In this document: in pieces, positions 1 to 64,000 of the stretch
Position numbering within the stretch: the first letter of the stretch is position 1
Layout of the letters: every line of letters starts with the position of its first letter
Assembly: GCA_007375535.1 (NCBI GenBank)
Contig: VMEM01000003.1
Span: 32,811 to 96,810 of the forward strand
Direction of reading: 5' to 3'
Length of the DNA stretch: 64,000 nt
Origin: Parcubacteria group bacterium LiPW_41
Lineage (GTDB): Bacteria > Patescibacteriota > Minisyncoccia > UBA6257 > GWB1-50-10
The notes under the pieces: generated by a model
What the model saw: only the letters and a program-made list of their open reading frames with translations
The model's database searches: none
Told to the model about the DNA's origin: nothing
Program-made: the position numbers and the translations under genes

Positions 1-5
1 GGAAG

Positions 6-1040
6 TTGGTTTCTGGGGGAGTTGTTATTGGCACAAAGAAAGGTAATTTGTGTCCGGTATCTATGACGATCAAAGAAGGAACACATCCATACCCTTCAGA
101 AACAAATATTAGCGTGACAAATGAAATGTTGGAGTCGTTACATGGACTTACCAATCGTGATCTCGTGATCGCTCTTATTTCTGGTGGTGGCTCAACATTA
201 TTGTGTAATCCGAAGAATATGACATGTGAGAACGAGAAAGATATCGTTCAAAAAATGTTCAAGGGTGGCGCAACTATTGAAGAGTTGAATACGATTCGGA
301 AGCATATTTCGGGTGCGCGTGGAGGAATGCTTGCGTTTCACGCATATCCTGCACGAGTGGTGTCATTCATTTTTTCAGATGTTCCTGGGAATGACATAAG
401 TATGGTTGCATCTGGTCCCACTGTAATGGACACAACCACAGTTAGTGATGCAAAAAAAATTGTAGATAAATATGGGCTTTCTAGTTTTTTTCCTGAGGGG
501 TCACTAATAGAAACAGTAAAAGATGAAAAATATTTTGAACGTGTGAGTAATCAAATTATTGTTTCCAATGATAAAGCGCTCGATGCCATGAAAGATGTTG
601 CAGAGCGTCTTGGATTTTCTACGGAAGTAGTTACGAATACGTTGCGTGGAGAAGCAAAGGAGATAGGAAAAAAAATTGTTGAAATGGTAACGATAGCTCC
701 ACCACATTCTGTTTATTTTTTAGGTGGAGAGCCAACGGTAACAGTGAGTCATGAGGGGAAGGGGGGACGCGAATTAGAACTTGTCCTTTCTGCTGTTTCA
801 CACATAAAAGATGATGCAATTATTGTTGGTTTTGCTTCAGATGGGCGCGACAATTGTGATTTTGCCGGTGCAATCTGTGATATAATGACTGCACAGAATG
901 CAAAGGAAAAGAAGATTGATCCTGATCAATATTTGAGAGAGAATGCCTCCTACAAGTTTTTTGAAACTGTGGGAGATTTTATTATGACCGGAGAAACTGG
1001 AGAAAATGTCTCGGATCTTATCTTTGCAATAAAAAAATAA
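6..1040 (+). CDS. Glycerate kinase (MOFRL/GckA family), C-terminal part. 5-prime end truncated by the window edge.
   Basis: Motif DLVIALISGGGSTLL and overall similarity to MOFRL glycerate 2-kinases. About 50-80 aa appear missing relative to typical length. The frame is open to nt 3. Confidence 0.6.
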   Translation: MVSGGVVIGTKKGNLCPVSMTIKEGTHPYPSETNISVTNEMLESLHGLTNRDLVIALISGGGSTLLCNPKNMTCENEKDIVQKMFKGGATIEELNTIRKHISGARGGMLAFHAYPARVVSFIFSDVPGNDISMVASGPTVMDTTTVSDAKKIVDKYGLSSFFPEGSLIETVKDEKYFERVSNQIIVSNDKALDAMKDVAERLGFSTEVVTNTLRGEAKEIGKKIVEMVTIAPPHSVYFLGGEPTVTVSHEGKGGRELELVLSAVSHIKDDAIIVGFASDGRDNCDFAGAICDIMTAQNAKEKKIDPDQYLRENASYKFFETVGDFIMTGETGENVSDLIFAIKK

Positions 1041-1050
1041 TTAATTATAT

Positions 1051-3498
1051 ATGTCTAACAAATTTATCGCATGGTTTGAAGAGGTGGGGATTAAAGATGT
1101 CCCAAGCGTTGGGGGAAAGAATGCTGCGTTGGGGGAAATGTATTCAAACCTTGTTCCGAGGGGAGTACGAATTCCTGATGGATTTGCGATTACTGCAGAG
1201 GGATACAGGCATTTTGTGAGAGAAACTGGGATTGATACAAAGATTGCGGAAATTCTTAAACCATTAGATACCAAGAATATTAAGCAGCTTCAAATGTGTG
1301 GAAAAACCATTCGGGAACTTGTGGTAAAAACTGAATTTCCTACTGACCTTCGAGATGCAATTATCAGTGCGTATGCAAAGATGCAAGAAAAATATGGAAA
1401 AAATACTGACGTTGCAGTGCGATCTTCTGCAACCGCTGAAGACCTTCCTGGAGCATCATTTGCAGGACAACAAGAGACATTTTTAAATGTTCGCGGTGAA
1501 CAGGAGGTTTTGCATTATGCAAGAAAATGTATTGCATCATTGTTTACTGATCGAGCAATTTCATATCGAGTTGATAAAGGATTTGAGCATACTGATGTAG
1601 CACTTTCTGTTGGTATTCAACGAATGGTGCGCTCGGATATTTCTTCTTCTGGTGTTGCATTTACCATTGATACCGAAACTGGATTTGATAAGGTCATTGT
1701 CATTAATGGTATTTATGGGCTTGGAGAATTTATTGTTCAAGGAATGGTAATTCCTGATGAGTTTATTGTATTCAAACCAACTCTTGAAAAAGGACATCGT
1801 GCAATTATTGCAAGAGATTTAGGAAAGAAACATATCAAATTGGTTTATGGAATGCATGGAACAAAACAAAAATCAGTTTCTTGGAAAGACGAACAGAAAT
1901 TTTCTCTTACTGATGACGAGGTGCTCCAGCTTGCACAGTGGTGTTTAGAAATTGAAAAATATTTTTCGGAAACTCATGGGAAATATCAACCAATGGATAT
2001 TGAGTGGGCAAAAGATGGAAACACAGGAGAGTTGTTTATTGTTCAAGCACGACCAGAAACAGTTCACTCATCTCAAGATAAATCGGTATATAAAGAATAT
2101 CGCTTGAATAAAAAAGGAGACATTCGAGTGAAAGGAATCGCAGTTGGGTCAAAAATTGCAAGTGGTGGTGTGAGAATTTTGAAGAGTGCGAGTCAACTTT
2201 CAGATTTCCAAAAAGGCGAGGTGCTTGTGACAGAAATCACTGATCCAGATTGGGAACCGATTATGAAAATTGCTTCTGCAATTGTTACAAACAAAGGAGG
2301 GAGAACATCTCATGCTGCGATTGTGTCTCGAGAACTTGGAATTCCTTGTATTGTGGGAACAAATAACGCGACAAAAGTATTAAAAAATAAAGAGGTGGTC
2401 ACTATCGATTGTTCTTCTGGAAATGAAGGAATTGTGTATGGCGGTGAACTACCATTTGAAATTATTGAGCACAAACTTGGAGAGGTTCCGAAAACAAAAA
2501 CGAAAATTATGGTGAACATTGGTGCGCCCGATGAGGCATTCAAAAGCCACTTTCTTCCGGTGCGCGGTGTTGGACTCGGACGTCTTGAATTTATTATTGC
2601 GTCACATATAAAGATTCATCCAAATGCACTTATTAACTATCAAAGTTTAAAGAAGGGGAGTAAAACTCGAGATACACGAAAACTTTTGAAATTAATAGAG
2701 GAAATGACAGTTGGGTATGAAGATAAGGCTGAATACTATACCAGTGAGCTTGCTGAAGGAATCGCAAAGATTGGAGCAGCATTCTATCCAAATGATGTTA
2801 TTATCCGTTTTTCTGACTTCAAAACGAATGAGTATTCAAAACTTGTAGGTGGATCGCTTTATGAACCACAAGAAGAGAATCCAATGTTGGGATGGCGAGG
2901 GGCATCACGATACTATGATCCAAAATTTGTTGATGCATTTGGGCTAGAATGTGAGGCGATGCGACGAGTGCGAGAAGATATGGGATTGCAAAATGTTATT
3001 CCAATGATCCCATTTTGTAGAACGCCGGAAGAAGGAAGAAAAGTTGTTTCTATTATGGCAGAGCATGGACTTGATAGAGCAAAAGATAAGAAGCTTAAGA
3101 TTTATGTGATGTGTGAGATTCCTTCAAATATTCTTCTTGCTGATGAGTTTCTCGATGTCTTTGATGGAATGTCGATTGGCTCAAACGATCTTACACAACT
3201 TACTCTTGGACTTGATAGAGACTCTGGGATTGTGACTCATGTTGCAAATGAAAATAATGCATCAGTAAAAAAACTTATTGCACAAATCATTGAGAAGTGT
3301 AGAGCACAAAAGAAATATATCGGAATTTGTGGGCAGGCTCCATCCGATTATCCAGAGTTTGCTGAATTTCTTGTTGAGGAGGGAATTGAGAGTATGTCAT
3401 TAAGCCCAGACTCAGTTATGAAGATGATAGGGGTGGTTCAGAAGAAAGAAAAGGAGGTGGCGAGTACAAGGAGAAAAGCGCAGCTTCCACAGAAATAA
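1051..3498 (+). CDS. ppsA: Phosphoenolpyruvate synthase (pyruvate, water dikinase)
   Basis: 815 aa. N-terminal ATP-grasp region. PEP-utilising mobile His domain GGRTSHAAIVSRELGIPCIVG. C-terminal PEP/pyruvate-binding TIM barrel. Confidence 0.9.
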   Translation: MSNKFIAWFEEVGIKDVPSVGGKNAALGEMYSNLVPRGVRIPDGFAITAEGYRHFVRETGIDTKIAEILKPLDTKNIKQLQMCGKTIRELVVKTEFPTDLRDAIISAYAKMQEKYGKNTDVAVRSSATAEDLPGASFAGQQETFLNVRGEQEVLHYARKCIASLFTDRAISYRVDKGFEHTDVALSVGIQRMVRSDISSSGVAFTIDTETGFDKVIVINGIYGLGEFIVQGMVIPDEFIVFKPTLEKGHRAIIARDLGKKHIKLVYGMHGTKQKSVSWKDEQKFSLTDDEVLQLAQWCLEIEKYFSETHGKYQPMDIEWAKDGNTGELFIVQARPETVHSSQDKSVYKEYRLNKKGDIRVKGIAVGSKIASGGVRILKSASQLSDFQKGEVLVTEITDPDWEPIMKIASAIVTNKGGRTSHAAIVSRELGIPCIVGTNNATKVLKNKEVVTIDCSSGNEGIVYGGELPFEIIEHKLGEVPKTKTKIMVNIGAPDEAFKSHFLPVRGVGLGRLEFIIASHIKIHPNALINYQSLKKGSKTRDTRKLLKLIEEMTVGYEDKAEYYTSELAEGIAKIGAAFYPNDVIIRFSDFKTNEYSKLVGGSLYEPQEENPMLGWRGASRYYDPKFVDAFGLECEAMRRVREDMGLQNVIPMIPFCRTPEEGRKVVSIMAEHGLDRAKDKKLKIYVMCEIPSNILLADEFLDVFDGMSIGSNDLTQLTLGLDRDSGIVTHVANENNASVKKLIAQIIEKCRAQKKYIGICGQAPSDYPEFAEFLVEEGIESMSLSPDSVMKMIGVVQKKEKEVASTRRKAQLPQK

Positions 3499-3508
3499 TC
3501 AATAAACA

Positions 3509-3535
3509 AAACCCGCAGTAAAAGCGGGTTTTTGT
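3509..3535 (+). terminator. Rho-independent terminator after ppsA
   Basis: Hairpin aacccgc-agtaaa-agcgggtt followed by a T-run. Confidence 0.6.
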
Positions 3536-3556
3536 GTTACAATGGGTATATAAACA

Positions 3557-4578
3557 TGGATGTACAAAATCAACCAAAAATTGGTTTCTTTGAACTTGAG
3601 GGGTGGGAGGAAAAACTTATTCGTGCAGAAATAATAAATGCAGAATGTCGTTTTTCAAATGATAAAATTGAAGAAGGAAAAATTCCCGCACAAACAGATT
3701 TTGATGCGATTTGTATTTTTGTTGACTCGGTAATTAATGAAAAGACGTTAGAATATTTTCCAAAACTTAAATTTATTGCAACCCGTTCAACGGGATATGA
3801 CCATATTGATTTAGCGGCCTGTAAAAAGAAGGGGATTGTTGTTACTAATGTTCCTGGGTATGGAGATAATACTGTTGCGGAGTTTGCGTTTGGGTTACTT
3901 CTTACTATGACAAGAAAGATTTATGATGCAATTGATCAGGTGAAAGAAACTGAATCGTTGTCTCATCTTCGTTTGCGTGGAATTGATTTAAATAATAGAA
4001 CAATTCTTGTTATTGGTACGGGAAGAATTGGAACACATGCAATAATGATTGCAAAGGGATTTTCAATGAATGTAATTGCGTTTGATCCAAAACCAAAACC
4101 AGAACTTGCGACAAAACTTGGATTTCAATATGTTTCTCTTGAGGATGGTTTGCGACAAGCAGATATTGTAACTATCCATTGTCCATTGAACGATCAAACA
4201 AAACATCTTCTGAACACTGAGACGATGCGATATGTAAAAAGGGGTGTTTATTTAGTGAATACTGCCCGAGGGGGAATTATTGAAACATTTGCATTGATTG
4301 AGGCGCTCCTTGAGGGAAGGATTGCGGGTGCCGCACTTGATGTATTAGAAGACGAGGAGCAGGTGAAGGATGAGGTTCAGTTCTTTAGTAAAAAAGGAGC
4401 AAAGGCAGAGGATTTACGATTAGTGCTTGCAAACCACAAACTAATGAGTATGCCGAATGTATTTATCACCCCACATACTGCATTTAACACGCAGGAAGCA
4501 TTGGAGAGAATATTAAAAACAACTCTTGAAAATATTCGTGGGTATATGAGTGGAAATCTAGTCCATATTGTTTCATAA
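3557..4578 (+). CDS. D-isomer-specific 2-hydroxyacid dehydrogenase (hydroxypyruvate/glycerate/D-lactate dehydrogenase family)
   Basis: NAD-binding GTGRIGTHAIMIAKGF and catalytic-domain similarity. The start is placed at ATG 3557 (MDVQNQ) because ATG 3532 lies inside the terminator and a -10-like TACAAT. The mRNA may be leaderless. Confidence 0.8.
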
Positions 4579-5260
4579 TCTTTGTATGTTTTCTTTTCTT
4601 TTAGAGGTATCAAAATATATACTTCCAGTAATACTTGTGGCTGTTTTTTTGGTTGCGTGTGCGCGGTATATATTTAAGTTTTCTTTTTTTAATACAAAAA
4701 GCGGATTGTTTTTTTCTTTTAGGAATTTAGCAATTATTGCTGTAGTAGGAAAAATATTTAATGCGGGATTGTTAACGTACTTGCAATATTCTGTGTGGAA
4801 GCAGAGCGGTGCGGTAGGTGAGGTATTTCTCAATTCCCCAATATCGAAAGATCTTCCTTTTTCTGCTGCGAAAAACTTTGAATGGTTATTGAATAATAAA
4901 TTTGGATATTTTCTTTTTTATTCATGGGGCAGATTTTGGTTGTCTGTGTTGATATCTCTATTGGTTGCGTATGTTTTTTATCTTTTATTGCGTGCTTTAA
5001 AGCTTAAAACCGAGCGTTTTTTTGAAGAGGGAGAGACCGAGTTGGGTTTTTTGTGTGCTCTCGTTGTTGGGTGGCCTGGATTTGTATTGTTTGTTCCATT
5101 TGTTTTTTTGAGTGTTGTGTTCATTTCAATTGTAAAACTATTATTTTTTAAAGAAAAATACACCACACTCGGTGCGCCATTCATACTTGCGACCGTTATA
5201 ACATCCATTTTTGGTAATTACCTTATTTTCTTGTTTGGATTGGGAGTTCTTAAGGTGTAG
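4568..5260 (+). CDS. Polytopic membrane protein, possibly a divergent A24-type prepilin peptidase-like protein
   Basis: Multiple TM helices. The segment GETELGFLCALVVGW resembles the GGGDVKLLAALG motif of PilD-type peptidases, with Asp replaced by Glu. Sits upstream of a pilin-like gene. Weak assignment. Confidence 0.3.
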   Translation: MFHNLCMFSFLLEVSKYILPVILVAVFLVACARYIFKFSFFNTKSGLFFSFRNLAIIAVVGKIFNAGLLTYLQYSVWKQSGAVGEVFLNSPISKDLPFSAAKNFEWLLNNKFGYFLFYSWGRFWLSVLISLLVAYVFYLLLRALKLKTERFFEEGETELGFLCALVVGWPGFVLFVPFVFLSVVFISIVKLLFFKEKYTTLGAPFILATVITSIFGNYLIFLFGLGVLKV

Positions 5261-5271
5261 AATTAGGGTAT

Positions 5272-6225
5272 ATGGAAATACAGAATATTGAACATCCAAA
5301 AGCTTCTCCGAAGGATGTTTTTTTGCATCTTGGATCTATTGTTGCACTTTATGGAAGTGCGATAGCGTTTTTGATTCTTACGTTCAATCTCTTTGATATG
5401 TGGATGCCTGATGTTGCTGAGTATTATAGCGCTCGAGGATCTGCGTCGTTAATCAGGGGGGCAATTGCTGCACTTATTGTTTTTTTCCCAATGTATATTG
5501 TTTCATTAAAAATGCTTCATAAAGCATACACAGAGGATGAGACACGAAAAAAGGTTTGGATACGAAAGTGGTTGCTCTATTTCACACTATTTGTGACAAC
5601 ATTCGTTATTGCGGGAGATCTTATTTCACTCATATATAATTTTTTAAATGGAGAGTTCACGGTGAGGTTTATTCTTAAAGTGTTGGTAGTGTTTTTTGTT
5701 GCTGTGTCTATCTTCTGGTATTATCGACGTGAGTTGAAAGACTTAATTGATAAAACTACTTTTTATGTAGGTATTGGTATTTCATCAATTATTCTAATAA
5801 GTATTGTTATTGGATTTATGTTTGCGGGCTCTCCAATGAAAGAAAGAACGCGGAAGCTTGATGAGCAGCGAATTTCTCATCTTTCAACACTTCAGATGAA
5901 TATTGTTGAGTATTGGCAAAACAAGGGAAAACTTCCTGAAAATCTTTCTGTATTGAGAGATGATTTGAGAAATATCTCCATTCCTCAAGATCCTGAAACG
6001 AGAACTGAATATGGATATGGAATAAAGGGAGAAGACACATTTATATTGTGTGCGGTGTTTGGAGGAGATAAAGAAAAGGAGAATGGAGTTTCCTATGATG
6101 ATTATTATTTTGGTATTAGGGGTGATCATTCCTGGAATTATAAGGCTGGAAAATCTTGCTTTGAAAGAACAATAGATGCTGATTTCTTTAACCAAAAGAA
6201 TGGCGTCAAAGCACTTCCTCAGTAA
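5272..6225 (+). CDS. DUF5671-like four-TM N-terminal domain fused to a type IV pilin/pseudopilin-like C-terminal domain
   Basis: N-terminal 150 aa have four TM segments. Then a hydrophobic helix followed by QRISHLSTLQMNIVEYWQNKGKLPENLS, which resembles GspG/pilin globular-domain openings. Confidence 0.45.
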   Translation: MEIQNIEHPKASPKDVFLHLGSIVALYGSAIAFLILTFNLFDMWMPDVAEYYSARGSASLIRGAIAALIVFFPMYIVSLKMLHKAYTEDETRKKVWIRKWLLYFTLFVTTFVIAGDLISLIYNFLNGEFTVRFILKVLVVFFVAVSIFWYYRRELKDLIDKTTFYVGIGISSIILISIVIGFMFAGSPMKERTRKLDEQRISHLSTLQMNIVEYWQNKGKLPENLSVLRDDLRNISIPQDPETRTEYGYGIKGEDTFILCAVFGGDKEKENGVSYDDYYFGIRGDHSWNYKAGKSCFERTIDADFFNQKNGVKALPQ

Positions 6226-6449
6226 TGAAAATAATCGTAAGGGTTGAACCACAAGCAAGGGAAAGAAAGGTTGAGAAGATTGGAGAGCGGTGTTTTAGGG
6301 TACGCACAACTAAACCAGCAAAAGAGGGAAAAGCAAATTCGGATGTTATTGAATTACTTTCGGATTATTTAGGTGTTTCAAAGTCAAATATTGAGATTAT
6401 TTCAGGTCATCGTGCTAAAGAAAAAATTATGATGATTGATGGGTTATGA
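6225..6449 (+). CDS. DUF167 (YggU/UPF0235) family protein
   Basis: 74 aa. Pattern RV-P-A-E-K-V...KPAKEGKAN...L-L--S-I-I-G similar to YggU. Start overlaps the upstream stop. Confidence 0.7.
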   Translation: MKIIVRVEPQARERKVEKIGERCFRVRTTKPAKEGKANSDVIELLSDYLGVSKSNIEIISGHRAKEKIMMIDGL

Positions 6450-6871
6450 AAAAGATAGTTGTTACAATTGTTTTCGCAGTGACAATCTTGTGTGTTTATT
6501 TTTTGGTTCAAGGTATAAAAAAAGAGGAAGCACAATATGGCAATACCAAACTTCCTGAAATTATTGTTGATTCTCCGAGATCGGGATCGGTAATTCAATC
6601 TCCACTTATGATTCGTGGAAAAGTAAAGGGTAGTTGGTTTTTTGAGGCAGTATTTCCGATTGTCCTAAAAGACAATGAGGGAAAAGAAATTACTTCTTCT
6701 CACGCACGAGCAGAAGGAGAGTGGATGACTGAAGGATATGTGCCTTTTTCTGCCGAACTTCTTTATCCTACGCAGAAGAGAGGAGAGGCTGGTTTTCTTG
6801 TCTTTAAGAGAGACAATCCATCAGGTTTGCCTGAAAATGATGCATCAGTTAGTATTCCAGTTATCTTCTAA
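6446..6871 (+). CDS. Gmad2 immunoglobulin-like domain lipoprotein/secreted protein
   Basis: Signal/TM at N-terminus. Pattern IVDSPRSGSVIQSPLMIRGKVKGSWFFEAVFPIVLKD...GEW typical of the Gmad2 domain. Confidence 0.6.
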   Translation: MKKIVVTIVFAVTILCVYFLVQGIKKEEAQYGNTKLPEIIVDSPRSGSVIQSPLMIRGKVKGSWFFEAVFPIVLKDNEGKEITSSHARAEGEWMTEGYVPFSAELLYPTQKRGEAGFLVFKRDNPSGLPENDASVSIPVIF

Positions 6872-6883
6872 TCCAAGATTTCA

Positions 6884-6910
6884 ATCTGTTGAGGTCCGAC
6901 CTCAACAGAT
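6884..6910 (+). promoter_or_regulatory. Perfect 13-bp-stem palindrome (ATCTGTTGAGGTC cg GACCTCAACAGAT) between the Gmad2 gene and uvrB. A third GACCTCAAC copy follows.
   Basis: Read directly from the sequence. No T-run follows on the + strand, so it is not a canonical intrinsic terminator. Possible operator or RNA hairpin. Confidence 0.4.
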
Positions 6911-6937
6911 TGAGACCTCAACGGATAAAAAAAACAT

Positions 6938-9019
6938 ATGGGGAAATTATTTGAATTAATTAGTGAAAACAAGCCAGCGGGTGACCAACCGAAAGCGATT
7001 GAGTCGCTTGTTTCTGGTTTAAAAAATGGAATGCATTCGCAGACTCTCTTGGGTGTCACTGGTTCTGGAAAAACATTTACGATTGCAAATGTGGTCGCAG
7101 AACTCGATACTCCAACACTAGTAATCGCTCACAACAAGACATTGGCGGCGCAGTTGTGCAACGAGCTTCGCGAATTGTTTCCCAATAACTCGGTGCATTA
7201 TTTTGTTTCATATTACGACTACTATCAACCCGAAGCATATATTCCAACCTCTGATACATATATAGATAAGGAAGCAATGATAAATGAAGAGATTGATAAG
7301 CTTCGTCATGCAGCAACAACTTCACTTCTCACTCGACGTGATGTGATTGTGGTTGCAAGTGTTTCGTGTATTTATGGACTTGGAACTCCAGAAATTTATA
7401 AAAAAAATATTTTCCACTTTAAAGAAGGAGATTCTGTAGATCGCGCAACACTTATCAAGCAGCTTATCGGATTGCAGTTTTCTCGCACCAACTCTGACTT
7501 AAAAAGAGGAACGTTTCGTGTGAGAGGTGATCAGTGGGAGATAATGCCAACAGACAAGGAAATTATTTTTTCGTTTGAGCTTGAAGACGGAATAATTAAG
7601 AAAATTTATGAAATTAATCCAGTAGAAGGATTTGTTCGCGGAAAAACAAAAGAACTAAAGGCGGTGTTCATTCCTCCTGCAAAACATTTTATTACAAAAA
7701 AAGAGGTTCGGGATAATGCGATAAAGGAAATAAAAAAAGAGCTAAAGCAACAACTTGCGAAGTTTGAGAAGGAGGGGAAATTACTTGAGGCAGAACGTCT
7801 TGAGAGAAGGACTAAATTTGATTGTGCGATGATTGAGGAGATTGGGTATTGCAATGGAATCGAAAACTATTCCCGTCATCTTTCTGGAAGGAATGCTGGC
7901 GAACCACCTGATACATTACTTGATTACTTCCCAAAGAAAAAAGATGGAAGCGCAGATTTCATTACAGTAATTGATGAATCCCACGTGACTGTTCCACAAC
8001 TTGGAGGAATGTATGCGGGAGATGCGGCTCGCAAAAAAACACTCATTGAATTTGGATTTCGACTTCCTTCTGCAGCAGATAATAGACCTTTGAATTTTAA
8101 AGAGTTTGAAACACGTGTTGGAAATACCATTTATGTTTCTGCAACTCCTGCAGAATTTGAGAAAAAGAAATCAAAAACAGAAGGTCAGATTGTTGAACAG
8201 ATTATCCGTCCTACAGGGCTCATTGATCCAAAAGTTACTATTTGTGGAGTTCGTGGGCAGGTTCAGGATTTAATTGGAAGAATTGAAGCACGAGAAAAAC
8301 TTCCTGATGGAACAAATCCACGTGTGCTGGTTACGACACTTACAAAACGGATGGCAGAAGACCTTTCGCAGTTTCTTGAGGAAAAAAATATAAAAGTTAC
8401 TTATTTACATAGTGATGTAAAGACTCTTGATAGAATAAAAATTCTTACGAAATTGCGAAGAGGGGAGATTGATGTACTTGTGGGAGTGAACCTTTTGCGT
8501 GAGGGACTTGATTTGCCAGAAGTAGAACTTGTTGCAATTTTAGACGCAGACAAAGAAGGATTTTTGAGAAGTGAGACTTCGCTTATTCAAACTATTGGAC
8601 GCGCTGCAAGAAATGTTCGTGGTGAAGTGGTGATGTATGCCGATTCAATTACTGGTTCGCTTGAACGTGCAATTCGGGAAACGGAGCGAAGAAGAAAAAT
8701 TCAACTTGCATATAATAAAGAACACAATATCACCCCAAAAACCATAATCAAAGAAATCAAAGATATTCTTCCGACTGGTGAGATTGCAGCAATTGAATTA
8801 AGTGTTGCGCCAAAAACAAAGAGGGGGATAGAGGAATTGTTGAAAGAGAAGGAGAAAGAAATGAGGGAAGCCGCAGAAGAATTAAATTTTGAGTTGGCCA
8901 CGCTTTTAAGAGATGAGATAAAAGAGCTTTCAAAACATCTTTCAGAAAATAAGAAGAAGGCAGTTAAAGTTGGAAAAGAGAAAAAAGAAAAGGCTCGAAA
9001 ACATTTTTCAGATAAATAA
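6938..9019 (+). CDS. uvrB: Excinuclease ABC subunit B
   Basis: 693 aa. Walker A GVTGSGKTFT, helicase motifs and a C-terminal UVR coiled-coil (EELNFELATLLRDEIKEL). Confidence 0.95.
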   Translation: MGKLFELISENKPAGDQPKAIESLVSGLKNGMHSQTLLGVTGSGKTFTIANVVAELDTPTLVIAHNKTLAAQLCNELRELFPNNSVHYFVSYYDYYQPEAYIPTSDTYIDKEAMINEEIDKLRHAATTSLLTRRDVIVVASVSCIYGLGTPEIYKKNIFHFKEGDSVDRATLIKQLIGLQFSRTNSDLKRGTFRVRGDQWEIMPTDKEIIFSFELEDGIIKKIYEINPVEGFVRGKTKELKAVFIPPAKHFITKKEVRDNAIKEIKKELKQQLAKFEKEGKLLEAERLERRTKFDCAMIEEIGYCNGIENYSRHLSGRNAGEPPDTLLDYFPKKKDGSADFITVIDESHVTVPQLGGMYAGDAARKKTLIEFGFRLPSAADNRPLNFKEFETRVGNTIYVSATPAEFEKKKSKTEGQIVEQIIRPTGLIDPKVTICGVRGQVQDLIGRIEAREKLPDGTNPRVLVTTLTKRMAEDLSQFLEEKNIKVTYLHSDVKTLDRIKILTKLRRGEIDVLVGVNLLREGLDLPEVELVAILDADKEGFLRSETSLIQTIGRAARNVRGEVVMYADSITGSLERAIRETERRRKIQLAYNKEHNITPKTIIKEIKDILPTGEIAAIELSVAPKTKRGIEELLKEKEKEMREAAEELNFELATLLRDEIKELSKHLSENKKKAVKVGKEKKEKARKHFSDK

Positions 9020-9030
9020 TTTGGGTAAAA

Positions 9031-9058
9031 AATGCCCCGCATAACGCGGGGTCTTTTA
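9031..9058. terminator. Bidirectional intrinsic terminator between uvrB (+) and the convergent minus-strand gene
   Basis: Hairpin gccccgc-ataa-cgcgggg flanked by an A-run upstream and a T-run downstream. Confidence 0.7.
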
Positions 9059-9060
9059 AT

Positions 9061-9720
9061 TTAATTAACAGTAATTCTCGCTCCAATGACAGCAATTTTT
9101 TCCTGCATGTAATAGGTACCATACAAATAAATTGCTTTATATGTTTCCTTTTCCGCAATTGAAATTTTGAATTCTCCATGGGCTCCAAAGCCCATATCAG
9201 ACTCAAATCTTCCTCCAACGGCAACAAGATCCAATAATGGAAAAAGTCCACGGACATCAATGTATGGGTCGGTATCAAATTGACCCTTTTCTATTCGATA
9301 ATAAATAAATACTTGTTTTTGTAAATAATAATTATCTTTCGTTACGTATCCGAGGAATCCTTCAACTCCAACGATCCAGCCGAGATCCTTGTTTCTTGGA
9401 TTCTCTCTTCTTTGAAGTCCCACCAGCGGTGCTATTTCAAAGAAACGTGTTGAATATGAGACACCAAGAAATCCGGCTTCTGATGGGCTTTTTTCTGGGT
9501 GAGAAACTGAAACTTCTCTCGACCTAGAAGATCTCCAAGAGCCAACAAGAGTTATTTGTTCGGAGATGCCGAAGCGTGTATATAGTCCCCAGGTTGACCA
9601 CTTTTCGGGTGTCGTACCGAATGGGGTGCCACACACATCGCCAGTTATGGCAACTTGTCCAAATGCAGTTGGTGCGATGAGTAAAAGAATTAGAAAAGCG
9701 ATTATTTTTGGCGCTTTCAT
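9061..9720 (-). CDS. Secreted hypothetical protein with a signal peptide
   Basis: N-terminal MKAPKIIAFLILLLIAPTAFGQ signal. No recognisable domain. Confidence 0.5.
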   Translation of the reverse strand: MKAPKIIAFLILLLIAPTAFGQVAITGDVCGTPFGTTPEKWSTWGLYTRFGISEQITLVGSWRSSRSREVSVSHPEKSPSEAGFLGVSYSTRFFEIAPLVGLQRRENPRNKDLGWIVGVEGFLGYVTKDNYYLQKQVFIYYRIEKGQFDTDPYIDVRGLFPLLDLVAVGGRFESDMGFGAHGEFKISIAEKETYKAIYLYGTYYMQEKIAVIGARITVN

Positions 9721-9792
9721 CTGTTTTTCTCCTATTTATTATTAGTAAAGAATTGTAACTATATTATACACAAATTTATAGAAATGTCAATA

Positions 9793-9820
9793 TAAAAAAT
9801 ACTCCGCATTAGCGGAGTAG
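9793..9820 (-). terminator. Intrinsic terminator for the minus-strand gene 9827-10237
   Basis: Hairpin tactccgc-atta-gcggagta. On the minus strand it is followed by a T-run (A-run 9793-9799 on the plus strand). Confidence 0.6.
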
Positions 9821-9826
9821 TGTTTA

Positions 9827-10237
9827 TTAGAAGTTTTGAGGGAATCTTTTATAGGTTGTTTTTTTTGAATTCCAACCCTCTGGATATTTGCTCTTTGGTT
9901 TTTCTTTTGCATCAACCTCAGGTTCTTCAATCTCATTTTTTTCGGGTTTTTCACCCTTAAGATCATTGATTTGAGATTGCAGATCTGTTATTGCGTCTGC
10001 ATCTTTTTCTTGGCGTTCTTCAACACCGGTTATTCTTTCTTCATGATTTTTTAAGGTTTTATCAACCTTCTTTTTCCACTGAGTGTGAGAATTTTTTGAA
10101 ACTGTTTCAATTTTTTTATTCTCGACTTCCTTGGAAGAAGGGGAGAAGATATTAGTGAGGCAGTACAATCCGAAAACGAAAAGCGCTAGAACCAAAATAA
10201 CGCCAGCAACAACTTGAAGAATTTGTCTTCCAGTCAT
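9827..10237 (-). CDS. Membrane-anchored coiled-coil protein (hypothetical)
   Basis: One N-terminal TM helix, then a charged K/E-rich helical region. Confidence 0.5.
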   Translation of the reverse strand: MTGRQILQVVAGVILVLALFVFGLYCLTNIFSPSSKEVENKKIETVSKNSHTQWKKKVDKTLKNHEERITGVEERQEKDADAITDLQSQINDLKGEKPEKNEIEEPEVDAKEKPKSKYPEGWNSKKTTYKRFPQNF

Positions 10238-10344
10238 AATGAGCTCCTTTATATATTTGTTTAAGATGAAAACATTGTATTATATATTGGTGATTTTGTC
10301 AACCACATGGAGAAATGTATAAACCTTGACAAATACGTCTAATA

Positions 10345-10373
10345 TTGACTTTTTCTCACTTTTGCGGTACAAT
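10345..10373 (+). promoter_or_regulatory. Sigma-70-type promoter TTGACT-N17-TACAAT for the first surface-protein gene
   Basis: Exact -35 TTGACT (10345-10350), 17-nt spacer, -10 TACAAT (10368-10373). RBS AAAGGAGAAAAA precedes ATG 10413. Confidence 0.5.
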
Positions 10374-10412
10374 TCAACCATTCTTTAATAACATAAAAAA
10401 GGAGAAAAAAAT

Positions 10413-12422
10413 ATGAAAAAGATAATCTTTTTCTTTTTATTTGCTGTAATGTTTTCAACCTTGGGTTTTGCCCAGGTGAGCAATGTTTTCAGAGATTACA
10501 ATTCTGTAAAAGGGGAAAAAATTGAAGTTTCTTGGATTACACCAAAGCTCGACGATATGTCTGAAATTCGTATATATGATGGAAAGATTTCATCTGTTGC
10601 GGATTTGAAAATGGCAAAACGAATAGAAACAGTTTTACCCATTCCAGGAGAGAGGCAATCAGTCTATTCTTCTAAGTTTGGTGATATAACAGTTGTTGTA
10701 ATTGGAACTTTTGGGGAAATTAAATCAATTAATATAATTTCTTCATCCTTATGCGAAACCTTTTATGTTGCGCCGTTAAATAGTGCATCTCTCAAAAAGG
10801 AAACTTCAGTTCAATCTATTTCTGGTGTCGATTTACCTGTTTTAGTTGGGTATGAAAACTTAACTGAAAAAGGAGTTGAACTCAGTGATATCGCACAAGA
10901 AGGAAAGTCGTTCAAATTCTTTATGAATACGACGACTCTTGCAGGTAATCGATATATGAAGCTGGCCGCACCGCTTGGTCGGGATATAACATTCCCTAAA
11001 GGGTCAAAAATTAGTGGAAATATGATGGTTCCTGCACCTCTTGGTGATGTTCAGTTATCGGTTACCCTTAAAAAAGCTGGTGTTGTCATTATGAACTCAG
11101 CACTCTACCAAATTTCGAAAGGTGATTGGAGAAGACAAAGTTTCCAATTCCCTGAGATTGATGGTGTGTTTGATGAGGTACAGTTAAATTTTTCTTATCT
11201 TCAGAATGAGTCAGGTCTTCGAAATTTGTTCCTTGATGGCGTTTACGTTGTTACTGGAACTACCGAAGTATTAATTGATGATTGTAATGGAACTGGATCC
11301 TCAGTTACAAAGCCCGGCGTGACGACATTAGGAAATCCATTAAATGGGATGACTGGTGTGAGTATCACACCAACATTTACTTACAATCAAACAATAAATA
11401 CAACACAGTACCAACTTCAAGTTTTAACGAAGAATGGAACTGTTGTATATGATCAAAAAAATGCTGCAGTAACTACTACACTAACTACTCCGCTTGCATA
11501 CAACACACAATATGATTGGCGTGTAAAATGCTGGAACGGAAGCACACCAAGTGATAATTGGAGTGCAACATTTAGTTTTACAACAATTACTCAGGTAGTT
11601 TCCGTGCCAGTATTCACCATTGCAAGTCGTGATGATTCTCAAAATTTCATCACGCTCAATTGGAGTGGTGGAGAAGTTGAATTTCAATTGATGAATATGG
11701 GTGGAACAGTTTTACAAAATCCATCTTCTTCAGTATCACCATTTGTATTCTCTAGTTTGGCTGACGGAGATTATCAACTAAGAGGAAGGTTCAAGAATCC
11801 TCAGAGTGATTGGAGTCAGACAATTTTGTTTAAGGTAAGAACACAGGTTGTTGTCATTCTTCCAACTATTCAAACCCCAACAAACAACAGTACCGGAAAT
11901 CCAGTTTTAACTGTTGTTTCTTTTACTGGAAATGCTCAGAGTTATGAAATTATGGTTGCAAGAAATTCAGAATTCACCAATGATCCTCGGACACATACAA
12001 CTACAACAAGTCCATTTTCGATCCCGGGCCTTGCTCCATCAACGACATATTATCTGAAGATGAGAGCAAAAATTGGAAATACATATTCTGCATATACTGC
12101 AACAATAAATTTCATGACGATCGGAACTACTGGAGTGGATGAAAATAATTCTTTGCCGACAAAATTTAATTTGTTGCAGAATTATCCAAATCCATTCAAT
12201 CCAAGTACACTTATTCAATTCTCCTTGCCTGCTTCTTCTTTAGTAAAAATATCAATATTTGATGTTGCTGGTAGGGAAGTGAAGCAGTTAATAAATCAGG
12301 AATTTTCTGGCGGTACTCACTCCGTACGTTTTGATGGAGTAGGAATGGCGTCTGGAATGTATATTTATGCTGTCCAGACAAGATTCGGGTTACTTTCAAA
12401 GAAAATGACCCTGGTAAAATAG
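10413..12422 (+). CDS. Secreted multi-domain surface protein with fibronectin type III-like repeats and a T9SS-type (Por_Secre_tail-like) C-terminal sorting domain
   Basis: Signal peptide MKKIIFFFLFAVMFSTLGFAQ. Three FN3-like repeats (YDWRVKCWNGS..WSATFSFTT pattern). C-terminus LLQNYPNPFNPSTLIQFSLP...ISIFDVAGREVKQL...GTHSVRFDG...SGMYIYAVQT...KKMTLVK matches the T9SS C-terminal domain consensus. Confidence 0.7.
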   Translation: MKKIIFFFLFAVMFSTLGFAQVSNVFRDYNSVKGEKIEVSWITPKLDDMSEIRIYDGKISSVADLKMAKRIETVLPIPGERQSVYSSKFGDITVVVIGTFGEIKSINIISSSLCETFYVAPLNSASLKKETSVQSISGVDLPVLVGYENLTEKGVELSDIAQEGKSFKFFMNTTTLAGNRYMKLAAPLGRDITFPKGSKISGNMMVPAPLGDVQLSVTLKKAGVVIMNSALYQISKGDWRRQSFQFPEIDGVFDEVQLNFSYLQNESGLRNLFLDGVYVVTGTTEVLIDDCNGTGSSVTKPGVTTLGNPLNGMTGVSITPTFTYNQTINTTQYQLQVLTKNGTVVYDQKNAAVTTTLTTPLAYNTQYDWRVKCWNGSTPSDNWSATFSFTTITQVVSVPVFTIASRDDSQNFITLNWSGGEVEFQLMNMGGTVLQNPSSSVSPFVFSSLADGDYQLRGRFKNPQSDWSQTILFKVRTQVVVILPTIQTPTNNSTGNPVLTVVSFTGNAQSYEIMVARNSEFTNDPRTHTTTTSPFSIPGLAPSTTYYLKMRAKIGNTYSAYTATINFMTIGTTGVDENNSLPTKFNLLQNYPNPFNPSTLIQFSLPASSLVKISIFDVAGREVKQLINQEFSGGTHSVRFDGVGMASGMYIYAVQTRFGLLSKKMTLVK

Positions 12423-12425
12423 ATA

Positions 12426-12453
12426 CAACCGCCCCAATGGGGCGGTCTTTTTA
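12426..12453 (+). terminator. Intrinsic terminator after the first surface-protein gene
   Basis: Hairpin accgcccca-atgg-ggcggt followed by a T-run. Confidence 0.7.
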
Positions 12454-12456
12454 TAC

Positions 12457-12485
12457 TTGACTTTTTTCTATTTATAGTATACAAT
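12457..12485 (+). promoter_or_regulatory. Sigma-70-type promoter TTGACT-N17-TACAAT for the second surface-protein gene
   Basis: Same hexamers and spacing as the promoter at 10345. Confidence 0.5.
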
Positions 12486-12493
12486 ATTGACAC

Positions 12494-14857
12494 ATGAAAA
12501 AATATTCAGTACTAGCATTTTTGGTCGGAATATTAGCACTTGTGCCAGTAACCTATGCGGCACCAGTGTCTCTTTCTGCGTCTGCAACGGGGCAGAACTC
12601 AGTATCTCTTTCTTGGACTACTGATGTTGATATTACTTCACACCAGGTATTTTATTCTACGAGCGCATTAAACGATTCAAACGTTTTATCCGCACAATCG
12701 TATAGTTCAATGCCACCATCAGCACCAAACGCTTCACAGTCAGTGACAATTTCTGGACTTACTGCAGGAACGACATATTACTTTGCATATCGTTTTGTTG
12801 ATACTATAGGAAATTCTTTTGTTTCTTATTCATCTGCACAAACTCAGCAAGCTTCTGGTGGTGGAGGAGGAAATGGGGGAGGAGGTGGAAGTGGAACGCC
12901 AGCACCAACACCTGTTGCAAACTTTTCTGCAACACCAGGATCAACATATGTTGATTTAAGTTGGGATACTCCTGTATCAACAGTGCTTTCTCAGTTTGAA
13001 GTTCACTATAGTACAAATCAAATGGTGGGAACTACATTCTCATCAAACTTTTCTCCAGCGGGAGTTCCATTACCGATATCGGGAACAAGACAAAGTGTTC
13101 GTGTTGATGGACTTACTGCAGGAACCACTTATTACTTTGGTATTCGCACTATAAACGTTGTTGGTGAAGCGTCTTCAATTAGTTATAGTTCAACACAAAC
13201 AACTGGAGGACAAAATGGTGGTGGAGGAACTACAATTCCTGATCCGATTGCTGTAACAAATATTACTGCGGTAAGATTTGGAACTTCTGCAACACTTGCA
13301 TGGGATACTCCAAATGTGACCATGCTTTCTCAGTTTGAAGTAAAGGGAAGCACAAGTGAAATAAATTCTACAAATATTTCTTCACTTTCAGTGATTTCTG
13401 GTGCCCCACTTCCAATCCCTGGAACACGACAATCGTTTGTTGTTTCAAATATTCCTGCAACCGGTGCATATTATTTTTCGATTCGTACTGTTAACACCGT
13501 TGGAAGGTTTTCTCCAATCACTACCGTTAATATACTTGATGATATAAATGGAGTTCGTCCAGTTTCAAATCTTACTGGAAATGGAGGAAATGCCTTTATT
13601 GACCTTGGATGGGATACTCCAACATCAACAAATTCTTCAATGTTTGATATTCGTTGTTCTTCTTCAGAACTTAATGCATCAAACTTTACTTCTGGAGCTA
13701 TTGTAAGTGGTGCGCCACTTCCAATTCCTGGAACTAAACAAGGAGTTCGCGTTCCAAGTCTTACTAATGGAACTAAATATTGGTGTGGAGTTCGCGTTCA
13801 AAATACCATTGGTGAATATTCTTCTATTGTATTTGTATCGGCAACACCTTCATCAGGTGGTGGAGGAGGCGGAGGTGGTGGCGGTGGAGGCGGGGGCGGA
13901 GGAGGGGGAACCCCGACAACGATTGGTTCGCCATCAATTGTTATTAATGATGGTGCAATAAAGACTGATCGAACACTTGTTACTCTCACTCTTTCAGCAA
14001 CAAATGCGAACGAAATGATGATTTCGAATAATGAAGATTTTCGTGATGCAAAGTGGGAGCCATACACAACAAAAACACAGTGGGTATTACCATGGGGAAA
14101 CGGTGGAAAAATTGTATATGCGAAATTTAGAAATTCATATACTGTTTCTGCAGGACCGGTATCTGATTCGATTATTTTAGAAATCGGAACGGTTACGCCA
14201 CCAGTTGTTCCGCCGGTAATTATCATTGAGCCAGTTGCTCCAGTGATTCCAGTTGGAAACCGACCATATACAACAATTATTTCTATTTCACCAAGTGAAA
14301 TATATATTCCAAGCGAAGACAAGGTTGTTGTTGTACTTACTGCTCATCCAGGTGAATCACCAAAATATGGAGCACATCTTGAGTTAGATTATCCAACCGA
14401 TATATTGACCGTTGATACTGTTGATTATGGTGATGGATGGGTGCCTGAATATGAGCCAGCATATAACTATGACAATGCTATTTCAGGAAGACTCATTAAA
14501 ACTGCAGGACATGGTTCATTTAACGAACCAATACATTTTGCAACAATAACATTTACTGTGAAGAAGTCGGGAGTGGGAATGTTTGATACAAACTCATTCA
14601 GTGCACTTCGAGAATTACCTGAATATAAAACTGGTACATATCTCACTCAAGCAAACTCATCTGTTATTGATTCAAATGTAGGGAAGACACGTCTTATGTT
14701 TGCAAATCTTGTTTCTCTTACGACTCAAGATAATACTATTGCAGTCTTAAGTGCATTCATATTCTTGTTCCTCTGTTACGTTGCATACGTTATTTCAATG
14801 CATCGCACTGGACGAAGAGAATTTGTATTGCCACTTCCACTTAAGAAACAAAAATAA
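12494..14857 (+). CDS. Large cell-surface protein with five fibronectin type III repeats, Gly-rich linkers and a C-terminal transmembrane anchor
   Basis: Signal peptide. Repeats of the form LSWTT/LSWDTP...LTAGTTYYF. Gly-rich linkers including an 18-residue poly-Gly. C-terminal hydrophobic helix IAVLSAFIFLFLCYVAYVISM plus a basic tail. Confidence 0.7.
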   Translation: MKKYSVLAFLVGILALVPVTYAAPVSLSASATGQNSVSLSWTTDVDITSHQVFYSTSALNDSNVLSAQSYSSMPPSAPNASQSVTISGLTAGTTYYFAYRFVDTIGNSFVSYSSAQTQQASGGGGGNGGGGGSGTPAPTPVANFSATPGSTYVDLSWDTPVSTVLSQFEVHYSTNQMVGTTFSSNFSPAGVPLPISGTRQSVRVDGLTAGTTYYFGIRTINVVGEASSISYSSTQTTGGQNGGGGTTIPDPIAVTNITAVRFGTSATLAWDTPNVTMLSQFEVKGSTSEINSTNISSLSVISGAPLPIPGTRQSFVVSNIPATGAYYFSIRTVNTVGRFSPITTVNILDDINGVRPVSNLTGNGGNAFIDLGWDTPTSTNSSMFDIRCSSSELNASNFTSGAIVSGAPLPIPGTKQGVRVPSLTNGTKYWCGVRVQNTIGEYSSIVFVSATPSSGGGGGGGGGGGGGGGGGGTPTTIGSPSIVINDGAIKTDRTLVTLTLSATNANEMMISNNEDFRDAKWEPYTTKTQWVLPWGNGGKIVYAKFRNSYTVSAGPVSDSIILEIGTVTPPVVPPVIIIEPVAPVIPVGNRPYTTIISISPSEIYIPSEDKVVVVLTAHPGESPKYGAHLELDYPTDILTVDTVDYGDGWVPEYEPAYNYDNAISGRLIKTAGHGSFNEPIHFATITFTVKKSGVGMFDTNSFSALRELPEYKTGTYLTQANSSVIDSNVGKTRLMFANLVSLTTQDNTIAVLSAFIFLFLCYVAYVISMHRTGRREFVLPLPLKKQK
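13858..13911 (+). repeat. Imperfect (GGN)18 trinucleotide tract encoding poly-glycine inside the surface-protein gene
   Basis: ggtggtggaggaggcggaggtggtggcggtggaggcgggggcggaggaggggga read directly from the sequence. Confidence 0.8.
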
Positions 14858-14884
14858 AAATTGTTGAGCGGCGCAGTCCGTAAC

Positions 14885-14920
14885 AATCCCGCACCTTTTA
14901 CAAAAGGGTGCGGGATTTTG
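14885..14920 (+). terminator. Intrinsic terminator after the second surface-protein gene
   Basis: Hairpin aatcccgcacc-ttttacaaaa-ggtgcgggatt followed by a T-run. Confidence 0.7.
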
Positions 14921-14988
14921 ACTTGTGTTAAACAAACACGTATTCTTCTTATATAAACCCCCTGATTTTTGGAAGTGGGGGGATTTCA

Positions 14989-17520
14989 ATGTATATGAAT
15001 GACAAAATTATTATAAAAGGTGCTCGAGAGCACAATCTAAAAAATATAAATCTAGAAATACCACGAAACAAATTAGTGGTATTTACTGGGCTTTCTGGAT
15101 CAGGAAAATCTTCACTTGCGTTTGATACTATTTTTGCTGAGGGACAACGAAGATATATTGAGTCACTTTCTGCATATGCGCGTCAGTTTTTGGGAAAGCT
15201 TGATAAGCCAGATGTTGATGAAATTGAAGGATTGTCTCCAGCAATTTCTATTGACCAAAAGAGTCACTCAGCAAATCCACGATCTACAGTTGCAACAATA
15301 ACGGAGATTTATGATTATCTTCGCGTCTTATTTGCTCGTGCGGGAAAACCACATTGTCCGAAATGTGGACATTTGATTGTGAGAAGAACAATTGAAGAAA
15401 TTGTTGATGCAACGATTCTTATAGCAAAAGAAAATAAGAGTGACAAAAATATTGTACTCCTTGCACCAGTGGTGAGGGGGAGAAAGGGAGAGTATTATCA
15501 AATGCTTTATGATTTTTTGAATATTGGATTTAGTGAGGTTCGTGTTGATGGAAAATATTATTCTTTGCGAGACAAGATTGAATTGTCACGATACAAACAA
15601 CACACTATTGATTTAGTCATCGATAGAATTCCAGCGCGCACTGATTTCAAGCAAAAAGATAACCGTTTGAGACTTTCTGAGGCGATTGAGTCAGCACTTA
15701 AACATGGAGGAGATACAGTAACCATTGTCACTGATAAGGAGACACCATTATCAGCACAATTTACCTGTCCGAATGATGGATTTTCATTTCCTGAAATTGA
15801 ACCACGACTTTTCTCATTTAACAGCCCATTTGGTGCCTGTGAAGCATGTAATGGACTTGGTACTGAGAGTATTTGGTCAGACAAGCCATGTCCGCAGTGT
15901 GCGGGGAAACGATTAAAAGAAGAGGCACTTTCGGTACTCATTGCTGATAAGAATATTGCAACAGTAGTTGGATATTCAGTTGAGCAGGCGATGGCGTTTT
16001 TTGAAAAAGTTGAGAAGACAAAAAATGAGAGATTTAAGGGAATTGCGGAAGTCCCACTTCGAGAAATAAAAAATCGTCTCAGGTTTTTATATGATGTAGG
16101 ACTCGAATATTTAACTTTGGATCGAAGAGCGGGTACTCTTTCTGGGGGAGAGGCACAACGAATTCGTTTGGCTTCACAAATTGGCTCTCGACTTGTTGGA
16201 GCGCTTTATGTGCTTGATGAACCAACCATTGGTTTGCATCAGCGCGATAATGATAAATTAATTCATACATTGAAAGAACTTCGTGATCTTGGAAATACTG
16301 TGCTTGTTGTTGAGCACGACGAAGAAACAATTCGTGAGGCAGACTATCTAGTTGATATTGGTCCTGGTGCGGGAGTGCATGGAGGATACATTATTGCGCA
16401 AGGAGAGATGCCAAAATTATTAAAAGACACAACACAGAAATCTCTTACATTAGATTTTTTGCGTGGAAAAGAATTTATTGAAGTTCCTAAAGAACGAAGA
16501 CGAGTAACAAAAGATCATGATTGCATAAAAATTAAAGGCGCAACAGAAAACAATTTAAAAAACATTGACGTACAGATTCCGCTTAGACGATTTACTGCAA
16601 TTACCGGCGTTTCTGGTTCTGGAAAATCAACACTTCTTTATGATGTGTTATATAAAGTTCTTGCAAATCGTTTTAATGGAGCTAATTTTCGACTTCATGG
16701 ATACAATCAAATTACTGGACTTGAATATATCAATCGCGTGATAAACATCGATCAGTCTCCGATTGGACGAACGCCGCGATCAAATCCTGCAACATATGTT
16801 GGTGCGTGGACGTATATCCGTGATTTATTTACCGCGACAGAAGATGCGCGTGTGAGAGGATACAAACCGGGTCGGTTTAGTTTTAATGTAAAAGGAGGGA
16901 GGTGCGAAAATTGTGAGGGACATGGACTTATTGCAATTGAGATGCACTTTTTACCAACGGTATATGTTACGTGTGATATATGTAAGGGAAAGCGATTTGA
17001 TAGAGAAACACTTGAAGTAAAATACCAAGGAAAAAACATTCACGAAGTACTTACAATGACAATTGAGGAGGCTGAAAAGTTTTTCCAAGACATTCCATGG
17101 CTTCACGACCGTTTGAAAATCCTTAACGAGGTTGGATTGGGATATCTACAACTTGGACAATCAGCAACAACACTTTCTGGGGGAGAGGCACAGCGAATAA
17201 AACTTTCAGCAGAGTTGGGGAAGAGAGATACGCAAAAAACTATTTATCTTCTTGATGAACCGACAACAGGACTTCATTTCGCTGATATTCAAAAATTGTT
17301 GGAAGTTCTCCAACGACTTGTAGCAAAAGGGAATACTATTGTGGTTATTGAACATAATTTAGATGTAATAAAATCAGCCGATTGGGTAATTGATTTGGGA
17401 CCTGAAGGGGGAGTAAAAGGAGGAGAGGTGGTGGTTGCGGGGACGCCAGAAGATGTTGCACGAAAGGGATTTAGTTTCACTGGGCAATATTTGAAAAAAG
17501 TATTAAATCCAAAGAAGTAA
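14989..17520 (+). CDS. uvrA: Excinuclease ABC subunit A. Compact form that appears to lack the insertion domain of ATP-binding module I.
   Basis: 843 aa. Two ABC modules ([28 protein letters not shown]), signature LSGGEAQRI twice, and zinc-finger cysteines. E. coli has about 120 aa between CxxC and the signature region of module I; here that is about 20 aa ([20 protein letters not shown]). Confidence 0.9.
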
Positions 17521-17542
17521 TTTGTGTTAGGATAATAATATA

Positions 17543-18412
17543 ATGGCAGCACAGAAACAGACTAAAAAAGTTGGTTTAGCTCTTGGTGGGGGTGGCGCAA
17601 AAGGCATTGCCCACATTGGTGTTATAAAGGAACTTGAGAAAGCAGGAATTGAAATTTCTTTTATTTCGGGAACTAGCATGGGCGCATTAGTTGGTGGGTT
17701 TTATGCGGCAACAAAAGATATTCAGTTTTTGGAAGATTTTTTCACCTCTATTCAAAAAGATGATATTTTTCCATCAACACACATGATGCGAAAAAAGGAT
17801 GGGGAAATGTTTAAACATAGCTTGTTGGAAAAAATAAAAGAAAAAATAAAGGGAGTAAATATTCAGGACACAAAGATTCCATTTTCTGCTATTGCAACAG
17901 ATGTTGAGGTTGGAGATGAAATTGTATTGCGCGAAGGGAATCTTCTCGATGCTATTCAAGCATCAACCGCACTTCCTTTTGTATTTCCTCCTGCGCGGAT
18001 TGATGGGCGAGTGCTGATGGATGGGGGATTTGTAAATCCAATTCCTGCAGATGTAGTTCGAAATATGGGAGCGGAATGTGTGATAGCCGTCGATGTTTCA
18101 AGTAAGTGGATTAATCTTGAAAAGGAGTCATTAAACCCAATAAAGGTATATTCAATGCTTCCTCATGCATTGTCTATTGTTGAATACCAACTCGCACGCA
18201 CTATTTTAAAAAACGCTGATGTAGTGCTTAATCCATCAGTACTTGAATATCATTGGAATGATTTTGAATTTGGAAAAGAAATTTTGAAACTTGGAATAAA
18301 GGAGACAAAAGAACATATGAGAGATATTTATAAAAGTGTTGGAATTATTCCACCAAAAAAGAAACCAATCGATACTTTTGCAGATCTTATTTTTTACGGA
18401 ATTGAAGAATAA
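17543..18412 (+). CDS. Patatin-like phospholipase
   Basis: GGGGAKGIAHIGV oxyanion motif, GTSMG nucleophile elbow and a catalytic DGG region. Confidence 0.8.
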   Translation: MAAQKQTKKVGLALGGGGAKGIAHIGVIKELEKAGIEISFISGTSMGALVGGFYAATKDIQFLEDFFTSIQKDDIFPSTHMMRKKDGEMFKHSLLEKIKEKIKGVNIQDTKIPFSAIATDVEVGDEIVLREGNLLDAIQASTALPFVFPPARIDGRVLMDGGFVNPIPADVVRNMGAECVIAVDVSSKWINLEKESLNPIKVYSMLPHALSIVEYQLARTILKNADVVLNPSVLEYHWNDFEFGKEILKLGIKETKEHMRDIYKSVGIIPPKKKPIDTFADLIFYGIEE

Positions 18413-18436
18413 AAAATCCCCACATAGGTGGGGATT
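18410..18436. terminator. Bidirectional terminator hairpin between the patatin gene (+) and tdk (-)
   Basis: aaaaaatccccacataggtggggattt. The A-run gives a T-run on the minus strand, serving tdk. Confidence 0.6.
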
Positions 18437-18439
18437 TCA

Positions 18440-19057
18440 TTACGCTGTTGGTGGTTTTTCTGGTAGCTCATGGTGTTTATGGCAACGCGCCTCATAACAT
18501 TCAGCTCCACCGACGAGTTCGACCGCATCAGAATATTTTGCTGGTTTTCCATCAATAATTCGTTGAGGAAGCTGTGCTTCTTCTCCGCAGATCTTACAAC
18601 ATGAAGTAAGAAGTAAAAGATCGTATGTCGTTTCAACAAGTCCTAAGAGCGATACGCTGTGTGGAAATGGCTCTCCTCTAAAATCTAACTTTAGGCCGGC
18701 AGCAATGACGTCATATCCATTATTAAGTAGGTGATCAATTACTTGATAGATATTGCACGAGAAAAATTGAACCTCATCAATTCCTACGACATCAAGTTTC
18801 CTTCCAATTTCCCATTCTCTCAATTTAATCTTTTTAAGAATTTCATATGCGTCTCCTTCAAGAATATCAATTGCTGGAAATGTGACATCTTTGGCAGTTT
18901 TTAATAATCCAGTTCCGCTTCGTGTGTCTTTTGCAGGTTTAAATGCACATACTATTTTATGTTTATATTCTCGAGAGCGAACCAAGCGGTTGATGAGTTC
19001 CTCTGTTTTCCCAGCAAACATATTACCGAGAATAAGGATAAATTTTCCTCTTTCCAT
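18440..19057 (-). CDS. tdk: Thymidine kinase
   Basis: 205 aa. P-loop GNMFAGKTEEL and C-terminal zinc ribbon CCKICGEEA...CHKHH. Confidence 0.9.
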   Translation of the reverse strand: MERGKFILILGNMFAGKTEELINRLVRSREYKHKIVCAFKPAKDTRSGTGLLKTAKDVTFPAIDILEGDAYEILKKIKLREWEIGRKLDVVGIDEVQFFSCNIYQVIDHLLNNGYDVIAAGLKLDFRGEPFPHSVSLLGLVETTYDLLLLTSCCKICGEEAQLPQRIIDGKPAKYSDAVELVGGAECYEARCHKHHELPEKPPTA

Positions 19058-19152
19058 AACGTTTCTCCTAATTTGTGAATGTTTCTACTTCTAATAAACC
19101 AAAAAAATAAAAAGCGTGCAAAGGTGACAAACTATGTGTAGAATGGCGATAT

Positions 19153-20376
19153 ATGTCTAGTGTGGCGAATAAGAAGGGCTTGTATAAAGATATATCGGAA
19201 AACCCAGGTGTCTACATTATGAAAGATACCGAGGGGGAGATTTTGTATATCGGAAAGGCTGGGAATTTAAAACGACGTGTTTCAAGTTATTTCTTGCGAC
19301 CGAACAACGTTCGTATTGAGACGATGGTGTCGCACATTCAATCAATTGAAACGAGAGAAACTGATTCAGCACTTGAAGCGCTTATTTTAGAATCTGCGCT
19401 GATTAAAAAATATCAACCACCATTTAATATTCGAGAAAAAGATGACACAAGTTTTTTGTTTGTTGTAGTAACGTGCGAACAATTTCCTCGTGTACTTCTT
19501 GTTCGCGGAAAGGATTTGGGAGCAGTGAAAGGAATACAATTTGGTCCGTATGTGTCTTCCTCAAGTATTCGTGAAGCACTTCGGATTTTACGAAAGATTT
19601 TTCAATGGAGCGTTCATGAACCAGAAAGAGTTGGCACTTACAAAAAGCCTTGCTTCGAATATGAGATTGGGTTGTGTCCAGGAACTTGTGTTGGAAGTGT
19701 AGATGGTAATGAATATAAAAAAACAATAAAAAAGTTGGTTTTGTTTTTTGAAGGAAAAAAAGACTTGATTATTGCTGAACTCGAAAAAGAAATGAAGACA
19801 GCAAGTAAACAATTAGAATTTGAACGTGCTAATAAGTTAAAAAAGCAGATTTTTGCATTAACTCATATTCGCGACACTGCTCTCATCTCTTCCGAATCAT
19901 TCGAAATTCGAAATTCGAAATTCGAAATTTCCGCAACGCGGGTTGAGGGTTATGACATTTCAAATATTTCCGGAACTTCTGCGGTGGGAAGTATGGTGGT
20001 GTTTGTAAATGGGGTACCAGCAAAAAATCAGTATAAGAAATTCAAAATAAAAACAGTTGAGGGGCCAAATGACGTGCGGATGTTGCGGGAGGTTTTAATG
20101 CGGAGATTTAAACACACCGAATGGGAATTTCCTCAATGTATTTTGATTGATGGGGGAAAGCCACAAGTAAATGAAGCAAAAGAGGTGCTAAAGGAGATCA
20201 ATATTTCAATTCCTATTGTAGGAATTGCAAAGGGGGAGAAGAGGAGAAAAAATGAGTTCATTGGAGCTATTCCTAAAGGGATAGAAGATAAAACACTTAT
20301 ATCAGTTCGTGATGAGGCGCATCGATTCGCTATTAAATATCACAAAGAGGTGAGGAAAAAAGCCACATTTTCATAG
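19153..20376 (+). CDS. uvrC: Excinuclease ABC subunit C. Short form lacking the C-terminal (HhH)2 domain.
   Basis: 407 aa versus about 600 typical. GIY-YIG module (GVYIMKDTEGEILYIGKAGNLKRRV). UVR helix (LEFERANKLKKQIFAL). Endonuclease domain (GYDISNISGT...DGGKPQ...RDEAHRFAI). The protein ends right after the endonuclease domain. Confidence 0.8.
   Translation: MSSVANKKGLYKDISENPGVYIMKDTEGEILYIGKAGNLKRRVSSYFLRPNNVRIETMVSHIQSIETRETDSALEALILESALIKKYQPPFNIREKDDTSFLFVVVTCEQFPRVLLVRGKDLGAVKGIQFGPYVSSSSIREALRILRKIFQWSVHEPERVGTYKKPCFEYEIGLCPGTCVGSVDGNEYKKTIKKLVLFFEGKKDLIIAELEKEMKTASKQLEFERANKLKKQIFALTHIRDTALISSESFEIRNSKFEISATRVEGYDISNISGTSAVGSMVVFVNGVPAKNQYKKFKIKTVEGPNDVRMLREVLMRRFKHTEWEFPQCILIDGGKPQVNEAKEVLKEINISIPIVGIAKGEKRRKNEFIGAIPKGIEDKTLISVRDEAHRFAIKYHKEVRKKATFS
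19901..19928 (+). repeat. Four perfect tandem copies of the heptamer TCGAAAT inside uvrC (a degenerate fifth copy lies upstream)
   Basis: tcgaaattcgaaattcgaaattcgaaat read directly. The unit length is not a multiple of three. Confidence 0.9.
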
Positions 20377-20378
20377 TA

Positions 20379-20407
20379 TTGACTTTTTAATAAAATAGTG
20401 CTATAAT
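20379..20407 (+). promoter_or_regulatory. Sigma-70-type promoter TTGACT-N17-TATAAT
   Basis: Exact consensus hexamers with 17-nt spacing upstream of ORF 20439. Confidence 0.5.
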
Positions 20408-20438
20408 TATCTCATTAATAACATAATAGAGGTTTGCG

Positions 20439-20690
20439 ATGGCAAGTCGGTATAAAGAATATTTAAGAATGAAATCAGAAAGAGAGTGGGTAATTATTCT
20501 ATTAATTGGATTTTTTCTATCTCTTCCATTGATATCAACCCTTACCTTTTTCACTCTTTTACATTTGGAGTGGAGAAGTGTAGTATTTACTTTACTGTTC
20601 TCGTCCGGTTGTTCATTTTTTCCTTATATGATCTCCACATCTTGGAGAGAATATAAGAGAATGAAAAAAGCATTTAGGCCCTCAATATGA
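20439..20690 (+). CDS. Small membrane protein (hypothetical)
   Basis: 83 aa with two predicted TM helices. Consensus promoter upstream and terminator downstream. Confidence 0.4.
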   Translation: MASRYKEYLRMKSEREWVIILLIGFFLSLPLISTLTFFTLLHLEWRSVVFTLLFSSGCSFFPYMISTSWREYKRMKKAFRPSI

Positions 20691-20704
20691 GGGTTCTTTT
20701 TTTG
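20677..20704 (+). terminator. Intrinsic terminator overlapping the stop codon
   Basis: Palindrome ccctca-ata-tgaggg followed by ttcttttttttg. Confidence 0.6.
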
Positions 20705-20727
20705 TCCTAAAATGATAGGATGAATGT

Positions 20728-21135
20728 ATGATTCGAAAGGTAATTCATTTTTTTGATAAGTTAGAAGATCATGTTCGGGGGTCTTTAAGTCATTTTCCTA
20801 TTCTTTATGCGTTTGTGGGTGGAGTTGGAGTTGTATTGTTTTGGAAGGGAGTTTGGGAGACCGCAGAACTTTTCCCATCACTTTTTGGTCCAGGTTCAAT
20901 ACTTTTGAGTGTTATCATCTTGCTTATGACAGGAGTTTTTGTTTCCTCATTTATTGGAAATGAGATTTTAATTTCGGGTTTAAAGTCACAAAAGAAAATT
21001 GCTGAAAAAACAGAAGAGGAAGTTAAAGTTGAAGAGAGTGATATAACAAAAATTTACAAAAGAACAGAGAAAATTGAGAAAGACATCGAAGAATTAAAAG
21101 AATTGATACATAAGCATTATGAAAGAAAAAATTAA
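20728..21135 (+). CDS. Membrane protein with a C-terminal coiled-coil (hypothetical)
   Basis: Two TM helices, then a charged helical tail EKTEEEVKVEESDITKIYKRTEKIEKDIEELKEL. Confidence 0.4.
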   Translation: MIRKVIHFFDKLEDHVRGSLSHFPILYAFVGGVGVVLFWKGVWETAELFPSLFGPGSILLSVIILLMTGVFVSSFIGNEILISGLKSQKKIAEKTEEEVKVEESDITKIYKRTEKIEKDIEELKELIHKHYERKN

Positions 21136-21700
21136 TACAAAAAAACGTATTACGTTGTTTATTATTGCATTACTCATTGTTGGTGTTGGGGTTGTTGCTG
21201 TTTCTCGATATGAAACACGACGAATGATAGAAAAAATTACAAAAGAAGAAATTTCGAAAAATCGTGCGACAGTAGGTGATGATCTTGTTGGGGGAGCTGG
21301 GAATACAATGCAGGTTTCCGTATTTTTTCAAAATCCAATTTTGGCGAATGATCCTGATTTAATTGACTGCGGAAAGGTTTTTTCTGTAGTACGAACCGTA
21401 GAAAAAGTTCCTGGTGTCGCACGACAAGCACTTCAAGAATTATTACTTGGACCAACTGAGACAGAACGTGGTGCCGGGTATCAAACTGCAATTTCGAAAG
21501 AAATTGGATTACATATTGATTCAGTGAATCTTAATGATGGAGTTCTTACTATTGAATTTAATCGCTCGCCTTTTTTGGGTGGTTCGTGTGCGCTTGCAGG
21601 AGTTGTTTCTCAAATTCGATCTACTGCAAAACAATTTTTATCGGTGAAGGAAGTAAAAATGTTGGTAAATGGAACTGAGGAGTGGGCTATGAATCCATAG
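21119..21700 (+). CDS. GerMN domain protein (sporulation/germination-associated lipoprotein-like)
   Basis: N-terminal TM. Motifs ALQELLLGPTETERGAGYQTAIS and VLTIEFN typical of the GerMN fold. Confidence 0.6.
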   Translation: MKEKINTKKRITLFIIALLIVGVGVVAVSRYETRRMIEKITKEEISKNRATVGDDLVGGAGNTMQVSVFFQNPILANDPDLIDCGKVFSVVRTVEKVPGVARQALQELLLGPTETERGAGYQTAISKEIGLHIDSVNLNDGVLTIEFNRSPFLGGSCALAGVVSQIRSTAKQFLSVKEVKMLVNGTEEWAMNP

Positions 21701-21708
21701 TTTAACCT

Positions 21709-21877
21709 TAGCTTTGAATTACGAAATAGTTTTTGACTCTTTTTTGCCAATTTTTGTTCCGTGCAGTTTTTCGCTCCTCGCTGTATACTGCCTGTATACA
21801 GTTTCGTCGTGAGAAAACTGCACTCACTTAAAATTATCTAAAAAATAATTTGAAAACTATTTCGTAATTCAAAGCTA
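21709..21877. repeat. 169-bp rod-like inverted-repeat element filling the GerMN-nfo intergenic region
   Basis: Outer perfect 25-bp IR: tagctttgaattacgaaatagtttt at 21709-21733 and aaaactatttcgtaattcaaagcta at 21853-21877. Inner 10-bp IR: gtgcagtttt and aaaactgcac. Central hairpin ctgtatac-tgcc-tgtatacag. Ends 3 nt before the nfo ATG. Confidence 0.7.
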
Positions 21878-21880
21878 TCT

Positions 21881-22729
21881 ATGAAAAAGATTATCATTGG
21901 GGCTCATGTTTCCACGGCTGGTGGATTATATACTGCATTTGATCGCGCTCAATTAATTGGTGCGGAGGCAGTACAGATTTTTGGCTCTTCACCACGTGCG
22001 TGGCGCGCAAAGATGCCTACTAAAGAAGAGTGTGAAAAATTTAAAAAAGAGAGGGAAAAATATTCAATTTCACACGTTTTCTTACATGCTGCATATTTGG
22101 TAAATCTTGCAAGTGGAAATAGTGATATTTTTTTGAATTCAAAACAGAGTTTAATTGACCATCTTTCAATCGCTGAGATGATTGGAGCAGATGGACTCAT
22201 TTTTCATATTGGCTCATCAAAGGGAATCACACGAAGCGAGGCACTTTTACAAGAGATTGAAGCGATGAGAGAGATTATTAGTAGGGTTCCTGGGAAGGCA
22301 AAACTTATTATGGAAAATACCGCAGGAGGAGGAGACAAGGTTGGAGATTCAATAAAAGAAATGGGTGAATTATATAAAAAAACGGGGTCAGATCGACTTG
22401 GAATTTGTTTTGATACTGCACATGCATTTGAAGCAGGGTGGGTTGAGTCGTATACAAAAGATTCGGTAAAAAAGTTATTCGATGAGTTTGATAAAGAAAT
22501 TGGAATTGAAAATCTTTGTGCAATACACGCGAATGATTCAATGACCGATTCGGGTTCGTATCATGACCGTCATGCGAATATCGGTGAGGGGAAGGTTGGA
22601 GAAACTGGATTCCGTGCATTATTTTCCGATAAACGATTGCATTCAATTCCATGGATTTTGGAAGTCCCAGGTGTTGGTGATGGGCCTGATAGAAAAAACA
22701 TTGATGAATTAAATAAAATTTTCAAATAA
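21881..22729 (+). CDS. nfo: Endonuclease IV (AP endonuclease family 2)
   Basis: 282 aa. GAHVSTAGG opening and conserved His/Glu/Asp metal-ligand pattern (HAAYLVNL, IFHIGS, CFDTAHAFEAG). Confidence 0.9.
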   Translation: MKKIIIGAHVSTAGGLYTAFDRAQLIGAEAVQIFGSSPRAWRAKMPTKEECEKFKKEREKYSISHVFLHAAYLVNLASGNSDIFLNSKQSLIDHLSIAEMIGADGLIFHIGSSKGITRSEALLQEIEAMREIISRVPGKAKLIMENTAGGGDKVGDSIKEMGELYKKTGSDRLGICFDTAHAFEAGWVESYTKDSVKKLFDEFDKEIGIENLCAIHANDSMTDSGSYHDRHANIGEGKVGETGFRALFSDKRLHSIPWILEVPGVGDGPDRKNIDELNKIFK

Positions 22730-22736
22730 AAAATCT

Positions 22737-23072
22737 ATGAAGGTAGTAAATAAAACAAAAAACAAAGTTTTGCATGAAAACATAAAGGATGCAAAAACAT
22801 TTGAAGAAAAAACACGAGGACTACTGGATTCAATAAATGGAGATGCGATGATGTTTGATACCCGATGGGGGATACATACGTTTGGGATGAAGTTTCCTAT
22901 TGATTGTGCAATTTGTGATGACTCAAATAAGTTACAAGTACTAAAAACAAATATTCCAAAAAGAAGATTTTTCTTTTGGAACCCAAAGTATAAAAAGGTA
23001 TATGAATTTCCTGTCGGTACACTGGTGAGGACGGGTACAGAGGTTGGAGATGAGATAGTGGTTGAATATTAA
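22737..23072 (+). CDS. DUF192 (COG1430) domain protein
   Basis: TRGLLD...MMFDTRWGIHTFGMKFPIDCAI pattern typical of DUF192. Confidence 0.6.
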   Translation: MKVVNKTKNKVLHENIKDAKTFEEKTRGLLDSINGDAMMFDTRWGIHTFGMKFPIDCAICDDSNKLQVLKTNIPKRRFFFWNPKYKKVYEFPVGTLVRTGTEVGDEIVVEY

Positions 23073-23093
23073 AAACGTTTCGGAATTCAAGGT

Positions 23094-23615
23094 GTGATAC
23101 AATTACAATTAATGAACAATAAAAAAACAACATTAATTATTGTTGCACTTGTCATTGTGGGGGTTGGTATAGTCCTTTGGACTCAAACACCACGAGAGAG
23201 CGTAACACAAGAGTCACAAATACCTGAATCAAATCAACAAATACAAACATCTATGCCAGAACAAACAAATATAACAATGCAGACATTACCAAGTGGACTT
23301 CAGATTGGAGATGAGGTGGTTGGAACGGGTGCGGAAGCGGTTGCAGGAAAAATGGTGGCGGTACATTACACAGGAACGCTATTAAATGGAACGAAGTTTG
23401 ATAGTTCGCTTGATCGGGGTGAGCCATTTGAGTTTTCTTTAGGTGCTGGATATGTAATTAAAGGATGGGATGAAGGGGTTCAGGGAATGAAGGTGGGAGG
23501 AAAGAGAAAGCTTATTATTCCTTCTGATCTTGGATACGGATCTCGTGGAGCGGGGAGTGCTATTCCACCAAATGCAACATTAGTGTTTGATGTTGAACTT
23601 CTAGGAGTGAAGTAA
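23094..23615 (+). CDS. FKBP-type peptidyl-prolyl cis-trans isomerase with an N-terminal membrane anchor
   Basis: C-terminal FKBP domain [62 protein letters not shown]. Confidence 0.85.
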
Positions 23616-23617
23616 AA

Positions 23618-23642
23618 AAATCCCCACATCTGTGGGGATTAA
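23618..23642 (+). terminator. Terminator hairpin after the FKBP gene
   Basis: aaaaaaatccccacatctgtggggatt. Near-identical to the hairpin at 18415. Confidence 0.6.
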
Positions 23643-24040
23643 ACATATAAAAACAAACTTTGGTTTTGGTTTAGCTTATGCTCTCTTTTTCGCTCGTTAG
23701 AACTTAGTTTTGAGATCGCATAGATTCGGGTTGTTTTTGTGCGCACAACAACAACCTTACTTGGGAATTACACTTTTCGTAGAAGGGTAAAACAACGAGA
23801 AGATACCTTTTTACTTAGTAATCCCACAACCCCACTATTCAGTGGTTTTTCTAACTATGGTCGGTTCGTTAGTCCGCATAGACGCTCTTTCCTTTCGAGG
23901 GAAATCGATTGTACTCTTTCTTCCATTTCCAAAGCTTATTTCAAGAAACTGTTTTTATTCTAATTTTTGTTTGGTATTTGTCAACTCATGTATTCCTTGA
24001 TAGGATGACGATAGAAAGTTAATAACAACTGGAGAAAATT

Positions 24041-24553
24041 ATGAAAGAGTCAGAAATGAAATTTGAGGTAAAGGATTTTAGTCGCGTTAAAGAGCGTCTT
24101 GAAGCAATTGGCGCAAGACTTATTTGGAAGGGAATGGAAGAAACACAATATTACGATTTCCGTAATGGATCTTTAAAAGATCGTGGTATTTCGTTGCGCA
24201 TACGAGATCGAAAAAAAATAATTTTTATAACCTGTAAGCGTGATTTAAAAAATGGTGCAAATACAAAAAATCGCGATGAGTTTGAAATCACTATTACCGA
24301 CAAAAAACAAGTGGAGGGTATTCTTAATTGTCTTGATTTGGTTCCAAAGTTTTTTTACAAAAAACGAAGAGAACATTGGGAAATTAACAAAAACACTCAT
24401 GTTGAATTGGATGAACTCGAAACTGGGCAGAAGTTTGTTGAGATTGAGGGTTCGGAACGAAACATTATCAAATTTTCAAAAGTGCTTGATGTATTTGACT
24501 GCCCAAAGTCATTCAAGTCATATCCAGAGATTTTAAAAGAAAAAAGGAAATAA
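24041..24553 (+). CDS. CYTH domain protein (class IV adenylate cyclase / CyaB-thiamine triphosphatase fold)
   Basis: MKFEVK...ISLRIRD...TCKRDL..NTKNRDEFEITI...ELDELETGQKFVEIEG pattern of the CYTH triphosphate tunnel. Confidence 0.7.
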   Translation: MKESEMKFEVKDFSRVKERLEAIGARLIWKGMEETQYYDFRNGSLKDRGISLRIRDRKKIIFITCKRDLKNGANTKNRDEFEITITDKKQVEGILNCLDLVPKFFYKKRREHWEINKNTHVELDELETGQKFVEIEGSERNIIKFSKVLDVFDCPKSFKSYPEILKEKRK

Positions 24554-24555
24554 CA

Positions 24556-24590
24556 ATCCCGCCCCCCATTGGGGCGGATTTTTTACTTGA
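24556..24590 (+). terminator. Intrinsic terminator after the CYTH gene
   Basis: Hairpin aatcccgcccc-ccatt-ggggcggatt followed by ttttt. Confidence 0.7.
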
Positions 24591-24623
24591 GATTTTGTTC
24601 AGTCGGTGGTTAAGTGAGTAGGT

Positions 24624-25844
24624 ATGGATTTTTTTACTATCACTACACGTGATAAAAAAACAAAAGCAAGAGTTGGAATGTTAAAGACTTCACATGGTGG
24701 CGTAGCTGAGACTCCGTCATATGTTGTTGTTGGAACTCGTGCAAAGGTTAAAACGTTAACCACAGAAGATATAAAGAAATCAAAAACGCAGATGATAATT
24801 TCAAATACATATCATCTGTTTCGTGAGCTTGGAGATTCAGTGAAAGAATTTGAAGGGTTGCATAGCCGATTAGGATTTGATGGAGTTGTTATGACAGATT
24901 CCGGTGGTTTTCAGGTGTTCTCACTTGGGTTTTCAAGGGAGCACAATGTTTCGAAAGTTGGTTTTTTTTCTCACAAAAAAAATAGTTTTGTCGCGGATCT
25001 CATTTTGGCATTGCGTGCGAAAATTGGTTTGAGAAACAAAAGGAATTCAGTACGTATAACAAACAACGGGGCTTGGTTCAAAGATGAATCATATAGTGAT
25101 AAAAAACCAATTTTTCTTACTCCAGAAAAATCAATTGAAATACAAGAGTCTCTTGGTGCTGATATTATTCTTGCATTCGATGAATGCACATCTCCAAAAC
25201 ACGGATTTTGGTATAACAAGTGGGCAATGATTCGTACTCACCGATGGGCGCTTCGATGTATAAAAGCAAAAAAGAAAAATTCACAGGCATTATATGGAAT
25301 AGTTCAAGGTGGAGACTATGAAGAATTACGAAAAGAAAGCGCTCGTGTAATTGGTAAGATGCCTTTTGATGGATTTGCTATTGGTGGTTCTTTTGGGAAA
25401 GAAGAAATGAGAAATGTTATTGATTGGAGTGTTCCATTTTTACCAGAGGAAAAACCAAGACACCTTTTAGGAGTTGGACGAATCGAAGATATTCTTGATG
25501 GTGTTGAGAGGGGCATTGATACATTTGATTGTGTTATCCCAACACGAGAAGGGCGACATGGGGGAATTTGGACCAAGAAGGGGAGGTATGACGTAACAAA
25601 AACAAAATTTTTAGGAAATAATGAATTATTAGAAAACGGGTGTATGTGTCCCGCGTGTAGTTCTGGGATTACAAAAGGAGTGTTGTGTAATCTTTTTAAA
25701 GAAAAAAATGAAGAAGCGGGGCGATATGCGACGCTGCACAATGTATTTTTTTTCAATTCGTTTATGGAGCATCTTCGTACATCAATAAAAAATGGAACAT
25801 TTTCCGAATTTAAAAAACAGGTTTTACTAGATTTGCATTTATAA
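24624..25844 (+). CDS. tgt: Queuine/preQ1 tRNA-guanine transglycosylase
   Basis: 406 aa. TIM-barrel TGT motifs (VMTDSGGFQV, AFDEC) and zinc site CMCPACSS...H. Confidence 0.9.
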   Translation: MDFFTITTRDKKTKARVGMLKTSHGGVAETPSYVVVGTRAKVKTLTTEDIKKSKTQMIISNTYHLFRELGDSVKEFEGLHSRLGFDGVVMTDSGGFQVFSLGFSREHNVSKVGFFSHKKNSFVADLILALRAKIGLRNKRNSVRITNNGAWFKDESYSDKKPIFLTPEKSIEIQESLGADIILAFDECTSPKHGFWYNKWAMIRTHRWALRCIKAKKKNSQALYGIVQGGDYEELRKESARVIGKMPFDGFAIGGSFGKEEMRNVIDWSVPFLPEEKPRHLLGVGRIEDILDGVERGIDTFDCVIPTREGRHGGIWTKKGRYDVTKTKFLGNNELLENGCMCPACSSGITKGVLCNLFKEKNEEAGRYATLHNVFFFNSFMEHLRTSIKNGTFSEFKKQVLLDLHL

Positions 25845-25847
25845 TGA

Positions 25848-25956
25848 ATCCCGTTAGAAAACGGAACATTCATAAATAGTCTACTAATATGTATGTATGC
25901 AAAAACAAATAACAAAAATGTCGAATAACCAAAATTGTCAGGTCTTCTAACGGGAT
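25848..25956. repeat. IR-bounded intergenic element, copy A (ATCCCGTTAGAA ... TTCTAACGGGAT). Its last two bases are the AT of the queA start codon.
   Basis: Perfect 12-bp terminal inverted repeats, 109 bp overall. Begins 3 nt after the tgt stop. No SD-like sequence upstream of the queA ATG. Confidence 0.7.
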
Positions 25957-26974
25957 GAATCAGTATTTTTATGAATTGCCACGTGAGCTAATTGCACAAA
26001 AACCGGCAGAACCAAGAGATTCTTCACGTTTATTTGTGTACGATACAAAAACGGATGAAATTTTTTTTGATGTATTTCGAAATTGTGGAGAATATATTCC
26101 TTCGGGGAGTACATTAATTCTTAATAAGACAAAGGTTGTTCCTGCCCGTGTCTACATGGAAAAGGAAACTGGTGGAAAGATTGAGGTGTTATTTTTAATA
26201 AATGAATATGGAGGTGGAAAAGAGTTCTTGGTGATTGTGGATAGGAAATTAATAATTGGGCAGAAGTTATTTTTTCCCAATAGAAAAGCATTTGAAGTTA
26301 TTGATCAGAAGGATCAGTTTTTTACATTGAAATGTCTTTTTGATGAAAGTGAGATTTTTTCATTATTGGAAATATTCGGGACCACACCAATACCGAAATA
26401 TATACATGAACACAATCTTTCCGAATCGGTAATTAAAGATCGCTATCAAAGTATTTTCGCTGAAACGCCTGCTTCAATTGCGGCGCCAACGGCCTCATTA
26501 CATTTCACTAACGAAGTATTTGAATCGTTAAAAAAGAAGGACGTTATAACAGCGGAAATTCTCTTACATGTTGGTATGGGAACTTTTGCTCCAGTGAGTG
26601 ATGTTCAGATTCAGAGCGGAATGTTGCATAAGGAGTGGTATTCGATTCCAAAAGAGACTGAAGAAGTGATAAAGCTTTGCTCACAAAAATCCATCATTCC
26701 TGTTGGGACCACTGCAATGCGTGCATTGGAGTCGTTTGCAAAAACAGAAAAAAATGAAGGTATAACCAACTTATTTATAAAAAGGCCATTTCAATTCAGA
26801 GTTGCTTCTGGTCTTATCACTAATTTTCACGTTCCAGAGTCATCACTTATGTTTCTTGTTGATGCATTTCTAGAGTATAAGCATTCAAAACGAACAATTC
26901 TTGATTTATATAAAATTGCAATAAAGGAGAAGTTCCGTTTTTATTCATTTGGGGATGCGATGTACATAAAGTAG
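25955..26974 (+). CDS. queA: S-adenosylmethionine:tRNA ribosyltransferase-isomerase
   Basis: 339 aa. N-terminus YELPRELIAQKPAEPRDSSRL matches the QueA consensus. Confidence 0.9.
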   Translation: MNQYFYELPRELIAQKPAEPRDSSRLFVYDTKTDEIFFDVFRNCGEYIPSGSTLILNKTKVVPARVYMEKETGGKIEVLFLINEYGGGKEFLVIVDRKLIIGQKLFFPNRKAFEVIDQKDQFFTLKCLFDESEIFSLLEIFGTTPIPKYIHEHNLSESVIKDRYQSIFAETPASIAAPTASLHFTNEVFESLKKKDVITAEILLHVGMGTFAPVSDVQIQSGMLHKEWYSIPKETEEVIKLCSQKSIIPVGTTAMRALESFAKTEKNEGITNLFIKRPFQFRVASGLITNFHVPESSLMFLVDAFLEYKHSKRTILDLYKIAIKEKFRFYSFGDAMYIK

Positions 26975-26989
26975 TACTACAATAGATAG

Positions 26990-27826
26990 GTGAAGAGATT
27001 GTCTTTATTTCTATTGTCTTTTTTTGTGCCATTGTTGGTTTTTGGTTCTGTGAAACCGTCCCTTACGTTGTCTACGAACGTCCCATATCAAGGAGATGTT
27101 GTGAAGGTAACACTTCGTAATGCGGAAATTAAATCAGCAACATTTAAAAAAAAGCCGATCACATTATTTCCTTTGGATGGTGCCCTTGTGGCATTTCTTC
27201 CAATTTCAGGAACTGAGATTCCTGGCGCATATACGCTAAAAACCACTTTTACTAATGGATCACTTGCAACTCGGACAATTTGGGTAAAATCAAGAAAATT
27301 TGCTCGTGTTTCACTTGGTATTCCAACGGGATCAACACTTACTCCTGCAACACTTATTGCACAATTACAAAAAGAGAAAATTGAGCTTGATAATGTAGTA
27401 AAGACAAAGACAGAAGAAGTATATTTTGAAAGCAAATTTCAGTCTCCGCTTTCGATAAAAGAAAATATTGCAAGTCCTTTTGGAGAAATACGAAAAACAG
27501 GATCGTCGATTATCCGACATTGGGGGATTGATTATAAAGCACCAAAGGGAACAGATGTTTCATCAATTTCTGGTGGTATTGTTGCAAAATCATATTTAGA
27601 TACAACGTATGGAAACACGATTATTATCAATCATGGACAGGGAGTATTTTCTCTTTATATGCATCTTGATGAACGTTTGAAAAATGAAGGGGATACAGTT
27701 TCAAAAGGTGAAATAATTGGACGTGTTGGAAATACAGGATATTCATTTGGTCCACATCTTCACCTTTCTTTGAAAATTAATGGTGTTTCTGTAGATCCAC
27801 AGAAATTTATTGGTTTAATGAAATAG
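26990..27826 (+). CDS. M23 family metallopeptidase (LytM-like) with a signal peptide
   Basis: HWGIDYKAP...GNTIIINHGQG..SLYMHL...GNTGYSFGPHLHL zinc-binding motifs. Confidence 0.85.
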   Translation: MKRLSLFLLSFFVPLLVFGSVKPSLTLSTNVPYQGDVVKVTLRNAEIKSATFKKKPITLFPLDGALVAFLPISGTEIPGAYTLKTTFTNGSLATRTIWVKSRKFARVSLGIPTGSTLTPATLIAQLQKEKIELDNVVKTKTEEVYFESKFQSPLSIKENIASPFGEIRKTGSSIIRHWGIDYKAPKGTDVSSISGGIVAKSYLDTTYGNTIIINHGQGVFSLYMHLDERLKNEGDTVSKGEIIGRVGNTGYSFGPHLHLSLKINGVSVDPQKFIGLMK

Positions 27827-27859
27827 TAGTGTTTTCATTTTGCAATCTTATAACTCTCG

Positions 27860-29149
27860 GTGTACACTATTTCTTGTATGAAATATGAGCGAAATCGCTT
27901 AAAACTTTTTTTGTCGCTTATTGTGGTTGCTTCAATTGTCGCCGGTGTGTTTGCATATGAGCCGGTTTGGCAAAAAATAAGTGGAGCACGACCATGGAAT
28001 TTAGGATTAGATCTTGCGGGAGGAACACTTCTCACGTATGAAATAGATCTTTCCCAAGTAAAAGATGCAGACAGAGATGCGGTAGCACGAGGACTTCGTG
28101 ACGTTATTGAAAAACGTGTCAATTTATTTGGAGTGAGCGAACCAAAAGTATATGGAGAAAAAGTAGGGGAATCCAATCGACTTGTAGTAGAGCTTGCAGG
28201 AATAAAAGATGTTGATCAGGCAGTGAAAATGATCGGAGAGACTCCGTTCTTAGAGTTTCGTGAGATTCAAGAGGAGAAACTTCCAAACGGATCAAGTACT
28301 GCCGCATTTATCCCAACAGCACTTAATGGACGTTTTGTTACTCGTGCATCTTTGGGAAGGGATCCACAGACAAATGTAATAGAAATTAATTTTTCTTTGA
28401 ACGAAGAAGGTGCAAGTCATTTTGAACAAATAACAGGGAAAAATATTGGAAAACCAATTTGTTTGTTTCTTGATGGGCAACCAATCATTCCGGATGACAT
28501 AAACGATAGCTGTCCAAATGTACAATCAAAAATTTCTGGAGGAAATGCTCGCATTACCGGTCAGTTTTCTGTAGATCGTGCAAAGCAAATTGTTGAACGT
28601 TTCAATGCTGGGGCATTGCCAGCTCCAGTGAAGCTTATCAACCAGCAGACAATTGGTGCTGACTTTGGTAAGGATTCATTGAATAAAGCAATATTTGCTG
28701 GAGCGATTGGAACTCTTATCGTGATGTTGTTTATGATGGGGTATTACCGAAAACTTGGAGTATTCGCTGCGATAGCACTTCTTTTTTACGTTGCTCTTAC
28801 GCTTGGAATATTCAAGCTTCTAGGGGTGACAATGACGCTTTCAGGTATTGCAGGATTTATTCTTTCTATTGGTATGGCGGTTGACGCAAATATTTTGGTG
28901 TTTGAGCGAACAAATGAAGAATTTAAGAAGGGCCTTTCGCATCCTGTAGCAATTAATGAAGGATTTCATCGCGCATGGACGTCAATTAGAGATTCAAACA
29001 TATCGACCATGATTACGTCTGGAGTGCTTTATTTCTTCACCTCTGGGTTTGTGCAGGGATTTGCTCTTACGCTTTTTGTTGGAGTTGTCGTAAGCATGTT
29101 TAGTGCAATTACTACGACACGCATGATGCTTAAAGTTTTTGTTAAATAA
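27860..29149 (+). CDS. secD: Protein translocase subunit SecD
   Basis: 429 aa. N-terminal TM, periplasmic domain, C-terminal six-TM SecD/F core. The true start may be Met at 27878. Confidence 0.85.
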   Translation: MYTISCMKYERNRLKLFLSLIVVASIVAGVFAYEPVWQKISGARPWNLGLDLAGGTLLTYEIDLSQVKDADRDAVARGLRDVIEKRVNLFGVSEPKVYGEKVGESNRLVVELAGIKDVDQAVKMIGETPFLEFREIQEEKLPNGSSTAAFIPTALNGRFVTRASLGRDPQTNVIEINFSLNEEGASHFEQITGKNIGKPICLFLDGQPIIPDDINDSCPNVQSKISGGNARITGQFSVDRAKQIVERFNAGALPAPVKLINQQTIGADFGKDSLNKAIFAGAIGTLIVMLFMMGYYRKLGVFAAIALLFYVALTLGIFKLLGVTMTLSGIAGFILSIGMAVDANILVFERTNEEFKKGLSHPVAINEGFHRAWTSIRDSNISTMITSGVLYFFTSGFVQGFALTLFVGVVVSMFSAITTTRMMLKVFVK

Positions 29150-30053
29150 CAATATGAAAAATTTTAATTTAATTAAATATAAAAATTATTTCCTTGGTTT
29201 TTCTGGGATAATGATTGTTCTTTCCTTTATTCTTGTTGGTGTGTTGGGGCTCAAACAAGGAATAGATCTTCGAGGAGGAATGCAGTGGGAAATAAAATTT
29301 TCAGACACTGCAGCGAACGAGAACGCAATAAAGCAAGCACTTCGTTCGGTAAAACAGGAAGGAGAACAGTCAGTGAGGGGAGTTGGTGAGGGAACGTTCT
29401 TTATTCGATTACCAAATGCAACACAAGAAGAGTATGACGCATACAGAGTTGCTTTAAAAAATATTGGGGACTATACCGAATTAAATTTTTCAAACATTGG
29501 TCCAACCATTGGTGACGAACTTCGAAAGCGGGCGATTACTGCAATTCTTTTGGTGTTGTTGGGAATTTCTCTATACATTGCATATGCATTTAGAAAAGTT
29601 TCCAAACCAATTTCTTCTTGGAAATATGGATTTGCAACACTCATTTCATTGTTTCACGATGTTGTAATTCCTACAGGACTTTTAGCGATATTGGGTGCGT
29701 GGAAGGGGATTGAAATTGATACCAATTTTATTGTGGCACTTTTAGTTGTTATGGGTTTTTCAGTTCATGATACGATTGTGGTGTTTGATAGAATTCGCGA
29801 GAATCTCATTGTTCGTCGTGGAAAAGATGATTTTGCTGAGATAATAAACATAAGTGTTCGGGAAACGTTTGCTCGTTCAATTAATACAACGCTTACATTA
29901 ATTATTGTATTGGTTGCTCTTCTCATTTTTGGGCCATCATCGCTATTTTACTTTGTGCTTACTATTCTTGTGGGAACTATATTTGGAACATATTCCTCAA
30001 TCTTCCTTGCAAGTCCAATCCTTTATCTTTGGTCAAGAAAGAGCGCAAAATAA
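29139..30053 (+). CDS. secF: Protein translocase subunit SecF
   Basis: 304 aa. SecF core motifs (GIDLRGG, FHDVVIPTG, FDRIREN). Overlaps the secD end. The true start may be Met at 29154. Confidence 0.85.
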   Translation: MLNNNMKNFNLIKYKNYFLGFSGIMIVLSFILVGVLGLKQGIDLRGGMQWEIKFSDTAANENAIKQALRSVKQEGEQSVRGVGEGTFFIRLPNATQEEYDAYRVALKNIGDYTELNFSNIGPTIGDELRKRAITAILLVLLGISLYIAYAFRKVSKPISSWKYGFATLISLFHDVVIPTGLLAILGAWKGIEIDTNFIVALLVVMGFSVHDTIVVFDRIRENLIVRRGKDDFAEIINISVRETFARSINTTLTLIIVLVALLIFGPSSLFYFVLTILVGTIFGTYSSIFLASPILYLWSRKSAK

Positions 30054-30057
30054 TCAA

Positions 30058-30088
30058 AAAAGAGCCCTTTTCAAGGCTCTTTTTTTGT
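30058..30088 (+). terminator. Intrinsic terminator after secF
   Basis: Hairpin aagagcc-cttttcaa-ggctctt followed by tttttt. Confidence 0.7.
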
Positions 30089-30165
30089 TGGAACGAGCAA
30101 AATATACCATATGGTCAGACTAAATCTCAAGGGTCCCCATATGGGGCGTTTCTTCTAGGGAGTGC

Positions 30166-30194
30166 TTGACTTGACACTTGGAATAGTGTATATT
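30166..30194 (+). promoter_or_regulatory. Sigma-70-type promoter TTGACT-N17-TATATT with an extended -10 TG
   Basis: ttgacttgacacttggaatagtgtatatt upstream of ORF 30227. Confidence 0.45.
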
Positions 30195-30226
30195 AACATA
30201 GTAAAACAAAACAATATTTACGCACT

Positions 30227-31237
30227 ATGGTCCAGAATATCGATCAATTTATAAATACTCTTTTCGAGGATTTTAACCCAAAACAAAAGAAAGTTGCTTT
30301 TGGCCGTTTTGGTTTAAAAAATGGGAAGCGTCTTACTCTTCAAGAAATTGGAGATGAACTTGGAATTACCCGAGAGCGCGTCCGTCAAATAGAGGAGCAG
30401 TTACTTTCAAAGCTTCGTGATCGAGTGCGTAAAGATGCGAAGGAGTTGATTGATATTGCAACAAAGCGTCTTGATTCAATGCATGGAGTTGAGTTGGATG
30501 AAACATTCATTTCCGCAATGAAAGAGAAGCTTCCTAGTACTGATGTGAAATATATAACAGAAAAACTTCGATTTGTTTTTCTTGCAGCAGGAATTCCACA
30601 GTACGCAAAAGAAGACGACACAATGAATGCGTATTGGTTTTCAACAAAAGAATCAAAAGAGAATTTTATTTCTTTTGTAAAACGAATGACACAGTTTTTC
30701 AAAGGGGGAGACCGCAACCAAATACTTCGTGAGAAATCATATCTCTCAGAATGCAAGGGATGCGAACATCTTCTTAAGATTCCTAAACATTTTGGCGTGA
30801 ACGTATTTGGAGATCTTGGACTTCGTGATTGGGCAGAAATTGAACCAAAGACAATTCGTGATAAGGCATATCTCGTGTTAAAGAAACATGGACAGCCACT
30901 TCACTTTGTTTCGGTGGCAAAGAATATCAATGAGTTCGGACTTGATAAAAAGAAAGCACACACACAGACCGTACACAATGAATTAATCAAAGATAATCGT
31001 TTTGTACTCGTCGGTCGTGGTATTTATGGTCTTAAGGAGCATGGATTTGAAACCGGAACTGTTCGTGAGGTAATTACTACATTGCTTAAGAAGCACGGAC
31101 CATTAACTTCAAACGAAGTAGTAACCTTGGTAAACAAACAGCGTTTTTTGAAAGAAAATACCATTTTGTTAAGTTTGCAGAATCGTAAATATTTTTCTCG
31201 AATTGAAAACGGAAAATATCACACCAAGCAGGCATAA
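30227..31237 (+). CDS. Sigma-70 region 4 (HTH) domain protein with an uncharacterised C-terminal extension
   Basis: N-terminal RLTLQEIGDELGITRERVRQIEEQLLSKLR matches the sigma-70 region 4.2 helix-turn-helix. The remaining 250 aa have no recognisable family. Confidence 0.6.
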   Translation: MVQNIDQFINTLFEDFNPKQKKVAFGRFGLKNGKRLTLQEIGDELGITRERVRQIEEQLLSKLRDRVRKDAKELIDIATKRLDSMHGVELDETFISAMKEKLPSTDVKYITEKLRFVFLAAGIPQYAKEDDTMNAYWFSTKESKENFISFVKRMTQFFKGGDRNQILREKSYLSECKGCEHLLKIPKHFGVNVFGDLGLRDWAEIEPKTIRDKAYLVLKKHGQPLHFVSVAKNINEFGLDKKKAHTQTVHNELIKDNRFVLVGRGIYGLKEHGFETGTVREVITTLLKKHGPLTSNEVVTLVNKQRFLKENTILLSLQNRKYFSRIENGKYHTKQA

Positions 31238-31272
31238 TAGATAGGGATTAGGGTTTAGTGACTAGAAAAAAT

Positions 31273-31300
31273 CCTCAGGTAATTGGGGATTTTTGTTTTA
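31273..31300 (+). terminator. Weak terminator after the sigma r4 gene
   Basis: Short hairpin aatcc-tcaggtaattgg-ggatt followed by tttttg. Confidence 0.35.
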
Positions 31301-31331
31301 TAAAGATGCTCTTGATGCTACAATATAAGTA

Positions 31332-32720
31332 ATGTTGAATGAGGTTTCAGGACATTTTGGAGATACGTTAACAGAACTTTTAGGAAAGGCTGAAATTTGG
31401 ATATTTCTTGTTCTTGTTGGGGTTTCTATTGCCGTTCCTTTTATTGCTCCACAAGAAGTAGTAAATATTTTTATTCGTTTCCTTGAGCTTACGTGGCCAA
31501 TTTGGTTATTCTTTTTTCTTTTTGAGATAGCAAAACCGCTTTATCTATTTATCAAACAGGAACAGTTTAAAGAAAAAGAGATGGCGGGAGAAAAAAATGC
31601 TCTTCTCGAACTCAGAATCCCACGAGCTCTTGAGAAGGGTCCACAGGCAATGGAGCAGATTCTTTTAGCAATACATGGAATGACTGGATCTCCAGGTGAT
31701 TGGAATAAAATCTGGCTTGATGGAGAAACGATGCTTTGGTTTTCACTTGAAATGGTGAGTATCGGGGGAGAGGTACATTTTTATGTACGAATTCCTAAAA
31801 GAAGTAAGAATCTTGTTGAAGCGGTCATTTTATCAAGTTATTCAGATATTGAAGTCGTTGAGGTTCCAGATTATATTTCGATAATTCCAGAAACAACTGC
31901 TGATTTATATGCTGAAGAAAAAGATATTTGGGGGACTGAAATAAAACTTGCGAAGGATTCAATGTATCCAATTAGAACATATGCATCTTTTGGTACTTCA
32001 GAAGAAAATGCAACTGCACTTGATCCGGCATCATCGTTTCTTGAAATACTCGGCAAATTAAAGACGGGAGAATTTGCTGGGGTCCAAATTGTTATTCAAC
32101 CTGCAGCGAAAGACTGGGGAAAACAATGGGCTGAGGCGTTAGATAAATTAAGGACGCCAAAAGTTGTTGGAACAACTCAACTTACTGATCCAAAAGAAAC
32201 AACCGCAACGATTGATGCAGTTGCACGAAATCTTGCAAAGTCTGCGTTTAAAACGTTAATTCGGGTTATGTATGTTGGTCCAACTACAGTGTTTAAAGAT
32301 GGTTCTGGATTTGTGCGTGGTGGAATTACTGGTGCATTCAATCAATATAGCTCTCCAACATTGAATGCATTTAAAGCAAATGGAGCTGTTGGTACTAGTG
32401 TTGATAAGTGGAAGAAGCCATATATTTTAAATGATGTAAGACTTGAAATGAAAAAACAGAGAATGTTGTGGAATTATCGAAAAAGAAAACTTGCGCCACA
32501 GTCATTTGTTGAAAAGTTTTTCACGTCATTTTCAACAAATGGAAATAATTCTGAGAGTTTTGAGCTCGCACTTGATGGGGTAGCAACAATCTTCCATTTG
32601 CCAACTTCTGTTGTTCTCACCACTCCACACATGCGAAGAGTTGAAAGTAAGAAATCTGGTCCTCCTGTTGGACTTGCAATATTTGGTGAAGAGTCGCAAT
32701 TGGAAAAATTTGGAGGGTGA
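31332..32720 (+). CDS. Module gene 1: membrane protein with two N-terminal TM helices and a large soluble domain (uncharacterised)
   Basis: 462 aa. TM helices around residues 20-70. No recognisable catalytic motif. First gene of a tightly packed, partly overlapping five-gene set. Confidence 0.5.
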   Translation: MLNEVSGHFGDTLTELLGKAEIWIFLVLVGVSIAVPFIAPQEVVNIFIRFLELTWPIWLFFFLFEIAKPLYLFIKQEQFKEKEMAGEKNALLELRIPRALEKGPQAMEQILLAIHGMTGSPGDWNKIWLDGETMLWFSLEMVSIGGEVHFYVRIPKRSKNLVEAVILSSYSDIEVVEVPDYISIIPETTADLYAEEKDIWGTEIKLAKDSMYPIRTYASFGTSEENATALDPASSFLEILGKLKTGEFAGVQIVIQPAAKDWGKQWAEALDKLRTPKVVGTTQLTDPKETTATIDAVARNLAKSAFKTLIRVMYVGPTTVFKDGSGFVRGGITGAFNQYSSPTLNAFKANGAVGTSVDKWKKPYILNDVRLEMKKQRMLWNYRKRKLAPQSFVEKFFTSFSTNGNNSESFELALDGVATIFHLPTSVVLTTPHMRRVESKKSGPPVGLAIFGEESQLEKFGG

Positions 32721-32731
32721 CATTCTAGTTT

Positions 32732-33283
32732 ATGAATATTGATCGAATTATATATGGAACTTGGGACTCTATTGTAGCTTTTTTCTCGCTTCCGTGGGAT
32801 ATGTATTTTACTGTTTTGCGTAATATTTTTGTTATTATTGATGTTGCGCTTGTTGTTCTTATAGTTTCCCTTTTTGTAAAAGCAAGAACATTTGCCCCTC
32901 CACTTTCAAAGAAGTTCTCACAACCTTCTCTTGTGGGTCTTTTGAAGAGAAAGGGTTTAATTCAAAAGTATGTTTCGATGTGGGAAAAGATTGTTGAAGA
33001 TTCTGAAAGCGCTCCGCCACATTCGTATACAACTGCGATTGTGAATGCTGATATTTTAATCGATGAATTATTAAAAGATGCGGGATTTGAAGGAAAGGAT
33101 ATGGGAGAGCGCTTGGGAAAACTTAATGGACTTCGAATCAAATCTCTTGATGGAGTTTGGAGTGGGCACCGTTTGAGAAATAAAATTGTTCACACATCTG
33201 GATTTGAGGCTTCAAAAAAGGCAAAAGATGAAGCACTTAAGGTGTATGAGGAATTTTTGAAGGAGGTAAAAATACTCTCATAA
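32732..33283 (+). CDS. Module gene 2: single-TM membrane protein. Candidate detached membrane anchor of the downstream ATPase.
   Basis: 183 aa. TM helix VIIDVALVVLIVSLFV. Its stop overlaps the start of the ATPase gene by 1 nt, suggesting translational coupling. Confidence 0.45.
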   Translation: MNIDRIIYGTWDSIVAFFSLPWDMYFTVLRNIFVIIDVALVVLIVSLFVKARTFAPPLSKKFSQPSLVGLLKRKGLIQKYVSMWEKIVEDSESAPPHSYTTAIVNADILIDELLKDAGFEGKDMGERLGKLNGLRIKSLDGVWSGHRLRNKIVHTSGFEASKKAKDEALKVYEEFLKEVKILS

Positions 33284-34626
33284 TGACAAAAGAAGGGAAG
33301 ATACAACTTATAAAATATGCTCCGCCACCGCCGGAGCTTCCAATGCTTGGAAAGGTGCAATCAAGTGACGTTTCTTTTATTGGAAGGACAAACTATGTTG
33401 CTGGACTCGAAGAGAAGCGATTTGTTTTTGGTATAAAGAGAATTGATAGAAAAAGACACATATATACCATAGGGAAGAGTGGTGTTGGAAAATCAAAGTT
33501 TTTAGAATTACTCATACGACAAGACATCGCACACAAAAAAGGGGTATGCGTTATTGATCCTCATGGTGACATAACTAGTAATATTTTAGATTGTATTCCA
33601 GAAGACAGAGTTCGCGATGTGTGTATAATTGATCCATCGGATGCTGAGTTTCCTGTATCATTCAATCCATTTTCAAATATTGATCCTATGTTCAGGCATC
33701 AACTTGCTCAAGGATTTATTGAGATAATGAAGAAACAATTTGATGTTAATTGGACCCCTCGAATTGAGCACGTTTTTCGCTTTTCTATTCTTGCACTTCT
33801 TGATTATCCTGATGTCGCAATGATGGGTATGGTCTCCATTCTTACTGATAGCGAATACCGATCTCTGGTGATTCCACATATTAAAGATGCAATGGTAAAA
33901 AAGTTTTGGAGTGTTGAGTTTCCTGAGTATTCAGAAAAGTATGAAAATGAAGCAATTATTCCTTTGGTAAATAAATTAAGTCAATTTCTTTCAAATCCTT
34001 TATTGCATAATATTTTTACACAAAAAGAAAATAAAATTGATTTTGAGGCACTAATGAATGGAGAAAAAATAATTCTCATTAATCTTTCGAAGGGAAAACT
34101 TGGAGAAGAGAATGCGAATTTTTTGGGTTCTATTTTTATTGCAAAAATAAAACAAGCGGGGATGATGCGTGCGGCAATACCAGAGTGGGCCCGAAAGGAT
34201 TTTTATGTTTATATTGATGAATTTCAAAATTTAGTTACTGAAACATTTGAAAATCTTCTTTCTGAGTCAAGAAAATATGGAATTTGTCTTGCTATTTCTC
34301 ATCAATATATGGGGCAACTTTCTAATAAAATGCAGGCAGCCATTATTGGTAGTGTCGGATCGATAGTTATATTTCGTGTTGGGGGAGAGGATGCTGAGCG
34401 ACTTGAGGTTGAAATGACTCCGATATTTAAAGCGAAGGATATGATCAATTTGGGTGTTCAGGAATTTTACATAAAAATGACAATTGATGGCGAAACTCAT
34501 GATCCATTTTCTGCCGATACATTGAAGGTTCTCCCGTTTCCTGGTTCATCGTTTCGAGAATTAATTACAGCTACATCTCGAGAACATTTTGCGATAACGC
34601 GCGCTGAAGCAGAGATGGTGATATAA
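33283..34626 (+). CDS. Module gene 3: P-loop ATPase of the VirD4/TraG - HerA/VirB4 (FtsK-HerA) superfamily, lacking its own TM segment
   Basis: 447 aa. Walker A TIGKSGVGKS. VIDPHGD motif typical of HerA/VirB4/VirD4. Walker B VYIDEFQNL. C-terminal RKYGICLAISHQYMGQL resembling the VirD4/TraG QSxxQL and HerA TQRPS motifs. Confidence 0.65.
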   Translation: MTKEGKIQLIKYAPPPPELPMLGKVQSSDVSFIGRTNYVAGLEEKRFVFGIKRIDRKRHIYTIGKSGVGKSKFLELLIRQDIAHKKGVCVIDPHGDITSNILDCIPEDRVRDVCIIDPSDAEFPVSFNPFSNIDPMFRHQLAQGFIEIMKKQFDVNWTPRIEHVFRFSILALLDYPDVAMMGMVSILTDSEYRSLVIPHIKDAMVKKFWSVEFPEYSEKYENEAIIPLVNKLSQFLSNPLLHNIFTQKENKIDFEALMNGEKIILINLSKGKLGEENANFLGSIFIAKIKQAGMMRAAIPEWARKDFYVYIDEFQNLVTETFENLLSESRKYGICLAISHQYMGQLSNKMQAAIIGSVGSIVIFRVGGEDAERLEVEMTPIFKAKDMINLGVQEFYIKMTIDGETHDPFSADTLKVLPFPGSSFRELITATSREHFAITRAEAEMVI

Positions 34627-35738
34627 TGGTTGTAATGAAGGTATCGCGCGTTATAAAAAAAATTGTGCAGAGAGGGAGAGAGCGCGTGTTACTCGTTGAA
34701 GAAACTGAACGAGGATATTTGGGAAGTGAATTAAATGTTCGAGGAGAGGATCTTGTAATAAAGAAGCAAAAGAAAATAAAAACGCTTACCGATATATCAA
34801 AGTCAATTGTACCTGAATTGATGTATGATCGTATTATTCTTGCGCTTCGAGCAGAGAATGTTGCAACAATTGAAAGTTCTGTTTCGGTATTTCGTGTACA
34901 TCAAGATGAACTTATTGATGATGGAGAATTAGATAGTTTGTTGTTTCATGCTCTCTGGAGTTTTCTCAATAAATTTAGACCTCTCGCGGCAAAGAAGCTC
35001 AACGCATCAGAGCTTGATCTTGTGATTGCAAATATTGCTGTGTTTGGAGTGAAGCTTCAAGGACACAATGTGTTTAATCCACTGGGTTTTTCTGGGAAAG
35101 AGATTGAATTTTCTTTTCGTGTATCATTCATCTCTCGTTCTTTACTCCCTATACTCGAACGAATTGCGAGGCGTTCAGAGTCTGGTCCGATTGTTACGGA
35201 GCGTGGAGCAATTCTTGCAAGTATGATTTCAAGACCAGGTATCCTTTTTGATGTAGATAAAACAAAGACACTTTGGTACGAAATTGGAGATGAGTGTGGA
35301 TTTAGGGGTTCTATTGATTGGGGATATTCGAATATTTACACCTCATTAGGAGAGGTATTTGGTGTTTCTTCAGAATATATATACGAACTTCTTCCTCGTT
35401 TTTCTTCTCATAGAATATCCTTGAGGGTAAAAGGAATTGTTGAGAAAATAATTAGAGATGAATATAAGCAATTTAAAGAATTTGCAGACACATCATTAAA
35501 AGCAGAACACCACGAATCGCTTCGGGGTGAGGGAAGAATAATACACTTTGAAGATGAAAATATCGCATCGGTTTTTTCATCTGACGAGCGATATAAGATA
35601 TCTGATAAATCATTTTTCCTTGGGCAAAAAACATCTTTGGCGCTTGCATCGTTTCCTTTTGTACATCCACAATATGAATATTTAAATCAGCTTTTGCGAC
35701 GAAGGGCAAAATGGCTCGTCCCATTAAATAGTGAATAA
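34626..35738 (+). CDS. Module gene 4: cytoplasmic protein of unknown function
   Basis: 370 aa. No TM segment and no recognisable motifs. Start overlaps the ATPase stop. Confidence 0.45.
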   Translation: MVVMKVSRVIKKIVQRGRERVLLVEETERGYLGSELNVRGEDLVIKKQKKIKTLTDISKSIVPELMYDRIILALRAENVATIESSVSVFRVHQDELIDDGELDSLLFHALWSFLNKFRPLAAKKLNASELDLVIANIAVFGVKLQGHNVFNPLGFSGKEIEFSFRVSFISRSLLPILERIARRSESGPIVTERGAILASMISRPGILFDVDKTKTLWYEIGDECGFRGSIDWGYSNIYTSLGEVFGVSSEYIYELLPRFSSHRISLRVKGIVEKIIRDEYKQFKEFADTSLKAEHHESLRGEGRIIHFEDENIASVFSSDERYKISDKSFFLGQKTSLALASFPFVHPQYEYLNQLLRRRAKWLVPLNSE

Positions 35739-35780
35739 CGCGTTTCTGTGTTTTTGTTTATGTTAAGATGAAATAGAACA

Positions 35781-37403
35781 ATGGAAAAAAAGATATTTCT
35801 TGAAAAAAATGATGGGTTAGAAGTTGCTGTTGAAAGTCTTATTGAAACAAAATCTGACACTGTTATTTTGAATGTTCCAAAAGATTCAGTTTTAGGAAGA
35901 TCGGTAAATAATTTTCATGTATTAAAGCGAGAGGGGAATACTGCAGGAAAGGCTCTCATGATTGAGTCGGTTGATGATCATATTCTTGAACTTGCATCTC
36001 TTGCAACAATTACTGCAATTAATCCTGTGTTTAAAAAAACAGAGCGGGCGGTTTCTGATATTATTCCTCGTGCCGCAGTAATTTTAAAAAAAAGTACATT
36101 TGGTTTAGAAAAAAAAGAGACACAGACAAAGGAAGAGGTGACAAAAGAAAAAGAAGAGTCGGAAGTTCCACCATCTTCAAGGACTCCAGCGGTCACATTT
36201 TATACGCAGCCGAAGTTATCAGAAAAAGCCAATTCCAATTTTTCGGTAGAGAAGAAGGTTATTAATAAGACGATGTTTATAATTGGAGGATTGGTTTCTA
36301 TTGGTGTTTTTTTGTTCATCTATTTAGGTTGGTTTGTTCTTCCAAAAGCTTCAATTGTGATCACCATGAGGCAAAAAGCAGTCCAATTTGATGAGACTGT
36401 ATTGGTGTCGCAGAATTATGCAAAAACTGAGGTCACGGACTCAAAAATTCTTTTAAGGGGGCAATTAGTTTCCTCGAATGGGAATATTTCTTTGCCGGTT
36501 TCTGGGGTAAAACAAGCAGAGGGAGGCGCAACAAATGCAAGGGGAATAATTAAGGTGTTTAATGCTTATGGAACAACACCTCAAAAATTAGTAGCAACAA
36601 CAAGATTTCAGGCGCCTGATGGAAAAATATTTAGAACACAATCTGACATAGTGGTACCTGGTGGAATCATGGTTAAAGGGGTGTTAAAACCAGGGAGTAT
36701 AAATGTTGATGTTGTTGCAAGTGAAGCAGGAGATTCATATAATCTTCCTCCGATTGAAAAGTGGGTAATTCCTGGATTTAAAGGAACTCCACGATACGAA
36801 AAATTTTATGGTACCTCTGAATCTGCTATGGAGGGGGGAGGAAGTGGTGTGACAATTGCTGTATCATCATCAACTGAGGGTGAAACTGAAGAAACGGTAA
36901 TTGAGAAATTGAGAATCTCTCTTGAGGAAAAAAAGAAAATTGTTAATACGGTTGGATTGAAGGTTCCTGAGGGCGCGGTGTCTTTTGTGGTGACAAAAAA
37001 AGATTTACAGTATTCTTCTTCGTCTGATTCGTTGTTATACGTTGAAGGAACACTTAGAGAAATTGGGTTTAGCGAAGAAGATCTGAAATCCGCAATTTTT
37101 GAACAAACAAAAGAAGAGGCTGGCGAGAAAATGAGGATGCGTGTAGTAAATATATCGTATGGAACATCAACTCCTGATTTTTCTGCTGGGTCACTTTCAA
37201 TGAAAATAAAAGGGTCTATTATTTTTGAGGAAGATATTGAAGTTGATTCTCTAAAACCTTTAATCTTAGGAAAAAAGACCGATGAGGTTCGTTCATATAT
37301 TTTGTCTCTTCCGTGGGTCGAATCGGCAAAGATATCATTCAGATTTCCTTGGCTTTCTAGAATCCCAACGAATCCTGAAAAAGTAGAGTTAAAACTTGAG
37401 TAA
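35781..37403 (+). CDS. Module gene 5: bitopic membrane protein (cytoplasmic N-domain, one TM, large extracytoplasmic C-domain)
   Basis: 540 aa. Acidic linker. TM MFIIGGLVSIGVFLFIYLGWFVL at about residue 200. C-terminal 320 aa predicted outside. Confidence 0.5.
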   Translation: MEKKIFLEKNDGLEVAVESLIETKSDTVILNVPKDSVLGRSVNNFHVLKREGNTAGKALMIESVDDHILELASLATITAINPVFKKTERAVSDIIPRAAVILKKSTFGLEKKETQTKEEVTKEKEESEVPPSSRTPAVTFYTQPKLSEKANSNFSVEKKVINKTMFIIGGLVSIGVFLFIYLGWFVLPKASIVITMRQKAVQFDETVLVSQNYAKTEVTDSKILLRGQLVSSNGNISLPVSGVKQAEGGATNARGIIKVFNAYGTTPQKLVATTRFQAPDGKIFRTQSDIVVPGGIMVKGVLKPGSINVDVVASEAGDSYNLPPIEKWVIPGFKGTPRYEKFYGTSESAMEGGGSGVTIAVSSSTEGETEETVIEKLRISLEEKKKIVNTVGLKVPEGAVSFVVTKKDLQYSSSSDSLLYVEGTLREIGFSEEDLKSAIFEQTKEEAGEKMRMRVVNISYGTSTPDFSAGSLSMKIKGSIIFEEDIEVDSLKPLILGKKTDEVRSYILSLPWVESAKISFRFPWLSRIPTNPEKVELKLE

Positions 37404-37418
37404 TTTCTAGTCGAGTGC

Positions 37419-37447
37419 TTGACTCTTTTTGTTTTTCTTCATATAAT
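37419..37447 (+). promoter_or_regulatory. Consensus sigma-70 promoter TTGACT-N17-TATAAT upstream of the infA-rpmJ-rpsM ribosomal operon
   Basis: ttgactctttttgtttttcttcatataat. Exact hexamers, 17-nt spacer. Confidence 0.55.
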
Positions 37448-37467
37448 TGAAACCGTATTACAAATTC

Positions 37468-37691
37468 ACATGGATTCTGAATCAAGAGTAGTGAAGCGAG
37501 ATGGAATCGTGGAAGAGGCTCTTCCCGGTTTGCTTTTCCGCGTACGAATTGAAGGTTTGGAGGAGAATGTCCTTGCCCATTTGGGTGGGAAGCTCAAAAT
37601 CCATAGAATTAGGGTAATCCCGGGGGATCGGGTGACGGTCGAGATGACCACATACGACAACCGAAGGGGGAGGATTATCAGAAGGTTGTAA
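37468..37691 (+). CDS. infA: Translation initiation factor IF-1
   Basis: MDSESRVVKRDGIVEEALPGLLFRVRIEGLEENVLAHLGGKLKIHRIRVIPGDRVTVEMTTYDNRRGRIIRR: S1-like OB fold matching IF-1. GC content about 50%, versus about 36% in flanking genes. Confidence 0.85.
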
Positions 37692-37766
37692 TTTTTCAAG
37701 TATTCCTGTATGCTTGAGAAACACTCCTTGAGAGTCGTTTTTTAATGTCTTAACACAACGTTATTT

Positions 37767-37880
37767 ATGAAAGTACGCGCATCAGTACGAAAAATTTGTT
37801 TGAAATGCAAGACCGTTCGCAGAAAGGGGCGTGTGTATGTTATTTGTGAAAATAAAAAGCACAAACAACGCCAAGGATAA
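37767..37880 (+). CDS. rpmJ: 50S ribosomal protein L36
   Basis: 37 aa [37 protein letters not shown] with the zinc-ribbon C..C..C..H pattern. Below the 60-aa cutoff of the ORF track, so found by reading the sequence. Confidence 0.85.
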
Positions 37881-37905
37881 GCGGACATTTTTAATACTAA
37901 ACATT

Positions 37906-38289
37906 ATGAGAATAATTGGTGTAAATATCCCTGATAACAAAACCGTTGAATATGCTTTGCCATACGTTTATGGCATTGGAAAGAAAACTGCCCTTGATAT
38001 TTTGAAAGAGGCAGGCGTTGATTTAAAGAAAAAAGCAAAAGATCTTACTCCTGAGGATATAAGTAAAATTCAAGGAGTGCTTGAAAAGAGTTTTAAAGTT
38101 GAAGGAGAACTTCGCCAAATTATTCGTCAAAATATCGGACGAATGAAAGAAATAAAAGCGTATCGTGGACTTCGACATGCACGACGCCTTCCTGTTCGTG
38201 GTCAGAGAACAAAAACGAATTCAAGAACTGTTCGTGGAAACGTTCGAAAGACTGCAGGAAGCGGAAAGAGAAAAACTGAACTCAAATAA
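37906..38289 (+). CDS. rpsM: 30S ribosomal protein S13
   Basis: MRIIGVNIPDNK...YRGLRHARRLPVRGQRTKTNSRT. The true start is ATG 37906 inside the longer tracked ORF. Confidence 0.9.
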   Translation: MRIIGVNIPDNKTVEYALPYVYGIGKKTALDILKEAGVDLKKKAKDLTPEDISKIQGVLEKSFKVEGELRQIIRQNIGRMKEIKAYRGLRHARRLPVRGQRTKTNSRTVRGNVRKTAGSGKRKTELK

Positions 38290-38302
38290 TAAATAAATTA
38301 TC

Positions 38303-38752
38303 ATGGGAAAGAAAAAAGTAGCAGCAAAAAGCAAGGAAGAACTTATAAAAGAATCAGAGAGCGTTGAGCAGGCAGTTGCCTCAGCAAAGCAATCTGGTAA
38401 GCTTCGCATTGAAAAAGGATGCGTGTATATTCAAGCATCTTCAAACAACACAATAATGACTGTTACTGACGAGAAAGGAAATACGATTGCGTGGCTTTCT
38501 GCTGGTTCTGTTGGTTTTACTGGACCAAAGAAGGCGACTCCATTTGCGGCATCAAAGGTTTCTGAAGCAATTGCAGAGAAGGTAAAGCGTTCCGGGCCAA
38601 TCAAAGTTGATGTGTTTGTGCGTGGTATTGGAAAGGGAAGAGATTCTGCGGTTCGTACTCTTGCAACAAAAGGATTTGAAATTATGTCGATCAAAGATGT
38701 GACGCCGGTTCCACACAATGGCCCACGTCCAAGAAAAGTACGAAGAATATAA
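38303..38752 (+). CDS. rpsK: 30S ribosomal protein S11
   Basis: CVYIQASSNNTIMTVTDEKGN...PHNGPRPRKVRRI. Confidence 0.9.
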   Translation: MGKKKVAAKSKEELIKESESVEQAVASAKQSGKLRIEKGCVYIQASSNNTIMTVTDEKGNTIAWLSAGSVGFTGPKKATPFAASKVSEAIAEKVKRSGPIKVDVFVRGIGKGRDSAVRTLATKGFEIMSIKDVTPVPHNGPRPRKVRRI

Positions 38753-38758
38753 TTAATT

Positions 38759-39361
38759 ATGCGAAGAATTAAAGAAAAAAAGGAACGATCACTTGGAACA
38801 AAGCTTTTCTTAAAAGCTGATCGTTGTTCTTCACCAAAATGTGTTACTGTTCGTCGCTTGGGGAAGCCGGGTCAACATGGTGCCCGTCGTTCTCAGGTTA
38901 CTGAATATGGAAAACAACTTCAGGAGAAGCAAAAAATTCAAATATTTTTTGGTTTAAATAACAAGCAGGTTCAAGTTATTTTTAATCGTGAGGATGACCC
39001 AGAAAAAATAAAGGCAGCACTTCGTGAGCGCCTTGATTTTGTTGTGTATCTTCTTGGTTTTGCAAAATCACCTCGTATTGCTCGTCAGATGGTTTCACAC
39101 GGACATATTGTAGTAAATGGAAGAAAGGTAACTATTGGTTCATTTCGAGTTAAGAAAGGAGATGTTGTTGGAATTCGTCCAGAATCTCGCGATTCGAAAC
39201 TTTTTGAAGGTATTAAGGATAGACTACAACACATCGCACCTCCTTCGTGGCTCAAACTTGATTCAAGTGATTTGAAAGGTGAGTGTGTCGCTTCTTCGGT
39301 ATCGGACACTTCTGAGTTCCCATTTAACGTCGCATTGGTTGGTCAATTTTATTCCCGATAA
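38759..39361 (+). CDS. rpsD: 30S ribosomal protein S4
   Basis: N-terminal zinc-finger-like C..PKC and an S4 RNA-binding domain (ARQMVSHGHIVVNGRKVTIGSFRVKKGD). Confidence 0.9.
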   Translation: MRRIKEKKERSLGTKLFLKADRCSSPKCVTVRRLGKPGQHGARRSQVTEYGKQLQEKQKIQIFFGLNNKQVQVIFNREDDPEKIKAALRERLDFVVYLLGFAKSPRIARQMVSHGHIVVNGRKVTIGSFRVKKGDVVGIRPESRDSKLFEGIKDRLQHIAPPSWLKLDSSDLKGECVASSVSDTSEFPFNVALVGQFYSR

Positions 39362-39389
39362 AATACGGGAAATAGTGTATAGTTAAATT

Positions 39390-40127
39390 ATGAAATATTC
39401 TCATCTTAGCGAGACGGTATCAATAAAGAAAGTTTCAGAGAAAGACAATGTCGGTCTTTTTCATGTTGAAGGTTTATATACTGGATATGGAACAACATTA
39501 GGAAATGCGCTCCGCCGTGTATTACTTTCTTCGCTTCCTGGTGCTGCAATTACGCAAATAAAGATCAAGGGTATTGATCATGAATTTTCAGCGATTCCTG
39601 GAATGATGGAGGATGTTGTTGAATTTTCTTTAAATTTAAAAAAAGTTCGTTTTCATTTTTTTGCAGATGAACCACAAGTAATTCGCCTTCACACAAAGAA
39701 AGAGGGGAAGGTGCTTGCAGGTGACATTGAATCAAATACATTCGTTCAGGTAATCAATGAAGATGAATATCTTGGAACACTTTCAAAAAAGAATGCAGAA
39801 TTTGATATGGAACTTACTGTTGAAAAAGGACTCGGATATGTTCCTGCAGAATCAAGAAAGTTAGAGCGTCTTCCAATTGGCACTATCGTTCTTGATGCAA
39901 TATTTTCTCCAGTAACAAGAGTTGCATTTTCTGTTGAAAACATGCGCGTAGGAGATCGAACTGATTACAACCGATTAATTGTTGAAGTGGAAACCGATGG
40001 ATCAATTACCCCATCTGATGCATTTCACAAGAGTGTGAATATTTTGAAGGATCATTTTGAAAAAATCTCAGCAGTTGAGGTTATGAAAATCGAAAAACCA
40101 GCAGAAAAGAAGTCAAAGAAAAAATAA
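39390..40127 (+). CDS. rpoA: DNA-directed RNA polymerase alpha subunit. N-terminal (assembly) domain only; no alpha C-terminal domain.
   Basis: 245 aa versus about 330 in classical bacteria. Alpha-NTD motifs (GYGTTLGNALRRVLLSSLPGAAIT). Ends in a short Lys-rich tail with no DNA-binding CTD. Confidence 0.85.
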   Translation: MKYSHLSETVSIKKVSEKDNVGLFHVEGLYTGYGTTLGNALRRVLLSSLPGAAITQIKIKGIDHEFSAIPGMMEDVVEFSLNLKKVRFHFFADEPQVIRLHTKKEGKVLAGDIESNTFVQVINEDEYLGTLSKKNAEFDMELTVEKGLGYVPAESRKLERLPIGTIVLDAIFSPVTRVAFSVENMRVGDRTDYNRLIVEVETDGSITPSDAFHKSVNILKDHFEKISAVEVMKIEKPAEKKSKKK

Positions 40128-40141
40128 TTATCTGATATAGT

Positions 40142-40492
40142 ATGCGTCACGCAAATCAAGGAAGAAAATTTGGAAGAGAGAAAGGGCAAAGACAGGCATT
40201 TTTAAAGTCGCTTGCAAACAATCTCGTTCGTCATGAATCAATCGTGACAACTGAAGCTCGAGCGAAGGAAATTAGAATGCTCGTTGAGCGTTTGGTTACC
40301 TACGGAAAAAAGCAAAACGTTGCTGGACTTCGTGTTATCATGACCTATCTTCCAAAGACATCTGCATATAAGGTGTATCATGATCTTGCGTTACGATATG
40401 TGGAGAGAAAGGGGGGATACACTCGCATAATAAAAATTGCAAAGCCACGAAAAAATGATGCGTCAAAGATGGCGAAGATTGAATTTGTTTAA
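40142..40492 (+). CDS. rplQ: 50S ribosomal protein L17
   Basis: MRHANQGRKFGREKGQRQAFLKSLANNLVRHESIVTTEARAKE. Confidence 0.9.
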   Translation: MRHANQGRKFGREKGQRQAFLKSLANNLVRHESIVTTEARAKEIRMLVERLVTYGKKQNVAGLRVIMTYLPKTSAYKVYHDLALRYVERKGGYTRIIKIAKPRKNDASKMAKIEFV

Positions 40493-40497
40493 TTACT

Positions 40498-40839
40498 ATG
40501 GAATATAATATTGATGTAAAAGGAAAACCGATGGGACGTGTCGCTTCAGAAATTGCGATTATTTTGCAAGGAAAGAAAAATGCAAGTTACAACCCTAAAG
40601 ATGCAGGAACCGATTCAGTTTCGGTAACTGGAATAAAGGGATTAGTGCTTACTGGCAAAAAGACTCGCCAGAAGATGTATTACAAGCACACAGGACCATT
40701 AGGTCATTTAAAGGAGAGAAAATTTGTTGATGTATTTGAAAAGAATCCAGCGTGGGTATTGCGTCATGCAGTTCGCCTTATGCTTCCAAAAAACAAACTT
40801 CAAGCAGTTCGATTAAAGCGTCTTAAAATTGTTGATTAA
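40498..40839 (+). CDS. rplM: 50S ribosomal protein L13 (short form)
   Basis: GRVASEIAIILQGK...MYYKHTGPLGHLKE...AVRLMLPKNKL. 113 aa. Confidence 0.85.
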   Translation: MEYNIDVKGKPMGRVASEIAIILQGKKNASYNPKDAGTDSVSVTGIKGLVLTGKKTRQKMYYKHTGPLGHLKERKFVDVFEKNPAWVLRHAVRLMLPKNKLQAVRLKRLKIVD

Positions 40840-40841
40840 TT

Positions 40842-41276
40842 ATGACTATTAAAGTAAAAGAGGCAGGAAAGCCAACAAAAGGAAATAAATATTTTGAAGC
40901 AGTAGGGCGCAGAAAAACTGCAGTTGCGCGCGTTCGTTTATTTACCGGAAAATTTGATAAAGGAGAGGTTACTATAAACGAGAAGAATTTTACAAAATAT
41001 TTTGGTACTGATCGTTTAAAGAAGATTGTTATTGATCCATTTACCACACTTTCGCTTGATTCATATAAAGTTTCAGTGAATGTTGTTGGAGGAGGAGTAA
41101 ATGCGCAAGCAGAAGCAATTCGACTTGGAATTTCGCGAGCACTTATAATGCTCAATCCAATTTGGAGGACAAATTTGAAAGTACTTGGATTTTTGAAGAG
41201 AGATCCACGAATGGTGGAACGAAAACATCCAGGACTCCGCAAAGCTCGCAGACCACAGCAATGGCGTAAACGTTAA
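40842..41276 (+). CDS. rpsI: 30S ribosomal protein S9
   Basis: YFEAVGRRKTAVARVRLF...GGGVNAQAEAIRLGISRAL...PGLRKARRPQQWRKR. Confidence 0.9.
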   Translation: MTIKVKEAGKPTKGNKYFEAVGRRKTAVARVRLFTGKFDKGEVTINEKNFTKYFGTDRLKKIVIDPFTTLSLDSYKVSVNVVGGGVNAQAEAIRLGISRALIMLNPIWRTNLKVLGFLKRDPRMVERKHPGLRKARRPQQWRKR

Positions 41277-41282
41277 AAAAGA

Positions 41283-41306
41283 AAAACCCGAAAGGGTTTT
41301 CTTTTT
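41283..41306 (+). terminator. Intrinsic terminator after rpsI
   Basis: Hairpin aaaaacccg-aaa-gggtttt followed by cttttttaaa. Confidence 0.7.
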
Positions 41307-41312
41307 TAAAAC

Positions 41313-41690
41313 GCCATTGCTGTGAGGGATGGGTGATGGGAAGGTCTCTCAATGTGGAATATAACACTTGCGTATTTTTATGCTTTTATATACTATCTCT
41401 ATAGTACTTTGATCTTCCAGAAAACCGGATTTTGGAATAGAGGTATCGTCTTTTACTGAGGTGGTTCAGATAGCCCCTTAATAATGGATATTGTTGGTGA
41501 AAGAAGACAAATGCGATGGGAAATCACCTTCCCTTAATGTGTCCCGGACATTGGACTCAAGCGCGCCTTATTTGAACTCGTGACGTATCACTTGTTCTAA
41601 TAGGTAGGGTTATGGTTGCGGGAGCCATACACTCGAATATTTTCGTTGTTCTTTATATATAAATCTAATCGCACATATTGTGCGATTTTT
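41313..41690 (+). ncRNA. Candidate structured non-coding RNA of unknown class (about 350-380 nt) between convergent genes
   Basis: No plausible ORF. Bounded upstream by the rpsI terminator and downstream by a plus-strand hairpin and T-run at 41667-41692. I could not match RNase P, tmRNA or SRP RNA signatures by eye. Confidence 0.25.
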
Positions 41691-41692
41691 TT
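41667..41692 (+). terminator. Plus-strand intrinsic terminator (hairpin and T-run) with no upstream plus-strand CDS
   Basis: aatcgcaca-tat-tgtgcgatt followed by ttttttt. Overlaps the stop of the minus-strand gene. Confidence 0.5.
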
Positions 41693-43064
41693 ATTCTTCA
41701 ATTGTTGTCTTAAGAAATTCACCACCATCAGTAAGAACAAAGAGATCTCCACTAATAAGGAGTGATTTTTTAACCTCCTTTGCAATCGTTGCAACATTTC
41801 TTGGTTGTCTAATATCGGTTTCTTCAATGCGGATATTTTTTCCTACTTTTATCATGAAGTAGTTTTCAGCAAACGGAATCCATTCAAAAGTGTTTAAGTC
41901 AGCACCAGAAGAGATAGAAAATGAGTCAATTGATCCCTCTGGTTTCATCACATCTCCTTCGTAGTCCTCGAGGTAGAGAATGGATGCGATGTGGTTTGTA
42001 TCAATGAAGGCAGCGCGGAGACTATCTGGAGAAAATGTTGCATACTCGATATTTGTTCCTATTCTTTCTACTGTTTGGGCTGTACGATTGAATAAATCGA
42101 GTGTCTTGTCTGAATTGAGAAGGAATGCATACGAACCATCTTTACTTGGTATTATTTCTTTTGTAGTTGAGGCATTTATTGGAAACACATATTTTGAATC
42201 AAGAATAAGGTTTCTGATTACGAGATCTCCTTCTTTGTTTGTAACAAACAATTCTTTTGCTCCAAGTCCAATTGCCTTTGGTGTTCCTTCGGTTTCAATG
42301 GTTCCGATGGAACTTTTCTTTAGATCAAAAATATAGAGATTTTTGGCGGTTTGTATGAGGAGTTTTGTTTTGCTGAATGGATGAAACGATATTTTTTGAA
42401 TCTGAGTGAGATCTGTTATGTCTTCTGATTCGATGATTGTTCTAAATAAGACAGAAAAATCGCGGGCAACTGTTGGGTTTGTTAGATCAATTAAAAATAG
42501 TGATGAACCTTTTCTTGTGACAATATAAGAAGAGCTCATGTCGTATGCTTCCACTTTTGATCCTTTTATTGTCTTCTCGTCTTCGAGTAAGAGTGTTGAG
42601 CTTGTTGTTTCAAAGATAAAACCCTGAGATGTTGGAAATACATTGTTTATGTTTTTATTGAGTGTCTCGAATTCTTGAGTAATTTTCCAGAGTGTTATGC
42701 GAGCAGAGACTGAAACTTTTCCTGGAGTTACTTCGAGAGTTTTTGTAAATGGTGTGTACCCATCTTTCATTATTGAGATTGAGTAGTTTCTTGGAACGAG
42801 GTTCGAAATAAGAATTCCACCACCGAACATGCCTTGTGTTTTTGGATATTTTTTCCCATCAATGAATATTGAGGCATCCGTTGGGGTAAAGTGTACAAAA
42901 ATTGAGCCAGATTTTGTTAATCGGAAATGCTCTGTATCAAAAACAAGTCCCTGCATAGCAAGTACTGCATATGTCCCTGCAACAATAAAAATAATCGTGC
43001 AGAGCACGAAAAGCATCGTTCTTGTGGTTTTTCTAACAACCATAATTCTTTTATATGATACCAT
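41691..43064 (-). CDS. PEGA domain membrane protein with a C-terminal beta-propeller-like domain
   Basis: N-terminal TM. PEGA-like segment ASIFIDGKKYPKT...PRNYSISIMKDGYTPFTKTLEVTPGK. Repetitive beta-rich C-terminal 300 aa. Confidence 0.6.
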   Translation of the reverse strand: MVSYKRIMVVRKTTRTMLFVLCTIIFIVAGTYAVLAMQGLVFDTEHFRLTKSGSIFVHFTPTDASIFIDGKKYPKTQGMFGGGILISNLVPRNYSISIMKDGYTPFTKTLEVTPGKVSVSARITLWKITQEFETLNKNINNVFPTSQGFIFETTSSTLLLEDEKTIKGSKVEAYDMSSSYIVTRKGSSLFLIDLTNPTVARDFSVLFRTIIESEDITDLTQIQKISFHPFSKTKLLIQTAKNLYIFDLKKSSIGTIETEGTPKAIGLGAKELFVTNKEGDLVIRNLILDSKYVFPINASTTKEIIPSKDGSYAFLLNSDKTLDLFNRTAQTVERIGTNIEYATFSPDSLRAAFIDTNHIASILYLEDYEGDVMKPEGSIDSFSISSGADLNTFEWIPFAENYFMIKVGKNIRIEETDIRQPRNVATIAKEVKKSLLISGDLFVLTDGGEFLKTTIEE

Positions 43065-43151
43065 GTTTCTTTACTTTTGAAAAGCTTTGTGTTTCTTTTT
43101 TATTTCTTTGCATTTTTAAATAAAGGATAGTAAAGTGAGAGTGTTGATTTT

Positions 43152-44189
43152 TTGAGGGTTGGTAGAAGATTGATACTTTTATTTATGTTTACACGAAAAA
43201 TTGGAATAGATCTTGGAACAACAAATACACTTGTGTTTCTTCCTGAACGGGGGATTGTTATTAACGAACCGACGGTAGTTGCACTTCGAAAGCCAGACAA
43301 TACTGTGCTTGCGGTAGGAGCCGAAGCAAAAGAGATGGTAGGAAGAACCCCTGATGATATTGTGACATACCGACCGCTAAAAGATGGAGTAATTGCGGAG
43401 TATTTTATTACTCAAGCGATGTTAAAATATTTTATTTCAAAGAGTATTGGTAAATTTAATATTGTTAAGCCTGAGGTTGTCATTTCTGTTCCTGCGGGAA
43501 TTACATCGACAGAATATCGTGCGGTTATGAACGCGGCGAAAGAGGCTGGGGCACGAGATGTGTATTTGGTGAAGGAGCCACTTCTCGCTTCTCTTGGCGC
43601 GGGAATTCCAATTCATTCTGCTGAAGGAAACATGATTGTAAATATTGGTGGTGGAACAACCGAGGTTGCTGTTATTTCCTTAGGAGGAATTGTTACATGG
43701 AATAGTTTGCGTGTTGCGGGAAACAAACTTGATAATGCTATTTCTGAATATATAAAGAAGAAGTATGCCCTTGCGATTGGTGAAAATACCGCTGAAAACA
43801 TCAAAATTACCATTGGAACTGCGATGCAGAATCGAAACAAGATGGAAATGAAGATCAGGGGACGTGACCTTCATACGGGACTTCCAAAGGATATGACAGT
43901 GAATTCAAATGAGATTGCTGAAGCGATAAACCCACATCTTGTTGAAATTATGAATGCAGTTCAAGGAGTGTTTAATGTAACCCCACCAGAGCTTGCGGCG
44001 GATATTATGGAGAAGGGAATTATTCTTTCTGGAGGAAGCTCGAACTTAAGAGACTTAGAAGAATTTTTTAAACGCTCACTTGGTGTTTCGGCATATCTTG
44101 CCGAAGAATCAATTCTTTGTGTTGCAAAAGGAACTGCGACTATTTTGAATCACCTTGATATTTATAAGCGCACTTTACTTAGAAAATAA
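43152..44189 (+). CDS. mreB: Rod shape-determining actin homologue MreB (copy 1)
   Basis: [10 protein letters not shown] phosphate-1 motif, NEPTVVA, and GGGTTEVAV phosphate-2 motif. The likely true start is Met at 43182. Confidence 0.85.
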   Translation: MRVGRRLILLFMFTRKIGIDLGTTNTLVFLPERGIVINEPTVVALRKPDNTVLAVGAEAKEMVGRTPDDIVTYRPLKDGVIAEYFITQAMLKYFISKSIGKFNIVKPEVVISVPAGITSTEYRAVMNAAKEAGARDVYLVKEPLLASLGAGIPIHSAEGNMIVNIGGGTTEVAVISLGGIVTWNSLRVAGNKLDNAISEYIKKKYALAIGENTAENIKITIGTAMQNRNKMEMKIRGRDLHTGLPKDMTVNSNEIAEAINPHLVEIMNAVQGVFNVTPPELAADIMEKGIILSGGSSNLRDLEEFFKRSLGVSAYLAEESILCVAKGTATILNHLDIYKRTLLRK

Positions 44190-44203
44190 ATCAATTTTGA
44201 TTT

Positions 44204-44962
44204 ATGTATTTCAATAATAATAACCGCGACTTATTTATAAAAGCATTTGAAAATAATACACTTAGTGCTTCATATTGTTTTTTTGGAGATGATGGCGTTG
44301 GAAAGATGACATGTGCACGAGCAATTGCATCATATATTGAAACAAAAACCTTTGATTCAAATTTTGTTGATGCGCGAATCTTTTTTCCAAATGAAAAAGG
44401 AACATTTGGTATTGATGAGGCGCGTGGAGTAAAGAACTTTTGTTCAAGCGCTCCTCTTGTCTCAAAAAGAAAGACTGCAATTATACGATGTGGAGAAAAT
44501 ATAACGGATCAGGCGCAATCCGCACTTCTTAAGTTGCTTGAAGAACCACCAGCGCATACATTAATTATTCTCATCGTGAGAAACAGAGAACTGCTTTTTG
44601 CTCCGCTTCTTTCTCGTTTACAGTGTATTTATTTTTCGCGATACACGCGAAAACAAATCGTTGATTTTCTTGTGTCGGAACATAAGATTTTAGGAAGTGA
44701 AGCAGAGAAAATTGCAGAGTTTTCGTTTGGGAGTCTAGGAAGGGCACTTTCGATAGCAAAAAAAGAAATAGAGGTCACTGATCATATAGAGGGGTATATT
44801 GAGAGAGAAATTGAGCGATATTATAAAGATAGCGCATTAAAGAATTCTTCAGTATTGGCGAAACTCCTTAAGAAAGAAGCAGATATAAAGGAATTTGTTG
44901 TAAATGGACCATTGCAAAAAAAGGCGATTCAATATCTTGAGAATGAAACTCAGGTCTCGTAA
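44204..44962 (+). CDS. holB: DNA polymerase III delta-prime subunit-like clamp-loader protein
   Basis: 252 aa. Degenerate P-loop GDDGVGKMT. Clamp-loader motif SALLKLLEEPPAHTLIILIV and SRLQ arginine-finger region. Confidence 0.6.
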   Translation: MYFNNNNRDLFIKAFENNTLSASYCFFGDDGVGKMTCARAIASYIETKTFDSNFVDARIFFPNEKGTFGIDEARGVKNFCSSAPLVSKRKTAIIRCGENITDQAQSALLKLLEEPPAHTLIILIVRNRELLFAPLLSRLQCIYFSRYTRKQIVDFLVSEHKILGSEAEKIAEFSFGSLGRALSIAKKEIEVTDHIEGYIEREIERYYKDSALKNSSVLAKLLKKEADIKEFVVNGPLQKKAIQYLENETQVS

Positions 44963-44997
44963 TTCGATGGTAATTATGCGAGAATAAGAAATATTAT

Positions 44998-45549
44998 ATG
45001 CATCAAAGTTTAATTGAATTTAAAGAAACGGCAAAAAAAATTGTTGAAGATTTCAAAAAAGAAATTTCTGGAGTACGAGCAAATCGTCCTTCGGCAGCCT
45101 TGATTGAAGAAATAAAAGTTATTTATTACGGCAATCCAACACCATTGAAACATGTTGGTACTATTTCCGTGTTACCACCCCGTGAGCTTCAGGTTCAATT
45201 TTGGGATAAGGAAGCGGTTGCACCTTCAGCGAAAGCAATTGAATCATCTGCTTTGGGGCTTACTCCAAATATCGAAGGAAATACTATTCGTATTTTTCTT
45301 CCCGAACTTTCAAGTGAACGAAGGGATGAGTTAGCAAAATATGCAAAAAAAATATCTGAAGAATACAGAATTTCACTTCGTCATTCGCGCGATGAGGCAA
45401 ACAAAGGTGCTCAGGCGGCATTTGATGAAAAAGAGATTGGAGAGGATATGAAATTTAAATTAAAAGAAGAGATTCAGAAACAAACTGAAGAAACAAACAA
45501 ATTAATTGAGGAGGTATTGGATAAGAAGATTGCAGAAATTCACGAATAA
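44998..45549 (+). CDS. frr: Ribosome recycling factor
   Basis: 183 aa. IRANRPSAALIEEIKVIYYGNPTPLKHVGTISV and a C-terminal charged helix. Confidence 0.9.
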   Translation: MHQSLIEFKETAKKIVEDFKKEISGVRANRPSAALIEEIKVIYYGNPTPLKHVGTISVLPPRELQVQFWDKEAVAPSAKAIESSALGLTPNIEGNTIRIFLPELSSERRDELAKYAKKISEEYRISLRHSRDEANKGAQAAFDEKEIGEDMKFKLKEEIQKQTEETNKLIEEVLDKKIAEIHE

Positions 45550-45554
45550 TTTCA

Positions 45555-46595
45555 ATGATTACTTTTATTGTTATTGTAGGAATTATATTTCTCATTCTTG
45601 CGCATGAATGTGGACATTTTTTTGTGGCGCGAAAGTTTAAGGTAACCGTTGAAGAGTTTGGTATTGGATATCCTCCTCGTATATGGAGCAAAACAAAGGA
45701 TGGGGTGGTATGGAGTATTAACGCGCTTCCTTTTGGTGGGTTTGTGAAGATTCTTGGAGAAGATGGAGGAAATAATGATCCAAACTCATTTTCAAAACAA
45801 AAAATTTGGAAAAGAATTTCTATTTTGTCTGCAGGGGTTCTTATGAACATCCTTGTCGGTTGGATTTTTTTCTCTGGGGTGTATATGACTGGGAGTCCTG
45901 AGCGCGCCATTGTAATGGACGTAAAACAAAATACTCCCGCGGCGATTGCGGGAATAGAAAAGGGGGACATAGTACTTGCACTTGAGTCTTCTGATGTAGG
46001 AATAGTAAAAAAACCAAACGCAGATGAATTTATTTCATTTACTGGAAAAGCGGTAGGTAAGGAGATGGTAATTGAAGTATCTCGACAGGGTAACAATAAA
46101 ATGTTTACCGTCATACCAAGAATAAATCCACCAGAAGGAGAGGGGGCATTAGGTGTTTCGATAACAAATGCAGGGTTCCCACGACAGTCATTTTTTTCTT
46201 CAATTCTAAGTGGATTTACAACAACTATTAGTGTTATTGGTGCGATTGTTGTGGGTTTGTTTAGTTTTTTTGCTCACATCTTTTCTCCTAATGGATTTGA
46301 TGCTGTTGCGGGTCCAATTGGGGTTGTGAAGATGGCATCAGAGATGGGAACATTGGGACTTTCTTATGTATTTCAAATTATTGGACTTATTTCCATTAAT
46401 CTTGCGATTCTTAATTTAATTCCATTTCCTGCACTTGATGGGGGGCGAATACTTTTCCTTATTATTGAAAAATTTAGGGGGAAGCCAGCACCAGAAAAAA
46501 TTGAGCAATGGGTAAATATGGCGGGATTTTTTATACTTATTGCACTTATGATCGCGGTTACATTTAAAGATTTGTCGCGGTTGTTTTCGGCCTAG
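45555..46595 (+). CDS. rseP: RseP-like site-2 zinc metalloprotease (M50) with a PDZ domain
   Basis: HExxH motif ILAHECGHFFVARKF, PDZ region, and C-terminal LDGGR motif. Confidence 0.85.
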   Translation: MITFIVIVGIIFLILAHECGHFFVARKFKVTVEEFGIGYPPRIWSKTKDGVVWSINALPFGGFVKILGEDGGNNDPNSFSKQKIWKRISILSAGVLMNILVGWIFFSGVYMTGSPERAIVMDVKQNTPAAIAGIEKGDIVLALESSDVGIVKKPNADEFISFTGKAVGKEMVIEVSRQGNNKMFTVIPRINPPEGEGALGVSITNAGFPRQSFFSSILSGFTTTISVIGAIVVGLFSFFAHIFSPNGFDAVAGPIGVVKMASEMGTLGLSYVFQIIGLISINLAILNLIPFPALDGGRILFLIIEKFRGKPAPEKIEQWVNMAGFFILIALMIAVTFKDLSRLFSA

Positions 46596-46623
46596 TTTAG
46601 ATATCTATTTGAAAAAAAGGCAT

Positions 46624-46658
46624 AAACCGTTCTATACTGTGATATAGAGCGGTTTTTA
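46624..46658 (+). terminator. Intrinsic terminator after rseP
   Basis: 12-bp stem aaccgttctata / tatagagcggtt (one G-U pair) followed by ttttt. Confidence 0.6.
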
Positions 46659-46665
46659 TATATTT

Positions 46666-46790
46666 ATCCCGTTAGAAACCGCGATCGCTTTGAGGGATAG
46701 GAAAATAATAAAACTATGAACCTTAGTCGAAACAATAAATTTATTCAACATGTCGCATCATTTTCGATTGCGATCTGTTTCTAACGGGAT
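46666..46790. repeat. IR-bounded intergenic element, copy B (ATCCCGTTAGAAAC ... GTTTCTAACGGGAT). Its last two bases are the AT of the proS start codon.
   Basis: Perfect 14-bp terminal inverted repeats, 125 bp overall. Same terminal sequence as copies A and C. Confidence 0.7.
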
Positions 46791-48489
46791 GCGACAATCT
46801 CACTATTTTTTGAAGACAAGCAAGACATTTTCCGAGGAGGATTCGATCATTTCAGCTCGTCTTTTAAAACAGGCAGGCTTTATTCAGGAGTCAGTGGCTG
46901 GCCGATATTATTTTTTACCAATTGGATATAAGGTCCAACAGAATATTATGAAGGTGGTAAAAGAGGAAATGGATAGGGTGGGGGCACAGGAAATGATTGC
47001 TCCAATTTTGCATCCACTTGAATTATGGAAAGAAACAAATAGGACTAACACTACTGGGTTTGAATTAATGAAGGTGAAAGATCGCCGTGGATCAGAGTTC
47101 GCCTTAGGAGGAACAGCCGAGGAAATGTTTGTTGATTTGGTTCGAAAATATGAATTGAGTTATAAAAATCTTCCATTTCATTTATATCAATTTTCTCCAA
47201 AATTTCGGGATGAGATTCGTGCGCGCGGAGGATTACTTCGAGTGCGTGAATTTATCATGAAAGATGGATATTCATTTCATAGAAATGAGGATGATTTTAA
47301 AACAACATATGAGGAGATGAAGAATGTGTATTCAAAGATATTTGAGAGAATGGGGCTCAAAACTGTCATTGTTGAAGCAGATAATGGATACATTGGTGGT
47401 GAATATTGTCATGAATTTATTGTTGAAGCCGAGAACGGAGAAAGTAGATTTTTTGTGTCGGAAGACGGGATATATGCCGCACACGAAGACATTGCAAAAT
47501 TTAAGCGCGATCCGGCAAATGCTAACGAAAAAGAATTGCCGTTTGAAATTATCTCACAACCTGAATGGGTGCAAACGATGGATGATAATGTAAAACATTA
47601 TCAAAAAGACAAAAAACATTTTCTAAAGAATGTAGTGTATAAAAATAGTACAACTGGGGAACTTATTATTGCTGTAGTGACAGGGGACTTAGAGGTGAAT
47701 CAGACAAAACTCGAACATGTACTAAAGATGGTTGGACAGCTTTCTCCTGCGGAAGATGCTGATTTAGAGAAGTTAGGAACGAAACACGGATATGTCCACT
47801 CATGGGGGCATAACGCGCGGTACATCGGAGATATTGTTCTTGCTGAAGCCAAAAATCTCATTGGAGGATTAAAGGAAGATACAACCGACTCAATTAATGT
47901 AAATCATGGGAGAGACTTCACTTGTGAGTTTCTTGCGGATATTGCATCAGCGAAGCCAGGCGATAAGTCAGAGGGTGGAAGTGTATTAGTAGAGAAGCGA
48001 GGAATAGAGGTAGGAAACACTTTCCAGCTTGGGTATCATTACACCACCCTTATGAAGGGGGCGACCTATAAAGATGAGGATGGTACTGAGAAGCCATTTT
48101 ATATGGGATGTTATGGAATAGGTATTGGTCGCACCATGGCAACATTGGTTGAGCAGTTTCATGATGCAAGGGGAATACAATGGCCAGAAGTAATTGCTCC
48201 ATTTAAGGTTCATCTGATTGCATTGCTTACAAAAGACGAAGATTTGAAAAAGGAGGCAGAATTACTCTATACTAGGCTTGTTGCATTAGGGGTAGAGGTA
48301 TTATTTGATGATCGAGAAGGAGTTTCTGCTGGTGAAAAACTTGCCGATGCAGACCTTGTTGGAATCCCTTATCGAGTGCTTATAAGTGAGAAAACAAGAA
48401 AAGAGGGAAAATTGGAATTGAAAAAGAGAATAGAAACTGTCGCACAATTATTGAGTGAGGATGAAATAATAAAAATTGTTACAAAATGA
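46789..48489 (+). CDS. proS: Prolyl-tRNA synthetase
   Basis: Class II aaRS motifs and a ProRS anticodon-binding domain. Start placed at ATG 46789 (MRQSHYFLKTSKTF...), which aligns with ProS N-termini. The tracked ORF start at 46750 lies inside the repeat element. Confidence 0.85.
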   Translation: MRQSHYFLKTSKTFSEEDSIISARLLKQAGFIQESVAGRYYFLPIGYKVQQNIMKVVKEEMDRVGAQEMIAPILHPLELWKETNRTNTTGFELMKVKDRRGSEFALGGTAEEMFVDLVRKYELSYKNLPFHLYQFSPKFRDEIRARGGLLRVREFIMKDGYSFHRNEDDFKTTYEEMKNVYSKIFERMGLKTVIVEADNGYIGGEYCHEFIVEAENGESRFFVSEDGIYAAHEDIAKFKRDPANANEKELPFEIISQPEWVQTMDDNVKHYQKDKKHFLKNVVYKNSTTGELIIAVVTGDLEVNQTKLEHVLKMVGQLSPAEDADLEKLGTKHGYVHSWGHNARYIGDIVLAEAKNLIGGLKEDTTDSINVNHGRDFTCEFLADIASAKPGDKSEGGSVLVEKRGIEVGNTFQLGYHYTTLMKGATYKDEDGTEKPFYMGCYGIGIGRTMATLVEQFHDARGIQWPEVIAPFKVHLIALLTKDEDLKKEAELLYTRLVALGVEVLFDDREGVSAGEKLADADLVGIPYRVLISEKTRKEGKLELKKRIETVAQLLSEDEIIKIVTK

Positions 48490-49511
48490 TATTAAAGAAA
48501 ATAATTGGAATAGATCTTGGAACCGATACGACTCAAATTTATTTGAAAGGTTCTGGAGTTGTGGTGAATGAACCAACAATCGTTGCGTGCAACAATCGAA
48601 CAGATCGTGTTGTTGCAGTGGGGAATGAAGCAAAAAAAATGCTTGCACGGACACCTGCACATATTACTGCGCTTCGTCCAATTATGAATGGAGTCATTGC
48701 AGATTTTGATATGGTGAAGGAATTGCTTCAAAGTTTTTTGAAGCGAGATGATATTCCATGGTCTTGGATTACTGAAACAATTGTAAGTATTCCAACAAAT
48801 CTTACCGAAGTAGAAAGGAAATCAGTTGAGGATTTATTAAAAGAATCTGGAGCAACTTCTGTGTATCTAATTGAGCAACCACTTGTGGCAGCGTTTGGAA
48901 GTCGATTGGATATAAATCTTCCTTCGGCATTTCTTGTTGTTGATATTGGTGCAGGAACTACTGATATGGCAATTATTTCAATGAATGGAATTGTCGTCTC
49001 TCGTCGTCTCAAGATTGCTGGGGATTATCTCAATCAAGAAATTATAAAAGGAGTACGTGATGAATTACGTTTGCATATTGGAGAGCCAACCGCTGAAGAA
49101 ATAAAGATTGCAGTAGGTTCAGTTATTCCGACTGGCGAACGTCTCGAGCTTACCGTTCGCGGAAGGGATGTGGCCTCTGGACTTCCAAGAGAAATTTCAA
49201 TTCGTGACACACAGGTTCGTTTGTGGCTTGTTCGACCCGTAAAACAAATCATTGAAGCAATAAAAGATTTAATTGAATCAGCTCCACCAGAGCTTGTTGG
49301 AGATATTTACAAAAATGGAATGTATTTTTGTGGTGGGGGAAGTTTGCTTCGGGGAATCGATCAGGTTGCGGAAAAAGAAATTGGTGTGCGTGTTCAAATT
49401 GTTGAAGATCCTTTAGCGTGTGTAGCTCGTGGAACTGGTCTTGTGTGTGAGAAATTTGATACACACAAACACTTGTTAAATAACTTTTCACGTTTGAAGC
49501 TTGATGAGTAG
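48486..49511 (+). CDS. mreB: MreB-like actin homologue (copy 2), first gene of the mreBCD-mrdA cluster
   Basis: IGIDLGTDTT, NEPTIVA, DIGAGTTDMAI motifs. Overlaps the proS stop. Confidence 0.8.
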   Translation: MILKKIIGIDLGTDTTQIYLKGSGVVVNEPTIVACNNRTDRVVAVGNEAKKMLARTPAHITALRPIMNGVIADFDMVKELLQSFLKRDDIPWSWITETIVSIPTNLTEVERKSVEDLLKESGATSVYLIEQPLVAAFGSRLDINLPSAFLVVDIGAGTTDMAIISMNGIVVSRRLKIAGDYLNQEIIKGVRDELRLHIGEPTAEEIKIAVGSVIPTGERLELTVRGRDVASGLPREISIRDTQVRLWLVRPVKQIIEAIKDLIESAPPELVGDIYKNGMYFCGGGSLLRGIDQVAEKEIGVRVQIVEDPLACVARGTGLVCEKFDTHKHLLNNFSRLKLDE

Positions 49512-49543
49512 TCGAAATAATAAAATAGGGTTTTTCTAATAAG

Positions 49544-50239
49544 ATGAAAACAACTCGCATATTAGTTCAGGTGTTATTACTCATTTCTCTTATAGTTGCA
49601 CTCCTTATGTTTCGTAGTGAAATAGGTGATTTTATTGTTGGACTTCGTTCCGTTGTGTTTGGTGTGCTTGGTCCCTCATGCGAAGTACAAAAAATGAAAG
49701 ACGTTCAAGCAGAGAATGTATCACTCAAAAAACAAATTGAATTACTTTCACTTAAGATGGGAATAAAGGAGAATAGTGGAGAGCTTGTAGCAAATGTTTA
49801 TTCATCTTATCCATTTAATGACAAAGTTCATATTGTGGTTGATAAGGGGAGTAATGATGGAGTTAACGTTGGAATGCCGGTAATGGTACAAAAAAACATT
49901 GTTATCGGGAAAGTCATTTCAGTTAAAAAAACGCAAAGTGAGATTCAAACTATTTTTGATCCAGAATGGAAAACAAGTGTAGTGATTGGTACCTCGACAG
50001 TAAAGGCGGTTTTGAAAGGGGGAAATACTCCTGAGGTTCAATTTATTCCTAAAGATGCACACATTGTCTCTGGTGAGGAAGTATTAAATATCGCACAGGA
50101 ATTTCCAATTCATACTATACTTGGATCAATTAAATCGGTTCGGGAGGATGAGAAGAAGTTATGGCAGGTCGCGAGTATTGAATTGCCAGTTTCTTTTGAT
50201 GCACTTCGTACGGTAACTATACTTACGACATTTCCATAA
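49544..50239 (+). CDS. mreC: Rod shape-determining protein MreC
   Basis: N-terminal TM and coiled coil, then MreC beta-barrel motifs (VVIGTSTVKAVLKG, IVSGEEVLNIAQEFP). Confidence 0.75.
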   Translation: MKTTRILVQVLLLISLIVALLMFRSEIGDFIVGLRSVVFGVLGPSCEVQKMKDVQAENVSLKKQIELLSLKMGIKENSGELVANVYSSYPFNDKVHIVVDKGSNDGVNVGMPVMVQKNIVIGKVISVKKTQSEIQTIFDPEWKTSVVIGTSTVKAVLKGGNTPEVQFIPKDAHIVSGEEVLNIAQEFPIHTILGSIKSVREDEKKLWQVASIELPVSFDALRTVTILTTFP

Positions 50240-50242
50240 TTT

Positions 50243-50719
50243 ATGAAAAATTTTTCTTCCTTTCTCTTTCTTCTTTTAATTGGAGTTATTGCGCTCATTC
50301 TTATGAATTCGGGCGCACTTCGTTTTTTTAATATAAACCCTAATTTATTTCTCTTATTTATAATTGCGCTCATTGCTACTCGCGCTAAAAACAGTATTAT
50401 CGTTTCCTTATTGTTTTTTAGTCTATTTGTTGGATTTGTTTTGTATCCCTTTTGGATTTTAGAATATTCACTTTTGTGTCTCGTTGGGTTTTTATTACTT
50501 TTCTTTCGTTCACGACTTACTGGAAATCAAATAAGTGACTCACTAATTCTTTCTTTTTCCGGTTCTCTCTTTTTCTCACTTTGTTTGTGGTTTTTTTCTC
50601 ATTCGTCATTTTCTATATCCCAATTACTTTATCAACTTATTTATGACTTGATATGTGGGTTTATTTTTGTATTGTTGCTTCGACCGATAATTAAAAGGGG
50701 AGGAATTTCAAAGCTATGA
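50243..50719 (+). CDS. mreD: Rod shape-determining protein MreD (polytopic membrane protein)
   Basis: 158 aa, five TM helices, positioned between mreC and mrdA. Assignment by context and topology. Confidence 0.5.
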   Translation: MKNFSSFLFLLLIGVIALILMNSGALRFFNINPNLFLLFIIALIATRAKNSIIVSLLFFSLFVGFVLYPFWILEYSLLCLVGFLLLFFRSRLTGNQISDSLILSFSGSLFFSLCLWFFSHSSFSISQLLYQLIYDLICGFIFVLLLRPIIKRGGISKL

Positions 50720-52581
50720 GATCAAGAAAGAATATTGAATTTGAAGAAATACTTTCTGACAAAAGCGTCGAGGGAAGTGTGCGAGAGGTTCCTGTTTCTG
50801 AAAGGACTTTTTTTGTCTTTGTTTCTTTTGTTGTTTTGATAGTAGGAATAGCAATCGTTGAACTTTTGTGGCTAAATGTTGGAAAGCGAGATCAGTATGT
50901 TGAAAGAGCACTTGATAATGTTTCTGACTCAAAGGTAAAACATTCTCCTCGAGGTATTATTTTTGATAGGTTTGAAAAAGCAATGACTGAAAACGCGCCA
51001 GCATTCAATGTGTATCTTATTCCTCAAAAACTTCCCATTGATATAGTTCAACGCGAAGAAGCAATAAAACGGATTGCAGATATTTTGAAGATGTCAGAGT
51101 GGGAACTTGTGCAGAAAATTGGAGACAGGGATTGGTCATTGTCTGGGAAAATGCTTTTAAGTGACGACATTACTCAGGATCAACTTGTTGAACTTTCTTC
51201 TTCTGAACATCTGGGCATTTCTATTGAGGAAAGTTTTCGACGAATTCATTCGGTCCCGTATGCATTTTCTGAATTTATTGGATATACAGGGCTTGTGAAC
51301 AAAGAGGATATTTCAAATGACTCCAATCTTACTATTGATGATCAGATTGGTCGTTCTGGACTTGAAATGTATTATGATCAATTTCTACGTGGAATTAATG
51401 GAAAAGACGTTGTGTATAAAACAGCAAGGGGAGAGATAAAAAATGAGCGCATAGAGCGAGAGCCAAAACCAGGAAAGAATGTTATTACATATATTGATTC
51501 TGAGCTTCAAACCGTTTTTTATAATAGTTTAAAGAAACAACTTGAATTTCTTGGAAGGGATGTTGGTGTTGGTATTGCAATTGATCCTAGAAATGGAGAA
51601 GTTCTTGCTCTAACCTCTGTTCCTGGATTTGATCCACATAAAATAGGAAGTGCGTTAGTTGATTCTCGGAGACCTTTGTTTAATAGAACCATTGCGGGGG
51701 TATATAACCCAGGATCAACAATAAAACCGCTTGTTGCTGTTGCTGCCCTTACGGAGAATATAATAACTCCAGTTTCAAGTTTTTTTTCTTCTGGAATGCT
51801 TGAAATACCAAACCCATACAATCCTTCACTTCCTTCCCGTTTTCCTGACAACAAAGCGCATGGATGGGTGAATGTTCGGTCTGCGATTGCTCGTTCGAGT
51901 AATGTGTTTTTTTATATTGTTGGAGGTGGATATCAGAACCAGAAAGGACTTGGAATCTACAAACTTAAGGAATGGTGGGGAGCTTTTGGGCTTGCAGAAA
52001 GAACTGGCATTGATATTCCCGGAGAAAAAGTTGGATTTCTTCCTGATCCAGAGTGGAAAGAAAAGGCAACAGATGATCCTTGGCGTTTAGGAGATACTTA
52101 CCATGTATCAATTGGACAGGGAGATTTTTCAGTAACTCCAATTGAACTATTAAATTACATTTGTGCAATTGCTAACGGGGGAACTCTCTACAAACCAAGA
52201 GTTGTCGATCGTATTAATGGTGTTGATGGAAGTGAATTGTTAAAAACATATCCAAGTGTTATAAGAGATTTAAAAACGAAAATTTCTTCGAGTGCACTTC
52301 ATGAGGTGCAAGAAGGAATGAAGGACACAATCGAAATGTCATACGGAACTGGATATTTACTTCATGATATTCCAATGCGCATTGCGGCAAAATCAGGAAC
52401 AGCACAGGTTCAAAATAACGCAAAGACAAATGCATTTTTTGTAGGATATGCCCCAGCGGAAGATCCAAAGATTGCTATACTCGTACTTGTCGAGAACTCA
52501 CGAGAAGGGAGCTTGAACGCAACTCCAGTAGCCAGAGAGGTTCTCCTATGGTACTATAATAATCGTCTCAAGGAGTTATAA
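50716..52581 (+). CDS. mrdA: Penicillin-binding protein 2 (elongasome transpeptidase)
   Basis: N-terminal TM and dimerisation domain. Transpeptidase motifs STIKP (SxxK), SSN (SxN) and KSGTA (KTG). Confidence 0.85.
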   Translation: MRSRKNIEFEEILSDKSVEGSVREVPVSERTFFVFVSFVVLIVGIAIVELLWLNVGKRDQYVERALDNVSDSKVKHSPRGIIFDRFEKAMTENAPAFNVYLIPQKLPIDIVQREEAIKRIADILKMSEWELVQKIGDRDWSLSGKMLLSDDITQDQLVELSSSEHLGISIEESFRRIHSVPYAFSEFIGYTGLVNKEDISNDSNLTIDDQIGRSGLEMYYDQFLRGINGKDVVYKTARGEIKNERIEREPKPGKNVITYIDSELQTVFYNSLKKQLEFLGRDVGVGIAIDPRNGEVLALTSVPGFDPHKIGSALVDSRRPLFNRTIAGVYNPGSTIKPLVAVAALTENIITPVSSFFSSGMLEIPNPYNPSLPSRFPDNKAHGWVNVRSAIARSSNVFFYIVGGGYQNQKGLGIYKLKEWWGAFGLAERTGIDIPGEKVGFLPDPEWKEKATDDPWRLGDTYHVSIGQGDFSVTPIELLNYICAIANGGTLYKPRVVDRINGVDGSELLKTYPSVIRDLKTKISSSALHEVQEGMKDTIEMSYGTGYLLHDIPMRIAAKSGTAQVQNNAKTNAFFVGYAPAEDPKIAILVLVENSREGSLNATPVAREVLLWYYNNRLKEL

Positions 52582-52602
52582 ACCCTTGGGTTTTCTAAAA
52601 TT

Positions 52603-53073
52603 ATGTCAACAAAGAAAAACTACCTCACAAAAGAGCGATACGAAGAGATTGTTACTGAGCTTGAGTCATTGAGGCTTGAAGGACGTCGTACGGTTGCAGA
52701 GCGTTTAAAACACGCAAAGGAACTTGGTGATTTATCGGAAAATTCAGAATATCAAGAAGCTCGCGACGAGCAGGCACGTCTTGAGGGAAAAATTGCAGAA
52801 CTAGAAGATCTTCTTCGAAATTCGGCTATTATTGAAAAAACTGGAAATGGAACGGGTGGAGTTCGCGTTGGTTCAAAAGTGACAGTAAAGAAGGGAAGTG
52901 AAAAAAGAGTTTTCACAATCGTTGGTTCAAATGAATCAAAACCAACCGAAGGGTTGATTTCAAATGAATCACCAATTGGACAGGCACTTATTGGAAAAAA
53001 AGATGGAGACAAAGTAACCGTTGTTACCCCAACAGGTCTTACTGTTGATTACACAATACTTTCTATTGAGTAA
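52603..53073 (+). CDS. greA: Transcription elongation factor GreA
   Basis: N-terminal coiled coil with a DLSENSEYQEARDEQ acidic tip and a C-terminal FKBP-like domain. Confidence 0.9.
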   Translation: MSTKKNYLTKERYEEIVTELESLRLEGRRTVAERLKHAKELGDLSENSEYQEARDEQARLEGKIAELEDLLRNSAIIEKTGNGTGGVRVGSKVTVKKGSEKRVFTIVGSNESKPTEGLISNESPIGQALIGKKDGDKVTVVTPTGLTVDYTILSIE

Positions 53074-53079
53074 CTATTT

Positions 53080-54522
53080 ATGATTGAAGATATCATTGAA
53101 GAGCGAAAGAAAAAACTTGCTGAATATTCAAAAACGGCAGGTGCATATCCTGCGCGTGTTTCGCGCGATATGGTAATTTCAGATGCGATTTCGAAATTTG
53201 ATGAATTATCTGAAACAAAAAAACAAATTTCTCTTGTTGGAAGAGTGACAGCACTCAGAGATCAGGGAAAGATATTGTTTTGTGATTTGAAAGATGAGAG
53301 TGGAAAAATTCAAGTGGTAGTGAATGAGGCTGAAATAAAAGATTTTGGACTTATTCAGAGCACACTTGATATTGGTGATTTTTTTGAGGTTTCAGGATCA
53401 TTGTTTGCAACAAAACGTGGAGAAAAAAGTATTTTACCAACATCTGCTCGAATTGTTGGAAAAAGCATTCGTCCTCTTCCTTCGGAGTGGTATGGATTGG
53501 AGGACACTGAGATACGTTTGAGAAAACGATATCTTGATATGCTCACACATCCCGAGATCCGTGATTTATTTATAAAGAAAGATATTTTTTGGACAACAAT
53601 TAGAAACTTTTTAAAGACTGAAGGATTTCGAGAAGTTGAAACCGCAGTACTTGAGCCAGTTCCTGGGGGAGCAGAGGCGGAACCATTTGTTACTCATCAT
53701 AACGCACTTGATACCAATTTCTATTTACGTATTTCTCTTGAACTTCCACTCAAGCGATTGCTTGTTGGTGGATATGAAAAAGTATTTGAAATTGGAAGAA
53801 TTTTTAGAAACGAAGGAATTGATCGAGAACATCTTCAGGACTATACGCAGATGGAATGTTATTGGGCATATGCTGACTATAACAACATGATGGATCTTAC
53901 TCGAAAGATGTATCAAGAGGCAGTAAAAAATGTAACAGGAGGATATGTGACAACATATCAAGATATGGAAATTGACTGGAGTGGTGAATGGCCAATGGTT
54001 GATTACTATGAGGTATTTAAAAAAGAGACGGGATTAGATTTAAAAACTACAACTATAGAAGAGTTACAAAGGAAAGCAGAAGAGGTACGAGCCAGAATTG
54101 AACCAAATATGGGACGCGGTCGTCTCATTGATTTGGTATACAAAAAAGCAGTTCGTCCATTATTACTTCAGCCATGTTTTCTAGTAAATCCTCCAGTGGA
54201 CATTGAACCACTTGCAAAGCGAAGCGAAGAAGACAGTGGAAGAGTTGAACGGTTTCAAATTATGGCGGGAGGAACAGAACTTGGAAAGGGATTTTCAGAA
54301 CTCAATGATCCACTTGATCAGCGCGCTCGATTTGAAGAACAAATGAAGCTTCGAGAAGCAGGAGATAGTGAAGCACAAAGAATTGATGATGATTTCCTTG
54401 AGGCGCTTGAATATGGAATGCCACCTGCTGCAGGATTTGGACTTTCCGAACGTTTATTTTCAGTGATTATGAATAGGCCGATTCGAGAAACAGTTATCTT
54501 TCCTCTTATGAGGCAAGAATAA
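53080..54522 (+). CDS. lysS: Lysyl-tRNA synthetase, class II
   Basis: N-terminal OB anticodon-binding domain and class II motifs (FRNEG, GGTELGKGFSELNDP, GFGLSERL). Confidence 0.9.
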   Translation: MIEDIIEERKKKLAEYSKTAGAYPARVSRDMVISDAISKFDELSETKKQISLVGRVTALRDQGKILFCDLKDESGKIQVVVNEAEIKDFGLIQSTLDIGDFFEVSGSLFATKRGEKSILPTSARIVGKSIRPLPSEWYGLEDTEIRLRKRYLDMLTHPEIRDLFIKKDIFWTTIRNFLKTEGFREVETAVLEPVPGGAEAEPFVTHHNALDTNFYLRISLELPLKRLLVGGYEKVFEIGRIFRNEGIDREHLQDYTQMECYWAYADYNNMMDLTRKMYQEAVKNVTGGYVTTYQDMEIDWSGEWPMVDYYEVFKKETGLDLKTTTIEELQRKAEEVRARIEPNMGRGRLIDLVYKKAVRPLLLQPCFLVNPPVDIEPLAKRSEEDSGRVERFQIMAGGTELGKGFSELNDPLDQRARFEEQMKLREAGDSEAQRIDDDFLEALEYGMPPAAGFGLSERLFSVIMNRPIRETVIFPLMRQE

Positions 54523-54524
54523 TT

Positions 54525-54866
54525 ATGACGCTTAAAGAATTAAGTTTATTTATCAAAGCTGAAGACGCACGATTGCGTACTATGCATGGAAATTCTGAAG
54601 ATACAGAAAAAAGACTTCTTGCACACTCAGTTAAATTATCTGAAGAAGTGGGAGAGTTAAGTGAGATTGTTCTCTCTTATTGCTCACTTCAACGAAAAGA
54701 AAAATTAAATAAGTTTGATAAGGAACACATTCCAGGAGAATTTGCTGATGTGATTATTGTGTGTGCATTACTTGCAAATGCAATGGATGTTGATCTTGAG
54801 GATGCAATTGAGAAAAAAATAAAAGTCATTGAGGAAAGGCATAAAAAACATTTAGAAACAGTATGA
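54525..54866 (+). CDS. MazG-like nucleotide pyrophosphohydrolase (small single-domain)
   Basis: EExxE-type motif LSEEVGELSE and a second acidic cluster EFADVIIVCALLANAMDVDLEDAIEKK. Confidence 0.6.
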   Translation: MTLKELSLFIKAEDARLRTMHGNSEDTEKRLLAHSVKLSEEVGELSEIVLSYCSLQRKEKLNKFDKEHIPGEFADVIIVCALLANAMDVDLEDAIEKKIKVIEERHKKHLETV

Positions 54867-54962
54867 GATTAGGAAAATTACGATCATTTATTGATGCGGT
54901 TGACTCACGAAAGCTAAATTAAAGCATCATTATTTTAGTCGTAGCAATAAATCAAAAAAATT

Positions 54963-56225
54963 ATGTTAGATATTCAATATATTCGTGAGAACGTAGAAAA
55001 AGTAAAAAAAGGGATGGAGAAAAAACGACAAGACCCGAAACTTGTTGATAAATTTTTGCATGCTGATGAAGAACTTCGAGCAAAAATTCTTGCATTTGAA
55101 ACATTAAAAGCAGAACAAAATGCACTTTCAAAGCAACTTTCTGCAGGACGAAGTGAAGACTTGGTGAATAAGGCACAAGTGATGAAAAAGAGACTTTCTG
55201 AACTTGAAACAGAGCGAGAAGAACTTGAGAAGAAGAGAAGTGATATTCTCTCTCGTATTCCTAACTTACCATTTGAAGATGTAATAATTGGAAAAGACGA
55301 GACAGAAAATAAAGTATTAAGAGAAGTGGGGGAGAAGCGTAATTTCGAAAAGGAAGGATTCAAACCGCTTGATTATCTTGAACTTGGAGAAAAATTAGAA
55401 ATTATTAATGTAAAAAAAGCAGCGGAGGTTTCTGGAAGCAGGTTCGGATATTTATTAAAAGATGCAGTACTTTTGGAATTTGCATTGGTAAAACTTGCAA
55501 TGGATGTATTACTTGAAAGAAGCTTCACTCCAGCAGTTCCCCCAGTAATGATTAAACCAGATGTGTATGAAGGAATGGGGCGTCTTGCAGCAGACCAGAA
55601 AGACGAGCGATATTATTTTGAAAAAGATGATTTATATCTCGTTGGAAGTTCAGAACACACGATGGGTCCGATTCATATGAACGAGGTATTGGAAATTGAA
55701 ACACTCCCACGACGTTATGTAGCATTCTCAACCTGTTTCCGAAGAGAAGCGGGAACATATGGAAAAGACACTAAGGGAATTTTGAGAGTACATCAGTTTG
55801 ATAAGGTTGAAATGTTTGCATTTTCAAATCCAGAAAAATCGGAGGAAGAACATAAATTCCTTTTGGATTGTCAGGAAACATTATGGAAGAAACTTGAAAT
55901 TCCTTATCGTGTGATTGAATTATGTACGGGAGATATGGGATGGACCGATGCGCGACAATTTGATATTGAGGCATGGATGCCAGGACAGGGAACATATCGA
56001 GAAACCAATTCGTGTTCAAATACTACTGATTTCCAGTCACGAGGAACAAATATAAAGTACAAGACAAAAGACGGAAAGAAAGAATTAGTACATATGTTGA
56101 ACGCAACCGCATTTGCAATCGGAAGAACAATTATTGCGATTATTGAAAATAATCAGCAGAAAGACGGAACGATAAAAGTACCAAAGGCATTGCAAGCGTA
56201 TCTAGGGAAGGAATTTATTAGTTAA
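54963..56225 (+). CDS. serS: Seryl-tRNA synthetase
   Basis: N-terminal coiled-coil arm and class II catalytic motifs (FRREAG, GQGTYRETNSCSN, AIGRT). Confidence 0.9.
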   Translation: MLDIQYIRENVEKVKKGMEKKRQDPKLVDKFLHADEELRAKILAFETLKAEQNALSKQLSAGRSEDLVNKAQVMKKRLSELETEREELEKKRSDILSRIPNLPFEDVIIGKDETENKVLREVGEKRNFEKEGFKPLDYLELGEKLEIINVKKAAEVSGSRFGYLLKDAVLLEFALVKLAMDVLLERSFTPAVPPVMIKPDVYEGMGRLAADQKDERYYFEKDDLYLVGSSEHTMGPIHMNEVLEIETLPRRYVAFSTCFRREAGTYGKDTKGILRVHQFDKVEMFAFSNPEKSEEEHKFLLDCQETLWKKLEIPYRVIELCTGDMGWTDARQFDIEAWMPGQGTYRETNSCSNTTDFQSRGTNIKYKTKDGKKELVHMLNATAFAIGRTIIAIIENNQQKDGTIKVPKALQAYLGKEFIS

Positions 56226-56240
56226 AAGCTACTATAAAAA

Positions 56241-56267
56241 ACTGAATTATTAACATTCAGTTTTTTG
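56241..56267 (+). terminator. Intrinsic terminator after serS
   Basis: Hairpin actgaat-tattaa-cattcagt followed by ttttttg. Confidence 0.7.
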
Positions 56268-56404
56268 TCATTATGGTTATTAAATAGGACATTGGTAGAG
56301 CTATATACTGGAAAGGAGTAGCTCTACCAATGGAATTTTTGTTTGTGGGTACTGGGGGAAGAGATGGTGTTTTGTGAGAGAAAATGCGCTTATTTCCGGT
56401 ATAT

Positions 56405-56433
56405 CTAAACTGGTTGCATTTTCTGTAATAGTG
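56405..56433 (+). promoter_or_regulatory. Promoter TTGCAT-N17-TATAAT with an extended -10 TG
   Basis: ttgcattttctgtaatagtgtggtataat upstream of ORF 56476/56524. Confidence 0.4.
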
Positions 56434-56475
56434 TGGTATAATATCAAAATCATTTAAAACGGTTATTTTGGGTCT

Positions 56476-57171
56476 TTGCGAACGTCAAAGATGAGGAATA
56501 GCCACCATATATGGAGGTATGCTATGCAAAGCATATTCACAAAAGCAATTGATTTAATTTCAAATTTCAACATCAAATTCAGAACGAGTGCGATGAAGCA
56601 AGAAATTACTGACGAGGGCTTTCAAATTCTTATTAGTAGTGATGATTTTATTGATCTTGTTGCTCGGGAAGGGAAAAGATTTTTAAAAGAATCTAAGAAA
56701 TTTTTATCCACATTTAAAGAATCGATCTCAATAACAACATCAGCATTCGGCAAATCACTATTTACAACAAGTATTAATCCTAGATACTTCATTTGGGAAA
56801 ACTTTCAGAAACGGATGTTAAACAAAGCATCTGATCTTATCCCCGAATTCAAAGGAGTGTTGAAATCAATGAGGCTTACCAAAAGCATAAAAGATTATGA
56901 AATCCTTGCAGAAATTGGTGAATCAAATATTTTCTCTATTGACGAAGCATGCGCCATTTTCAAGGCACTTACCGAACGTCAGCCAAATGGTGAAGCGGGT
57001 GATCTTCTAAACGACAGATATGCAAACATCATCTATGTTCGATTAGACGAAGAAACGGTTGTTCCCTCGTTTGTGTGTTGGGATTCTAGCGATTGCAAGT
57101 GGCGTTTGGCTGCATTCTCGTTTGATGACAGATCGTGGGATGCTGGCCCTTGTGTTCTTGTTCGGGGCTAA
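56476..57171 (+). CDS. Hypothetical cytoplasmic protein
   Basis: 231 aa with no recognisable motifs. The true start may be Met at 56524 (MQSIFTKAID). Confidence 0.4.
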   Translation: MRTSKMRNSHHIWRYAMQSIFTKAIDLISNFNIKFRTSAMKQEITDEGFQILISSDDFIDLVAREGKRFLKESKKFLSTFKESISITTSAFGKSLFTTSINPRYFIWENFQKRMLNKASDLIPEFKGVLKSMRLTKSIKDYEILAEIGESNIFSIDEACAIFKALTERQPNGEAGDLLNDRYANIIYVRLDEETVVPSFVCWDSSDCKWRLAAFSFDDRSWDAGPCVLVRG

Positions 57172-57281
57172 TCGTCTTGAACACTGATATATTAATTTGA
57201 TTATTGTTTTATTGACCCTGTTTCCGAATGGAGATGGGGTCGTTTTATATTTGTTAATTTATTTCGTGCTAAAATAGAGGG

Positions 57282-57980
57282 GTGAATGGATTTGTGAAAT
57301 TTATATTGTGGACAGTTGTTCTCTCTGCGTTGGGGTATTTTGGATATCAAGCATATACAAAATGGTGGGATGCAGATGTATTCAATCAGAAAAAAGATCA
57401 GATTACTGAAACACTAGGAAACACCGCGAGTAGCACCAAGGGAGTGCTAACAGAGAAGGCAGGAGAAGCAAAAGAAAAAATAGGAGAATATACCAATCAA
57501 GTTGTGGGAGAGGCAAAAGAGGGAGCTCTGCAATTTATTCAAAGAAAAATTGGAGAGGGAATTTCGGCACTTGGGGAGAGTATAAGTGGTGTTGGAGGAA
57601 CTGTTGGTGGTGCTACCACTACAATTCAATATGTTCCTGTCTCAATTCCTTCTATTGTTTCTTCATATAGTAATAGTGCGACACAAAGTTCTCCGCAGAT
57701 TTCTACGTTCCCAAATCCAACAAGTACTGGGTTTTTAAACCCTCCTCCACCTACTGCTATCAGCACAAAGGAAAATGTTCCGTTAATATTTTCAATAAAT
57801 ACTCCTGTGCATTATCATGTAGATTGGGGTGACGGATCAAAGGAAGAAGGAACAGAAACAGCTGGTGTGGTGAAATTGATTAGTCACACATGGAATATAA
57901 AAGGAGACTATATTGTGACAGTAACTATTGAAGAAGGAACGCCAAAAGGAAATACGGTCTTTCCAATTAGGGTATACTAA
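57282..57980 (+). CDS. Membrane-anchored protein with a C-terminal PKD-like domain
   Basis: N-terminal TM. Ser/Thr/Pro-rich linker. PKD signature YHVDWGDGS...[13 protein letters not shown]. Confidence 0.6.
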
Positions 57981-58054
57981 CAGAAGTGCGAATCTCAAAA
58001 GTCAAAGTTCAAAAGTTATATCAATTTTGAAAAACCAGTGAACTTCCAAACAAG

Positions 58055-58843
58055 ATGAAAGAGCAGGTATTTATAAAAACAGACAAATCAGGAGTAAGAA
58101 GAAAGTACTATTATGGTGCTCTGATTATTGTTGGAATTATAATTATTGCTATCGGAGCGAGTACTTATTTTTATTATTGGAGTCCGACATTACAGGTTGG
58201 TGAATTTTCTGTTGTTGGTACTAATTCAAAAGAGGAAGCGAAGGTTGCAATTGTTAATTATTTCAATTCATCGCGGTCATTTTTTTCACCAGCCACCGAT
58301 AGAATTGTTTTTTGGACGCAACACAATGAAGAACTTATTCAGTCTCCTTCATTTCTTCCTTATGCCTCATCAATTAAGCTCGTGAGCAATTTTTCAGAGA
58401 AAAAAGTAACTGCAGAGATTACTCCTCGGGTGATGAGTGGGGTGTGGTGTATAACAGAAAAGTGTTATGTGTTTGATGACAATGGGATTCTTTTTTCTGA
58501 GTCACCAAATGTTTCTGGTTCAATTATTTTAAAAATAAGAGATGAAAATAATAATCCTGTATCTTTGGGAAATGCAGTATTAAGTCAGGATGAATTTAAT
58601 TCTATAAAAAAGGCGATACAGAGCGTACAAAGAAATAAAATTCCTATATCAGAGGTACTTATACAAAATGTTGAATTAAAAGAATGGGCAACGGTTGCTC
58701 CAAATGGATTTTCAATAAAATTTAGTTTTAATTCAATTCCTGAAGATCTTGATTCGGTGTTTCAAGGAATTCTTGAAAGGACAAGTATTGAGAAGCTTTC
58801 GTATATTGATTTGCGTGTTCCAAACAGAGTTTATTTTAAATAG
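58055..58843 (+). CDS. FtsQ/DivIB-like cell-division protein (POTRA-containing), tentative
   Basis: Short cytoplasmic N-terminus, one TM, extracytoplasmic domain. C-terminus YIDLRVPNRVYFK resembles FtsQ termini. Confidence 0.4.
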   Translation: MKEQVFIKTDKSGVRRKYYYGALIIVGIIIIAIGASTYFYYWSPTLQVGEFSVVGTNSKEEAKVAIVNYFNSSRSFFSPATDRIVFWTQHNEELIQSPSFLPYASSIKLVSNFSEKKVTAEITPRVMSGVWCITEKCYVFDDNGILFSESPNVSGSIILKIRDENNNPVSLGNAVLSQDEFNSIKKAIQSVQRNKIPISEVLIQNVELKEWATVAPNGFSIKFSFNSIPEDLDSVFQGILERTSIEKLSYIDLRVPNRVYFK

Positions 58844-58889
58844 AGTTTAGTTGTTTGTGGTGATGTTATACTAAATATAGAGAAACGTG

Positions 58890-59078
58890 TCCCGTTAGAG
58901 ACGGTTTGTGAATGCATAACAAGTATTCTCACTATTATCTTTACCTGACACATAAGGAATAACAACAACGGAAATGGTTATTTATAACACTTACAATTAT
59001 ATCAATACACTGGTCGCACATACTACAGAAAATGGCTGTGACTCTACTCACATAACCATTTCCTGTCTCTAACGGGAT
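58890..59078. repeat. IR-bounded intergenic element, copy C (TCCCGTTAGAGAC ... GTCTCTAACGGGA[T]). Ends at the start codon of the pilin gene.
   Basis: 13-bp terminal inverted repeats, about 189 bp overall. Carries a compensatory change relative to copies A and B (GAAAC/GTTTC becomes GAGAC/GTCTC). Internal 10-bp hairpin ggaaatggtt / aaccatttcc. Confidence 0.7.
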
Positions 59079-59889
59079 GAAGAATCTATTAAAAGATAAT
59101 AATTCTGGATTTACCCTTATTGAGCTTCTTATTTATGCAGCAATTTTCTCAGTAAGTGCTGTTTTTTTGGTGAACATTCTAACTTCAATCACACAGACAC
59201 AAATTAAGCAGACTTCTGCAAATGAAGTTGGTCAGCAGGTTTCTTTTGTCAGTAATACAATTCAGCGATTAGTTCGAGAGGGAAGTGTTATTGAAAACGA
59301 TTCTGGAGTTGCAAGTTCAACGATCAAAATCAGAACAACGGCGTCTTCAACTGATCCAACACTTATTTATTGGGATCAAACGAATAACACTATTCAATTA
59401 AGACAAGGATCAAGTTCGCCAATACAACTTACCAATGAGAAGGTTGTGGTAAGTGCATTTTCTGCGACAAAATACGAAAATCCTGGAGGAAATGCAGTTG
59501 TACAAGTGGATTTTGCGCTTGCGGTTAACACAACGGTGGAGAGAGCTAAGGTTACGAAATTTTGGAGGGGTGCAATAACAAGAATTTCTGCCGCAACATT
59601 TGATTCTGATTTACTTCCAAATACTTCAAACGCATTAAATCTTGGTGGCGCAGGATCAACATGGAAAGATGGTTTTTTTAATGGCGCAGTGAATATAATT
59701 GGAAAGCTAGGAGTAAGTACACAGCCATCTGATATCTCTGGTATGGCTTCGGGGATAAAAGTAAATGGAGATGTCTCATTTATGGCTTCAGCAAACGGAG
59801 TAATATTAAAAGCGCCAAATGGAACTTGTTATAGGGTTACTGTGATAAATGGGGGAACGCTTGCCACGGCAACTGCGACGTGCCCGTAG
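59077..59889 (+). CDS. Type IV pilin-like protein (long, 270 aa) with a class III signal peptide
   Basis: MKNLLKDNNSG followed by FTLIELLIYAAIFSVSAVFLV: a prepilin leader, cleavage-site Gly, then Phe+1 and Glu+5. Confidence 0.7.
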   Translation: MKNLLKDNNSGFTLIELLIYAAIFSVSAVFLVNILTSITQTQIKQTSANEVGQQVSFVSNTIQRLVREGSVIENDSGVASSTIKIRTTASSTDPTLIYWDQTNNTIQLRQGSSSPIQLTNEKVVVSAFSATKYENPGGNAVVQVDFALAVNTTVERAKVTKFWRGAITRISAATFDSDLLPNTSNALNLGGAGSTWKDGFFNGAVNIIGKLGVSTQPSDISGMASGIKVNGDVSFMASANGVILKAPNGTCYRVTVINGGTLATATATCP

Positions 59890-59943
59890 AAAACTCAAAT
59901 CTCAAAGCGCAAACATCAAAAGTGAAACGCAAAGGTCAAAAGT

Positions 59944-60297
59944 ATGGATACCTCAACCAATTTAAAACAAAGGTGTTATAGGTTCGGACTTTTAATAATT
60001 CAGTTGTGCGACACGCTACCACAGAAGAGAAGCGCATGGATAATTAGTGACCAATGTATCCGTTCAGCCACAAGTATTGGCGCCAATCTTATAGAAGCAC
60101 GCGCTTCAAGCTCTCGCTTAGAATTCAAGAAGTTCTTCGAAGTCGCCCTTAAGAGCGCAAATGAAACAGTCTATTGGTTATCCCTGTTAAAAGATTCTGG
60201 ATTAGCGAGTAACGAAAAGATTTCTCCACTTATCCAAGAGTGTGAAGAACTTGCAAAGATGTTAGGAAAGAGTGTACTAACACTTAAGAAGAAATAA
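59944..60297 (+). CDS. Four-helix-bundle protein (23S rRNA intervening-sequence protein family)
   Basis: 117 aa. Pattern IRSATSIGANLIEA...EF..F..ALKSANETVYWLSLL characteristic of this family. Confidence 0.65.
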   Translation: MDTSTNLKQRCYRFGLLIIQLCDTLPQKRSAWIISDQCIRSATSIGANLIEARASSSRLEFKKFFEVALKSANETVYWLSLLKDSGLASNEKISPLIQECEELAKMLGKSVLTLKKK

Positions 60298-60351
60298 CTA
60301 ATTACTTTTATGTTTCATTTTTGCACTTTGAGTTTTGAACTTTGAGCTAAA

Positions 60352-60378
60352 TTGGCACTTGACACTGTCGAGTGCTAA
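60352..60378 (+). promoter_or_regulatory. CIRCE-like HrcA operator (TTGGCACTT-N9-GAGTGCTAA) embedded in the hrcA promoter
   Basis: Right arm identical to the CIRCE consensus GAGTGCTAA; left arm 7/9 to TTAGCACTC; 9-nt spacer. TTGACA at 60359-60364 and TATAAT at 60381-60386 flank and overlap it. Confidence 0.6.
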
Positions 60379-60384
60379 TTTATA

Positions 60385-61071
60385 ATGAGCGGGATGAGGG
60401 AAAGGACTCAATCAATTTTAGAGGCATCAGTAAGAGAATTTATTAAAACGGGGAAGCCAATTACCTCGGAAATTTTGTATGAAATTTATGATTTTGGGAT
60501 AAAACCTGCAATGATTCGTCTAGAGCTTGGTGACCTATCCCATGAGGGTTTTTTGTACCAAATTCACCCTTCTGGGGGGCGATATCCAACTGACAAGGCA
60601 TATAGACACTTTGTAGACAGTGTCATTGAAAAGAAGGCAAAGACAGAGCCTAAATGGATTGATGAGGACAAGATTGATGAAGATTTAAAAGGTTTTATGG
60701 ATGATATTTCTCACCATCTTGGAGTGTTGTCGGTAGGGTTTGATGTTCATAAAAATACTGTTGTTGATTCTGGTCTTTGTGAGCTTCTTGAAAGAATTCC
60801 AATAAGTGCAAAAGAGGAATTACTTTCGATCGTAAGTGATTTCGAGGCGATTGAAGAACGGTTACAAAAACAAAAGGAATGGATTATAAACGAAGTGGTT
60901 TGTCCAAAAGTTTTTATTGGCGAGAGTCCAATAACAAAGAGTAAGGAACTTTCAGTAGTTGCGGGGAGAATAAACAATAGTGAGAATGATGTGATTATTT
61001 TTTCAATTGGACCCAAACGTATGGATTATGAAAGGGCGATAGGGATTATGAAACTATTATCAGATGATTAA
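60385..61071 (+). CDS. hrcA: Heat-inducible transcription repressor HrcA (short form)
   Basis: N-terminal winged helix SILEASVREFIKTGKPITSEIL...HPSGGRYPTDKAYRHFVD and C-terminal IIFSIGPKRMDYERAIGIMKLLSD match HrcA. The true start may be ATG 60394, giving a leaderless transcript. Confidence 0.75.
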   Translation: MSGMRERTQSILEASVREFIKTGKPITSEILYEIYDFGIKPAMIRLELGDLSHEGFLYQIHPSGGRYPTDKAYRHFVDSVIEKKAKTEPKWIDEDKIDEDLKGFMDDISHHLGVLSVGFDVHKNTVVDSGLCELLERIPISAKEELLSIVSDFEAIEERLQKQKEWIINEVVCPKVFIGESPITKSKELSVVAGRINNSENDVIIFSIGPKRMDYERAIGIMKLLSDD

Positions 61072-61076
61072 ATAAT

Positions 61077-61559
61077 ATGGAAGAAGAAAAAAAAGAAATC
61101 ACGGAAAAAGAATTAGATATTGAGACAATTCAAAAAGAACGAAACGAATATCTTGAAGGATGGAAGCGAGCAAAGGCAGACTTTATAAATTATAAGAATG
61201 AAGAAACTGAACGAACAAAACGATTTAGTGCAATAACAAAAGAAATGATTGTTGCTGATATACTTCCTGTTCTTGATAGTTTCGAGTTGGGGATTATGTC
61301 ATCAAAGGATGAACAATCAAAGAAAGGAATGGAATTAATTCGGATGCAGTTAGAAGAAGTGTTGAGACGAAATGGATTAGAAAAAATTAACGCGAGTCCG
61401 GGAGATCAGTTCAATCCTTTATATCATGAAGCAATTGGAGAAAAGGAATCAGAATATGCAGAGGGGACAATTGCAGAAGAAGTCGGAATTGGGTATACAC
61501 TTGATGGACGCATAGTGCGACCAACAAGAGTAAAAATATCAAAAGAGTCAAAAAAATAA
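61077..61559 (+). CDS. grpE: Nucleotide exchange factor GrpE
   Basis: Coiled-coil N-terminus, four-helix bundle, and C-terminal beta domain (PLYHEAIG, GYTLDGRIVRPTRVKI). Confidence 0.85.
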   Translation: MEEEKKEITEKELDIETIQKERNEYLEGWKRAKADFINYKNEETERTKRFSAITKEMIVADILPVLDSFELGIMSSKDEQSKKGMELIRMQLEEVLRRNGLEKINASPGDQFNPLYHEAIGEKESEYAEGTIAEEVGIGYTLDGRIVRPTRVKISKESKK

Positions 61560-61582
61560 ATAATAACTAAATAAAAAAATAT

Positions 61583-63481
61583 ATGTCAAAAATTTTAGGA
61601 ATAGATCTTGGTACAACAAACTCGGCGATGGCAATTATGGAGGGTGGAGAACCAAAGGTGCTTGAGAACCATGAAGGAAATCGTACCACTCCTTCGATCA
61701 TTGCACTTTCAAAAGCAAATGAACGTCTTGCGGGATTACTTGCAAAGCGTCAGGGTGTTGTAAATCCAAAAAATACTATTAACTCAGTAAAGCGTCTTAT
61801 TGGAAGGAAGTGGACTGATGCGGAAGTACAACGTGACAAGCAGTGGCTTTCCTATGACATCCGTGAATCAGCTCATGGTGGTGTTGAAGTAAAACTTGGA
61901 GATAGGTGGCACACTCCAGAAGAAATCTCTGCAATGGTGTTGCAAAAACTTAAGGCGGATGCAGAGGCAAAAACAGGGGAAACAATTAGTGAAGCAATTA
62001 TTACTGTTCCTGCGTATTTTGATGACACACAGAGACAAGCAACAAAAAATGCGGGAGAAATTGCTGGATTTAATGTTCGTAGAATTATTAATGAGCCAAC
62101 CGCTGCAGCGTTTGCGTATGGGGTGAATAAAATGAAGAACGAGAAAATAGCTGTGTATGATTTTGGTGGGGGAACATTTGATATTTCAGTTCTTGAAATT
62201 GGATTTGATCCGGAAACAAAAGAACAGACGGTTGAGGTAAAAGCGACGGGAGGTGATACTCATCTTGGAGGTGATGATTTTGATAAAAAAATTATTGAGC
62301 ATTTAGTATCTGAATATAAGAAAGCAGAGGGAGTTGATATTTCAAATGACCCACTTGCGATTCAGCGTTTAAAGGAAGCGGCAGAGCGTGCAAAACACGA
62401 GCTTTCAACTGCAATGGAAACCGAGATAAATCTTCCATATATTACTTCTGATGCATCGGGTCCAAAGCATTTTATGATGAAGCTTACCCGTGCAAAATTA
62501 GAAGATTTGGTACGCGAATATATTGATCGTTCAATTGCGCTAGTAAAAGAAGCAGTAACTGCACCAGCACCAAAAGGAGCAGGATTGAAACTTTCTGATA
62601 TTGGAGAAGTAGTATTGGTTGGAGGGCAAACACGAATGCCAGCAATTGAAGAGGCGGTGAAGAATTTATTTGGAAAAGAACCACACAAAGGAATCAATCC
62701 CGATGAGGTTGTCTCAATTGGGGCAGCAGTTCAAGCGGGTATCCTTCAAGGAGATGTAAAAGATATTCTCTTGCTTGATGTAACTCCACTTACACTTTCA
62801 ATTGAAACACTGGGAAGTGTTGCAACTCCAATGATTCCAAAGAATACGACTATTCCAACAACAAAATCTCAGGTGTTCTCAACTGCAGCAGACAATCAGA
62901 CGTCGGTTGAAATTCATATCGGTCAAGGAGAACGTCCAATGATGGCAGACAACAAAACACTTGCGCGGTTCATTCTTGATGGTATTCCACCATCACCACG
63001 TGGAGTTCCTCAGGTTGAGGTTACATTTGATATTGATGCAAATGGGATTTTGAATGTTTCAGCAAAGGATAAGGCAAGTGGAAAAACACAATCAGTTCGT
63101 ATTGAGGCATCAACTGCGCTTTCAAAAGAAGAAATTGAACGTTTGAAGCAGGAAGCAATGGCACATGCTGCAGAAGATGAAAAGAAGCGTGGGGTTATTG
63201 AGGCAAAAAATCATGCTGAGACTCTCATTTATACTGCAGAAAAAGCAATGAAAGATGCGGGAGAGAAAGTCCCACAAGAATTGAAAGATTCAATAAATAC
63301 AAAAATTACAAATCTTAATGCAGTTAAAACTGGAGAAGATAAAGAGGCAATTGAAGTAAAGACACAGGAACTTTCAGAAGAGCTACAAAAGATTGGAGAA
63401 ATCATGTATAAAGAGAATAAGGCTGGAGATACTCCAACTGATCAAACAAATCATGATCAACCAAGCACCGGAAATAATTAG
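61583..63481 (+). CDS. dnaK: Chaperone DnaK (Hsp70)
   Basis: [18 protein letters not shown], and substrate-binding domain and lid. 632 aa. Confidence 0.95.
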
Positions 63482-63566
63482 TCAGTCAAAAATCGAAGAA
63501 ACTGATTATAACGCACTGAAGATAACACTACTTGGTGTTATTGGGGTCGCCGCAAGCATCTTCACT

Positions 63567-64000
63567 GTGTATGAGTTTGACCAGTTTCTTCTTACATTCC
63601 AATACGCATTTCTTTGGTTTGCACTATCAGGAATGTTGGCGTTTCTTGTTATAAATATTTTGCTTGCATTTTTTGTAAAGCACTTTACCATCACATTCGG
63701 AATTATTCTTGTAGAAACTTTCGCCCCTATTGTTTTCTTTATCTCAAAATTTTCTAAACCAAATATTGAGATTTTACTTATTGGGTTTTTCCTTTTCTTC
63801 CTCTTTACTATTCTTGGAGTGGGAAGGGGGGTGAGTAGGTTTCGAAATAGTATAAAGATGCGTTTTTTTGAAATTGCGAAAACAATTACACCAAAACTAG
63901 TTACGGGAGTTTTGATTCTTGCGAGTGTATTGTTTTACGGAGAATATTTTCTTTGGGGTTCAATAAATGAGACAATGACACGAACAATCTTTAATGAAAC
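63567..64000 (+). CDS. Partial ORF for a polytopic membrane protein, running off the window end. Start uncertain.
   Basis: The frame is open from about 63480 to the window end and encodes several hydrophobic helices. No ATG at the beginning; GTG at 63567 is a possible start. Absent from the ORF track because it has no stop. Confidence 0.3.
   Translation, partial: MYEFDQFLLTFQYAFLWFALSGMLAFLVINILLAFFVKHFTITFGIILVETFAPIVFFISKFSKPNIEILLIGFFLFFLFTILGVGRGVSRFRNSIKMRFFEIAKTITPKLVTGVLILASVLFYGEYFLWGSINETMTRTIFNE

Follow-up and report, generated by a model that had tools for sequence, protein, structure and literature searches.

The window analysed here is a stretch of 64,000 nucleotides from a Parcubacteria/Paceibacteria chromosome (LiPW_41), in which five genes, hereafter g1 to g5, lie between secD/secF upstream and infA-rpsM-rpsK-rpsD-rpoA-rplQ downstream. 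These genes, the preceding gene (sigHARE) and the transcription signals around them are as follows.

30056-30085, terminator-like hairpin on the upstream flank of sigHARE (consensus scan)
30166-30199, promoter-like site upstream of sigHARE (consensus scan)
30227..31237, plus strand, sigHARE, Sigma-70 region 4 and HARE-HTH protein, 336 aa (Pfam)
31267-31294, plus strand, terminator-like hairpin on the downstream flank of sigHARE (consensus scan)
31297-31324, plus strand, promoter-like site following this hairpin (consensus scan)
31332-32720, plus strand, g1, 462 aa (ORF listing)
32732-33283, plus strand, g2, 183 aa (ORF listing)
33283-34626, plus strand, g3, 447 aa (ORF listing)
34626-35738, plus strand, g4, 370 aa (ORF listing)
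35781-37403, plus strand, g5, 540 aa (ORF listing)

The ORF listing reproduced exactly the five tightly packed, partly overlapping plus-strand reading frames of a preliminary description made from the sequence alone. Spacings of 11 nt and 42 nt separate g1 from g2 and g4 from g5, while one-base TAATG overlaps occur at the g2/g3 and g3/g4 junctions, the former being the previously noted end of the 183-aa gene 1 nt into the ATPase gene. All five ORFs have homologues outside the window, indicating that they are real genes and not chance ORFs. The 230-kb contig has a housekeeping content, the cell-shape genes mreB/mreC/mreD/PBP2 lie 6-15 kb downstream, and the GC content is flat throughout the window. 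The annotated window ORFs include no integrase, relaxase or transposase and no VirB4/VirB6, ComEC or DprA, and the window contains no tRNA gene; the housekeeping surroundings described earlier were thus borne out among the annotated ORFs, and no integrative element was found around the cluster.

Of the 65 informative species loci sampled from related ultra-small bacteria, 33 (about half) contained g1, g2 and g3 side by side, and secF was upstream of this triad in 23 of 27 loci. The median identity of g3 across the species loci was 65.6%, compared with 60.7% for SecD, and its conservation also exceeded that of SecF. In 29 of the 65 informative loci a g3 orthologue (63-65% identical) was present with no g1 or g2 nearby; thus, the motor may not depend strictly on g1 and g2, or these genes may lie elsewhere in those genomes. 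The triad never adjoined T4SS genes among 80 loci. The pair g4-g5 was missing from 79 of the 80 species loci: g5 was found in a single one (L015) and additionally in L084 and L085, and in these three close relatives all five genes are syntenic. A homologue of g4 occurs without g1-g3 in L086 and L087, and the pair without g1-g3 adjoins alaS and a sua5-like gene; in L087, identity to the window's proteins is 58% across 108 aa of the g5 N-terminal domain but only 30% for the g4 homologue. The locus is therefore composed of two separable units, a g1-g2-g3 operon and an unrelated g4-g5 pair that, judging from these sequence comparisons, is restricted to a narrow lineage and is placed in the variable interval that separates g3 from infA. 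The single five-gene module proposed earlier was not upheld, as the triad is widely conserved whereas the pair is narrowly distributed and also found without it; the synteny of all five genes exists in close relatives, but only there. The earlier inference of a chromosomal locus rather than a conjugative element is supported by the lineage conservation of the triad and by the lack of mobile-element genes among the annotated ORFs.

The gene sigHARE, whose product matches the Pfam families Sigma70_r4 (7.8e-12) and HARE-HTH (3.6e-9), lies directly 5' of g1 in 30 of the 31 triad loci with enough upstream sequence. Associated with the triad by this position, it may encode a DNA-binding partner or regulator of the triad, and by consensus match it has promoter-like and terminator-like signals of its own. 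The promoter-like site before g1, likewise a consensus match, consists of TTTATA, a 16 nt spacer and TG-TACAAT, with the -10 hexamer ending 7 nt before the g1 ATG. Thus, the triad operon probably starts at this site, and its mRNA may be leaderless.

On the basis of its sequence, g3 is a soluble P-loop motor ATPase that belongs, within the FtsK-HerA superfamily, to the VirD4/VirB4 branch. All of the motifs listed in the preliminary description are found in it (GKSGVGKS at residue 64, VIDPHGD at 90, YIDEF at 310, RKYG at 330 and ISHQYMGQL at 338), with Walker A at residue 64 and Walker B at residue 310, and its N-terminal 55 residues are near-invariant. Hydropathy and the positive-inside rule, which bore out the topologies given earlier for all five proteins, revealed no convincing TM segment in g3. 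Four Pfam families exceeded their gathering cut-offs, TrwB_AAD_bind (41.1 bits, cut-off 20.5), DUF87 (30.8 bits), TraG-D_C (29.9 bits) and T4SS-DNA_transf (25.7 bits), supporting the proposed VirD4/TraG-HerA-superfamily ATPase without a TM of its own; the FtsK_SpoIIIE family of Pfam gave no match, and no housekeeping family was assigned. The NCBIfam models VirD4-like CD1115, TraD and CedD all matched far below their equivalog cut-offs, PADLOC matches were weak (mad8, 1.4e-8; DndH; HerA), and a profile match to TrwB in the PDB had an E-value of 0.005. In hhalign comparisons, g3 aligned with TrsE (the Gram-positive VirB4 of pSK41, E 1.2e-5) and with TrsK (the coupling protein, or T4CP, of pSK41, E 1.8e-4); by these alignments it is about equally distant from VirB4 and T4CP, and thus "T4CP-type" is a Pfam-level label and no phylogenetic placement. 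The g3 family comprises more than 4,400 homologues, and relatives are present in phages and viral contigs.

The g1 protein belongs to DUF8128 (Pfam PF26449, precomputed annotation), a family with 2,820 matching cluster representatives (50% identity) and no close relative found among IMG/VR viral contigs. Hydropathy and the positive-inside rule place a TM hairpin at approximately residues 20-70 and the large domain in the cytoplasm, and the conserved C-terminal tail is predicted to be disordered. In a Foldseek search with the AF2 model of g1 (pLDDT 81, pTM 0.76), TrwK chains accounted for 13 of the 14 matches with E <= 0.001 (best 4.7e-5). This suggests that the cytoplasmic alpha/beta domain is folded like the N-terminal domain of VirB4, a link by predicted fold only, with no sequence similarity of g1 to TrsD or any PDB chain. 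One PHROG profile, phrog_5156, is collinear over both g1 and g3, its positions 75-223 corresponding to g1 residues 131-297 and its positions 388-772 to g3 residues 33-416. Both g1 and g3 were matched within a single protein, CP-51 gp91 (911 aa), and fused DUF8128-ATPase proteins, an architecture of Bacillus phages and other Patescibacteria, were also found in L048 and L093. We propose that g1 is the membrane-anchored N-terminal half of a split ATPase. The earlier idea of an ATPase separated from its anchor therefore stands insofar as g3 and a membrane-anchored N-terminal module are separate proteins, but the fusions point to the DUF8128 protein g1, not the 183-aa g2, as that anchor.

The g2 protein has one TM at approximately residues 30-52 and a cytoplasmic C-terminal domain by the same topology analysis. 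This helical domain carries a conserved W-x-A-H-R-x-R-N-x-L-V-H motif of HEPN type (R-N-x3-H); aligning 36 orthologues showed H146 in every sequence, with conservation of at least 90% at each of R149, N150 and H154. Among these members there were weak Pfam matches, all below gathering cut-offs, to HEPN_Swt1 (8 of 36, best 0.0019), HEPN_RiboL-PSP (3), DUF4145 (1) and Hypoth_Ymh (1), and a sequence search gave no significant PDB match. From the motif and these matches, the soluble domain is probably a HEPN domain. The proposal that g2 is the missing VirD4 anchor was not supported, since DUF8128 is what the ATPase is fused to and the g2 domain is HEPN-like.

The downstream pair is of a different nature. 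The g4 protein, with no convincing TM by hydropathy and the positive-inside rule, has no Pfam match and only 16 homologues among 5.8 billion proteins, and its AF2 model (pLDDT 84, pTM 0.84) matched FtsA (1.4e-13), PilM (5.9e-11) and the GspL/EpsL cytoplasmic domain (1e-6) in a Foldseek search of the PDB; as modelled, it is cytoplasmic and has an actin fold that places it in the FtsA/PilM family. With the TrwK matches of the g1 model, this overturns the earlier statement that none of the other four proteins matches known components. The residues of the C-terminal basic/aromatic helix of g4, YLNQLLRRRAKWLVP, are conserved in the family alignment. Proteins of the FtsA/PilM/GspL type serve as tethers or adaptors between machinery and bitopic membrane proteins. 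The g5 protein is bitopic, with its N-terminus inside: a cytoplasmic N-terminal domain of ~110 aa, strongly conserved, is followed by a charged linker, a single TM at approximately 165-187 and a beta-rich extracellular domain of about 350 aa. In Pfam, its orthologues scored 31.6 bits against the GlxA beta-barrel domain (cut-off 27) and gave a weak match to Baseplate_J, and g5 itself matches the phrog_6 baseplate wedge (1.8e-6) and, below threshold, POTRA_1 (E 0.015). Identities of g4 to FtsA are only 9-12%, and no PilN or FtsN/FtsQ signature was recognised in g5. An interaction of the pair with g3 is conceivable.

Several known systems resemble the combination of g1 and g3. VirB4 (TrwK of R388) and VirB3-VirB4 fusions likewise join an FtsK-HerA-superfamily motor to a non-ATPase N-terminal domain and a membrane element, and TrwK is the sole strong structural match of the g1 model; here, however, a third gene stands between the genes for the two halves, g3 scores 41 bits with TrwB_AAD_bind versus 14 with AAA_10 and 16 with TrbE, no VirB3, VirB6 or VirB8 genes lie near the triad, and the T4SS virB4 of this lineage is kept at another locus, near dnaA/dnaN in Paceibacteria. 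With T4CPs (VirD4/TrwB/TraD/TraG), g3 shares the Pfam gathering scores, a Walker A-Walker B spacing of ~240 aa with room for an inserted helical domain, and a TraG-D_C-type C-terminal region, but it lacks their N-terminal TM domain, has no relaxase or T4SS in its neighbourhood, falls far below every NCBIfam equivalog cut-off and has a VirB4-NTD-like protein as its partner, a feature that T4CPs lack. The archaeal CedB and CedD show the same layout of TM, VirB4-NTD-like domain and HerA/VirB4-like ATPase and are chromosomal and non-conjugative, CedD being required for DNA import (bioRxiv 10.1101/2024.09.27.615246); they are single polypeptides, though, working with CedA/CedA1 channel and pilus proteins not seen at the triad, and the NCBIfam match of g3 to CedD (5.6e-7) is weak and partial (28.6 bits versus a cut-off of 600). 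The Bacillus phage proteins (CP-51 gp91 and phage G gp156; phrog_5156) contain both modules in the g1-g3 order, with sequence homology to each, but fused and with no g2 equivalent; their ATPase is only ~26% identical to g3, and CP-51 gp91 has no N-terminal TM hairpin.

Could g3 instead be the coupling protein of the Patescibacteria T4SS encoded near dnaA, with g1 and g2 as membrane receptor and accessory subunits and the locus as a dispersed part of a known machine? In Patescibacteria, homologues of both VirB4 and T4CP are near-universal, and genes for the latter often lie away from virB4 (PMC12102498); g3 scores above the cut-offs of the Pfam T4CP families, and stand-alone VirB4-NTD-like proteins (TrsD) are known T4SS components. 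However, T4CP homologues occur in 2,918 genomes, at about two per genome, versus 2,417 for VirB4; the homologue of S. epibionticum was reported as non-essential whereas its T4SS genes are essential, and Wang et al. recognised no coupling protein in that T4SS. Moreover, g1 appears to be the motor's own VirB4-like front end, which would be needless in a receptor for another VirB4, and the triad was never seen beside T4SS genes in the 80 loci; we consider this explanation unlikely. That g2 and the ATPase form a split classical VirD4, with all five genes building one new translocation machine, would accord with the TAATG overlaps, the single TM of g2, the synteny in L015, L084 and L085, and the role of FtsA/PilM/GspL-fold proteins as secretion-ATPase adaptors, which suits g4. 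In every natural fusion, though, the partner of the ATPase is DUF8128 and never g2, whose HEPN-like domain is no VirD4 N-terminus, and the absence of g4-g5 from nearly all species loci, their occurrence apart from g1-g3 and the disparity in homologue numbers between g4 and g3 also count against it; g2 as anchor and the obligate five-gene set are largely refuted, and the reading as a whole is very unlikely.

The FtsA match of g4 with its conserved basic helix, the bitopic g5 with its weak FtsQ-type POTRA_1 match, the superfamily and housekeeping-like conservation of g3 and the nearby cell-shape genes could also point to a cell-division or chromosome-segregation module built from an FtsK-like DNA pump, an FtsA-like and an FtsQ-like protein. 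Because g4-g5 are confined to a narrow lineage, they leave a class-wide triad unexplained; the POTRA match is below threshold, g3 lacks an FtsK_SpoIIIE match, and FtsK is mentioned in papers on Saccharibacterium TM7x, leaving this scenario highly improbable. Least probable of all is an anti-phage defence system or mobile-element remnant combining a HerA/T4CP-like ATPase with a HEPN nuclease, to which the PADLOC matches, the g2 motif and the viral relatives of the ATPase might be attributed: the fixed syntenic place between secDF and the ribosomal alpha operon in many species, a g3 identity above that of SecD, the flat GC, the lack of integrase or transposase among the annotated ORFs and of any tRNA gene in the window, and the failure to find close g1 relatives in IMG/VR all argue against it, and defence islands are patchy and fast-evolving, the opposite of the g3 pattern.

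Taken together, our analyses favour, as a reasonably likely explanation, a two-unit locus in which g1-g2-g3 form a vertically inherited chromosomal operon, usually following sigHARE, that encodes the parts of a type-IV-secretion-family ATPase as separate polypeptides. The TM hairpin and a cytoplasmic domain of predicted VirB4-N-terminal-domain fold would be supplied by g1 and the soluble VirD4/VirB4-type motor by g3, and together they would rebuild the arrangement of TM, VirB4-like N-terminal domain and motor. A g3 hexamer would dock on membrane-anchored g1, possibly through the disordered g1 tail and the near-invariant g3 N-terminus, and ATP hydrolysis would move a polymer at or across the cytoplasmic membrane, presumably nucleic acid by analogy with T4CPs, VirB4 and Ced; no channel component (VirB6 or ComEC-like) is encoded adjacent to the triad. 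On this same side of the membrane, g2 would position its HEPN-type domain for binding, cutting or gating of RNA or DNA. In the second unit, g4 would be a membrane-tethered FtsA/PilM-like protein with g5 as its bitopic envelope partner.

The partner set g1-g2-g3 was not found in the searchable literature. The abundance of Patescibacteria T4CP homologues encoded away from virB4 is already published, and proteins of the g3 type are those counted as such: 5,713 VirD4-type homologues were reported in 2,918 of 3,035 genomes, only 148 of them near virB4, and the exaptation of these homologues for other functions was not ruled out by the authors (PMC12102498).

At 31332-37403 lies a locus for a T4SS-family ATPase whose arrangement is split and VirB4-like and which has a HEPN-like protein as its probable partner. 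The ORF listing placed its five plus-strand genes at exactly the coordinates of the preliminary description; they are given below with the flanking signals, which are consensus matches only.

31332-32720, + strand: g1, DUF8128 protein, 462 aa
32732-33283, + strand: g2, HEPN-like membrane protein, 183 aa
33283-34626, + strand: g3, motor ATPase, 447 aa
34626-35738, + strand: g4, FtsA/PilM-like protein, 370 aa
35781-37403, + strand: g5, bitopic membrane protein, 540 aa
31267-31294: terminator-like hairpin, 5' of g1
31297-31324: promoter-like site, 5' of g1
37419-37447: strong promoter-like site, 3' of g5

Stop-start overlaps (TAATG) occur at the g2/g3 and g3/g4 junctions, g1 and g2 are separated by 11 nt, and the signals before g1 and after g5 would be compatible with one transcript running from g1 to g5. 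At 31319-31334, a -10-like hexamer (TACAAT) ends 7 nt before the ATG of g1, which suggests that the g1 mRNA may be leaderless. From hydropathy and charge bias, g1 is predicted to have a cytoplasmic body anchored by a TM hairpin, g2 to have one TM segment and a cytoplasmic C-terminal domain, g3 and g4 to be soluble, and g5 to have an inside N-terminus, one TM segment and a large domain outside. Sequence searches of g1, g2, g4 and g5 (Pfam, NCBIfam, PADLOC and PDB sequences) returned nothing significant, and fold comparison alone was informative for them.

The g3 product is a P-loop NTPase with both Walker A and Walker B present; every ATPase motif reported earlier was found in it, and it contains no convincing TM segment, in agreement with the earlier reading. 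The T4CP families of Pfam that matched g3 above their gathering cut-offs were TrwB_AAD_bind (41.1 bits, cut-off 20.5), T4SS-DNA_transf (25.7, cut-off 20.1) and TraG-D_C (29.9, cut-off 22); DUF87 likewise exceeded its gathering score (30.8 bits), and the g3 family profile found TrwB in the PDB (E 0.005). Among the VirB4-specific Pfam profiles, AAA_10 reached 14.0 bits against a cut-off of 27.5 and CagE_TrbE_VirB gave no match. The only NCBIfam matches were sub-threshold ones to VirD4-like CD1115, TraD, CedD and TrbE, far below the cut-offs (TrbE, 16.3 bits vs 1020; CedD, 28.6 vs 600). The Pfam, NCBIfam and PDB searches thus favoured a T4CP. The N-terminal TM domain that T4CPs carry in the same polypeptide is absent from g3; TM-less T4CPs occur in Gram-positive systems. 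When g3 was compared with pSK41 proteins by hhalign, the scores for TrsE (VirB4; E 1.2e-5) and TrsK (T4CP; E 1.8e-4) were both weak and of similar strength, so that g3 is not placed in one clade. In view of its membership in T4CP Pfam families and these similar scores, we regard g3 as a separate member of the VirB4/VirD4 branch rather than as a bona fide VirD4. Its homologues number more than 4,400; each of the best 120 is at least 65% identical, and the source names of these range over Jorgensen-, Lipton-, Brenner- and Pace(i)bacteria and Minisyncoccia. The N-terminus of g3 (KYAPPPP...GRTNY...; residues 1-55, window 33283-33450) is near-invariant.

By precomputed annotation, g1 belongs to DUF8128 (PF26449), a family with 2,820 representatives after clustering at 50% identity; most of the 150 listed stand alone and are 400-530 aa long. 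When an AF2 model of g1, built from 40 sequences (pLDDT 81, pTM 0.76), was compared by Foldseek, TrwK chains accounted for 13 of the 14 matches at E <= 0.001 (best E 4.7e-5). In a separate, independent fold comparison of the model, which likewise matched TrwK (the VirB4 of R388), the top 60 contained no other P-loop ATPase; the similarity therefore concerns the N-terminal portion of VirB4 outside the ATPase, and g1 is predicted to adopt the fold of this domain. The C-terminal tail of g1 (residues 421-454) is among the most conserved stretches of the family and is predicted to be disordered (pLDDT <50). An identification of g1 as TrsD was dropped, as hhalign against pSK41 TrsD showed no similarity (E 0.44).

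Several proteins join the two families. A PHROG profile of 824 positions spans both, with residues 131-297 of g1 aligned at positions 75-223 and residues 33-416 of g3 at 388-772; similarly, gp91 of Bacillus phage CP-51 (911 aa) aligns to the g1 profile with residues 72-206 and to the g3 profile with residues 416-787. A TM segment, a DUF8128-like domain and the ATPase are fused both in a Patescibacteria paralogue (locus L048, 12938-14722, cut by the locus end) and in a 1,035-aa protein from an IMG/VR viral contig (L093, 4789-7896), and thus the family occurs in split and fused forms. A tblastn search of g1 against phage genomes gave no match, but the PHROG profile and hhalign do link it to phage proteins; no close DUF8128 relative was found in IMG/VR. 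These Rosetta-stone fusions indicate that the front half split from the ATPase is g1 and not g2. Hence the proposal of an ATPase separated from its membrane anchor holds in so far as the motor is split from a membrane-anchored half, but the anchor is g1 rather than the 183-aa protein originally suggested. Together, g1 and g3 have the architecture of VirB4 and of the archaeal CedB/CedD; whereas the N-terminal domain and motor of those proteins form one polypeptide, here they are two separate ORFs with g2 between them. CedB/CedD are DNA-import ATPases with the architecture that g1 and g3 rebuild (bioRxiv 10.1101/2024.09.27.615246).

The C-terminal domain common to 36 orthologues of g2 carries the motif W-x-A-H-R-x-R-N-x-L-V-H, in which H146 shows no variation and R149, N150 and H154 each reach at least 90% conservation. 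HEPN proteins are recognised by a conserved R-x4-6-H motif within an all-helical domain of ~100 aa; the g2 motif corresponds to its R-N-x3-H form, with a helical character predicted from the sequence pattern. A Pfam scan of the 36 members gave weak matches, which agree in pointing to HEPN families (HEPN_Swt1 in 8 of 36, best 0.0019; HEPN_RiboL-PSP in 3; DUF4145 and Hypoth_Ymh in one each); the window's own g2 had no HEPN-type Pfam match, and g2 had no PDB match. We regard it as likely that g2 is a membrane-tethered HEPN-like domain.

Conservation of the locus was assessed in 80 species-representative loci, each covering +/-8 kb around a g3 orthologue, 65 of which were informative in having at least 3 kb upstream of g3. 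The triad g1-g2-g3 is contiguous in 33 of the 65, g1 lies near g3 without being contiguous in 3, and neither g1 nor g2 lies nearby, within the sequence covered, in 29. Among triad loci with enough sequence, the sigma-70 region 4/HARE-HTH gene (30227-31237, + strand, in the window) immediately precedes g1 in 30 of 31, and secF lies further 5' in 23 of 27. In CP-51 (L083), the putative sigma factor gp87 (7786-8430) is three genes from the fused gp91, which parallels the sigma-70 region 4/HARE-HTH gene directly 5' of g1 in Paceibacteria and may be a coincidence. Across the triad loci, the median identity to the window protein was 65.6% for g3, 60.7% for SecD, 57.7% for SecF, 40.4% for g1, 40.1% for the sigma-r4/HARE-HTH protein and 32.9% for g2; judged by these values, the g3 motor evolves as a core housekeeping gene does.

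Further genes accompany g3 orthologues at some loci. In two species (L023 and L040), the gene of a 23S-rRNA-intervening-sequence protein (PF05635, a four-helix bundle of ~120 aa) separates g2 from g3; the window copy of this family lies at 59944-60297, 22 kb downstream of the cluster. In many Paceibacteria, g3 orthologues are directly followed by as many as five tandem genes for cysteine-rich proteins ~550-620 aa long (L010, from 9567-11258 onwards; also L011, L012, L014, L022, L031 and others), each with many CxxC pairs and a weak C-terminal treble-clef zinc-finger match (zf_Tbcl_2, E 0.0027). These proteins, none of which is encoded in the 64-kb window, may serve the ATPase as partners or substrates. 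In addition, there is a longer ATPase paralogue of 600-840 aa, in which a treble-clef zinc finger (zf_Tbcl_2, 4.7e-14) occupies the C-terminal part together with an extended low-complexity tail. The gene that follows it encodes a surface protein that combines Lamin-tail and PKD domains with a C-terminal anchor (L032, 6317-8479 and 8490-9917; similar in L034, L036, L044, L049 and L070).

The genes g4 and g5 are a unit different from the triad. They accompany it in only one of the 80 species loci (L015) and also occur without g1-g3, which argues against the single five-gene module proposed initially. The close relatives L084 and L085 keep the whole order from secF through the sigma-70 region 4/HARE-HTH gene and g1-g2-g3-g4-g5 to infA. 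Homologues of g4 number 16 in 5.8 billion proteins, and the most distant of them has the context alaS/Sua5-like/g4/g5, without g1-g3 and with the N-terminal domain of g5 still 58% identical. Foldseek of the g4 model (pLDDT 84) against the PDB gave FtsA (1.4e-13, TM about 0.5) and PilM (5.9e-11) as best matches, and the GspL cytoplasmic domain was also matched; g4 is thus predicted to have an actin-like fold, and it ends in a conserved basic/aromatic helix. Neither membership of the FtsA/PilM family nor canonical nucleotide-binding motifs were recognised in the sequence, and Pfam, NCBIfam and PDB profile searches gave no match for g4. The first phosphate-binding position, where this actin-like family is expected to have a DxG-type motif, reads 'VEETERG' in g4. 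Orthologues of g5 match a GlxA-type beta-barrel; weak POTRA_1, GlxA-barrel and baseplate-like matches do not converge on one function for g5.

The window is ordinary chromosome, and its exact proteins sit on a 230-kb metagenome contig; NCBI lists them under Parcubacteria group bacterium LiPW_41. Upstream of the cluster are glycerate kinase, PPDK, uvrB, patatin-like, endonuclease IV, tgt, queA and secDF genes, and downstream are infA-rpsM-rpsK-rpsD-rpoA-rplQ-rplM-rpsI, mreB (two copies), mreC, PBP2, proS, hrcA and dnaK. No integrase, relaxase, transposase, VirB4/VirB6, ComEC or DprA was present among the annotated ORFs of the window, which also has no tRNA gene and a flat GC of 0.35-0.40; relaxase and mating-pair-formation genes were found neither among these ORFs nor next to the triad in the 80 loci. 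The absence of integrase, relaxase and transposase genes from the annotated ORFs, the lack of a tRNA gene, the flat GC and the context kept in 33 species loci speak against a conjugative or other mobile element, in line with the earlier judgement that a conjugative element is the less plausible reading. Elsewhere in the window, the product of 10413-12422, a secreted or surface protein of 669 aa, carries a Por_Secre_tail domain (38.8 bits, cut-off 27). This is the C-terminal sorting signal of type IX secretion, which one would not expect in a Patescibacterium, a monoderm. Next to it, at 12494-14857, is the gene of a large surface protein with fibronectin-III repeats. A single pilus-related gene was seen in the window, at 59077-59889, and it does not adjoin the cluster; its product resembles a type IV pilin and has an N-terminal methylation motif (N_methyl, 1.4e-6). 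Two MreB paralogues are accompanied by mreC, mreD and PBP2 (43152-44189, 48486-49511, 49544-52581), with a PEGA-domain membrane protein (41691-43064) on the opposite strand.

Taken together, the preliminary interpretation is partly supported: it stands as regards a chromosomal T4SS-type ATPase, but g2 as anchor and the five-gene unit are not supported. In the mechanism proposed here, hexamers of g3 would dock on g1 at the membrane, the g1 tail (421-454) being a candidate docking peptide and the first 55 residues of g3 the candidate site; ATP hydrolysis would then drive movement of a polymer, which by analogy with T4CP, VirB4 and Ced we take to be nucleic acid, and the HEPN-type domain of g2 may act on, or gate, the moved substrate. 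Two other ideas were set aside: a replacement for FtsK, as g3 has no FtsK_SpoIIIE match and the distribution of g4-g5 is too narrow, and a defence system, on account of the conservation and fixed synteny. A bolder reading, which we regard as improbable, is that the triad is a stand-alone nucleic-acid import (scavenging) machine essential across Paceibacteria, in which the split VirB4-like motor would pull host DNA or RNA through the membrane and the tethered HEPN nuclease would process it to usable nucleotides, independently of ComEC-type competence and the dnaA-proximal T4SS; the triad would then be a third, unrecognised branch of T4SS ATPases between VirB4 and VirD4.

VirB4-based T4SS loci are present in most Patescibacteria, near dnaA/dnaN in Paceibacteria, and 5,713 VirD4-type homologues occur in 2,918 of 3,035 genomes, only 148 of them near virB4; the role of these VirD4-like ATPases was left open (Quinonero-Coronel et al. 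2025, PMC12102498). The presence of a longer ATPase paralogue agrees with the literature figure of approximately two T4CP homologues per genome. In S. epibionticum, whose T4SS is essential, Wang et al. (2023) recognised no coupling protein in that system. In the searchable literature, the coverage of which is incomplete, we found neither a mention of 'DUF8128' nor a description of the g1-g2-g3 operon. What the triad locus offers is a concrete, testable context for the unexplained 'orphan' T4CPs of Patescibacteria: a conserved operon with a VirB4-NTD-like membrane partner, so far just 'DUF8128', a HEPN-type membrane protein and a g3 motor conserved above SecD. This suggests that the motor belongs to a self-contained machine rather than being a stray coupling protein. 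DUF8128 is thereby tied, through its predicted fold and the fusions, to the T4SS ATPase lineage, and the fused Bacillus-phage relatives would be open to study in a tractable host. Patescibacteria, to which a large part of bacterial diversity belongs, are unable to make nucleotides and depend on host cells for their living; should the substrate prove to be nucleic acid, the triad would be directly relevant to the way in which they feed on their hosts.

Follow-up and report, generated by a model that had tools for sequence, protein, structure and literature searches.

The window analysed here, a stretch of 64,000 nucleotides, carries a gene for an RseP-like site-2 protease followed by a terminator-like hairpin, a short inverted-repeat element (copy B), and proS, all on the forward strand (Table 1). 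The original prediction had placed the rseP stop, an intrinsic terminator, and, 8 nt further on, a left repeat in this order, and the order held; the left arm of copy B begins 11 nt past the end of the stem (46655) and 8 nt past 46658, where the terminator had been taken to end. The hairpin is kept directly before the proS ATG in three other loci (L001, L003, and L130). The promoter-like site fits 10 of 12 consensus positions, and its TATACT is kept in relatives lacking the element at this place. Because this site lies within the rseP terminator hairpin, the hairpin may double as terminator and proS promoter. Leaders in the element-free sites would be only ∼8-20 nt long, without a Shine-Dalgarno sequence, and a TGnTATACT motif also occurs upstream of the pilin gene (58870-58878). 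In relatives with 93% identity (L003, 2365-5279; L004; L005), rseP is separated from the proS hairpin by a diversity-generating retroelement cassette (bAvd and reverse transcriptase ORFs) that the window lacks.

The longest proS ORF begins at 46750 and runs through the right arm of copy B, as originally predicted, yet the true start is very likely 46789, whose ATG (46789-46791) takes in the last two bases of that arm. The earlier proposal that this ATG gives the N-terminus aligning with ProS proteins is supported by 115 of the 120 best ProS homologues, which begin M[RKL]xS..F in alignment with Met 46789; two of the remainder have unrelated extensions and two are partial. The 13-aa extension MSHHFRLRSVSNG is found among the 120 only in the identical 579-aa NCBI protein of the LiPW_41 MAG, and relatives with 93% and 91% ProS identity are annotated with 566 aa. 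Conservation of this extension would have refuted the proposal; it was checked, the extension is not conserved, and the claim stands.

The arms of copy B, ATCCCGTTAGAAAC (46666-46679) and GTTTCTAACGGGAT (46777-46790), are complementary at 14 of 14 positions and enclose 97 nt, in keeping with the perfect 14-bp terminal repeats around ∼97 bp first noticed. The outermost pair, A46666 with T46790, belongs to the flank and to the proS ATG, respectively, and lies outside copy B, leaving the terminal stem P1. The motif ...CGCGATCT before P1 is present in copy B and in many family members. In both the minimum-free-energy and centroid folds, the 5′ strand of a second stem, P2, pairs with CGATTGCG at 46765-46772, and with a 4-nt bulge (ATCT, 46773-46776) P1 and P2 make up ∼21 bp. 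The folding energy is -38.9 kcal/mol, compared with -23.2 ± 3.1 in shuffles (z = -5.0), and the start of the 22-codon mini-ORF is unpaired in the centroid fold. The left flank reads ...ATATTTA, and the left target duplicate seen in other family members is absent. One large subfamily, represented at 46680-46688 of the window and at many other loci, has CGCGATCGC / GATCGCGATC beside the arms, containing the palindrome GCGATCGC. This palindrome is the HIP1 sequence of cyanobacteria.

Table 1. Features of the proS locus and of the other element copies in the window
Feature	Position	Strand	Basis or remark
Copy A, 107 bp, between tgt and queA	25849..25955	+	duplication TGAA 25845-25848 / 25956-25959
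Copy A mini-ORF, 17 codons MQKQITKMSNNQNCQVF, then right-arm TAA	25897..25950	+	
rseP-like gene (site-2 protease)	45555..46595	+	ORF; L001 and L003 orthologues carry Peptidase_M50 and PDZ_2
Promoter-like TTGAAA-18-TATACT, overlapping hairpin	46609..46638	+	candidate proS promoter; consensus match only
Terminator-like hairpin with T-rich tail	46624..46665	+	13 bp, loop of 6 (46624-46655)
Copy B, T...A, 123 bp	46667..46789	+	arms; empty sites in L003 and L004
Left arm of terminal stem P1, TCCCGTTAGAAAC	46667..46679	+	arm complementarity
P2 5′ strand, CGCGATCG	46680..46687	+	pairing as given in the text
Copy B mini-ORF, 22 codons MNLSRNNKFIQHVASFSIAICF, then right-arm TAA	46716..46784	+	stops 4 nt before proS ATG
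In-frame ATG and 13 codons in copy B	46750..46788	+	annotated, non-conserved ProS extension
Right arm of P1, GTTTCTAACGGGA	46777..46789	+	holds TAA 46782-46784; last A is the A of the proS ATG
proS from orthologous start, 566 aa	46789..48489	+	homologue alignment
Relic copy D, right ∼33-35 nt (…GTCGAAATAATAAAATAGGGTTTTTCTAATAAGA; ...TTTTTCTAATAAGA)	49512..49544	+	abuts mreC ATG at 49544
Copy C, 188 bp, at pilin-like gene start (ATG 59077)	58890..59077	+	left duplicate decayed to AACGTG
Copy C mini-ORF, 32 codons, then right-arm TAA	58974..59072	+	

A mobile element that rebuilds start codons

With up to 2 mismatches allowed, the 14-mer has six matches in the window, against a chance expectation of 0.35 and with 0 of 100 shuffles reaching six. 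These matches form three inverted pairs in one common orientation (A, 25848/25956; B, 46666/46790; C, 58889/59078), each ending ...TCTAACGGG directly at the ATG of a long ORF, namely queA, proS, and a type IV pilin-like gene. The original claim that copy B ends exactly at the start codon, as copies A and C do, was correct and describes a family-wide rule; what had been missed was the mobile family itself, the 4-bp duplication with its terminal A, the missing left duplicate of copy B, the promoter-like site, and the 22-codon ORF. The three copies can be aligned at their ends only, each folds as a long closed stem (z of -3.2, -5.0, and -5.8 for A, B, and C), and all hold a mini-ORF ending at the right-arm TAA. 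The left ATG of copy A (25844) overlaps the tgt TAA, and relic copy D aligns with the right end of an intact element at mreC in the 91% relative L001. A lone CTAACGGG at 52172-52179 in a penicillin-binding protein gene has no partner arm and was judged a chance match. Right after the pilin-like gene, at 59944-60297, the window has a lone '23S rRNA intervening sequence protein' (Avd-like) ORF without an adjacent reverse transcriptase.

Comparison with relatives shows that the element is mobile, on the basis of empty sites at proS, the pilin gene, and queA together with copies at other genes. In L003 and L004 (93% ProS identity), the same hairpin is followed by TTTTTATTATT and then ATGCGC with no element, placing the insertion of copy B right at the ATG; a precise empty proS site in the source population would read ...TATATTTA joined to TGCGACAATC. 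The pilin gene of L001 is likewise empty (TATACTAAATATATAGAGA, then ATGAAG). At queA, L126 (84% QueA identity) reads ...TTAGGATGAATCAA, with tgt and queA overlapping as GGATGAATCAA, and the window has instead ATGAA, the element, and TGAATCAG, a 4-bp duplication of TGAA relative to L126. L001 in turn carries copies at rseP (duplication TGAT) and mreC, where the window has an empty rseP site and only the mreC relic, and its copies have interior sequence in common with copy A. The more distant L127 and L128 retain the right-arm relic TTTTCTAACGGG alone before the queA ATG. In a relative with 73% QueA identity (L129, 1170-1190), AACCGGGATG lies upstream of queA and now encodes the C-terminus of tgt; it is possibly a right-arm relic absorbed into the upstream gene.

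Signs of mobility are also found within single genomes, including near-identical copies (L109/L124) and tandem copies sharing one duplication, such as those of L098. Among tandem or nested copies (L098, 5472-5711; L019, 5898-6279; L022; L110), the second element lies in the regenerated ATGAA or the right arm of the first. The rplI start carries the same subfamily in two species in opposite orientations (L106, 3226-3345; L108, 2393-2513), so these are independent hits on one gene start. Copy B thus belongs to a mobile, non-autonomous element family that makes a 4-bp duplication, sits in start codons, and rebuilds the ATG. The family meets the criteria for a MITE, with terminal inverted repeats, a short duplication, small size without a transposase gene, and presence or absence between relatives, and it behaves like one, with no autonomous partner found in the window or the flanking DNA examined.

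The family was collected by an exact-pattern scan with one genome per species, which returned at least 120 stretches. By record title, ∼93 of 120 are Patescibacteria, 14 are unclassified, and 13 carry other labels (Omnitrophota, Sedimentisphaerales/Planctomycetia, Elusimicrobia, WOR-3, Desulfobacterales or Gammaproteobacteria), some of which may be binning errors. These loci and the window together hold 152 elements; element counts ignore shared descent and so are not independent. The elements measure 70-280 bp, mostly 100-130 bp, their sole coding content is an ORF of 6-33 codons with a non-conserved peptide, and 123 of the 152 abut an ORF of at least 60 codons. As the pattern used for genomes ended in T and may have favored ATG, the scan was repeated in metagenomes without the flanking base, giving at least 120 stretches with 131 elements, only three of them identical to the genome set. 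Here 108 of 131 (82%) lie at starts and 119 are followed by TG. Elements caught incidentally lie at starts in 6-9 of 16 cases. These by-catch elements and the unbiased metagenome scan indicate that the association with start codons is real.

The flanks define both the element and its target. Immediately before TCCCG, the left flank is most often ATGAA (50), ATGGA (18), or ATGAG (16), with matching bases at the right end; rarer flanks (ATGCA, ATGCC, ATGCG) match likewise, so that the two copies vary together. At three sites a GTGRR left flank faces an ATGRR right flank, meaning that the A of the working ATG comes from the element, and copies away from starts carry duplications such as TAAA, TTGA, CTGA, TTTA, and CATG. 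Taken together, these sites indicate an element of the form T...A with a 4-bp duplication, which is exact in 73 of 108 metagenome elements; in some copies the repeat measures 3 or 5 bp or has decayed. Of 91 sites, 87 have a purine at position +3 and 90 at position +4, T is never seen at either, and 45% of genes in the genome-sample loci begin ATGRR. If TGRR were the sole requirement and all intergenic DNA were neutral, ∼11% of copies would be expected at starts. The preference for start codons may combine targeting and selection. No relation between the duplication and the subterminal bases was seen in the alignment, judged by eye without statistics, and a HUH-type guide reading was rejected.

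Variants with a C...G terminal pair (CCCCGTTAGA...TCTAACGGGG) were observed at L086 (433-510), L096 (1251-1481), L114 (3888-4164), and L115 (7468-7545). All four read CCCCG...CGGGG and lie away from start codons, as they should if rebuilding the ATG depends on the terminal A.

The genes downstream of the 123 abutting elements fall into 106 clusters, including topA, pheT, murG, secG, rplQ, rplI, and proS, and a regulon reading was rejected for this reason. A phage origin was rejected because 2.9 million viral contigs gave no match to the pattern. Neither the window nor ∼1.8 Mb of flanking DNA yielded a transposase bearing these ends, within the limits of collection patterns spanning at most 600 bp. 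Window ORFs on the minus strand or of unknown function were excluded as transposases, being a PEGA-domain protein, thymidine kinase, and similar genes; ORFs between distant arm-like sites were DnaE, MurA, Map, and Ndk. Arms that appear unpaired have degenerate partners ∼100 nt away and do not bound long inserts.

Arm pairing, orientation, and a stop-depleted frame

The family consensus is 5′-TCCCGTTAGA-RRY ... RYY-TCTAACGGGA-3′ around a very variable interior, and P1 is 13 bp long in 86 of 152 members. Among the 123 abutting elements, the bases at stem positions 11-13 change but stay R-Y, R-Y, and Y-R pairs, each position showing only 4-8 mismatches. Compensated variants are present in the outer 10 bp as well, among them the CCCCG...CGGGG copies. 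This co-variation implies that the arms must stay complementary, which points to a paired intermediate or arm homogenization and not to a pair of protein-binding sites alone. In the general anatomy of the family, a small hairpin or second stem closes in CCT/TCT inside the right arm: CCT or TCT lies just within the right arm in 70 of 123 copies, and a local hairpin of 5-9 bp with co-varying pairs ends there in 44 of 123, compared with 15 at the mirrored left position. Counts of G-U versus A-C mismatches were uninformative, with too few cases, and sense and antisense folding energies differed little (p = 0.07), so that neither measure supports selection at the RNA level.

With this subterminal asymmetry as a marker, orientation relative to the gene is strongly biased, with a ratio of 69:7 for the genomes and 62:3 for the metagenomes. 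A replication-strand cause, such as insertion into single-stranded DNA, was rejected because the bias tracks the gene: where GC skew places genes on the apparent lagging strand, the usual orientation still prevails by 9:3.

Read in the frame of the gene, the right arm is UCU AAC GGG AUG; it carries UAA in the second frame and, when the gene begins AUGA, UGA in the third. The arm TAA ends 4 nt before the ATG in every copy; the alternative TGA overlaps ATGA. In the genome sample the stop-free run before the arm UAA has a median of 23 codons, compared with 14 and 12 in the other two frames, 13 in the reverse-complemented element, and 10.4 in interior-shuffled elements, and its mean is 23.2 against 13.9 ± 1.0 in shuffles (TAA frame versus gene's frame, paired test, p = 2e-9). 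ORFs of at least 5 codons that begin with ATG and end at the arm UAA occur in 60 of 123 elements, whereas shuffles give 20.6 ± 4.1 and the antisense strand 19, and ATGs in the gene's frame are depleted (15 observed, 24.3 ± 4.7 in shuffles). Within the unalignable interior alone, the TAA frame has a stop density of 5.1%, compared with 8.7% and 9.9% for the two remaining frames (p = 5e-10), with antisense frames flat. The metagenome sample replicates these results: the median runs are 23, 16, and 12 codons, and stop density is 5.0%, 8.0%, and 10.5% (p = 9e-11). The shuffles kept mononucleotide content only; the three-frame and antisense comparisons serve as internal controls. The few reversed elements lack this frame when read along the strand of the gene.

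No stop interrupts the frame between the original left ATG and the UAA in 24 of 91 elements; the others open it at an internal ATG lying 20-100 nt upstream of the gene. Universal coupling from the left ATG was rejected, since no more than 33 of 91 uORFs starting there extend to the right-arm stops and their frames split 42/28/21; the left ATG is one of two routes and not the rule. A Shine-Dalgarno sequence is present at only 14 of 91 host sites, and none is clear at the internal ATGs of copies A and C. The peptides are not conserved past the residues dictated by the arm, so that translation itself, and not its product, seems to be what is kept. That the frame-specific depletion of stops reflects translation through the element is an inference from sequence statistics, without expression data.

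Proposed mechanism and alternatives

The reading favored here, with moderate confidence, is that copy B is a MITE-like transposon lodged in a start codon that is translated through, with restart at the regenerated ATG; the translation step is inferred from sequence statistics. As sequence comparison shows, insertion duplicates 4 bp, typically TGRR of ATGRR at a gene start, such that the left copy retains the original ATG while the terminal A and the right TGRR restore an ATG and leave the ORF whole. A short ORF would begin at the left ATG or at one within the interior, which is AU-rich and unstructured, and run in a single frame to the right-arm UAA (UCUAACGGGAUG). A ribosome in that frame would unfold the terminal stem, stop 4 nt short of the rebuilt AUG, and re-initiate there, making the element tolerable even in essential genes. 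In copy B, which has lost the left duplicate, the internal 22-codon ORF would do the coupling. This model would account for the orientation bias, the abutment of arm and ATG, and the scarcity of in-frame ATGs. Termination-reinitiation requires an overlap or a very short distance between stop and start, and ∼20 nt nearly abolishes coupling (PMC10666635). This need for a short distance (PMC10666635; PMC6728339) could explain why copies survive only when they abut the ATG and why their orientation counts. The fixed, short length of the duplication points to a transposase that makes staggered cuts and acts in trans, and the co-variation of the arms suggests that they pair during transposition.

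Several observations count against this model. Only about half of the elements hold an ATG-started ORF ending at the arm TAA, copies A and C would need initiation at internal ATGs without a clear Shine-Dalgarno sequence, and the lack of conservation of the peptides means that there is no independent evidence of their production. Regarding transposition, a duplication that is 3-5 bp or absent, as in copy B, is looser than that of many transposases. A bolder version holds that the family is an undescribed superfamily specialized for start codons, whose repeat combines transposon end, stop, and first base of the ATG, and which brings its own ribosome entry and short ORF and sustains host expression by stop and restart; this version is as likely to fail as to hold.

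The most serious alternative, although an unlikely one, is an inert hairpin transposon in which the stem loops the insert out, initiation occurs de novo at the AUG with the original upstream signals brought close, and the open frame is a by-product. In its favor, the terminal stems fold with high stability (-22 to -53 kcal/mol, z of -3 to -6), the arms co-vary, most host genes lack a Shine-Dalgarno sequence, and copies B and C have no upstream ATG, yet proS is essential. This explanation leaves unexplained the stop depletion, which is specific to frame and strand, as well as the 10-20:1 orientation bias and the depletion of in-frame ATGs. RNA processing, in which RNase III or a similar enzyme cuts the P1/P2 duplex to leave an mRNA with a very short leader, is less probable still. 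In its favor, P1 and P2 of copy B form a bulged duplex of ∼21 bp, and RNase III cuts the MITE terminal repeats of Correia elements (PMC10969869), but processing predicts no coding-frame signature, does not explain the nucleotide-exact abutment of arm and ATG, and is supported by no processing data.

It is also very improbable that the family is a conserved cis-regulatory RNA (a riboswitch, thermometer, or protein-binding leader) that is repeated without being a transposon. The ends are strongly conserved across phyla, the subterminal hairpin co-varies, and alternative pairings exist (an internal CGGGA box); against this, duplications, empty sites, relics, tandem copies, and unrelated host genes favor a mobile element, and the interiors cannot be aligned. 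At gathering threshold, Rfam placed no family, including T-box, riboswitch, and self-cleaving ribozyme families, on the elements of the window or of 18 loci, and a known RNA leader or ribozyme, such as a T-box for proS, was therefore rejected. A scan of 46560-46860 at E ≤ 10 gave only weak matches, of which the top two fell on the rseP terminator hairpin and the others scored well under the gathering scores of their families. Finally, the start at 46750 could be genuine and give ProS a 13-aa element-encoded extension, as the ATG is in frame and open and NCBI annotates the 579-aa form. This can be largely dismissed, because the extension is missing in 115 of 120 homologues, including the 91-93% relatives, is encoded by inserted DNA, and starts at an in-frame ATG of the type selected against in the family. 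Some co-production of ProS from 46750 remains possible.

Translation through the element with restart at the rebuilt ATG, if correct, would be a new way for a transposon to be harmless, nesting in a start codon and regenerating it with a stop-restart junction in its repeat. It would open a way to study translation initiation in Patescibacteria, a group with low Shine-Dalgarno use and few experiments, and would explain a class of wrong N-terminal extensions in MAG annotation. Read in frame, the right arm gives ...SNGM, as in the deposited ProS, and this signature may flag similar mis-called starts. Under the bolder version, a few per cent of the gene starts of many Patescibacteria would hold such an element, and start annotation would be misled systematically. 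The element could further serve as a marker of recent gene-start turnover between close relatives and as a compact natural translational-coupling cassette for synthetic biology. The 10-13-nt ends are conserved across phylum-level lineages, with no transposase known for them.

Comparison with known systems

A literature search by sequence and keywords, together with a 2024 review of prokaryotic MITEs, returned nothing on start-codon elements or on Patescibacteria, and the family is likely undescribed although common in Patescibacteria (CPR). The Correia elements of Neisseria (CREE/NEMIS) are 100-155 bp long and non-autonomous, with terminal inverted repeats, short duplications, and no known transposase (PMC10969869). 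They resemble the present family in being small, located just upstream of genes, and co-transcribed, with a hairpin RNA that affects expression (PMC10969869). Correia elements differ in their 26-bp repeats of unrelated sequence, TA duplication, and restriction to one genus, whereas the start-codon family is found in many lineages of Patescibacteria; they lie outside start codons, and neither a repeat-borne stop nor a regenerated ATG has been described for them. Identity with Correia elements was rejected because arm sequence and duplication differ.

REPINs likewise have two inverted conserved arms, a variable spacer, and a hairpin, and their arms are reportedly kept complementary by compensatory change and mobilized in trans by RAYT (Bertels and Rainey 2011). 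Unlike the present family, REPINs lie outside genes, insert without a target duplication, and have a GTAG motif, and no RAYT-like gene flanked by the arms of the start-codon element was found. A REP/REPIN-RAYT identity was rejected given the duplication and the 82% of copies abutting start codons. Palindromic elements derived from IS200/IS605 insert 3′ of a single fixed tetra- or pentanucleotide, with neither duplication nor terminal inverted repeat. Derivation from IS200/IS605 was rejected as well, since the flanking repeat varies (TGAA, TGGA, TGAG, TGCG, TAAA, and others) and matches on both sides of perfect terminal repeats. Transposons of the IS1380 and piggyBac type make a 4-bp duplication and have ends starting CCC, and piggyBac excises precisely. 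The resemblance of the piggyBac end CCCTAGAAAG to CCCGTTAGAAA of the start-codon element is a lead only; no such transposase was found.

Other likenesses concern how the host tolerates the insertion. Rickettsia palindromic elements are palindromic, mobile, and tolerated within genes through reading by the ribosome (PMC10969869); they are translated in frame within the host protein, whereas the start-codon element is excluded from it by the repeat stop and the proposed restart. In translational coupling, a stop lies a few nucleotides from the next start and the upstream ORF unfolds structure around that start (PMC6728339; PMC10666635); the difference here is that the upstream ORF and its stop are on a mobile element and not in a neighboring gene. 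In algae, the end of introner-like DNA transposons and the target duplication together reportedly recreate a splice site (Huff, Zilberman and Roy 2016). In both cases a signal recreated by the insertion would make it harmless within a gene, a splice site in introners and a start codon in the present family. Introners are eukaryotic and removed by splicing, whereas the start-codon element is bacterial and would be handled by translation, making it, if the proposed reading is correct, a bacterial counterpart of introner transposons.

Follow-up and report, generated by a model that had tools for sequence, protein, structure and literature searches.

A probable MITE-like hairpin element at the start codons of genes in Patescibacteria

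Introduction

In the Parcubacteria group bacterium LiPW_41, the start codon of a gene for a prepilin-type protein is completed by the last base of an inverted repeat. The locus raises the question of what kind of sequence has come to lie so exactly against a gene, and how the gene is expressed from behind it. The repeat was examined within the whole stretch of DNA that was analysed, 64,000 nucleotides in length (the window), and in relatives and metagenomes carrying the same arms.

The answer that we consider likely is that the repeat is one copy of a small, non-autonomous, MITE-like mobile hairpin DNA, widespread in Patescibacteria (CPR), which inserts at start codons with a 4-bp target duplication and whose short leader open reading frame (ORF) would couple translation to the host gene. 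The element is apparently undescribed: full-text literature searches, the arm sequences included, gave no description of it, and nothing like it appears in a review of prokaryotic MITEs from 2024 (PMC10969869).

The inverted repeat at the pilin gene

The copy at the pilin gene is designated copy C, and its parts are as follows.

58864..58872, + strand: putative extended -10 box of the pilin gene, TGtTATACT, read from the sequence, upstream of copy C
58890-59077, + strand: copy C, whole element, 188 bp
58890-58902, + strand: left terminal inverted repeat (TIR), which is the 5′ strand of helix P1, TCCCGTTAGAGAC; positions 11-13 covary across 120 + 111 copies
58970-58981, + strand: 5′ strand of helix P2, GGAAATGGTTAT, with AAC (58967-58969) just before it
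58974..59072, + strand: leader ORF, MVIYNTYNYINTLVAHTTENGCDSTHITISCL, with its ATG at 58974, 32 codons
59052-59063, + strand: 3′ strand of helix P2, ATAACCATTTCC; the next base, 59064, is the junction T
59065-59077, + strand: right TIR and 3′ strand of P1, GTCTCTAACGGGA, ending in A59077, the first base of the pilin ATG
59077..59889, + strand: host ORF, a prepilin-type protein beginning MKNLLKDNNSG/FTLIELL

The host protein scores 28.1 bits against the Pfam N_methyl model, for which the cut-off is 21.2. The original prediction held that the two arms pair and that the repeat terminus forms the pilin start codon, and both points are borne out. TCCCGTTAGAGAC and GTCTCTAACGGGA are complementary without mismatch, and A59077, which ends the right arm, is the first base of the ATG at 59077-59079; this arrangement is the defining property of the whole family. 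A second interior pair had also been proposed, and it does exist, at 58970-58981 with 59052-59063 and not at 58971 and 59046 as first placed. Its reading as part of an extended rod has to be given up: the pair is a separate conserved helix, P2, which adjoins the right arm via a single T. In copy C, P2 has 12 bp, more than any other exact P2 in the 65 copies where this helix was detected, and it encloses a loop of 70 nt; it is therefore a branch and not a continuation of the rod. The predicted RNA fold of the copy reaches -53.1 kcal/mol (z = -5.6).

The leader ORF runs into the right arm and ends there at a UAA (59070-59072), which leaves 4 nt to the pilin ATG. The putative -10 box was missed by the consensus promoter scan because it has no -35 box, and TATACTAAATATA is also found 7-13 nt upstream of the pilin ATG in two element-free relatives, L123 and L121. 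With the box lying upstream of the element, the whole of copy C would be transcribed as a 5′ leader.

Two further copies and a remnant in the window

The motif CCCGTTAG occurs seven times in the window against 0.5 expected, and six of these occurrences form three arm pairs, which confirms that the inverted repeat is a repeated element. All three pairs end in TCTAACGGG with ATG directly following, an arrangement matched in 0 of 100 shuffles. Copies A and B and a fourth, degenerate arm were placed as follows.

25849-25955, + strand: copy A, element; 25845..25959 with its target duplication, TGAA (25845-25848) and TGAA (25956-25959)
ATG 25897 to TAA 25948-25950, + strand: leader ORF of copy A, 17 codons
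46667..46789, + strand: copy B, in rod layout, P1 being formed by 46667-46679 with 46777-46789
46680-46682, + strand: CGC bulge of copy B, followed in the rod layout by P2, GATCGC (46683-46688) with GCGATC (46770-46775)
ATG 46716 to TAA 46782-46784, + strand: leader ORF of copy B, 22 codons
49532..49544, + strand: degenerate right-arm remnant, TTTTCTAATAAGA, adjoining the ATG at 49544 of the next gene, MreC by synteny

Copy A is followed by the gene for QueA (PF02547), with its ATG at 25955, and copy B by the gene for ProRS, with the proS ATG at 46789. On its other side, copy A has a left ATGAA (25844-25848) that shares a base with the tgt stop TAA (25842-25844). No left duplicate is present at copies B and C, and their left flanks, ATTTA and ACGTG, are not simple decay products of one.

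The compensatory change that had been noted between the copies is real: copy C has G58900:C59067 at arm position 11, where copies A and B both have A:T. Between the arms, the sequences of the three copies are unrelated and cannot be aligned. Each copy folds significantly more stably than its shuffles (z = -3.2 for copy A, -4.6 for copy B and -5.6 for copy C). The remnant at 49532-49544 is probably a decayed fourth copy; in L121, a fuller degenerate copy lies at the same mreC junction (12700-12836).

The ProRS of LiPW_41 has been deposited with 13 extra residues, which are read from inside the copy B element.

Sampling and distribution of the family

The genome scan took one genome per species and required both 10-nt arms at a distance of 71-131 nt. 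The outer 10 bp of the arms were fixed to TCCCGTTAGA/TCTAACGGGA by the search pattern, so that conservation at arm positions 1-10 is partly by construction. At least 120 genome blocks with both arms were found, from about a hundred metagenome-assembled genomes (MAGs), and a metagenome scan, serving as an independent replicate, yielded at least 120 contig stretches. The copies analysed numbered 120 from the genome sample and 111 from the metagenome replicate, those within a subfamily not being independent of one another.

Among the listed matches, carriers include Saccharibacteria, many Parcubacteria and Paceibacteria lineages, and Kazan, as well as MAGs that are labelled as Omnitrophota, Sedimentisphaerales, Elusimicrobia, WOR-3, and Planctomycetota. 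One viral contig also matched the element arms. A MITE would not usually have the same 10-bp ends in very distant lineages, and a conserved host factor may be involved.

The element is 80-192 bp in size, and its longest internal ORFs reach at most 39 codons, with no transposase gene among them. Copy number stands at three plus a remnant in the 64-kb window and rises to four in one 8-kb block (L114). No match was obtained for the whole window in Rfam 15 at gathering thresholds, nor did anything fall on the elements when eight element-bearing loci were searched at E <= 5; ARAGORN found no tRNA-like or tmRNA-like gene in the elements.

At arm positions 1-10, a variant arm pair, TCACG/CGTGA, occurs in L114.

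Anatomy of the element and covariation of its helices

The TIR, which forms helix P1, has a modal length of 13 bp. Base pairing at positions 11-13 is 99.3% complete across 103 distinct arm pairs, and all four Watson–Crick combinations (A:U, G:C, U:A, and C:G) are found at these inner three pairs. Double changes occupied 118 cells at positions 11-13 against 38±4 in shuffles (0/500), controls with slid registers collapsed, and the covariation at these positions was repeated in the metagenome replicate. The covariation first seen between three copies is thus reproduced when more are sampled.

Position 14, at the junction, is mostly a C/T mismatch, and the junction is asymmetric, with YRC on the 5′ side and a single T on the 3′ side. 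P2 is typically a helix of 6-7 bp at the gene-proximal end of the element; its 3′ strand adjoins this T and then the right arm, and YRC precedes its 5′ strand. In about 30 copies, copy B included, the 5′ strand of P2 comes straight after the left arm (the rod layout), and in about 30 others P2 forms a local hairpin. P2 also covaries: in rod-layout copies picked by the YRC-G motif only, it is 92% paired, and five of its six pairs show double changes. Stacked on each other, P1 and P2 give a helix of about 20 bp that is interrupted by an asymmetric internal loop. The remaining interior is variable and A/T-rich, and only six interior pairs reach 75% identity.

The element shows a polarity bias: its P2 end lies towards the gene in 56 copies and away from it in 7 (31 of 31 proximal in the rod-layout copies), and the replicate, scored by motif, gave 62:2. 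On contigs with copies on both strands (L015 and L112), the polarity follows the gene.

An ECF-type promoter (GGAAAT-N16-TCTAA) was considered by eye and dropped because the P2 sequence varies.

Insertion and target duplication

The 4 bp flanking the element are identical on both sides in 85 of the 120 copies, against 35.7 (maximum 46) with permuted partners, and in 74 of 111 copies of the replicate. The duplication is mostly TGNN, laid out as ATGNN, element, TGNN, and a few copies deviate by ±1 nt. Duplications that do not derive from an ATG (CATA, TAAA, CTAA, and others) fit a 4-bp rule and not a 5-bp rule, with the element running from T to A. Under this 4-bp rule, with an element of the form T...A, it is the terminal A that makes the new ATG.

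Orthologous sites without the element were found for all three genes (junctions are marked below by a slash). At proS, empty sites are present in the syntenic relatives L121 (91% ProRS identity), L122, and L123; the start in L123 reads TTTTTATAC/ATGAAACAA, and L121 has only an odd 30-nt spacer. At the pilin gene, where a comparison of spacers across relatives had been suggested from the outset, the element is absent in L123 (TATACTAAATATA/ATGGAG) and L121 (TATACT...GAGA/ATGAAG), and an empty site is also seen in L122. At queA, L125 carries TTTAGG/ATGAAT/CAA, with a single ATGAAT and the tgt stop overlapping the queA start, a clean site with which precise excision would be compatible. When copy A is set against this site the target duplication becomes directly visible, ATGAA standing on both sides of the copy. 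In L127, the queA ATG is separated from the tgt stop by a solo right arm; insertion at this site has happened more than once. The remnants, the decayed copies, and the solo arm in L127 together speak for fast copy turnover.

Repeated insertion is seen elsewhere as well. Tandem copies occur in L101 and L015 and nested copies in L099 and L073, one copy is inserted in the arm of another in L115, and two copies on one contig in L114 are 95% identical and stand at different genes. The element is thus small, is bounded by TIRs, makes a duplication of fixed length, occurs in dispersed near-identical copies, and is polymorphic for presence and absence, as a MITE is. The 1.85 Mb flanking the copies were searched for arms paired across kilobases and for long ORFs that terminate in a right arm, and yielded no autonomous element or transposase with these ends.

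In the mechanism that we propose, a transposase making staggered 4-bp cuts would insert the element with duplication of TGNN, made up of the last two bases of a start codon and the two bases after it. The old ATGNN would stay on the left, and the terminal A of the element, joined to the duplicated TGNN, would provide a new ATG for the gene on the right.

Position at the start codon

In the genome sample, 120 of 143 copies (84%) adjoin, on exactly one side, an ATG that opens an ORF of 60 codons or more, as do 111 of 129 (86%) in the replicate; random ATGs open at least 60 codons likewise in 23.7% of cases. Within the window, 24 gene starts read ATG followed by AA, GA, or AG, a motif that also occurs 26 times elsewhere in non-coding DNA and 562 times in coding sequence. 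Motif preference combined with lethality of coding insertions, taken alone, was rejected as an account of the start-codon position, for it predicts about half of the surviving insertions at starts and not about 85%–90%. Targeting or retention must therefore be stronger than this, and a retention bias is plausible because the right arm supplies a base of the start codon.

The targets themselves are of more than one type. At 6-7 nt upstream of the left ATG there is a peak of the hexamer TANNNT (22/82), which indicates that many targets are leaderless-type starts; others, queA for example, are stop/start overlaps.

Leader ORFs and the expression of the host gene

The genome of the window has almost no Shine–Dalgarno (SD) motifs. 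No positional -10 signal was found inside the elements, and the consensus scans list nothing inside the window copies. The frame that ends at the UAA of the right arm, in the arrangement UAA-CGGG-AUG, is open for a median of 21.5 codons, against medians of 10 and 11.5 codons in the other two frames (p = 5e-11 and 1e-5), 13 codons on the antisense strand (p = 3e-4), and 11.7 codons (maximum 15) in 200 shuffles of the interior. ORFs of at least 10 codons that begin with ATG and end at the arm UAA are present in 58 of 120 copies, compared with 16.9 (maximum 29) in shuffles; when AUGA overlaps and in-frame fusions (the latter about 12/120) are added, the count becomes 79/120 against 42.5. The replicate behaved alike, with a median open frame of 23 versus 11 codons (p = 6e-9) and ORFs starting inside the element in 43 of 111 copies versus 13.3 (maximum 22) in shuffles.

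Forty-seven of the 58 leader ORFs have their ATG within the element (median position 45), behind A/T-rich sequence. They begin MK, MN, or MT, like ordinary genes of the carrier genomes, and all three window copies possess one (of 17, 22, and 32 codons, respectively). Bases around the leader ATG have a predicted probability of 0.52 of being unpaired; the value is 0.20 at the gene ATG, which is thus predicted to be mostly paired. The leader peptides are mutually unrelated, and it is thus the act of translation that would matter.

These statistics suggest that the leader ORF hands ribosomes to the host gene by translational coupling. Translation would begin either inside the element, at an ATG that is accessible in A/T-rich surroundings, or at the host ATG retained on the left, and the ribosome would pass the 3′ strands of P2 and P1, unwinding both. 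It would then stop at the right-arm UAA, 4 nt before the gene AUG, or at an AUGA overlap, and re-initiate on the host gene. The model would also account for the polarity bias. Integron ORF-11 and the short ORFs within attC stem-loops are reported to work in this manner (PMC8876359). Counted against the proposed reading are the 13-bp stem on the start of an essential gene, proS, the missing left duplicates of copies B and C, and the share of copies with a clear leader ORF up to the UAA, which is only about half, or about two-thirds once AUGA overlaps and in-frame fusions are included.

Two other modes of translation were rejected. Read-through of the whole element is at odds with element lengths that fall into all three classes modulo 3 (54/38/28), and ribosome hopping between two ATGs fails for copies B and C, which lack a left ATG.

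A strand test for RNA structure gave no usable signal, either from folding energies or from wobble counts in P1 and P2. Minimum free energy favoured the sense strand in 65 copies and the antisense strand in 55 (p = 0.06); sense-strand G:U versus A:C counts in P1 were 13:8, with 2:10 in the replicate (pooled, about 15:18), and 21:22 in P2. Several variants of positions 11-13 occur within one genome, which makes co-evolution with a protein unlikely. Given that no RNA-strand signature is seen, the compensatory changes are ascribed to the need for an intact hairpin during mobility: selection for the intact terminal hairpin, acting on folded or cruciform DNA during transposition, is more likely than selection on a regulatory RNA.

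This bears on a rival account of expression, which accepts the same mobile element and has the gene expressed by RNA processing. P1 and P2 would then form a site for an RNase III-like endonuclease, and cleavage would free a downstream mRNA that is perhaps leaderless or near-leaderless. The stacked helix of about 20 bp with its asymmetric internal loop would suit such an enzyme, many target genes look leaderless (the TANNNT peak), as is also seen in the window, and RNase III does cut Correia repeats in transcripts (PMC10969869). Against this, pairing is without sense-strand bias, and processing would leave unaccounted for why so many frames stay open up to the arm UAA. No enzyme is known that cuts exactly at the end of a helix, on its 3′ strand, so as to leave 5′-AUG. 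We regard processing as unlikely.

The open frame could also be a relic of a parental transposase ORF with its stop in the right repeat. On this account, which likewise retains the mobile element, the MITE subfamilies arose by internal deletion from an insertion sequence whose transposase ORF would have begun about 45 nt inside the left end, and the frame would have no role in host expression. The leader ORFs do start at a fairly constant distance (median 45) and always end in the right repeat, and many insertion sequences are known to end their transposase ORF inside the right inverted repeat. A relic would not be expected to stay open beyond shuffles, in two independent samples, in interiors too diverged to align; nor does it explain a polarity that follows the host gene (56:7), and no parent insertion sequence was found in the 1.85 Mb flanking the copies. 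An origin without present function is accordingly as improbable as processing.

Far less credible is a conserved cis-regulatory RNA in the pilin 5′ leader, whether a thermometer, a riboswitch-like structure, or a protein-binding one, with the start codon masked by a long-range stem. The stable fold of copy C (z = -5.6), with its ATG at the foot of the stem, and the covarying base pairs would be in keeping with it, and a conserved structured RNA at the pilin locus was implied by the original prediction. That implication fails on several counts: the three host genes (queA, proS, and the pilin gene) are unrelated, the interiors are not conserved between copies, no Rfam match appeared even at E <= 5, pairing has no RNA-strand bias, and target duplications and tandem and nested copies occur. 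Above all, the element is missing at the orthologous starts of close relatives, and these empty sites largely refute the reading. An invertible promoter giving a phase-variable pilin, with the repeats as recombinase sites, can be set aside almost entirely: inverted repeats flanking about 160 bp directly upstream of a surface-structure gene do resemble the layout of fimS or of Bacteroides, but the element also stands at the housekeeping genes queA and proS, holds no promoter signal at a fixed position, has a polarity of 56:7 that is not mixed, shows target duplications and empty sites, and leaves the promoter-like box outside its repeats.

Comparison with known systems

The mobile start-codon element has partial counterparts among described repeats. 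Correia elements are confined to Neisseria and duplicate TA. Like the element here, they are non-autonomous and about 100-150 bp long, with terminal inverted repeats and a short target duplication, and they lie beside genes, are co-transcribed with them, form hairpins, and change how strongly the adjoining gene is expressed (PMC10969869). Correia elements are not known to have a start-codon register, a donated start base, or a leader ORF beside the host ATG, whereas the present element makes a 4-bp TGNN duplication, has another repeat sequence, and is found in many CPR classes and beyond. The Rickettsia palindromic elements (RPE), mobile palindromes of some 150 bp, likewise occur in reduced genomes and keep a frame open for host translation (PMC10969869). 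RPE sit inside ORFs and are translated within the host protein; the element here stands at the start codon, and its own frame usually stops 4 nt before the host ATG, fusions accounting for only about 12 of 120 copies.

The best functional analogue is provided by integrons, in ORF-11 and ORF-18 of attI1 and the short ORFs of attC (PMC8876359). There too, mobile DNA carries a short ORF whose stop lies in the repeat of a recombination site near the start of the next gene, and these ORFs drive genes without an initiation region of their own, a stem-loop barrier being relieved by termination and re-initiation; the sequence of the leader peptide is immaterial (PMC8876359). The differences are that integrons use an integrase with attI and attC, a different recombination system, and that their ORFs rely on an SD sequence, whereas the starts here are SD-independent; coupling, furthermore, has been demonstrated for integrons and is only deduced here. 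In addition, attC has the core-site order RYYYAAC...GTTRRRY (PMC8876359), and the element, GTTAGAR...YTCTAAC, has the reverse order on either strand. An attC model and a single-strand model of the IS200/IS605 type were set aside because the core-site order is reversed and a true target duplication is present.

Several other repeats share single traits with the element. REPINs are non-autonomous hairpin repeats of about 100 bp whose stems are kept by compensatory changes; they are REP doublets mobilised by RAYT, lie outside genes, make no target duplication, and have a GTAG motif and a single-copy RAYT gene. None of these latter features (extragenic position, absence of a duplication, GTAG, RAYT) was seen for the element here. 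The SAS and ESAS of Cluster K mycobacteriophages are reportedly conserved repeats immediately upstream of many start codons, the SAS being said to consist of 13-bp motifs with an SD-like core. SAS are not known to be hairpin elements or, unlike the element here, to show target duplications or insertion polymorphism. Elements of the IS1380/piggyBac type have ends that begin CC(C)...TAGA and a target duplication of 4-5 bp, and piggyBac itself uses a TTAA target, has the 13-bp repeat CCCTAGAAAGATA, and excises precisely. The likeness of these ends to those of the element is possibly due to chance and is offered as a lead only, no such transposase having been seen near any copy. Start-codon register, the donated first base, and the layout of leader ORF and restart set the element apart from Correia elements, RPEs, ERIC, and REPINs.

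Implications

Tentatively, and with rather less assurance than we attach to its mobility and coupling, the element may be seen as a pan-phylum selfish DNA that homes to start codons and is transparent to translation, the ATG being rebuilt by its terminal base and ribosomes being returned to the host gene by a self-contained leader ORF with a restart across UAA-N4-AUG. The occurrence of the same ends from Saccharibacteria to MAGs labelled Omnitrophota or Planctomycetota, together with the failure to find a transposase, means that a conserved host function or an unrecognised type of transposase may mobilise it.

The insertion strategy would be new, in that it targets, within ultra-compact genomes, the one non-coding position present at every gene, and harmlessness would be achieved through the regenerated start codon and, apparently, through translational coupling. 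Copies are usable as strain-level polymorphic markers, and the UAA-CGGG-AUG module might be transferable as a coupling device. Miscalled starts such as that of ProRS are likely to recur across CPR MAGs. The wide spread of identical ends, with one copy on a viral contig, points to horizontal traffic among co-occurring uncultivated lineages. Few CPR bacteria can be grown, and the element offers a natural test system for translation initiation in these bacteria, which lack SD motifs and have many leaderless-type genes.

Translation signals at gene starts

Shine-Dalgarno (SD) motifs are nearly absent from the genome, judged on gene starts across the window, and many window genes carry a TATAAT-like box 6-8 nt 5′ of the ATG (31332, 39390, and 12494 are examples), an arrangement of the leaderless type. 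In a few copies (L185, L202, and L216, all from other genomes or contigs), the frame that ends at the UAA of the right arm is open for 144-202 codons upstream; the whole element thus appears to be read through by an upstream ORF, which stops 4 nt before the ATG of the next gene.

Copy B and the proS start

The database entry for the ProRS of the window genome is 579 aa long and starts at ATG 46750, which lies inside element B and shares its frame with the real proS start at 46789 (region 46750-46791). Close ProRS homologues comprise 566-571 aa with the N terminus MKQSHYF, and the 579-aa product looks like a start-codon miscall due to element B. Just 5′ of the element, at 46609-46655, a terminator-like hairpin with a 13-pair stem and a trailing T run overlaps the promoter-like sequence TTGAAA-N18-TATACT, and this block is kept in L121 and L123, relatives syntenic at this locus. 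At the proS start of L121, which is 91% identical, a 30-nt spacer, CCGTCCTCACGTGTAAATCACCCCAATAAA (L121 9960-10000), stands in place of element B; its opening bases are similar to a damaged left arm, and the spacer may have been left by excision or deletion.

Probable decayed and repeated insertions

A probable further trace of the element adjoins the ATG of the gene following mreB:

Window 49532-49544: degenerate right-arm-like sequence, TTTTCTAATAAGA

The equivalent junction in L121 holds a fuller decayed copy (12700-12836), and the window sequence is probably a fourth copy, old and mostly deleted. At the tgt-queA junction, a solo right arm, TTTTCTAACGGG, separates the tgt stop from the queA ATG in one further sequence block (L127 2985-3003), and AACCGGGATG occupies the same junction in another (L126 1170-1190); the queA start appears to be a repeated insertion target in separate lineages. 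The next gene after the pilin gene (window 59944-60294) matches the Pfam family 23S_rRNA_IVP (E = 3e-24), which is otherwise known from 23S rRNA intervening sequences.

Flanks and interior motifs

Left flanks recur among copies that lack a target duplication: ACTTG in L026, L031, and L068, and ATTTA in L113, L119, and the window at 46662-46666. An ACTTG or ACGTG flank creates, together with the arm, a three-codon mini-ORF (NTG TCC CGT TAG), and in L119, the ATTTA flank is able to pair with TGAAT 3′ of the right arm. Two interior motifs recur in many otherwise unrelated copies, at element positions of about 20-35 and 45-70: YGGGA(W), which frequently takes the form (T)A(N)CGGGAT and is similar to the end of the right arm, and AGTCGAA. 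Pairing of YGGGA(W) with the left arm could form an alternative structure.

Copies outside CPR and on a viral contig

Copies in metagenome-assembled genomes (MAGs) labelled Omnitrophota and Sedimentisphaerales obey the start-codon rule, by which the last base of the right arm is the A of the host ATG. Other non-CPR MAG copies lie away from start codons: the two from Elusimicrobia (L060 4658-4764 and L110 5271-5412) are alike and without a recognisable duplication, and the WOR-3 copy (L098) retains the 4-bp duplication TTTA. A copy on a viral contig (L124 3735-3828) has an intact ATGAA duplication and a nested mini-hairpin, CCCTGTTAGAGG-TTTA-CCTCTAACAGGG; the SD sequence GAGGTG precedes its left ATG, and an internal AAGGAGG lies 11 nt 5′ of the right ATG. 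In an SD-using host, the element seems to bring its own SD.
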